From positions 775,708 to 839,707 of the forward strand of contig NW_019217795.1 of the NCBI RefSeq assembly GCF_002571385.2: a DNA stretch of 64,000 nucleotides, written 5' to 3'. Shown in pieces: positions 1-64,000 of this stretch. A program made the translations under genes and the position numbers. Position 1 is the first letter of the stretch. Each line of letters opens with the position of its first letter. The notes below the pieces were generated by a model that made no database searches, had not been told where the DNA came from, and worked only from the letters and a program-made list of their open reading frames with translations. The stretch is from Stylophora pistillata (taxonomy: Eukaryota).

Positions 1-26800: not shown

Positions 26801-29497
26801 TCAAGTTGTGTCTGTCAGGCTACGAAACCGATAGATTTAGTTCTGGGAATATTTAAATTTGGATTGCATGTGGTCTCTTAAATGGTTTGATAAAGTACAA
26901 AATTAAGTTATTGAGTTTCAAAAGTAATCCAGTTTTGACATTTATTTTTTTGTGCCTTGTGATTAGCGTTAGAGATGTGCACCATCTTCTCAAACTTTCA
27001 CGTACAACGCTAAAACAAACTGCAGCTTAATCAGTTGGAATTTCTCACGCTTGAGGTTAGTTACGGTAAAAGCATTTCCATCACGAATCATCCTATTTTG
27101 AAATCCCTGCTTACCGGAATTCTCCCGGAAATGCGTCGATCTCATTCTAGTAACTCTATGGAAAATGTAACCTCAATTAAGTCAATCCAGTCGTGAAAAT
27201 GTGACCCCATTCAGTAGTTCAGCACATCCCCATTAGTCCGTTACTAGGAAGTACCGCTCCCCCCTCCTCCCTCTCGGTCTACACTGAGTGGCAAAACACT
27301 GTAAACCTTACTCCACGGTAGTGATAATAAAAACTCATTCATGCAAAAAGTCTATTAAACTTTACCAGGTTTGATCATCAAGTAAACTTCTTGCTTTCGA
27401 CTTATAAAAGCAGACGGTGCTTCGCAGAGGTAGATACCAGCATCGTGAAAATCCACAGCGTGGATAACAAACGTCTGACCAACTCGACTGACCCTGCAAC
27501 CATCTGCCATTCGTTCCTTTATCATACCAGAGGAAAGTTTTTGTTTTAACTTGACTCTTATTCGAGGATCGTTCATTCGACAGCTTATTATCACGGAATC
27601 TCCGACAGTTAGGTCTTTCTGTTGGAATGAATGCTTGGATTCCCATTGGAGAGCCTTAGCTGAAAAAAACAAAAACAAAAACAAAAAAAAACAACAACAA
27701 CAGGTCAATGAAGTCCTGCGAGTCTAGCAAACTATCACAGTCGGGAAAAAGATTCCGCCCTTCAAGAAAAGTCGATCTTCAAATAGAAATTCACATTTAG
27801 CTGAGAGGGTAAAAAAACTTTAAAGGCTGATAATTTCGAAACGTCAGCTTTTGTAATCGTTACGGTGGCCAATTTACTATTTCAACTTTGTTGATATATC
27901 CTAAAAAAAACTTTAATCTTTCTTGAAAGGTAAACAGACCTTAGGTTAATTTTTTTAAAATCTTTTATCACTTTCCCGCCCTCAGGAGCACTGCTTGATA
28001 TTTCTCTACTAAGCAGATCCAAAATCCTCCGTACATCCATACTTCTCTGAATAGGGACCTTGAGAAACCACGACGGCGACGGCAACGAGGACGTGGAAAA
28101 ACAAGAGATCTAATTGGCAAAACAGTAGCTCAGCACGTGCGTTTTGAAACTTTGTACATTTCATAGCCGTCCTATGCAAAACAACAACGTGAAATCGCCA
28201 AAATTTGCGTCGTCTGCGAACCGAAACCGCGACGGCAAATTATTTTGATTTCCATTTGGAACTCAACGGCTACTTTTTTCGTCCTGCGGAAGTTGAGCTG
28301 TGGCGCTATATGAGACAGTAAGCTCCTGCAGCCATTTTTGAAATTCTAACTAAGAGAAGAAATTCATTTTTTAATCGAAGTCTTCCTTGGCGTCGCCGTC
28401 GTGGTTTCTTAAGGTCCCTAACTAATACTTTACCTGGAGTGCCGCACATATTCTTGACGTCTCTCCACACCAGTCCCTTTGAGCAGTTCATTCTAGTGCT
28501 CTTCCCACCCGAGCAAACAAGGTATCCCGTAATGCTTTGCGGATCTGCAAACTTTCCATTAGGTTCCGGGCATTCTGAAGATGATCACACAGCGCATGTT
28601 CTCAGAAGAAATGAATTGCTTAATATATGTCCTGAAATGCTACAATCATCGTTCCTGAAATTTTATCCACTTTTTCATAAGATGTGGCATTTCACTTGTA
28701 GCCAGAGGCTACTGAAAATTATCGTCGTGACCTTCCGAACACCGATTATTTTCGTCTGATGCCTCTTAATTCCGGTTGATAAGTTGAAGTCAAAGCGCGC
28801 TAGAGTTAGTTGTATGGTTCCCCCAGATGCCCTACCCGTCTCAAAAAGTCTATGTTTACGCTAGTTATGAGCACCCGTAGGGAACCCATTCATTCCAAAT
28901 CAACACAATCATGTAGCATTACGATCTCCCAAAATTATAGAGACATAAATATCTGTCGGTACACGTTTAATACGAGGCAAAACCTGACCAACAGTTATTG
29001 TATATTTTACCTAAAACATTCAATTTGGTATGAGTTGACCAAAATCCAAACTTCTGAGCAGTTATAAACGCACGGCACTCGTACCAGCCACCCTGCGTCT
29101 TTGTAACGTTCTTTAATAGTAAAGTATTGATCCATATTTCTTCTTTTGCGATATCGTACCGTCTCCTGACTTCTTGATGCAGCATGGACAGAGGTCGTGC
29201 ATTCTTGTACCACTGAACCGAAGAAATAGTCTTGCCTTTTGCAGTACATGTTAGGTATTTATTTCTATGGACAACGACCCCTTGATATCTTGCTGTCACG
29301 TTGGGTCTTGGAGGGTCTACAGAAATACAAATTTCGCATCCATGTCGTTGCAACCCGACATTAGAAATTAAAACTCACAGGATTAGAGGTACGCCTTACT
29401 CGGAGATTGATCGATCTCAATGGTTGGCGTTATTGCAACTTCTTGCTTTCATTAGACTACGAGCAGTCCTTCTTTTCGGCTAAGTCAGTTGCGCGCA

Positions 29498-29544
<47 letters not shown>

Positions 29545-32500
29545 TAACGTTAGCGCGCCGCGCGGATCACTGGGAACAGGGCGAAGAGAGGTTCCCAACC
29601 CCTCTCCGCCCTGACTGGAAGTGAGGCGCACGACTAAAAGAAGCGCGCGAACGGACTCTTCGAAGAGGAGGGACTGCTTGTAGTCTATCGTTCAATGACA
29701 AATTCCGTAATGACATGGTAAGGTTCGCGAAAATATTTTTTGGGCCTCTACGTGTCCTATTGAGCTTAATTATTTGAGTTATAACTGAGGCCATGAGTCA
29801 CAACAACGGAATTGTTAACTAGGATAACACAATTCTCAATTTGCAACAACAGAAGCAGTGTCTGAATTTGATAGCTTGTTGATGTAGGGTAGAGAAACGT
29901 AAGGACAGAATGTTAACAGTCGATTCTACAGGCTTTCCTCATTACCTTGCAGTCTTGGTGTCACAACGATTCTTCCAATATTCTTGGAGAATCTGCGACT
30001 TCTCACCCTGCATAGATAGAGGCCCTGCATTTTGTTGCTTACTCCTTGAAGAGTAAATAGCTGCCCATATTTAGCCACGCCTTTTCTCGGTGTAAACATC
30101 GCCCCAGACGGTAACATCTGCCACAGTCTCACGTCCACCGTAGGGTCATTAAGCTCACAGCTGAGATCAACGGAAGAACCTTCAGGAACCGTACGATAAA
30201 AGTTTATCTTTCCTTTGTGCTGCAGTGATCCGCCTAGCAATCCCGGGAAGAAATGAAGAAAATAACAAGTTGTTAACCTAAATGTACCCAATGGAAAAAA
30301 ACGAAAATATCACTTTAAGTAACAAGTATGTGAACTAATAATTGACGATTTTGAAGAATTTTAGTGAAATTCTTCAAAGCGAAATCATCTTGGCGGATTT
30401 GACGATTTTGACGCAATTTTGTCTCATCTGCCATTTTCGTTAATGTATGCATTTTTGGACAGACTTTTCATTGTTTCCGGCTTATTATTAAGCAGTTTTT
30501 AATACTTTCAATTGTCAACATCTTATCTGACATCATCGTAATTATGTTTTCTGTGTTTTACAAATAACTCACAGCCGACATTGGAATTGATTTGCGAATT
30601 TGACCTCATTCTAAAGGATCAGGAGTTTGCTAAGTTCAGTCTTTGTACTTTTGAATCCCATTTATTTTTACGGTCATGTAACTTGATGTTTTCGACATTT
30701 ACTCAACACTGACAAAGATTGTACAAAAATCTAGTACTTTTTATGCCCTGTTCGTTCAGTGCTGTTGTCTTAGCTTGCCTGTGTGAGAGCGTCAACCAAA
30801 CCATCTATCGCTGGCTTGGCTCCAAATAAGGGGCTTAGTAACTTAGTAGCTTAGTTCAGTAATCTGAACGAACGCAATCTCCTTTGGCTTAATATATAAT
30901 TTTTTTCCAAGTTTTAAGTTGTTTTTAAGTTCTTTTATTCCCACTTTTCGTCATTTACAGTCCGTTTGCGAGGAAAAATGCGTCAATTTTCAGACGAAGA
31001 TAATGTATGAATTATCATGTTTTTTTGAACAAAGCCTTTCTTATCAGAGTATATTTGGGAAACGGTTTGAGAATAAAAATTCTAGAAATAGCGTTATGAT
31101 ATCATTTCCAAGTGAGAACCGATAAAAAAAAAAAACAAAACAAAACAAAAACAAAAACAATAACATGCAAGGTCGCGTATTATAAGGTAATATCAGACAA
31201 CTTTATACAAAATATTGGCTTGGGTGATTGGACACTAAGTTGGCGGTCCGAAACAAAAATCTATCGCTCGATTGGAGCCTGGTTCCGGGATGGTCTTACT
31301 GGAGTGATGGCTTCTACGGCTCACGGTTAAAATTTTGGCCATTTTTTTCTTTTTTCAATATCATTTCATCATTGTTGCCAGAAATTTTTTTATGGTTAAC
31401 TTTTTTATGTCTATTGGTAAAAATTTCAAGTGTCAATGTATATGCTCTAGGCTAAATATTTTGGTCATTTTACGGCTAACAGTTAACTCCATTGAGATCC
31501 TCTTGTCGTGTGTTCAGTTTGGGATTTCGGGCGCGATTATCGTACAACATTTTATAGATAGGCAGTCCAACTTTCCCTACAACTTTTTCAGTGACGAGAA
31601 GAGCTTGGAAAGGTTTCACATATTTCTACTTATAGACACCAAGTACATATCAATACTCGTTTTTATTATCCGCCAAATGTGCTTCGTAAAGTACAAATAA
31701 CGCGCGAGACGAGCACAAATATCACCCGATATTTGTACTTCCGAAATATCCGCGAAATTCACCCGCACTGAAGTAACAATTTGGCCTGTTGGATAATAAA
31801 TGTATCTTATTGAACGTTTCGTTGTGTGGTATCGTTGAGTATTTTTACTCCTTGTTTGTATTTGACTCGCCCTACGGGCTCGTCAAAATACGGCTCAATT
31901 CGTAAAAATACCAAGCGATACTACATAACAAAACGTCTAATAAAATATATTTATAATCCCACTGCACTAAGTCGAGTACAAATATCTTGCAATATTGGAC
32001 AGTTGGTTATTTTGTACTGTTAAAAAATTCGATCGACCGCTCGGCTGCGCACGCTACACTGCCCTACGTGCTTTGCTTTCCCCACTTTTACGTGATGTTT
32101 TAAATTTGTGACATGTTTGAATTTTGAATTAGTTCTTATCAGACATACCCCCAACGGTATATCCGTTGAAAAGTAGCCAAGGGTCGCTTGGCCAAAAGCT
32201 GGCTAAACAGATAATTAAAAAACTCAATTATTTATTATGGCTCACCGTCTGGCTTTTCAGTACCATGTTTCTCAATGAGAGAGTACTTTCAATTTTTCGC
32301 AGTGAGAGGGTACCTCCCAAATAAGTACCCAAAATTAAGCCTCGTTTGTTTGCAAAGTGCCAAACCACTAATTCATGACATCAGTTTTAACGCGTTAAAT
32401 TGGTTCACAAATAAACGAAGCGCCTTTCCGGGCGGAAATCCTTTGAACACTGGTAAAAATTAGGGTGCTATGAGATTGGCAAAATTGCCAAGTATATGCA

Positions 32501-33755
32501 GTGCTATTCCGCGAATTGTCGAAATTTTACGGACGTTTGAACAATGGGGGCAAGTTAATGCCCCCTTAATACAGATGCCTTCAAATGTCGCGACTTAACA
32601 GTGTCTTAGCTTCGTTAATTTTCAGCATATCACTCTCAAACTCAACAATTTTGCTAATCTCATTGTGGCCCTCTTTACAGCTGTGTCAATCGATTTCCGC
32701 TCGCCAAATCATGTCAAAAGTCGAGAAAACCGTGAAAGAGTATATTGCATGACAATCACAAATATCGGCACCGTAGTATTATTCCAAGTTCCAAAGGATT
32801 TTGAAGCACAGATGCCAAAAAAAAGACGCCGGAAATTAAAATTTCCTACTTGCAAGCCACAGTGTTATTTGTGGGATAAGAGCCTTTAATTGTCTTTGTT
32901 GTTATAAGCAAAATAACCGTCAGTGTTTCCGAATTAAGGTTGAAAATTAGTCGAAGATTCTGGAGTTATCTGCATGGGGTTATCAGTTTTAAATCTGCCT
33001 TTTTTTTAACAGATTAATTGAATTTTTCTCATTGATATTCAACGTAAACGTTTCTCTGCGATATGGTTCAATGTGTGCTTTTTTCATTATCAGAGGTTAG
33101 ATGAAAATAATAATAATAAAAAAAAAACGCCTGTAAGTTCAAGTAAAAACACTTGCAATTAAATTTAATGCAACGGTCGTTACAGGTTTATTGTTCTAAA
33201 GCAATGCAAACTTATCAGGAATTCTTAATGTTACGGTTTCGTTTTCTTTCCAGTTTCCATTTTATTCTAATTAGTTTACGCGAGACATATTTCCTACCCT
33301 ACCTCAGGAGTAGGGAAATGTTCCAACTTCACTAGAAATAAACCAAATTGAGCTTGTAACAGGTTTGTACTGAATCTTACAAGAAATTGAATATTTCATT
33401 TCACGCCTCTGAGAAAACATCCCGTGGATTTTGAGTGTTATTTGAATATTTTCCCAAATTCAGAAAATACCTCTAGCTAATACCGCCACCACATACGGCT
33501 TATGTCTGGATGCAGCGAGCGATTACAAAGTCACGACTGTAAAGAACGATTACATTTTTCTCCTATCCTCGCTGCTAAGGGATAAACAGAAAGGTCACTA
33601 GAAAACCATATTGTCAATCTAAAATAACGAAAGTGAAGGGTACGTCTTTTACCTTGAGCGCTCGTCTGTAAAATGCTCCATAAAGATACTGTTAACAAGG
33701 CACGCACGAATACACTCCAAAGCCAGCGCACGTTCGATCCCATCCAAATCGCCAT
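14873..33755 (-). CDS. VEGFR/FGFR-like receptor tyrosine kinase, 23 coding exons: signal peptide, 2 Ig, CBM14-like, 9 Ig, TM, kinase, tail ending ETVL
   Basis: Hand-spliced in frame through GT-AG junctions. Exons: 33755-33653, 30233-29946, 29316-29011, 28574-28434, 27659-27366, 26654-26352, 25156-24881, 24547-24230, 24086-23748, 22984-22655, 22321-22034, 21834-21505, 20888-20622, 20340-20059 (TM), 19346-19155 (LGSGAFG, VAVK), 18683-18576 ([15 protein letters not shown]), 17981-17782, ~17299-17177 ([11 protein letters not shown]), ~16848-16778 (PVKWMAIES), ~16523-16486, ~16229-16133, ~16053-15943, ~15151-14873. Confidence 0.9.
15420..15780 (+). mobile_element. Two decayed tRNA-derived SINE-like insertions in the last RTK intron
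   Basis: A/B-box-like remnants (GTGGCT..GG ... GGTTAGATTTC; GGTTCGAGCCC) followed by typical SINE body sequence. Confidence 0.5.
17343..17440 (+). repeat. Purine-rich GGGA/GGGGATA low-complexity repeat
   Basis: Repeated GAGAGGGGGATAGGG units. Confidence 0.8.
19540..19790 (+). repeat. Degenerate ~29-bp minisatellite
   Basis: Repeated TGT(G)ATTTTGGACACTAGTGGCCGATT-like units. Confidence 0.75.
28052..28420. mobile_element. MITE with TAG...CTA termini
   Basis: Terminal inverted repeats TAGGGACCTTGAGAAACCACGACGGCGAC / GTCGCCGTCGTGGTTTCTTAAGGTCCCTA; ends 13 nt from the CBM14 exon donor. Confidence 0.85.
28434..28574 (-). CDS. RTK exon 4: chitin-binding type-2 (CBM14/peritrophin-A)-like module
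   Basis: 141-nt phase 1-1 exon (cttcag|...|gtaaag) encoding [47 protein letters not shown]. Confidence 0.75.
29453..29687. mobile_element. MITE with internal poly(A) tract
   Basis: TIRs TAGACTACGAGCAGTCC / GGACTGCTTGTAGTCTA. Confidence 0.8.
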
Positions 33756-34333
33756 CAGTTATGAGAACGGCAACCTTGTACTAAAGAACAGTTGTCACAG
33801 CTAGGTTTTTAAAGCGACTCTTGAATCTTCAGTGAAGCGTTTTACACTGAAGATCAGCACATTCTTAGCGTGATTTATAGATGAATGGATGCTTTTGACG
33901 TTTTAACCCTGCTGTCGACAAATTTGAAAGGACAGTATCAAATTACTGTCACGAAATCTTGGTTGTCCGAAACAGATCAGAATTTACCATAACCTAGGTG
34001 CGTAGGAAACGTCATTTATCAATTATCAATTAGATCAATTATCGATAGTCTCGTTGCATATGTCGTTCCGTCTGAATCTTCCCTAAGGAATCCAATTCCC
34101 TGCTTAAAAAAGCGTTTTAACGACTCTAGAACTTACAACACAATCGTTACGCGTATCACATAGGCGTGAAATAGTCTGACAGAGCAACATTGTACAGTAT
34201 TTCTTTTATTTTGAATGCCACACCTGATATACCCGTTGACGTGGGCGAAGTATTTGCGGCATTTTTAAGGATCTTCCCTGACAACGAAAAGGTAAGGGTG
34301 CTTTTTCATTGATTTAGCGGGTCTTTTCGGCAG

Positions 34334-34569
34334 CAGGGGCCCATTTCTCAAAAGTCCCGGTCACTTCACGGGCCCGTAAAGCTGTTCTGTTTTCATTCAA
34401 GATGGATATTTCAAAAGTTTTGAAAATAATACAATAAAACTATCAGCTAAAGAAACAAAATGGACTGATTTGGGTGCCAGAACCTGCTTTTCTTTCCTTC
34501 AAATTTTGATTTTAAAACATGGCTTCGGGCCCGTTAAGTTAACGGGACTTTCGAGAAACGGACCCCAGG
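34334..34569. mobile_element. MITE; truncated second copy at ~36495-36690
   Basis: TIRs GGGGCCCATTTCTCAAAAGTCCCG / CGGGACTTTCGAGAAACGGACCCC; the internal sequence recurs at ~36500-36690. Confidence 0.8.
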
Positions 34570-35233
34570 ATCGCTGGGAGGAAAAATGGAGAGTGTTTCG
34601 AGGGGTCTTTAATTTCACGAATTTATGATCAGTTTTTGCGATAATTGTAGCCTGCCAGCAAGTTCTGGGGGTGGAATGGCCAGGAGACCCCACCCCCACC
34701 TCAATCAATTTACCCACGTAGCGTCAAGGATCTCATAGAACTCGTTCAAATACGTACGTGCCTCTAAGATTAAGAATCTAAAAAACCTAATACATACTGT
34801 CAAGACCTAATAGATTAGAAATTGAAATTGGACTTTAATTGATTTTAATAAACATTGTCAGTCCAGTGACAGAATCCTTTATCACAGATGAAAAAGCGAC
34901 AATATAGTGTAATGTCAGCTCCCATTCAGCCTGTGTTACAAAATAAAGAATTCTATAGCTGAGAGGGAAAAAGGGACTCACTGAAACAAAATCAAGGTAC
35001 ACTTGATAAACAGAAACATAAACAACATGCAGTATGATGCACGATCCTCGATCATAACTTCTTAAACAAAATCTACGTNTTGCGATAATTGTAGCCTGCC
35101 AGCAAGTTCTGGGGGTGGAATGGCCAGGAGACCCCACCCACATCTCAATCAATCAATCAATACTTTATTTACCCACGTAGCGTCAAGGATCTCATAGAGC
35201 TCGTTCAAAATACGTACGTGCCTCTAAGATTAA

Positions 35234-35335
35234 GAATCTAAAAAACCTAATACATACTGTCAAGACCTAATTGATTAGAAATTTAAATAACTAATCAACT
35301 AGGTCTTGACAGTATGTATTAGGTTTTTTAGATTC
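35234..35335. repeat. ~45-bp near-perfect inverted repeat
   Basis: GAATCTAAAAAACCTAATACATACTGTCAAGACCTAATTGATTAG, a 12-nt loop, then the reverse complement with 1 mismatch. Confidence 0.9.
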
Positions 35336-36231
35336 CACCCAAAGAGCCCCTGGACTAAAGCATCCCCGGAGCACCAGGAGAGCACCCCCCCGGGAGCTTC
35401 GGGAGAGCTAAGGCTTGCTCGTAAGCCACAATAAAAGGTGCTCCATGAACCTTTCCTTGATGAGCGAATAAATGAATTTTCGAACTACAAAATGCCGAGC
35501 TGATGCGAGCAAGATAAATGTAAGTAAAAGTGTAAATGATAAGCTCCCATCCTGTTTAATGATCAAAATTATAAAATTCAATCAAATATCTGAAGTTTTG
35601 TGTTTATCAACCTTTTAAAAAAATGTACATCTTTATAGGGATAGCGCGAATAGTTTTTACGCTCTGTCAGGTTGAATGAAAACGCTTATTTTCCTACTGT
35701 GATACCTTACATCAAACCATTTTTAAATGACCTTTGATCAATACGAGCTTGGCCGGCTTAGAAATGTGTAGGTGCGAAAGTTTCGAAAGACTGTCTTGCT
35801 CAAAACAACGAAAGCGACCTTAGAGTTCACCAACTTCAAAGAAGAATACCGACTAAAAAATCAAAATCGAAATATGGGATGGCGCAAGAAGTTGGTCTGA
35901 AGAGAGCAACTATTAAATCTAGGGCCTCTAAGGTCCCCTTCTCCTCGGAAGTTTTCGAAAATCGGGGAACACTGACCCAATACAATGGGAAGCAGTTAAG
36001 AGCCCATTGCAGTACGGAAACATTTGTTTCATGATTCTGTCATCATCGACATTTTCCAAGTGCGGATGATTTGTCGCGACTTGACCGAAATTCTGGCCGA
36101 GGTGGCCAAAAATTCGACCGTACCGCCGACAAAACTTGTCTCGGGTAGAATTTGTACAAAATAAAAATCGACTAAATGAACAAAACCGAGGACGTGTCGA
36201 TTGTCTTCGTACATGCTACCATCAGCCTGGT

Positions 36232-36407
36232 AATAGCCCATTTCCGAATTACCCTTGGCCTCTTTTTCAAAACGAGGCCTGGTGCTCAACCATTCTTGCG
36301 AAAATGAGTTTAATTTGCATGTGAATGAAAACTTATTATCATATGAAAGGTGAGCACCAGGACTCGTTTTGAAAATGAGGCCAAGGGTTTTTCGGAAATA
36401 GGCTATT
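36232..36407. mobile_element. MITE
   Basis: TIRs AATAGCCCATTTCCGAATTACCCTTGGCCTC / GAGGCCAAGGGTTTTTCGGAAATAGGCTATT. Confidence 0.8.
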
Positions 36408-36920
36408 GATCTGGGTTTGGTTTACCAGGAAGGCGATCCTTGTTTTGGTTAAGTTCTGGTGTATATACGTGTACCGGTTAACGAAAATATGTCCTGAGGC
36501 CCGTTTCTCGAATTAAAGTCCCGGTAGCTTAACGGGCCCGTAAAGCTGTTCTGTTTTCATTCAAGAGGGGGATTTCAAAAGTTTTGAAAATGACACAATA
36601 AAACTATCAGCTAAAGAAACAAAATGGACTGGTTTGGGTCAGTAGAACTTGCTTTCCTAACCTTTAAATTTTAATTTAAAACATGGCGAAATATGTCCTT
36701 CATTCTGCAATCGAGGGTAAGTGGGTAGAATGGGTAATATTAGAAATTTTAGTTCAAATCTACTTTCAGTTGTCCAGCAAAACACATATTAATTGCAATG
36801 TATATAGTGTGTATATAGTATGGTAATTCTCCAGCTGTCACACTGCCATTCGATTGACTGATGTCACACAATTTTCGTTAACCAGTACACCAAGGACATC
36901 GACGTAACCCTTGTCTTTCG

Positions 36921-37007
36921 CAACCTAGTTCCCAGGGTCTCTCATCTTCCCGCCCCAATCTCTCGCTCCAGGGGGCGGGAAGATGAGAGACCCTGGGAAC
37001 GAGGTTG
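36921..37007. mobile_element. Short foldback element; related copies at ~16985-17046 and ~18944-19014
   Basis: CAACCT(A/C)GTTCCCAGGGTCTCTC...GAGAGACCCTGGGAACGAGGTTG near-perfect ~36-bp inverted repeat. Confidence 0.85.
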
Positions 37008-37249
37008 TGTCTTTCGGTGCAAAACGTGGGATTTTAAAACTTAAAAACAATCTATAGCCAAGTTAAATCCTGGAAATTTGAGTTCTAATCCATTGGAAAA
37101 CTACGCCAACCAGTCTCAGGAGCATATCAGGATGTTGACCGGTAATTTTGAAAGCTTGAAATTCTTTTGTATGCAACTAACGAGACGAACATGCATAGCA
37201 TAAACTCTCTCCAACCTTGTCAATGATACCATAAACATTGATCATGGAA

Positions 37250-37849
37250 ACACTTTAATAATCGTTGTGTGACCGAGGCAGGTTCTGATGTAAGTTGTTA
37301 TTTGAACAACGAGACACGGACTTAAATAGAGGAGGACTTCATCTTGGGGAGACAGGTATTGCCAAAATGTATAACAACTTCGCGAATAAATTACATGAAT
37401 GTAGTTGACCTACTGGCCGTCTGTTCAATTCAGAGCGTAATCGCGACCTTGGAAATCCAATCGTTTCTCACCAATTTCTCCCGCCTAAACGAGGCTTTAA
37501 ATTGGCCTCGCTAAATATCAATAGTCTTTCTGCACACATTGATGAACTAAGAATTTTGCTTTCCGACAGACCTATCGATATCTTAGCCATAAATGAAACT
37601 AAATTGGATGACACAATAGGCGATAATGAAATTCATATTTCTGGCTATGAATCTATTCGTAGAGATCGCTCTACTAACGGTAGGTCTGGAGGGGGTGTTT
37701 GTTTTTTTATTCGTTCCGAAATCAATTATTCTGTTCGCTCTGATCTAATATGTGAACAAATAGAAAGTCTGACTGTCGAAATCAAGAAGCCCAGATCAAG
37801 GCCTTTTGCCGTTATGACCTGGTATAGACCCCCTGAACTACTGAGTTAA
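37250..37849 (+). mobile_element. LINE fragment: ORF1 esterase remnant plus ORF2 AP-endonuclease N-terminus
   Basis: DLNRGGLHL-like SGNH tail, then SLNINSL..ILAINETKLD..RRDR..GGGVC..WYRPP; truncated. Confidence 0.8.
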
Positions 37850-38300
37850 ACTAACTAACTGTACTTCTTTTATAAGGAATCGAACAATAGCGGGAGATTC
37901 TCTAAAATTTTAGAAGTTAGGTGTGATCATTCTAAAGGAAATTTAGCTGCAAATCCTGTGTTTGGGATGATTTGGTTATCATAGGAAATAGGTGTGATGG
38001 TGCGACTTAAAGGAAATTTATGATGCAAATCCTGTGTGTATGATAATTTGATTATCATATAGGAAATAGTTTCTGAAGATATAATTCTAAAATTATAACA
38101 AAAAATATTGCAATGTCATGCACAATTGTGAGCCTGGTCACAGTTGGATTATTATCAACTTAAGATATCCGCGAAAATGGGGGACGTAATGTTTGAATAC
38201 TGTTAACATCTACTAAAAAAGAGATCAAGGAAACTAACAATACATGGAGTCCTCCTGCAAAGTTCAAAGGATGAAACTTGCCTGCTCTACAGTCAGTCGA

Positions 38301-39199
38301 TCATTTCAGGTCAAATTTTGTTACGTGGATCACTTGAGTATAACTGATGTAGTCAGAATCCTTTACAGTCTTAAACGGGCCATCCTCTAGCTCCTTAATT
38401 CCTTCTTCAATCTGCTCGTCAGTTAACTGATGAAGCATACTCATGTATCGGAACATCTCGTACAACTTGGATTTTGTCATAGATATCGGGTAGTTGAACT
38501 CCTTCTCTGATACGCGGACGTTTGCATTTACATCGAGCTTTCGGAGAAGTTTCCGCTTTTGGATGCCACTCTCCACCGCTACTTCCTCTACTCGTTTCGC
38601 ACTTTCGAAACAGGGGTAACCTGTGTCTATCGTGTTTACTTTGATAAATATACCACCGGGGCGTAAAGAGCGCAGGATACTTTCGTAAACGGCGACAGGA
38701 TCTGCGAAATGGTGCGCGGCACCAGTAGCTAGCACTCTATCAAAGCAATGGTTTATCTCGGAAAGAGAAAAAAACTCTTCAGCCGTTTTCAGAATGGGGT
38801 ACGTTCCGTGTCGCTTCCGTGCTTTTTCTTGCATCTCTGGGCTGGGATCCACGCACCAAATTGGTTTGGTCAATTTGCACTTTTCATAGAGTTTTTCGGC
38901 AATGAACCCCGTGCCGCTACCGATGTCAGCGACATTGTGATGTGGCTGCAAATCCAAACATTCTATCAGGACTGGAATATTTCCTTCATAATATTCCTCA
39001 TAGAAGTAATCGAACTTGTCTGCTACAGAACGATAGTGATCTGAAATAAAATAAAGAAAATGTCATTAATACATGGATTGAAGATGTTGGAGGGTTTTGT
39101 AGTTATTCTGCTTCATATGTTGTTTCTAACATTACCATCAAGCCGCCTTTCGAATTTTCCAGATACTGAAAAATCAGATGAAGAATTTTCCTTTGGCAT
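38301..39199 (-). CDS. Class I SAM-dependent methyltransferase, 2 exons (39199-39136, 39040-38301)
   Basis: Motif I VADIGSGTG, CVDPSPEM, FDRVL..AHHF, LRPGG. Exon 1 MPKENSS...RRLD splices in frame to DHYRS. Confidence 0.85.
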
Positions 39200-39385
39200 G
39201 GTTTATCCAGTGAGTTTTTAAAACAAGCCACGAACTCGACTGAGATATAAATGTCAAGCTACGAACTCGATTAAGATGTAAATGTCCAATTTCGCAACGG
39301 CGATGAACTTGAATGGAACATTTGATGAATGCTAATCACAGGGTGACAGAGGGAAAGACAGGGTGACAGAGGGACCGTTAATCTG

Positions 39386-39694
39386 TTGACAAAGAGATAT
39401 AATCCCAAAGGACAGTATTCGTCAAAGGCGATACAAATATTCAAAGATCTTAGCAAGCTCGCAAACATTCCTACTCATAAATCGTCTGGAAAAGCAAAAA
39501 TGACAGGAGGGACTATATTTTTTGATTTCAAAGATCTGAAAGACAGGCTTATTAAATTGACAGGGAGTATAAAAGCTGGTAATTCAAGTATTCAGTTGAG
39601 AAATGAAGCGATAGAAATATTAGATCACCTCGTCAAAAAGAATAAAATTTCGAAAGAACAATATAGCAAGTATATTCAGAGACACTTAACATGA
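39386..39694 (+). CDS. 5'-truncated conserved Polinton hypothetical protein
   Basis: C-terminal LKDRLIKLTGSIKAGNSS..NEAIEILD motif typical of Polinton ORFs; starts at the element breakpoint. Confidence 0.6.
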   Translation: MTKRYNPKGQYSSKAIQIFKDLSKLANIPTHKSSGKAKMTGGTIFFDFKDLKDRLIKLTGSIKAGNSSIQLRNEAIEILDHLVKKNKISKEQYSKYIQRHLT

Positions 39695-40422
39695 CAGAGA
39701 CACCTATCTATCTCAACTCTTTGACTTGTAACAATGGACCGAGTCATAATTTCACAACATCTTTTAATCCTGTGATGAGGCTTGACCCAAACAGAGAGTA
39801 TTTTATTGCTCTCGATGAAATCGCAATGTCATACAGCTGGTACAATGTGAGCAACAGCTATGACAATAACAAACTAAAATATAGTCACGATTCGGGTACA
39901 ACATGGTATGAGATTGAACTCCCAGATGGGAATTTCGCATACGAAGAACTGAACGCTTATGTTCAGAGAGAGCTAGAGGGATCAAAACATTCAGAGACAG
40001 GCATTACAATAACATTTGTCCCAGCGCTTTTCAAAGTTCTGATCGGTCTCGAAGACGGTTTTCAAGTCGATCTGCAAACCGGAAATTTTGCCGATCTCAT
40101 TGGCTTCACAAAAAAGGTTGTTACAGCAACTAGCTATGGTGAAAAATCCCCTAACATAACAAGATCTGTCGATGACATCTACGTTCACACCAACATCATC
40201 TCAGAGAGTGTTGTTGGTGGTAAACAATCAGATGTGTTGTTTCGATTCAGTGTTGACAATCTCCCTCTCTCTTTCCCTTTCCATATCGAGCCAAGGAAGA
40301 AAAAGTATAGCAAAATAAACACAGGAGCTATAAAAGATTTGCAAATCTATATCACTGATTCACTGGGAAGACCGCTCGACCTCAACGGTCTACCCATCTC
40401 ATTAACACTTCTCCTGAAATAA
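39691..40422 (+). CDS. Minor capsid protein (penton, single jelly-roll)
   Basis: NFTTSFNP.MRL, SWYNVS..NN, LPDGNF..ELN, IYVHTNII.ES, IYITDSLGRPLDLNG..SLTL pattern; position in the structural module. Confidence 0.8.
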   Translation: MTETPIYLNSLTCNNGPSHNFTTSFNPVMRLDPNREYFIALDEIAMSYSWYNVSNSYDNNKLKYSHDSGTTWYEIELPDGNFAYEELNAYVQRELEGSKHSETGITITFVPALFKVLIGLEDGFQVDLQTGNFADLIGFTKKVVTATSYGEKSPNITRSVDDIYVHTNIISESVVGGKQSDVLFRFSVDNLPLSFPFHIEPRKKKYSKINTGAIKDLQIYITDSLGRPLDLNGLPISLTLLLK

Positions 40423-40464
40423 GTGTTCAAAAACAGATATTTTATTTCATACACTTGAAATAAA

Positions 40465-40922
40465 ATGGTTCGAATACAGATGAAAAGAGATGCCAATGGC
40501 AAATACGTCTTATACAATCTTGATGACGATCACTCACTTCAAGAGGGTGAAGGGATATTTAACACTCTCAAAAATGTTGGAACTAAAATAGCTACAAAAC
40601 TCACAGGGAAAACTGCAAAGGAGATGGCTAAAAAGGCAGCTACGAAAGCGTTTGAGAAGGGAGCAGAGCAGATCGGTGAAAAGATGGGACAGTTAATCGG
40701 TGAAAAGATTTACGATAAGTTCACAAAACAGACAAACCTCAAGTAACGCATCACGAAGTACCACTAGTCACACATCACGAAGTACCACAAATAAAAGAAG
40801 ATAAAGGAGAAGAGCTTGCAAAGCTATTGAAGAAAGATAAGAAGCCGTGGTCAAAAAAGCCACCAAAAAATAAAATTGAAAAAGACGATCTCTTTAGCGA
40901 TTTCGATGACCTTTTTTTATGA
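40465..40922 (+). CDS. Amphipathic Lys/Ala-rich virion protein (protein VI/cupiennin-like), 1-nt frameshift near 40725
   Basis: GEG|IFNTLKNVGTKIATKLTGKTAKEMAKKAATKAF. The -1 frame continues KPQVTHHEVP...FSDFDDLFL to TGA at 40920-40922. Confidence 0.55.
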
Positions 40923-40956
40923 AAAAAATAATCTCTTCTTTCTTGCAAAACACATC

Positions 40957-42292
40957 ATGACCTCCATGCGAACTGCAAAATTTTCGAAGGGGTATGAGTA
41001 TTATTCATATGAGCTCGATACTCCTCTCCAATCTGCACCAGCAAATAACAACTATCAAAAGAAGGATGGGTACAAGTTTACTGTTGACACATCAACAGCG
41101 TCAGAGACTGTAGCTGACTGGCATAATGCTTATTTTGAAATGGATTTTAAACTCACAAAGATAGATAACACAACCTATGGTGCGGCTGATGCAGCTGCAA
41201 TAATCAATGGAGGTTTTAGTCTGATAAAAGACATCAAAGTTGATTTTGAGAGTGCGAGAGTTCTCGATCTTCCAAGTGCAAATCATGCTGCAAATGTAAA
41301 GAATCTCACCGAGTTTACAGAAGAACATTCGAGAAAAGTAGGCCCCCGCCAATTTCACTACCCCGACACAGCTACCGGTGCAGTCATACAAAAGTATACA
41401 ACACTTGCTCTTGATAGGAATGCGCAGAACATAGCACCAACAGACAACACTGATTACAATGAAGGATTTACAAAAAGAAAGACTCTTCTCACCACAGGTG
41501 CTGAAAACAACATCCATCTACCACCCAACCGTTTTGGCTTCTTTGACTCTTTGGAAGAGCAGTTAGCACCCAATGCAAAGGTTAGTATTTATGTTAGACT
41601 TGAAGATGATGCAAATGTGTTGTTCATAGCAAATACCGCTGCGGCAGGTAGATACATCGTGACAAAGTTCCGCTTGTGGGTACCGATAATTAAAATGAAT
41701 GTCCTTGGACTAAAGACATTTGTCGATAACTTCCTCAAACCTCACAGATGGTCTTATCTGAGAGAGGAAATTGTTGATGCGGGACCGCTTCGACAAAAAA
41801 ATGGAAAATTCAGAATTACAAATGCTATCAGAAGACCAAGGCATGTTTTCATTTGGGTTCTTAATGCAACCAAGTTTAGCGATCAGGAACAGAACATGTT
41901 TGTGTTCAACAATTTCAACATCGCAAAAGCGAGGTACTTTACAAAGGCTCAACTTCGTGTGCAGAATGGTGAAAAGTATCCCTGATCAACAACTGGACCC
42001 AAGCAGCGAGCTGACAAGAGCATGGACATATCTTGCAGACTATGTAAAGTTTGTAAGCGGCAATCTGTTCGGTCCAACAATTGATGTGAAACAATTTCAA
42101 GATCTCTATGGAATACTTTACTTTGATCTGACACGACAATCACCAGAGCTTCTTAAAGTTACAACAGGTCTGGATTTTGAGTATAGTCTCAACAACACTA
42201 CCAACGCAGACTATCACATCTATGCATTGATTCTCAATGAGGAGGAACTTAGTGTTGAAGTCATGGGTGGAAAAGCACTCATCAGGAATTAA
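40957..42292 (+). pseudogene. Major capsid protein (double jelly-roll), +1 frameshift near 41981
   Basis: DWHNAYFEMDFKL, NGGFSLIKDI, FRLWVP, RPRHVFIW, NGEKYP|DQQL, FQDLYGILYFDLT. TATCCCTGAT carries one extra C. Confidence 0.85.
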
Positions 42293-42345
42293 GTAGACTT
42301 TTCGTCTTTTTTTGGATTTCATTATGTGACTCGCATAATAAAAAG

Positions 42346-43218
42346 ATGACGACTTATTACCCTCATGGAGTAACTCTTTCAGATAATCAGAGAAGGAAGC
42401 TTGCTAAAGCTTTCAACGAAGAATCACCCATCACTCTGCGTCTCTCACACAACGAACTGACTGGTTCTGATGAGATGATGCTGACATAGACACAGATCAA
42501 GAAGATTCAGAAAGCAATAAGCAATGGAAGAGGGGTTGACCTCAAAATCAGCAACACACAGATAACAAAGGTTGCTCAAAAAGGTGGCAGCCTCTTCTCA
42601 TCACTTCTCACTCTTGGTGTAAAGCTTCTCCCAAAAGCAATGAATCTCGCCACAAAGGCTCTCCCAGGATTGGCGACAGGAGCACTCTCAAGTCTGGGCA
42701 ATTTCGCTACTGACAAGATTTTTGGAGCTGGTCAGTCAGGAGGTTTGATAATTCCACATTCAAAGATTCCACAGCTTTTACCTTTTGAAAACCGTCCCTC
42801 AGAAAAGCAGAAACAAGACATTGCAATTGCTCTTCAATCTGGTGGTGACTTGAAAATGAAACCAACAAAGAGGCAGAGTGGTGGTTTTCTCGGTACTCTT
42901 CTCGCTTCAATCGGTGAGCCGATACTTCTCAAGGCGTTGACCGGAAGCGGTATGCGAAGCGGAAGCGGAATGCAGAACAGAAAGCCGAGAGGAAGAGGTT
43001 TACAGAACAGAAGCGCGTCAGGCGGAGCCGGTAGGGCCGGCAGGGGAATGCAAAACAGACCATATTGGTTTCCACCGAGTTTTGGGGAGCCACCTATACC
43101 ATTTCTACCACAGAATGGAAGAGGGGTGAAAGGGAAAAAAAAGCAGAAAGGAAAGGGTCTGTTGCTTGGCAGAAACTCCCCCTTCAACGGAGTGCCACTA
43201 CTAAAAGATATATTGTGA
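42346..43218 (+). pseudogene. Basic Gly-rich core/precursor protein with multiple GG/GxG protease sites; in-frame TAG at 42487
   Basis: MTTYYPHGVTLSDNQ...MLT*TQIKK...QKGG|S, QSGG|L, QSGG|F, repeated GSG/GRG + MQNR, ending GKGLLLGRNSPFNGVPLLKDIL. Confidence 0.65.
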
Positions 43219-43715
43219 AAAGACCACCCTTCAAAAACAGACCAATCACAAACCTTGACATTCAAAACTGGGTCGAATACCTCAAGATTCCAAACTTTGG
43301 AGGGGTGATTTCCAGGGATCAAGTGAAAGATTGTGAGATGGGACACTCTTTCGTCATCAATCTGAACGAGTCAGATGAGCCTGGTTCACACTGGGTGGCG
43401 ATGGTCTTTGGCTCTGATCTCATCTTGTACTTTGACAGTTTCGGTCTTGATCCACCACAAGAGGTGTTGATTCTTTGTAACAAACATGGAGTCAACTACG
43501 CATTCAACAACACACATTATCAGTCATTGACAAGCGTGTTGTGTGGTTACTATTGCCTCTTCTTCTTGAATGAAGTAAATCTCAGGATTCGGTTGAAACC
43601 CTCTCTTGCTCATCAAAGCTTGTACTCTGTCTTCAACGATGTGACAGAACCTCTGTCAGTGACTGACACTGAAGCGAACGAGCGTTTCATCAAAAAATAC
43701 TTCAAAGAGGTTTGA
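43137..43715 (+). CDS. Adenain-like (C5) maturation protease; no ATG upstream of the protease domain
   Basis: INLNES..GSHWVA, YFDSFG..PP, YQS..SVLCGYYCLFFL: His, Asp, Gln and Cys catalytic residues intact. Confidence 0.9.
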   Translation, partial: KKAERKGSVAWQKLPLQRSATTKRYIVKRPPFKNRPITNLDIQNWVEYLKIPNFGGVISRDQVKDCEMGHSFVINLNESDEPGSHWVAMVFGSDLILYFDSFGLDPPQEVLILCNKHGVNYAFNNTHYQSLTSVLCGYYCLFFLNEVNLRIRLKPSLAHQSLYSVFNDVTEPLSVTDTEANERFIKKYFKEV

Positions 43716-43772
43716 CTCTGAGTCAAAAACAAAAAAAAAACCTCTTCAAACTTTCTGAAGAGGTTACAAACA

Positions 43773-46073
43773 ATGGGGTATTCTGACGGTTATCATCGAT
43801 TCAACAGGCAAGGAGGTGCAAGCAAAACAGGTCCTGCAGGACCACCAGGCCCTGCCGGTCCAAAAGGAGAAAAGGGAGACGCAGGACAACAAGGGCAAAA
43901 GGGTGAGGCAGGGCCTACTGGTCCAAAGGGAGACACAGGACCACAAGGGCCGGCAGGTCCTGCTGGTTCAAAGGGAGACGCAGGACCGCAAGAACAAAGA
44001 GGACCAGCAGGACCTACCGGTTCAAAAGGAGACACAGGTCCTGCCGGCCCTACCGGTCTACAAGGACCAAGAGGACTAGCAGGACCTACCGGTTCAAAAG
44101 GAGACACAGGTCCTGCCGGCCCTACCGGTCTACAAGGACCAAGAGGATTAAGAGGACCGGCAGGGCCTGCCGGTCCTGCTGGTTCTGACGGTTCAAACGT
44201 TGATCTTTCAAATTATCTCGACAAAACAAAGGTTGGTGATTTGCAGAAGGCTTTGAAATTCGTCAGCTCACACGGAGCTGATAGACAGATTAGCGGTCTA
44301 TCCGATCAACCCCTAAACGGTACTGCAGCTGTCAATCTGAATAAACTCAACACCGAACTCGGAAAGAAGGCTGACACATCGACCGTAATTAACGGTCTGA
44401 CAGCAAAACTTAATACCTCCACATTTAATACGCAAATAGCAAGAAAACCAAATACCACATCTGTGTTGCTCTTGGATGGAAGTCAAAAGATGACTGGCAA
44501 CCTTGATCTGAACGGTAACGATGTGATTAATTCAAAGAGAGAGAATTATCTGGGTATGACTACCGCTCAGCAGTCCACTTATGAGAACTCAAACACACTC
44601 GTCTCTCGATATGAAGCAGGGGCAATGAAGAGGCATCTAAAGGGTCTACTCGATATTACCACTCTCTCGAATGCAAATCAAACATACGTTGACAATGTGA
44701 AAAAGACAGTGTCAAGCTTTAGAAATATAGANNNNNNNNNNNNNNNNAAAACTGTTGAGAGTCTTACCCAAACGAAGGTTAATAAATCAGGTGACACAAT
44801 GACAGGAAACCTCAATCTTGGTAATAATAAAGCAGTTAACTCTGCTGCACCAAGCAGCGGAGGCGATCTCTGCAACAAAACATATGTCGACACCCTTGTG
44901 GGGGTGACCAAAACCAACCTTGAAAAACATGTCGATGACCACCTTGCTCATAGCATCAGAACCACCAATCTGAAAAACGATCTCGATTATATCATGAACG
45001 AGATTATCGGAAATGAGTTCAGCGATGAAGATGATATCACCGGCAAAGTACAAATTTACAAAGACTTTCATAAATTTGCAAAGAATGTAAAACCGTTCGA
45101 TCTTCTTCTCGACACATCAAAAGGTTACTATTCAAGTCGCTTCGGTGTGAACATGTACTCTGCCGCAAAATCAGAGTACACAGTTGTCTGTGAAATGTGG
45201 TGGGAATCCAATAAAGTTGATTCAACCTCTGTGACTCTGACTGCCACAAGCTCTGTAGAGACAGTTTCAAGGCAGCGCTGCAATCGATTCTCAAATCATA
45301 TTGTCAGTCTCATACATATGACAAAATGGAGTGATGCAACACCCAATTATTTGATGTTCGACATCGTGATAAAAAACAATTCAGGGCAGGTCTATGATCA
45401 GAAACTTCCGATTTGGGTTGTGGTTTACGGAAGCAAGGGATACCACAACAGTCTGCCTGAAGATGTTTGGGATCGATGGTACTCTTTCTATGACAAAAAA
45501 ATGTACATTTATCCACAAGTCGAACTGATGAAGGAACCGAAGGATAATGCAAACCCAGCCACAAAGAAATATGTTGATGATATCAAAACAACATTACAGA
45601 CAAAGATCAATTCAAAAGCAACCAAAACAGCGCTGACAAACGCAACAAGAAAGATCTGGTATCGAGGAAACTGTGCTCACGACAATTCATCACAGGCAAG
45701 ATTCTAAGTAAATGGAGCATCAGATCATACCACATATGTATCACAGAGCGCTAACGCTGATTTCACAGTAAACAGTTCAGACAACACAAAACTCATAATC
45801 AACAACGCTGGTATGTATCTGATCACATACACCGATGGTATCAAGTCTAAACATCTATCACATCTCAGGTTCATCTTGGACAATCCGTTCATGACCACAG
45901 CAAACGGTATATTGGTAGCGCTACCCAACACAAAAAATACTTGGAAGACACTCGCTAATACCGTTCTATTATATTTCCAAGCAAACACATCGCTGAGCAT
46001 AGCGACAGATAACAGCTCTGTTCAACTCAATGGAACTGATGACAGCTATCTGATGATTGTGAAGCAGGATTGA
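43773..46073 (+). pseudogene. Putative virion fibre: collagen triple helix, phage-fibre-like repeats and beta head; in-frame TAA at 45705
   Basis: 41 Gly-X-Y triplets with one G>E change; [10 protein letters not shown] / GDTMTGNLNLGNNK and (A/N)TKxYVD repeats. ORF 45813-46073 (INNAGMYLITY) is in the same frame after the TAA. A small N gap lies at ~44732-44747. Confidence 0.7.
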
Positions 46074-46125
46074 GATTACGCTAGTAATAAAAAAGCTAAT
46101 TTTATTATGGGATGTTCATAATAAA

Positions 46126-46626
46126 ATGACTGACGCAACCATTTTCAACTTCAACCGTATCGACTACTCTATCGGAGAGGAGAAGATCGATGAGCTCAAA
46201 GCTCTTTACAAACACTATCACAAGAAGTGGTGGTGCTCGAGGAAGATCTTCAAGAGTTTCAAACGAAAGAGTCTTCTCTGCAACCTGGGAAGCACCATGC
46301 TCATCGTTATCGGAGGGATAGCTGGAGGGATAACCATGAACCCAATCCCGCTTGCTACAATATCAGGCACTGGCCTCCTTCTCAAGACGTACACCGATGT
46401 GAAGAAGTTCGACAGAAAGATCGATATGAGCAAATTTGCCTTTACAACCTATGAGAAGATCTTGACTGAACTGAGATCCTATCTGAGAGGAAGACCGTTC
46501 GACAGTGCATCGTTTCTCAATGAGGTGAGACTCATCGATGATACAATCACAGATCTGTATCCAATCTTTCAATCGACTAAAGTACTTAAGCAGTATAAAA
46601 CACGCTTCGAGCATAATAAGGTTTGA
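46126..46626 (+). CDS. Two-TM hairpin membrane protein (SLATT-like layout)
   Basis: Basic helix, hydrophobic LGSTMLIVIGGIAGGITMNPIPLATISGTGLLL, then helical FTTYEKILTELRSYL. Confidence 0.55.
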   Translation: MTDATIFNFNRIDYSIGEEKIDELKALYKHYHKKWWCSRKIFKSFKRKSLLCNLGSTMLIVIGGIAGGITMNPIPLATISGTGLLLKTYTDVKKFDRKIDMSKFAFTTYEKILTELRSYLRGRPFDSASFLNEVRLIDDTITDLYPIFQSTKVLKQYKTRFEHNKV

Positions 46627-46712
46627 GGTTTCTAAATACTTTCCTCTTTTGAAACGAAAGAGGAAAGTGAGATCTTCTCTTTAGTAGACAGTAGGCCCTG
46701 CCTCAGGCCGAC

Positions 46713-47401
46713 CTAACCTTCCTCTTCATCAGATGAAAGGGTGTCTTTATCTTCATCTTCATCTTCTTCATCAGATGAAAGGTGACCAACGGTTGTCTCT
46801 GTGGCAGTGATTTGACATAGATGTCATTCACCTTGATCTGCAGCGTTACAGCTTCTTCACTAATATAGATCGACTCGATTATCAACGCCATCTTCACTTT
46901 GCAATATTGATCAAGATAATCAAGTGGATTCTCTTTTGCTTTCTCTCTTGATCGGAAAAGTGTGTGTATATTCTGCGTCTTCTTAGAGATGATGAGCTTT
47001 GAATAAAGAATGGGGGGTTTTCCCTATTTCTCAATCAGAGGGAGTTTCAACATTGATGCAGTTTTAGGTTCATATCCGATCTTCTCAAGATGATCAGAAC
47101 ACGGATGTTTAAACTGTTTCAATCCATCATAAAAATCAAACTCTTTTTTTGATAGTTCATAGTCTACACCCCAGAGACAGGTGGGGATTGAGTAACCAGT
47201 GAAACCACCAGCTTTATCACGACTCTCTTGCACACCAAAAGAGAAGAGGAGAGGAGACTCAATCACCAACGGTCCTGGTGTATTTTCCCCTCCACCATTC
47301 TTCGCTTCAATATTGATTCTTTGATGACCATATTGGTTGACAACGGCTTCGTGGAATATGACATTCTCTTTGTTGAGCTTTTTGATACTTGTGAGTTGCA
47401 T
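46713..47401 (-). pseudogene. T7 gp2.5-like / iridovirus DUF2738-like ssDNA-binding protein
   Basis: GPLVIESPLLFSFGVQE, GYSIPTCLW, P.LYSKLI, NPLDYL..CKVKMALIIESIYI..LQIKV, and an acidic tail SSDEEDEDEDKDTLSSDEEEG*. One stop and two frameshifts. Confidence 0.6.
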
Positions 47402-47460
47402 TGTTATTATTATCAAACATTTTCTTTAAAACATTTTTTTTGAAAAAAGCAAGTGGATAT

Positions 47461-47600
47461 TTATCTCTGAAGAATAAGTATTTCTTTCGCTTTTGCATCG
47501 TTGACACTTATCTCTGAAGAATAAGTGTTTCTTTCGCTTTTGCATTGTTGACACTTATCTTCAGAGATAAGTGTTGCTTTCGCTTTGCTTTCGCTTTCAC
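47461..47600. repeat. ~47-bp tandem repeat (2-3 copies) in the divergent SSB/ATPase intergenic region
   Basis: TTATCTCTGAAGAATAAGT(A/G)TTTCTTTCGCTTTTGCAT(C/T)GTTGACAC repeated. Confidence 0.8.
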
Positions 47601-47646
47601 AAATTCAAGAGTTATATTTTCAGCGATACTTGTAGAATAAGCTAAA

Positions 47647-48294
47647 ATGGTCAACATTCCAAAATTGACTACAGAGAGTTCAAACGGAAATCGAAAGAGA
47701 AGAGCACCCGGTGTTGACTTTCTTGATGAAGAGTATAGGATGTTGATTGCCGGTCCGAGTGGGGCTGGAAAGACAAACACGCTTATGTACATGTTGAGAG
47801 AGCCGCTGGTCATTTACGAACAGATTTTTATCTATACTCCAAACATTCACCAAGAGCTGATACAAGATCTCCAAAAGATTATGCATCAGCACTCACAGAA
47901 ACTTGGGTATGATGTGTTGCATCTGATGAATCCTGATGAAATTCTTGACACAACAGAGTATCCAAGAGTGGGCAGGAAGGTTGTGATTTTCGACGACCTC
48001 ATCACTGCTCCTAATAACGTGCAGGAAAATATCTTGAAGCATTTCGTTGATGGAAGGCATCATTTAATCTCACCGGTGTATCTGAGTCAATCATATCACA
48101 AGACTCCTGTCAACAACAGATTGAACTGCTCTCATCTCATCCTGTACAAACCTGCAATGAATTGCCATCGCGCTATGATCGCTCGTGAGAATAGCTTTGA
48201 ACCAGATCTGTTCTCAAGACTGAAACCTTTTGAATTTCTTTTCCTCGACAAGGTGAAGGAGACATGCATGAGAAATTTCGATGAAGAAATCTAA
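47647..48294 (+). CDS. A32/FtsK-like genome packaging ATPase
   Basis: Walker A IAGPSGAGKT, Walker B VVIFDD, GRH..IS.VYLSQSY, RLNCSHLIL. Confidence 0.92.
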   Translation: MVNIPKLTTESSNGNRKRRAPGVDFLDEEYRMLIAGPSGAGKTNTLMYMLREPLVIYEQIFIYTPNIHQELIQDLQKIMHQHSQKLGYDVLHLMNPDEILDTTEYPRVGRKVVIFDDLITAPNNVQENILKHFVDGRHHLISPVYLSQSYHKTPVNNRLNCSHLILYKPAMNCHRAMIARENSFEPDLFSRLKPFEFLFLDKVKETCMRNFDEEI

Positions 48295-48308
48295 CGCTTT
48301 TTCAAGAG

Positions 48309-49175
48309 ATGAAGAGTTATTGTGTCAAACAGAGAAAAAAGACTGAGTCTGTATCCGGGAGCGAAAGACGGGAGATTGCAAAAAACGGTCGTCCGATCAT
48401 CAAATCGAAGTGTGCAGAGTGTGGCATTACAAAGGTAAGGTTTCCTAGTGGTGTTACCACCACTGAAAAAAAAGGCGGGGCGCTCTTTGATGATGTAGGA
48501 AGGACCAGCACTTCGCTGTTAGAGATGGGGATGAAGGGGTTGGCTAATCTCGGACAGTACGGTCTTGCAAAGGCTGTCAATTCTAACTATGGAAAGAAGA
48601 AGATGAAGCAGACAGCAAACAAATATCTCGATCAAGCTATCGATTCTTTTGCTAACGATATGAGTAGAAAAATCGGGAGAAGTGTTTATGATGTTAATGA
48701 AGTGTTACCAATGTCAATGTATGCTCCCGATCGTGTTAATGATCCGACACACCCCCTTTATGAAGGAGGATCCTTCGATATTCACAAAGCTATCGGAAAA
48801 CTACCAAAACCGAAGAAGGGTTGGACTCTTCCAGGTCATAAGTATACAGGACCGTACAACGACCTTGCAAATCAGGTGAGGTATAACCCTCAGACGGGTG
48901 AGATTCTTGAGATTTTTGATAAGCCAACAGGACCGACTGACGCTGTCGCTATGCAACATGATGTTGATTACAGCGTCTGTACAAACAAGACAGACCCAAA
49001 GAAGTGTAAGAATGCGACTGACCGTAAGATGTTGAAAGCTCTCGATGCGATTCCAACGAGTGAGAGACAGTGGGGGCATTGGGCTGCAAGAAACATCATC
49101 AATACCAAGCAGAAGCTTGGTTTGGGTGTGGGGAAAAAAAAGCTCAGAGGAAGAAGGGGTGGCAAGAGGAATTAG
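48309..49175 (+). CDS. Zn-ribbon plus parvovirus-type phospholipase A2 domain virion protein
   Basis: N-terminal YCVK..KT...CAECG.TK; LPGHKYTGPYN (Ca-loop-like) and DAVAMQHDVDY (HD..Y catalytic). Confidence 0.8.
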   Translation: MKSYCVKQRKKTESVSGSERREIAKNGRPIIKSKCAECGITKVRFPSGVTTTEKKGGALFDDVGRTSTSLLEMGMKGLANLGQYGLAKAVNSNYGKKKMKQTANKYLDQAIDSFANDMSRKIGRSVYDVNEVLPMSMYAPDRVNDPTHPLYEGGSFDIHKAIGKLPKPKKGWTLPGHKYTGPYNDLANQVRYNPQTGEILEIFDKPTGPTDAVAMQHDVDYSVCTNKTDPKKCKNATDRKMLKALDAIPTSERQWGHWAARNIINTKQKLGLGVGKKKLRGRRGGKRN

Positions 49176-50095
49176 CAGAGGAGTTGCACAGACCGGTGAG
49201 GCGAAACTTCAGAAAACGACGCGTTATTGTCAAAGGAATCGATGAGATTTGGTGCTCCGACTTGGTTGAGATGCAAAAGTTTGCAAAGTGGAATGAGGGT
49301 TTTAGATATCTGCTGATGGTTTTGGATGTCTTCAGCAAATACGGCTGGATCGTTCCGTTGAAGAACAAGAAGGGTGAGAGTGTTTCGGAGGGGTTCAGAA
49401 AGCTTTTCGCTGAAGGGAGAAGACCGAAGAGACTCTGGGTTGACAAGGGTTTGGAGTTTAACAACAGTCATGTTAAAGATCTGATGAAAGCTGAAGGTGT
49501 TGAGATGTACTCGACAGAGAATGAGGAGAAATCGTCTGTCTGTGAGAGGTGGAATCGAACGATCAAAACGGAGATGTGGAAGCAGTTTACCATTCAGAAT
49601 AACACACAGTATCTCGACATTCTGCCAAAGATTGTCAAGAAGTACAACAATCGAAAACACAGATCAATCGGTATGACTCCGACAGAGGCTTCCAAGAAAA
49701 AGAATGAGAATGCCGTCTTTCTGAAACTCTATGGCGATCTGAGCGAATTGCGAGAGAAACCAAAGTTTGCGGTTGGCGATCACGTTCGAATCTCCAAATT
49801 CAAGCGAAAAGTGTTCGACAAAGGATTTACCCCTAATTGGACAGTGGAGATTTTCGTCGTTGACGAGGTGCAATATTCCAACCCGATCACTTACAAGTTG
49901 AAGGATCTGCTCGGGGAAGAGATCAAAGGTTCTTTCTACGAACACGAGATGTTGAGAGCAAAGCAGGATGTTTTCCGCATTGAGAAGGTTATTCGAAGGA
50001 GTAAAGGGAAAGCTTTCGTGAAGTGGAGTGGTTACCCAGAAAAATTAAACTCGTGGATTGATGAGAGAGAACTTCAGGGGGTAGGTCCTACCTAA
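49136..50095 (+). CDS. Retroviral-type (rve) integrase with C-terminal chromodomain; no ATG before the catalytic core
   Basis: ELHRP.R, WCSDL (D), LWVDKGLEF (D), VCERWNRTIK (E), YNNRKHRSIGMTP, chromodomain FRIEKVI..VKWSGY..NSWI. Confidence 0.93.
   Translation, partial: KKAQRKKGWQEELAEELHRPVRRNFRKRRVIVKGIDEIWCSDLVEMQKFAKWNEGFRYLLMVLDVFSKYGWIVPLKNKKGESVSEGFRKLFAEGRRPKRLWVDKGLEFNNSHVKDLMKAEGVEMYSTENEEKSSVCERWNRTIKTEMWKQFTIQNNTQYLDILPKIVKKYNNRKHRSIGMTPTEASKKKNENAVFLKLYGDLSELREKPKFAVGDHVRISKFKRKVFDKGFTPNWTVEIFVVDEVQYSNPITYKLKDLLGEEIKGSFYEHEMLRAKQDVFRIEKVIRRSKGKAFVKWSGYPEKLNSWIDERELQGVGPT

Positions 50096-64000: not shown

Follow-up and report, generated by a model that had tools for sequence, protein, structure and literature searches.

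A transcribed CBM14 exon, quite probably encoding a working binding module, in a putative FGFR-type receptor tyrosine kinase gene of Stylophora pistillata

The analysed window, a stretch of 64,000 nucleotides from contig NW_019217795.1 of the coral Stylophora pistillata, carries a receptor tyrosine kinase gene in which a small exon encoding a CBM14 (peritrophin-A) peptide is spliced between the exons of the second and third Ig domains (Ig2 and Ig3). We consider it quite probable that this exon encodes an expressed, two-disulfide CBM14 of the Der p 23 type within an FGFR-type receptor of 11 Ig-like domains, and that it acts there as a working binding module. Full-text literature searches yielded no paper describing a CBM14 module in a multi-Ig FGFR-type receptor, and, as far as these searches show, CBM14 receptors have been recorded only as automatic domain calls on "hypothetical proteins" of a coral genome.

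Architecture and kinase affinity of the host gene

The host gene, located on the minus strand, probably codes for a type-I membrane receptor. It is made up of 11 Ig-like exons, the CBM14 exon, one exon for the transmembrane segment and a tyrosine kinase that is split over several exons but catalytically intact. The 11-Ig kinase architecture that had been proposed from the letters alone, hereafter the sequence-only reading, could be traced exon by exon, each exon being analysed on its own, in the following order:

33653..33755, minus strand: candidate signal-peptide exon (34 residues; phase-1 donor AAG/GTAAAA, the slash marking the splice site), putative, found by a scan for an ATG, a hydrophobic stretch and a phase-1 donor
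29946..30233, minus strand: Ig1 exon, phase 1-1 (splice-site and phase scan; weak Pfam Ig_3 and ig matches)
29011..29316, minus strand: Ig2 exon, phase 1-1 (Pfam Ig_3 38 bits, I-set 34 bits; RNA contigs)
28434..28574, minus strand: CBM14 (peritrophin-A) exon, 141 nt, phase 1-1, 46 aa, four Cys
27366..27659, minus strand: Ig3 exon, phase 1-1 (Pfam Ig_3, ig, I-set and weak VEGFR-1-like_Ig; RNA contigs)
26352..26654, minus strand: Ig4-like exon, phase 1-1 (phase scan; no Pfam family at E<0.1)
24881..25156, minus strand: Ig5 exon (Pfam Ig_3 51 bits, I-set 49 bits; phase scan)
24230..24547, minus strand: Ig6-like exon (open frame and phase scan; no Pfam family; 5' boundary uncertain)
23748..24086, minus strand: Ig7 exon (Pfam I-set 39 bits; phase scan)
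22655..22984, minus strand: Ig8-like exon (open frame and phase scan; no Pfam family; 5' boundary uncertain)
22034..22321, minus strand: Ig9 exon (Pfam ig 38.8 bits; phase scan)
21505..21834, minus strand: Ig10 exon (Pfam I-set 41.7 bits; phase scan)
20622..20888, minus strand: Ig11 exon (Pfam Ig_3 55 bits; tblastn of the orthologues P0059 and P0058)
20059..20340, minus strand: transmembrane and juxtamembrane exon (a hydrophobic stretch of 16 residues, then YRRRQ)
14876..19347, minus strand: tyrosine-kinase and C-tail exons (Pfam PK_Tyr_Ser-Thr pieces; orthologue tblastn), with tblastn bounds 19347-19156, 18684-18574, 17982-17782, 17308-17180, 16854-16777, 16524-16483, 16243-16106, 16052-15945 and 15151-14876

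An RNA contig (X14 record 7) extends for about 232 nt upstream of the Ig1 exon and is compatible with the candidate signal-peptide exon. Exons orthologous to Ig1 are present at 69% identity in contigs L021 and L023, and an exon 68% identical to the Ig4-like exon follows Ig3 in contig L018. The transmembrane and juxtamembrane exon, of which the genome holds only two of this kind, gave 67-72% in tblastn of the orthologues. The single transmembrane segment is followed by a tyrosine kinase with a G-loop, a further motif stretch of 12 residues and DFG, and the kinase motifs are all present (20 residues in addition to DFG). Because every ectodomain exon is of phase 1-1, the suggested origin by exon shuffling is plausible. 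Receptor tyrosine kinases acquire new ligands mostly by the shuffling of ectodomain modules.

By sequence comparison, the receptor kinase is closer to FGFRs than to VEGFRs. The label "VEGFR-like" that had been applied to it earlier is not supported: FGFR1 is the best kinase match, with an E value of 8e-59, while KIT and VEGFR2 reach about 1e-52, and the gene has 11 Ig-like exons and a kinase insert of FGFR length, whereas VEGFRs possess seven Ig domains and a long kinase insert of about 70 aa. The insert of P0007, a paralogue from Desmophyllum pertusum, aligns without gaps with that of FGFR1, and the corresponding exon of the window (17773-17931, as an open reading frame) equals its P0007 counterpart in length. 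Among the best 120 relatives of 330-1050 aa found with P0059 as the query, the closest named ones are cnidarian "FGFR-like" proteins, and PF01607 occurs only in P0007 and in none of the 119 others. A profile search of the PDB with alignment A1 mostly reflected the kinase portion of P0007; it gave nothing of use on CBM14 but confirmed the FGFR likeness. VEGFR-1-like_Ig and Ig_PDGFR_d4 appeared as sub-threshold Pfam matches only.

Sequence, transcription and predicted fold of the CBM14 exon

The translation of positions 28574-28434 (minus strand) is a peptide of 46 residues that agrees at every letter with the cysteine pattern described in the sequence-only reading. The exon reads cttcag/aaTGC..CCAg/gtaaag, with the Ig2 exon ending at 29011 as ..ttag/gtaaaa and the Ig3 exon starting at 27659 as ttttcag/ct. 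All three junctions are therefore of phase 1, so that the frame is kept whether the CBM14 exon is in or out, and the description of the exon as a clean, symmetric phase 1-1 unit of 141 nt was accurate. A high-copy repeat in the intron ends 13 nt from the donor site of the exon; an Rfam search with this repeat gave no match.

The family assignment made from the spacing of the cysteines was borne out by the profile search that had been proposed as a check: the peptide scored 38 bits against Pfam CBM_14 (PF01607; E 1.8e-9, profile positions 1-47 of 53), the cut-off being 22.1 bits. A six-frame profile search of the whole 398-Mb genome gave E 1.1e-6 at this exon, which a genome-wide search found to be single copy. 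The solved CBM14 chains 8in3, 6g9c and 4zce were matched by sequence, and HMMER alignments to solved CBM14 chains placed Ile14 at the position of C2 and the end of the exon before the position of C6. The receptor module does not contain the complete six-Cys motif of the family, which is C1x15C2x5C3x9C4x12C5x5-9C6 with the disulfides C1-C3, C2-C6 and C4-C5 (PMC10619976). It has C1, C3, C4 and C5, and the pairs C1-C3 and C4-C5 are retained; C2 and C6, rightly regarded in the earlier reading as one disulfide lost as a unit, are both missing. As judged from sequence, this reduced set does not rule out membership of the family, because Der p 23, an accepted member, has the same set.

Structure prediction, also proposed earlier, pointed to the same family. 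The AF2 model of the module, a prediction built on an alignment of 11 sequences and not a solved structure, has a pLDDT of 89.6 and five strands. In a Foldseek comparison with the PDB, each of the top 12 listed matches was a CBM14 (TM 0.66-0.92), the best one being Der p 23 (4zce; TM 0.92, rmsd 0.6 A, 44 columns). As modelled, the module adopts the distorted beta-sandwich fold of CBM14 proteins. A search of the ESM Atlas gave no usable match.

RNA contigs from three studies join Ig2, CBM14 and Ig3 with exact exon lengths: they span 29318-29011 and then join to 28574, and pieces of the Ig3 exon directly continue the CBM14 exon with no break. Raw reads of a fourth, stranded data set add 5 that span 29011>28574. 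The two junctions predicted earlier, 29011>28574 and 28434>27659, are both joined in RNA. Read depth is level, at 3.7-6 over the CBM14 exon and 3.4-7.7 over the neighbouring exons. No skipping of the exon was seen among the listed joints of four RNA runs, in which the contigs drop rare isoforms, and the alternative splicing suggested for this symmetric exon was rejected on this ground. The exon is a real, constitutively included coding exon, low-level skipping being possible. That it lies outside the receptor, as a chance open frame, a nested gene or a piece of a repeat, or that it is rarely included, is very improbable. The closeness of the intron repeat and the symmetry of the exon, which would let skipping preserve the frame, would agree with such a view, but the exon is carried between Ig2 and Ig3, at the depth of its neighbours, by the spliced contigs of three studies and the stranded reads of a fourth, it is unique in the genome, and its synteny with Ig2 and Ig3 is kept in other corals; a nested gene or false exon was accordingly rejected.

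Family and conservation of CBM14 receptors

A tandem paralogue, situated 11 kb outside the window, likewise contains a CBM14 exon (144 nt, phase 1-1) with the same Cys spacing, C-x18-C-x9-C-x12-C. The Pfam CBM_14 scores are 29.5 bits for this paralogue, 38.2 for a D. pertusum copy and 41 for orthologues. D. pertusum has at least 3 genes of this kind: OS493_037693 combines Ig, CBM_14 and PK_Tyr domains, and two more models lie on its contig, one again with Ig, CBM_14 and PK_Tyr, the other a CBM_14/Ig ectodomain that is placed immediately upstream of P0058, a kinase-only model. Additionally, the orthologous CBM14 exon was found at 70-79% identity in 8-9 coral-associated metagenome contigs (seven different sequences), and the order Ig1-Ig2-CBM14-Ig3-Ig4 is retained in those contigs that include a flanking Ig exon. 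The orthologues looked for, as the earlier reading had advised, were thus found in D. pertusum and in coral-associated contigs. A homologue search with the CBM14 open frame among proteins of up to 1050 aa gave one orthologous fragment, and a search of a representative library with the juxtamembrane exon gave mostly short, exon-sized fragments and yielded P0007 and P0021. The CBM14 receptors form a small family in stony corals, in which the module is older than the tandem duplication.

The non-synonymous divergence (dN) of the CBM14 exon is 0.13-0.19, about half of that of the Ig2 and Ig3 exons (0.28-0.36), and its dN/dS is 0.10-0.21, a rough value since dS is near saturation (about 1). From these sequence comparisons, the CBM14 exon appears to be under stronger purifying selection than the adjoining Ig exons. 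The position of the module along the ectodomain differs among the members: after Ig2 in the window gene, after Ig4 in the paralogue and, in one of the D. pertusum genes, immediately ahead of the membrane. Such variation is more in keeping with a generic module than with a fixed ligand pocket formed jointly with Ig2 and Ig3.

Possible ligands and comparison with known systems

In receptors of the FGFR, VEGFR and PDGFR types, the ligand is bound via the Ig domains D2-D3. We infer that the CBM14 module would be a functional element of the N-terminal region that binds the ligand, and that ligand-driven dimerisation would switch on the kinase by trans-autophosphorylation. We take it to be an extracellular binding module maintained by selection. 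As for what is bound, a chitin-derived or other GlcNAc glycan can be put forward only tentatively, a protein or another non-chitin ligand is, by analogy with EHEP and Der p 23, a serious possibility somewhat short of probable, and we doubt that the module is mainly a structural or spacing element.

Binding of chitin or chito-oligosaccharides, by which the receptor would sense fungi, prey, symbionts or the coral's own chitin, is a rather unlikely reading, although several lines of evidence favour it. Both the profile and the predicted fold identify the module as a true CBM14, and its exon is strongly constrained. The aromatic residue of the G-L-x-aromatic position, whose retention had been pointed out earlier, is Trp in every receptor-type copy of alignment A3, including paralogues that are only 37-39% identical. 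In our own alignment this Trp would correspond to F456 of CHIT1 and Y46 of tachycitin, and presumably to a Trp of Avr4. The chitin-binding domain of CHIT1, tachycitin and Avr4 are proven chitin binders. Moreover, the closest other CBM14 of the genome (the C64 locus, 37% identity) also lacks C2 and C6. It forms the end of what is probably a class III chitinase, preceded by a linker rich in Thr and Pro, and the chitinase context is drawn from a 33-residue match to the C-termini of class III chitinases (E 1.3e-4); a GH18 profile run over the coral's own genome gave no match beside it. Because this chitinase-linked domain has the same four-Cys form, that form is, by analogy, probably used for chitin in the coral lineage. 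Stony corals also possess chitin synthase genes (PMC10216261).

Against chitin stands the fact that all the Cys of the CHIT1 domain are reportedly required for chitin binding, and the receptor module is without C2 and C6. The Trp of the CDWP motif after C5, which is the conserved, exposed binding residue Trp465 of CHIT1 (PMC4844120), is lost in all receptor-type copies (CGTP in the window gene; CDTP, CDKP, CTLN and CNAV in relatives), while other CBM14 domains of the S. pistillata genome retain CDWP. Furthermore, the best PDB match by sequence is EHEP, a CBM14 protein that binds phlorotannins and reportedly not chitin, and for Der p 23, which is the best match by structure, an absence of chitin binding is likewise reported (PMC10619976 for both).

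These documented CBM14 folds that do not bind chitin, together with the loss of the CDWP Trp and of the C2-C6 disulfide and the differing position of the module among family members, argue for a re-use of the fold, either for a protein or another non-chitin ligand or as no more than a stiff spacer that is stapled by disulfides and separates Ig domains. We find such a re-use quite plausible, if not fully probable. An evolution slower than that of the adjoining Ig domains would be unexpected for a pure spacer, however, and the surface Trp, invariant across such divergent paralogues, also speaks against a re-use. On the whole, that the module still recognises chitin or chito-oligosaccharides, and that stony corals have a chitin-activated receptor tyrosine kinase, seems to us rather unlikely, and the reading that we prefer is that of a working binding module in an FGFR-type receptor.

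If chitin-derived glycans are bound, glycan sensing in corals would be tied directly to tyrosine-kinase signalling, and such a receptor would be relevant to fungal or pathogen recognition, feeding, symbiosis and the skeletal matrix. A chitin-activated coral receptor would be, to our knowledge, the first receptor kinase of an animal to bind chitin through its ectodomain, and a functional parallel to the plant LysM receptor kinases. If chitin is not bound, the gene would offer a clean natural example of a carbohydrate-binding fold re-used in a receptor.

The closest structural counterpart of the module, the dust-mite allergen Der p 23 (4ZCE), shares the four Cys, the two disulfides, the lack of C2 and C6 and an end right after C5, but it is a free secreted mite protein and not a receptor module, and the sequence identity is 27%. 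With the CHIT1 domain, tachycitin and Avr4 the module has in common the Pfam family, the fold, the C1-C3 and C4-C5 disulfides, the x9 and x12 spacings and the G-L-x-aromatic; it differs in lacking the C2-C6 disulfide and the CDWP Trp, and its C1-C3 spacing is x18, three residues shorter than the x21 of six-Cys CBM14 domains. As regards the host protein, the closest kinase match, all the catalytic motifs and an Ig ectodomain with a single transmembrane segment are shared with FGFR-type kinases, whereas the FGFR ectodomain has three Ig domains with an acid box in place of 11 Ig-like domains and a CBM14, and the coral receptor differs by a kinase N-lobe insert of roughly 23 residues. Hydra Sweet Tooth is a receptor kinase with C-type lectin domains, and CERK1 is a plant chitin sensor with LysM (CBM50) domains and a Ser/Thr kinase; both resemble the coral receptor in concept only, as receptor kinases with a carbohydrate-binding type of ectodomain module, and CBM14 and Ig domains are absent from both. 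In amphioxus and Ciona, the VCBPs are secreted proteins in which two V-type Ig domains are accompanied by a chitin-binding domain at the C-terminus; they contain neither a transmembrane segment nor a kinase. By architecture, they likewise unite Ig-type domains with a chitin-binding domain of the CBM14 type in a single extracellular protein, whereas the coral module is internal and its host protein is a signalling receptor.

The CBM14 exon and its predicted fold

The exon lies on the minus strand between the Ig2 and Ig3 exons of a multi-Ig receptor tyrosine kinase gene. Its splice boundaries place every junction in phase 1, as the sequence-only reading had proposed, and its in-frame translation is a 46-residue peptide with exactly the cysteine and aromatic pattern described there.

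Splice boundaries of the CBM14 exon (slash, exon-intron boundary)
29011, minus: 3' end of the upstream Ig exon, tta g/gtaaaa
28574-28434, minus: CBM14 exon, acceptor cttcag/, donor /gtaaag
27659, minus: start of the downstream Ig exon, ttttcag/ct

Searches and fold prediction were run on the exons singly. The peptide scored above the cut-off of the Pfam CBM_14 profile PF01607 (38 bits versus 22.1; E 1.8e-9; profile positions 1-47 of 53), and the match is not due to chance, since the family profile, run in six frames over the entire 398-Mb genome, gave E 1.1e-6 at the exon site. The CBM14 motif is C1x15C2x5C3x9C4x12C5x5-9C6, with the pairs C1-C3, C2-C6 and C4-C5 (PMC10619976). The peptide has Ile at the C2 position and the exon stops ahead of C6; therefore exactly one disulfide (C2-C6) is gone, in agreement with the joint loss claimed earlier. 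An AF2 model based on an 11-sequence alignment has five strands (pLDDT 89.6) and points to a CBM14 fold: the top 12 matches listed by Foldseek against the PDB were all CBM14 domains, and a PDB sequence search with the peptide agreed.

Foldseek matches of the predicted model
Der p 23: 4zce (TM 0.92, rmsd 0.6 A)
CHIT1: 5hbf; NMR CBM14 structure 6so0
Avr4: 4z4a and 6bn0
EHEP: 8in3 and 8in6
Blo t 12: 2mfk
Tachycitin: 1dqc

Transcription and conservation of the exon

Four RNA runs were mapped over 27300-29400. In contigs from three studies (poly(A) run X1, and X2 and X14), the segments 29318-29011, 28574-2843x and 2765x-27366 occur in single molecules, and the record coordinates reproduce the proposed junctions with single-base precision. 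The mapping explicitly lists the joint 29011>28574 (GT..AG, minus strand); the second, from CBM14 to Ig3, which adjoins a T-rich repeat where the mapping omits joint rows, is inferred because the record numbering is unbroken in the alignment. Among the raw stranded reads of a fourth study (X24), five span the first joint, the first mates are all on one strand, and depth over the CBM14 exon (3.7-6) equals that of the flanking exons (3.4-7.7). The suggested alternative splicing of this symmetric exon found no counterpart, as an Ig2>Ig3 skipping joint was seen in none of the four runs, although contigs can hide rare isoforms and low-level skipping is possible.

An interspersed repeat of about 370 bp (28010-28421 and 27797-27938) lies in the intron that separates CBM14 from Ig3; it ends 13 nt from the CBM14 donor and leaves splicing undisturbed. 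A first look at the genome gave at least 2015 candidate copies (those scored are mostly 94-97% identical), and the repeat has no Rfam match. Each of the four runs shows it in great abundance on either strand (depth 1e4-1e5 in contigs).

The CBM14 exon is unique in the genome, the next matches being 37-40% identical. A tandem paralogous receptor in the same orientation runs from window positions 61231-64000 (minus) into L010 (G000:C12:839708-849707) and L012 (C12:849708-859707), the stretches beyond the window.

Exons of the tandem paralogue
61231-62220, minus: C-tail exon
L012:930-1073, 11 kb past the window, minus: CBM14 exon, 144 nt, phase 1-1, 40% identical

The paralogue's exon has the spacing C-x18-C-x9-C-x12-C, identical to that of the window exon, and its gene order is four Ig, CBM14, about seven more Ig, TM and kinase. 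The juxtamembrane exons of the two genes are 53% identical, and these are the only two genes in the genome with this exon type.

The module recurs in other corals. In Desmophyllum pertusum, the annotated protein OS493_037693 combines Ig, CBM_14 and PK_Tyr, and in its locus the CBM14 exon comes after four Ig exons and immediately before the TM exon. The same contig holds a further model, of 858 aa, with Ig, CBM_14 and PK_Tyr. It also has a 1334-aa CBM_14/Ig model whose immediate downstream neighbour is the kinase-half orthologue P0058, and we read these last two as one gene divided by annotation. A metagenome scan and protein search identified orthologous exons (70-79% amino acid identity) on nine contigs of coral genomic DNA, which represent seven different sequences, all with the four Cys; where a flanking Ig exon is also present, the order Ig1-Ig2-CBM14-Ig3-Ig4 is kept (tblastn). 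Divergence starts immediately outside the exon. Ig2 and Ig3 have a dN of 0.28-0.36, about twice that of the CBM14 exon (0.13-0.19); the dN/dS of this exon, 0.10-0.21, is rough because dS is near saturation.

On the metagenome contig L027 (Ga0126339_10006470), a paralogue-type CBM14 exon at 1956-2085 (ECLEPNGTFADP...) is divided between two reading frames, and the frame of its first part contains stops; a frameshift in this copy or a misassembly could explain this.

The host receptor and its neighbourhood

For the ectodomain, a splice-phase scan gave eleven Ig-like exons besides that of CBM14, every one phase 1-1, and eight of the eleven have Pfam Ig-family matches. We infer a likely signal-peptide exon at 33755-33653 (minus). 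The TM/juxtamembrane exon follows 3', then a split tyrosine kinase with G-loop and DFG, whose exons were located by means of orthologous proteins. The kinase had been called VEGFR-like, which is not the best label, since its best match is FGFR1 (E 8e-59, versus about 1e-52 for VEGFR2 and KIT), its nearest named relatives are cnidarian 'FGFR-like' proteins and then bilaterian FGFRs, and the kinase insert of the D. pertusum paralogue P0007 aligns gap-free with that of FGFR1. Over this stretch the window exon ORF 17773-17931 has the same length as that of P0007, whose kinase has about 23 additional residues inserted in its N-lobe. The gene encodes a receptor tyrosine kinase whose ectodomain has gained a module, plausibly by exon shuffling. 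No account of a receptor kinase with CBM14 turned up in full-text literature searches, and the public records are automatic domain calls on hypothetical proteins only.

Between the two receptor genes, a plus-strand block of intronless ORFs (about 39400-54400) resembles an integrated Polinton/Maverick-type element. Next to it, in intergenic sequence, an ORF without introns encodes a SAM-dependent methyltransferase of 218 aa (38301-38957, minus; Methyltransf_11, 57.5 bits). Stretches of N, which are either gaps in the assembly or masked sequence, lie at 56716-57534, with short ones near 34900, 44750 and 55140.

ORFs of the Polinton-like block
43773-45707, plus: collagen-repeat protein
47647-48294, plus: Pox_A32-type packaging ATPase (45.9 bits)
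49070-50095, plus: rve integrase with chromo domain, slightly under cut-off
50875-54351, plus: large ORF pair with DTDS polymerase-like motif, no Pfam polymerase match

The ligand of the module

The sequence-only reading had raised chitin or another glycan as a possible ligand. Family and fold fit this, stony corals possess chitin synthases (PMC10216261), and the Trp of G-L-V-W is invariant among paralogues sharing only 37-39% identity. Also in favour of chitin, the nearest CBM14 elsewhere in the genome ends a probable class III chitinase and is likewise without C2 and C6. Against chitin, the CDWP Trp (the CHIT1 Trp465 position) is missing in every receptor-type copy and kept by other CBM14 domains of the genome, and the CHIT1 domain is reported to require every Cys for binding (PMC4844120).

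The nearest non-receptor copy (L002, G000:C64:463087-466215; 417-974 and 1432-1770) keeps CDWP and follows a Thr/Pro-rich linker, and residues 29-61 of the upstream ORF match a class III chitinase C-terminus (E 1.3e-4). These sequences suggest that in this coral the CBM14 linked to chitinase, too, is of the four-Cys form.

Further against chitin, the position of the module along the ectodomain differs between family members, and the closest solved relatives, Der p 23 and EHEP, are reported not to bind it (PMC10619976). From these points we therefore read the module as a putative selected extracellular binding module, for which chitin or another GlcNAc glycan is a possible but rather doubtful ligand. 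The two disulfides that it keeps are those common to tachycitin, Der p 23, Blo t 12 and CHIT1 (PMC4844120).

Follow-up and report, generated by a model that had tools for sequence, protein, structure and literature searches.

A Polinton-type element of Stylophora pistillata and its relatives link protease and integrase to upstream genes through conserved −1 overlaps, consistent with programmed ribosomal frameshifting

Retroviruses express gag-pro and gag-pol by −1 frameshifting, with a structural gene followed by a protease or integrase that has no start of its own. We consider that a dsDNA element in the genome of Stylophora pistillata does much the same twice, i.e., that core-protease and PLA2-integrase are made as minority fusions by programmed −1 ribosomal frameshifting (probability close to 0.8). 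The two-junction arrangement is real, conserved and not a product of decay of the copy described here. Selected −1 recoding at both junctions is very probable and, given such recoding, slippage of the ribosome is strongly preferred to slippage of the polymerase, making it the best of the mechanisms weighed. The wider interpretation of the initial annotation is supported in part: its core, conserved −1 recoding that leads from the upstream gene into both enzymes, withstood all the comparative tests put forward there, whereas the stimulator, cut site and packaging fared less well. The window, i.e., the whole 64,000-nucleotide stretch analysed (contig NW_019217795.1, positions 775,708 to 839,707), contains the following features:

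39347..54600, + strand: decayed Polinton/adintovirus-type element, every gene on this strand
42346..43218, + strand: putative core precursor, pX-like, with GG and GxG repeats, a basic tail and a conserved C-terminal peptide
43035..43715, + strand: open frame of an adenain-type cysteine protease (−1), with the conserved domain starting near 43224, the first ATG at 43338 and the catalytic His at 43389
43137..43143, + strand: first slippery heptamer, A_AAA_AAG, in phase with the core gene and 24 codons 5' of its stop
43144..43218, + strand: dual-coding overlap, the 0 frame giving the conserved C-terminal peptide and the −1 frame stop-free
47641..48294, + strand: A32/FtsK-type packaging ATPase (PF04665), 5' of the PLA2 gene
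48309..49175 (ORF 48285-49175), + strand: DUF5679 and parvovirus-like PLA2 protein (PF08398, PF18930), ending in GLG and a basic tail
49064..50095, + strand: rve integrase carrying a chromodomain, in the −1 frame; conservation starts at Trp (49160), with Asp34 at 49259 and the first ATG at 49271
49136..49142, + strand: second slippery heptamer, A_AAA_AAG, in phase with the PLA2 gene and 10 codons 5' of its stop

The identity of the enzymes is supported by profile matches: the protease matches ASFV S273R (5e-6) and adenain (8e-5), with His, Asp and Cys invariant, and the integrase matches PF00665 (30.6 bits, just below the cut-off), PF00385 and foamy-virus integrase. The core precursor, presumably a virion protein, had 0 Pfam and 0 PHROG matches and resembles the X part of PLA2X weakly (E 0.3-2.6); a premature stop at 42487-42489 leaves an ORF of 42490-43218. 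What we take to be motifs of a protein-primed family B polymerase are visible in 50863-54351, where the gene is broken and gave no PF03175 or PDB match. The putative double jelly-roll major capsid ORFs (40831-42292) are likewise broken and without a profile match; one relative, L062, has PF21738. No matching pair of terminal inverted repeats was found for the window copy, and its right end merges into LINE fragments and gaps, so it looks truncated. Because this copy is broken elsewhere (core gene, major capsid, fibre and PolB), it proves little by itself, and the relatives carry the case for recoding. The initial annotation had judged decay unlikely from the window copy; the single copy does not bear that weight, while conservation of the layout in relatives upholds the judgement. 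Random decay, or a mistake of assembly, in a single dead copy has practically no likelihood. The at least four other broken genes and the error-prone nature of homopolymers could be cited for it, but dozens of copies, and relatives whose genomes were assembled independently, share the layout.

Both junctions of the window contain the same 13-mer in frame with the upstream gene (43132-43144 and 49131-49143), as first annotated. These are its sole two matches in the window, where 0.02 would be expected by chance, and two matches occurred in 0/100 shuffles. The bare heptamer is frequent (49 in the window vs 41 expected), so the evidential weight comes from position and not from presence. The protease and integrase frames are exactly −1 relative to the upstream ORFs and contain no stop between the heptamer and the enzyme, and the claim that neither enzyme has an ATG 5' of its conserved domain also held. 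Numbered from the conserved Trp, the first integrase ATG is residue 38, beyond Asp34, probably the first catalytic Asp, and an integrase begun there would lack the predicted core strand bearing that residue. The first protease ATG lies inside the domain, still 5' of the catalytic His, and an ATG anywhere before this His is present in 3/28 own-genome protease copies.

The −1 overlap, the heptamer and the missing ATG are conserved in relatives at both junctions, with exceptions. Of 35 protease loci examined, 32 could be anchored; all 32 are −1, 30 of them with a slippery heptamer in phase; in seven protease loci a −1-frame stop stands immediately 5' of the heptamer, so that the open frame begins at the slip site. 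Our zero-stop and 0/97 figures were partly circular, the loci having been pre-filtered for an open frame, and were replaced by a control based on the upstream peptide. Where this peptide is followed by a protease, −1 stops occur in 1/22 loci and an A-run of at least seven in 21/22; where the same peptide has no protease behind it, the counts are 9/10 and 1/10, respectively. Where an adenain follows some other gene, 22 of 43 distinct loci supply an ATG for it, and a Met lies at or near the protease domain start in L066, L069, L143-L147 and L149.

The integrase junction is −1 in 52 of 89 scorable loci, 46 of these with a heptamer and six without a canonical one; the remainder are +1 (18), in-frame A-run variants (9) and clean in-frame PLA2-integrase fusions (10). 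The −1 layout comes with 17 spacer lengths (17 to 74 nt), extends down to 48% identity and is present in 14 of 29 clusters at 80% identity, scattered over the tree. The arrangement is not universal, and the possibility, raised at the outset, that intact relatives carry a continuous in-frame fusion or an ATG was partly borne out: −1 is the commonest state, but clean fusions and ATG-started enzymes occur, e.g., insect-type integrases with their own ATG (12/12 among L143-L150 and L153-L156). The clean in-frame ORFs also indicate that a PLA2-integrase fusion protein is viable.

This variety invites the idea of a length switch in the DNA of the A tract, by which an occasional copy would come into frame and provide the fusion in trans, or else that the in-frame state is the genuine one and the −1 copies are decayed. 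The in-frame and +1 A-run variants among the 89 loci would suit it, as would the joint presence of PLA2 and rve domains in 44 of 62 long database matches. However, most of these fused database proteins are single-member, and the −1 state, besides being commonest, is associated with intact ORFs (39/52 vs 10/27 for +1 or in-frame A-run loci; p=0.0014). The off-state copies are tips among −1 sisters in the tree and mostly broken elsewhere (7/18 +1 loci are otherwise intact), and conservation behind the protease site extends to the 0-frame peptide together with an open −1 frame. We therefore regard a DNA-level origin as extremely unlikely.

Independent translation of the enzymes appears very unlikely, be it through initiation at a near-cognate codon or further downstream, through re-initiation where the upstream gene stops, or through splicing of the mRNA. 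A near-cognate codon is present in the spacer of 23/52 −1 integrase loci, an ATG precedes Asp34 in 5/52, and GTG overlaps the core stop in the window copy and in 9/32 loci. Yet that codon varies (GTA 10, GTG 9, TTA 8, ATA 2, ATG 1, CTG 1, CTA 1 in 32 loci), pyrimidines make up 29% of the purine-rich integrase spacers, of which 1/52 has an acceptor-like motif, and the first integrase ATG would sacrifice the predicted strand mentioned above. None of these routes explains why the −1 frame is open back to the heptamer. A GTG start overlapping the core stop was considered separately and rejected, since the codon differs among loci.

The anatomy of −1 frameshift signals has been described (PMC7618472, PMC5009743), and the latter names A_AAA_AAG as the bacterial and A_AAA_AAC as the mammalian optimum. 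The stimulator anticipated 3' of the site is absent from the window lineage: the window sites have no downstream structure in MFE folds, a model without pseudoknots (z −0.4 to +0.7), and folding 21 protease junctions to a consensus gave nothing conserved (−4.4 kcal/mol). Over the integrase sites folded, z<−2 was reached in only 6/45 vs 2/45 controls. Four distant relatives (L120, L128, L129, L136) do combine A_AAA_AAC with a stem-loop 5-7 nt 3' of it (z −2.6 to −4.5), whose arms differ in sequence and are still complementary.

These relatives bear on programmed transcriptional slippage, in which RNA polymerase would stutter on A8-A10 and the edited mRNA would encode the same fusions in one frame. 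Such slippage would fit the own-genome sites, with A-runs of 8-11 and no stimulator, the −1 loci L062, L069 and L114, with a run of 6-9 A and no canonical heptamer, and the 3' end of the run, which varies in phase among distant loci. Outside the own genome a broader count of heptamer phase was uninformative, with no enrichment (14 in phase vs 9 and 14 in the other phases). Transcriptional slippage would, however, suit +1 layouts equally, against the uniform −1 of the protease junctions, and four of the loci with only six A's have a hairpin at the ribosomal spacing of 5-9 nt. The longest A-run is six in 11 loci and exactly A_AAA_AAC in nine of them, a post hoc comparison among related loci in which Lys-Asn codons alone could yield the pattern. 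The six-A sites and the stem-loops favour ribosomal slippage, and we consider the transcriptional alternative unlikely overall, with some plausibility left for the window lineage, where A_AAA_AAG stands without a stimulator. RNA data are neutral: in four raw runs mean depth near either junction is about 2 or less, without listed indels or joints, and when three RNA runs and an unlabelled one were examined as contigs, none of the joints listed lay at the junctions.

Under programmed ribosomal frameshifting, most ribosomes would complete the short upstream protein, while a small fraction, slipping on two Lys (or Lys-Asn) codons, would read on into the enzyme. In the window lineage the rate is predicted to be low, perhaps aided by the poly-Lys A tract being decoded slowly. 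If mavirus and adenovirus are a guide, the upstream moiety may bring small numbers of enzyme molecules into the capsid, and the protease could release the enzymes at GG|X or GX|G just 5' of the shift site. Packaging with release by cleavage seems to us somewhat more plausible than not on this analogy. Mavirus virions contain an rve integrase and an adenain-type protease with cuts at GG|X or GX|G, although the available text gives them as separate gene products and mentions no frameshift (PMC6048507). The cut proposed at GxG|V was misplaced by known adenain specificity; GxG is indeed present at both junctions and fits the relaxed GX|G alone. Strict sites, (M/I/L)XGG or (M/I/L)XGX|G, occur directly before neither shift site, being confined to core residues 77 and 150, with none in the PLA2 protein.

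The parallel with retroviruses covers a structural gene, an X_XXY_YYZ site, a −1 enzyme without a start, and predicted low-stoichiometry packaging and proteolytic release. In contrast to retroviruses, this is a dsDNA jelly-roll element with a cysteine protease and two junctions in different genes instead of a single polyprotein, and most Polinton loci have no 3' stimulator. Lambda G/GT likewise sets an assembly-protein ratio in a dsDNA virus by a low-level conserved −1 shift, but on bacterial ribosomes and for tail chaperones, not packaged enzymes (PMC5009743). The virion-gene module of alpha adintoviruses also has pX-like segments and a PLA2 domain resembling that of parvoviruses (PMC8502044), there as one PLA2X gene, here split in two.

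The protease half was anticipated by Buck et al. 2024 (PMC11071296), making its novelty lower than earlier supposed: KnotInFrame-predicted −1 sites are given in adintoviruses for Penton and Hexon-Adenain, and the supplement, as far as available, has four PLA2X-Adenain fusion entries, two beside a short PLA2X. These are predictions, with no conservation test in the portion of text consulted, and the window element differs in its separate PLA2 and pX-like genes, each with its own frameshift-linked enzyme. In the same portions of the supplement there is no 'X-Integrase', 'n-Integrase' or 'Integrase+' entry, and the annotated genome maps could still hold one. No report of a PLA2-integrase frameshift was found by literature searches, nor by looking up terms in PMC8502044, PMC11131425, PMC8097293, PMC11296320, PMC11161782, 10.64898/2026.10.13.758929 and 10.1101/2021.01.25.428050.

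A broader reading, which as a whole we hold at even odds, is that a wide group of animal Polintons twice independently evolved gag-pro/gag-pol logic in one dsDNA genome. On this reading −1 frameshifting would set the ratio of each enzyme in the capsid (in the window lineage by a bare poly-Lys A tract without stimulator), the integrase being brought in by PLA2 as membrane-entry protein and the maturation protease by the core protein. Lineages would change from one layout to another, be it a frameshift, separate genes or an in-frame polyprotein that may even join adenain, PLA2 and integrase, and Polinton integrases annotated from the first ATG would be truncated, without the catalytic Asp, a mis-annotation of enzyme starts that we flag here. 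The arrangement suggests, in testable form, how a dsDNA virus that integrates could load integrase into its particle, and at what dose, and the conserved link of integrase with a putative entry protein argues for integration after infection, beyond intracellular transposition. Counts of intact Polintons would change, as two apparent frameshift lesions would be design. To our knowledge, few programmed −1 frameshifts are established in eukaryotic dsDNA viruses; this candidate adds one, with natural variants ranging from the textbook signal to a bare A tract. A scan of viral contigs for PLA2 returned mostly loci without an enzyme following; a single protease query gave no match there, and a protease alignment recovered four loci.

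Both -1 overlaps, i.e., between the putative core gene and the adenain-type protease (heptamer A_AAA_AAG at 43137-43143) and between the PLA2 gene and the integrase (49136-49142), are genuine and are conserved across a large Polinton-type group as part of its design. The 13-mer GGG-AAA-AAA-AAG-C reported in the initial annotation (43132-43144 and 49131-49143) occurs exactly twice in the window (0.02 expected), each time in the frame of the upstream ORF; relative to that ORF, either enzyme indeed lies at -1, with an open frame from the heptamer onward. The following genes were recognized in the window:

Adenain-type protease: profile matches to ASFV S273R and adenovirus protease
Collagen-repeat fibre-like gene, 43722-46073: weak BclA_C-like head, split at 45705-45707
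PLA2-like protein: PF08398 with DUF5679
Integrase: rve with chromodomain
Packaging ATPase: A32 ATPase domain call

The 42.3-43.2 kb protein is a putative core precursor, judging from its GG-repeat and basic character and a weak, non-significant similarity (E 0.3-2.6) to the X part of PLA2X, the combined PLA2 and pX-like gene of adintoviruses. As this copy is decayed (premature stop in the core gene at 42487-42489, frame change in the putative capsid ORF near 41.9 kb, breaks in the putative PolB near 50.7-50.9 kb and at 53113-53115), the -1 question had to be decided on relatives.

For the integrase junction we examined 130 loci, i.e., the best 30 of 43 matches from the same genome and 100 viral or metagenome-contig loci (from metagenomes, the top 80 of 541; one duplicate removed), and 89 could be scored (unscored: anchor motif absent in 16, truncated 10, GxG motif absent 7, no upstream PLA2 6, no match 2). 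The integrase lies at -1 in 52, at +1 in 18 and in frame in 19, and 46 of the 52 carry an in-phase heptamer; five further junctions from genome bins split into two at -1, two in frame and one at +1. The 3'-most heptamer is A_AAA_AAG in 18 of 19 same-genome loci, and elsewhere A_AAA_AAA (14), A_AAA_AAC (11), A_AAA_AAG (1) or A_AAA_AAU (1). At 80% identity, 14 of the 29 clusters show the -1 state, which reaches down to 48% identity with the window; its spacers have 17 different lengths (17-74 nt). Both ORFs are intact in 39/52 -1 loci versus 10/27 +1 or in-frame loci with an A-run (p=0.0014; loci not independent), the latter being scattered tips among -1 sisters in a tree of 87 of the 89 loci. 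An A-run is missing from ten in-frame loci, six of which form one supported group, and in several clean in-frame fusions a GWG persists three residues ahead of the conserved integrase Trp. Five same-genome copies (L008, L010, L014, L019, L054) carry insertions of short GC-rich hairpins in the variable spacer, most of them >9 nt away from the heptamer. Database proteins also include single ORFs in which PLA2 and integrase are fused with adenain (2 members) or with the ATPase (up to 13 members), with inter-domain GxG motifs (P0041; P0043-P0047, P0049, P0057), which are candidate self-processing polyproteins.

The protease set comprised the best 30 of 61 same-genome matches and five metagenome loci with this core gene before the protease; 32 of these 35 could be anchored (all except L057, L060 and L079). 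All 32 have the -1 layout, and 30 an in-phase heptamer (mostly A_AAA_AAG, in some A_AAA_AAA or A_AAA_AAC) with an open -1 frame; a -1-frame stop lies immediately 5' of the heptamer in seven. A non-circular control took all distinct occurrences of the core C-terminal peptide that one motif retrieved: where the protease follows (n = 22), a -1 stop is present in one and an A-run of at least 7 in 21, versus -1 stops in nine and such a run in one where it does not (n = 10), this one being L057, in which an insertion disrupts the protease. Among 43 distinct adenain loci from elsewhere, 22 stand behind another gene with their own ATG, 12 behind a core/PLA2X gene with an A-run, and nine are truncated or broken. 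Seven insect-type PLA2X-adenain junctions (four -1, two in frame, one +1) have an ATG five codons 5' of the domain, except L153 (3425-3895), a distant element in which the -1 adenain frame opens just 5' of the A-run.

As to start codons, an ATG precedes Asp34 of the integrase in 5 of 52 -1 loci (5 not scorable downstream); for the protease, one precedes the catalytic His in 3/28 same-genome copies and 4/4 metagenome loci, in two of the latter right where the domain begins. Asp34, the likely first catalytic Asp given the rve match and the spacing to foamy-virus integrase, falls, in a structure model, within a core strand predicted with confidence (residues 30-37), before the first Met at 38; integrases without an upstream PLA2 gene have their own ATG in 12/12 insect-type loci. 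Splicing or near-cognate starts as the source of the enzymes fit poorly.

Overall, programmed -1 frameshifting by ribosomal slippage at the two junctions is the best explanation (we put it at about 0.78) and would yield the enzymes from both overlaps. Slippage by the polymerase instead is improbable, though it would suit the lack of a downstream stem-loop in the window and most loci folded at both junctions, where the expected stimulator failed to appear. A_AAA_AAG is moreover the bacterial optimum (PMC5009743), and a broader heptamer phase count is flat outside the window's genome, both of which speak against the ribosome. Against the polymerase, however, in 9 of the 11 -1 integrase loci with no A-run longer than six, this run is exactly A_AAA_AAC (a post hoc test, with p about 0.001 assuming independence), listed among the most shift-prone heptamers on mammalian ribosomes (PMC5009743), and in four of these nine a stem-loop follows after 5-7 nt (z -3.4, -2.6, -3.8, -4.5), fitting the usual 5-9 nt spacer (PMC7618472). 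In L128, L129 and L136 the inner stem arms vary in sequence but remain complementary. For low-level ribosomal shifting without evident stimulators, influenza PA-X is a precedent (PMC5009743).

We infer that the enzymes would be packaged and released by proteolysis. PLA2X is described as belonging to the virion module and having a pX-like segment (PMC8502044), the adomavirus core protein seems to be cut in virions (10.1101/341131), and mavirus virions contain integrase and protease, their cleavage sites being of the GG|X or GX|G type (PMC6048507). As to the proposed GxG|V cut, relaxed GX|G sites are present at both junctions, but the strict adenain consensus is matched at neither, and under these rules the cut would lie ahead of the last Gly instead of behind it. 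The -1 product omits a 22-residue C-terminal peptide starting with GxG (43153-43218), which is conserved on core proteins and some other ORFs (L066, L067, L069, L094, L101, L114, L127). The adenovirus pVIc peptide activates its protease, and this peptide could act similarly.

The protease half is anticipated in a preprint supplement (PMC11071296). In the passages covered, this preprint has predicted -1 sites for Penton and for Hexon-Adenain as well as four listed PLA2X-Adenain fusions; the name patterns searched gave no fusion with integrase. One of its PLA2 genes is followed in the list by an integrase whose annotation begins at an internal Met. No PLA2-integrase frameshift was found in the open-access Polinton/virophage literature searched.

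Elsewhere in the window, 50174-54351 holds a putative PolB region that has Rho_N-type repeats ahead of it, carries an endonuclease VII-like segment and is not recognized by PF03175; these domains recur in L061 and L062. No TIR pair was found in the window; three related 28-nt palindromes 3' of PolB (54453-54595) are probably remnants of the terminal region. By eye, the flanks hold LINE-like fragments, a minus-strand methyltransferase-like ORF and a receptor-kinase-like C-terminal exon (37409-39062, 54671-57925, 61231-62253). RNA reads from related copies over 44749-46053 run mostly in one orientation with loose ends, scattered reads elsewhere running opposite, and possibly represent a host transcript with element fragments.
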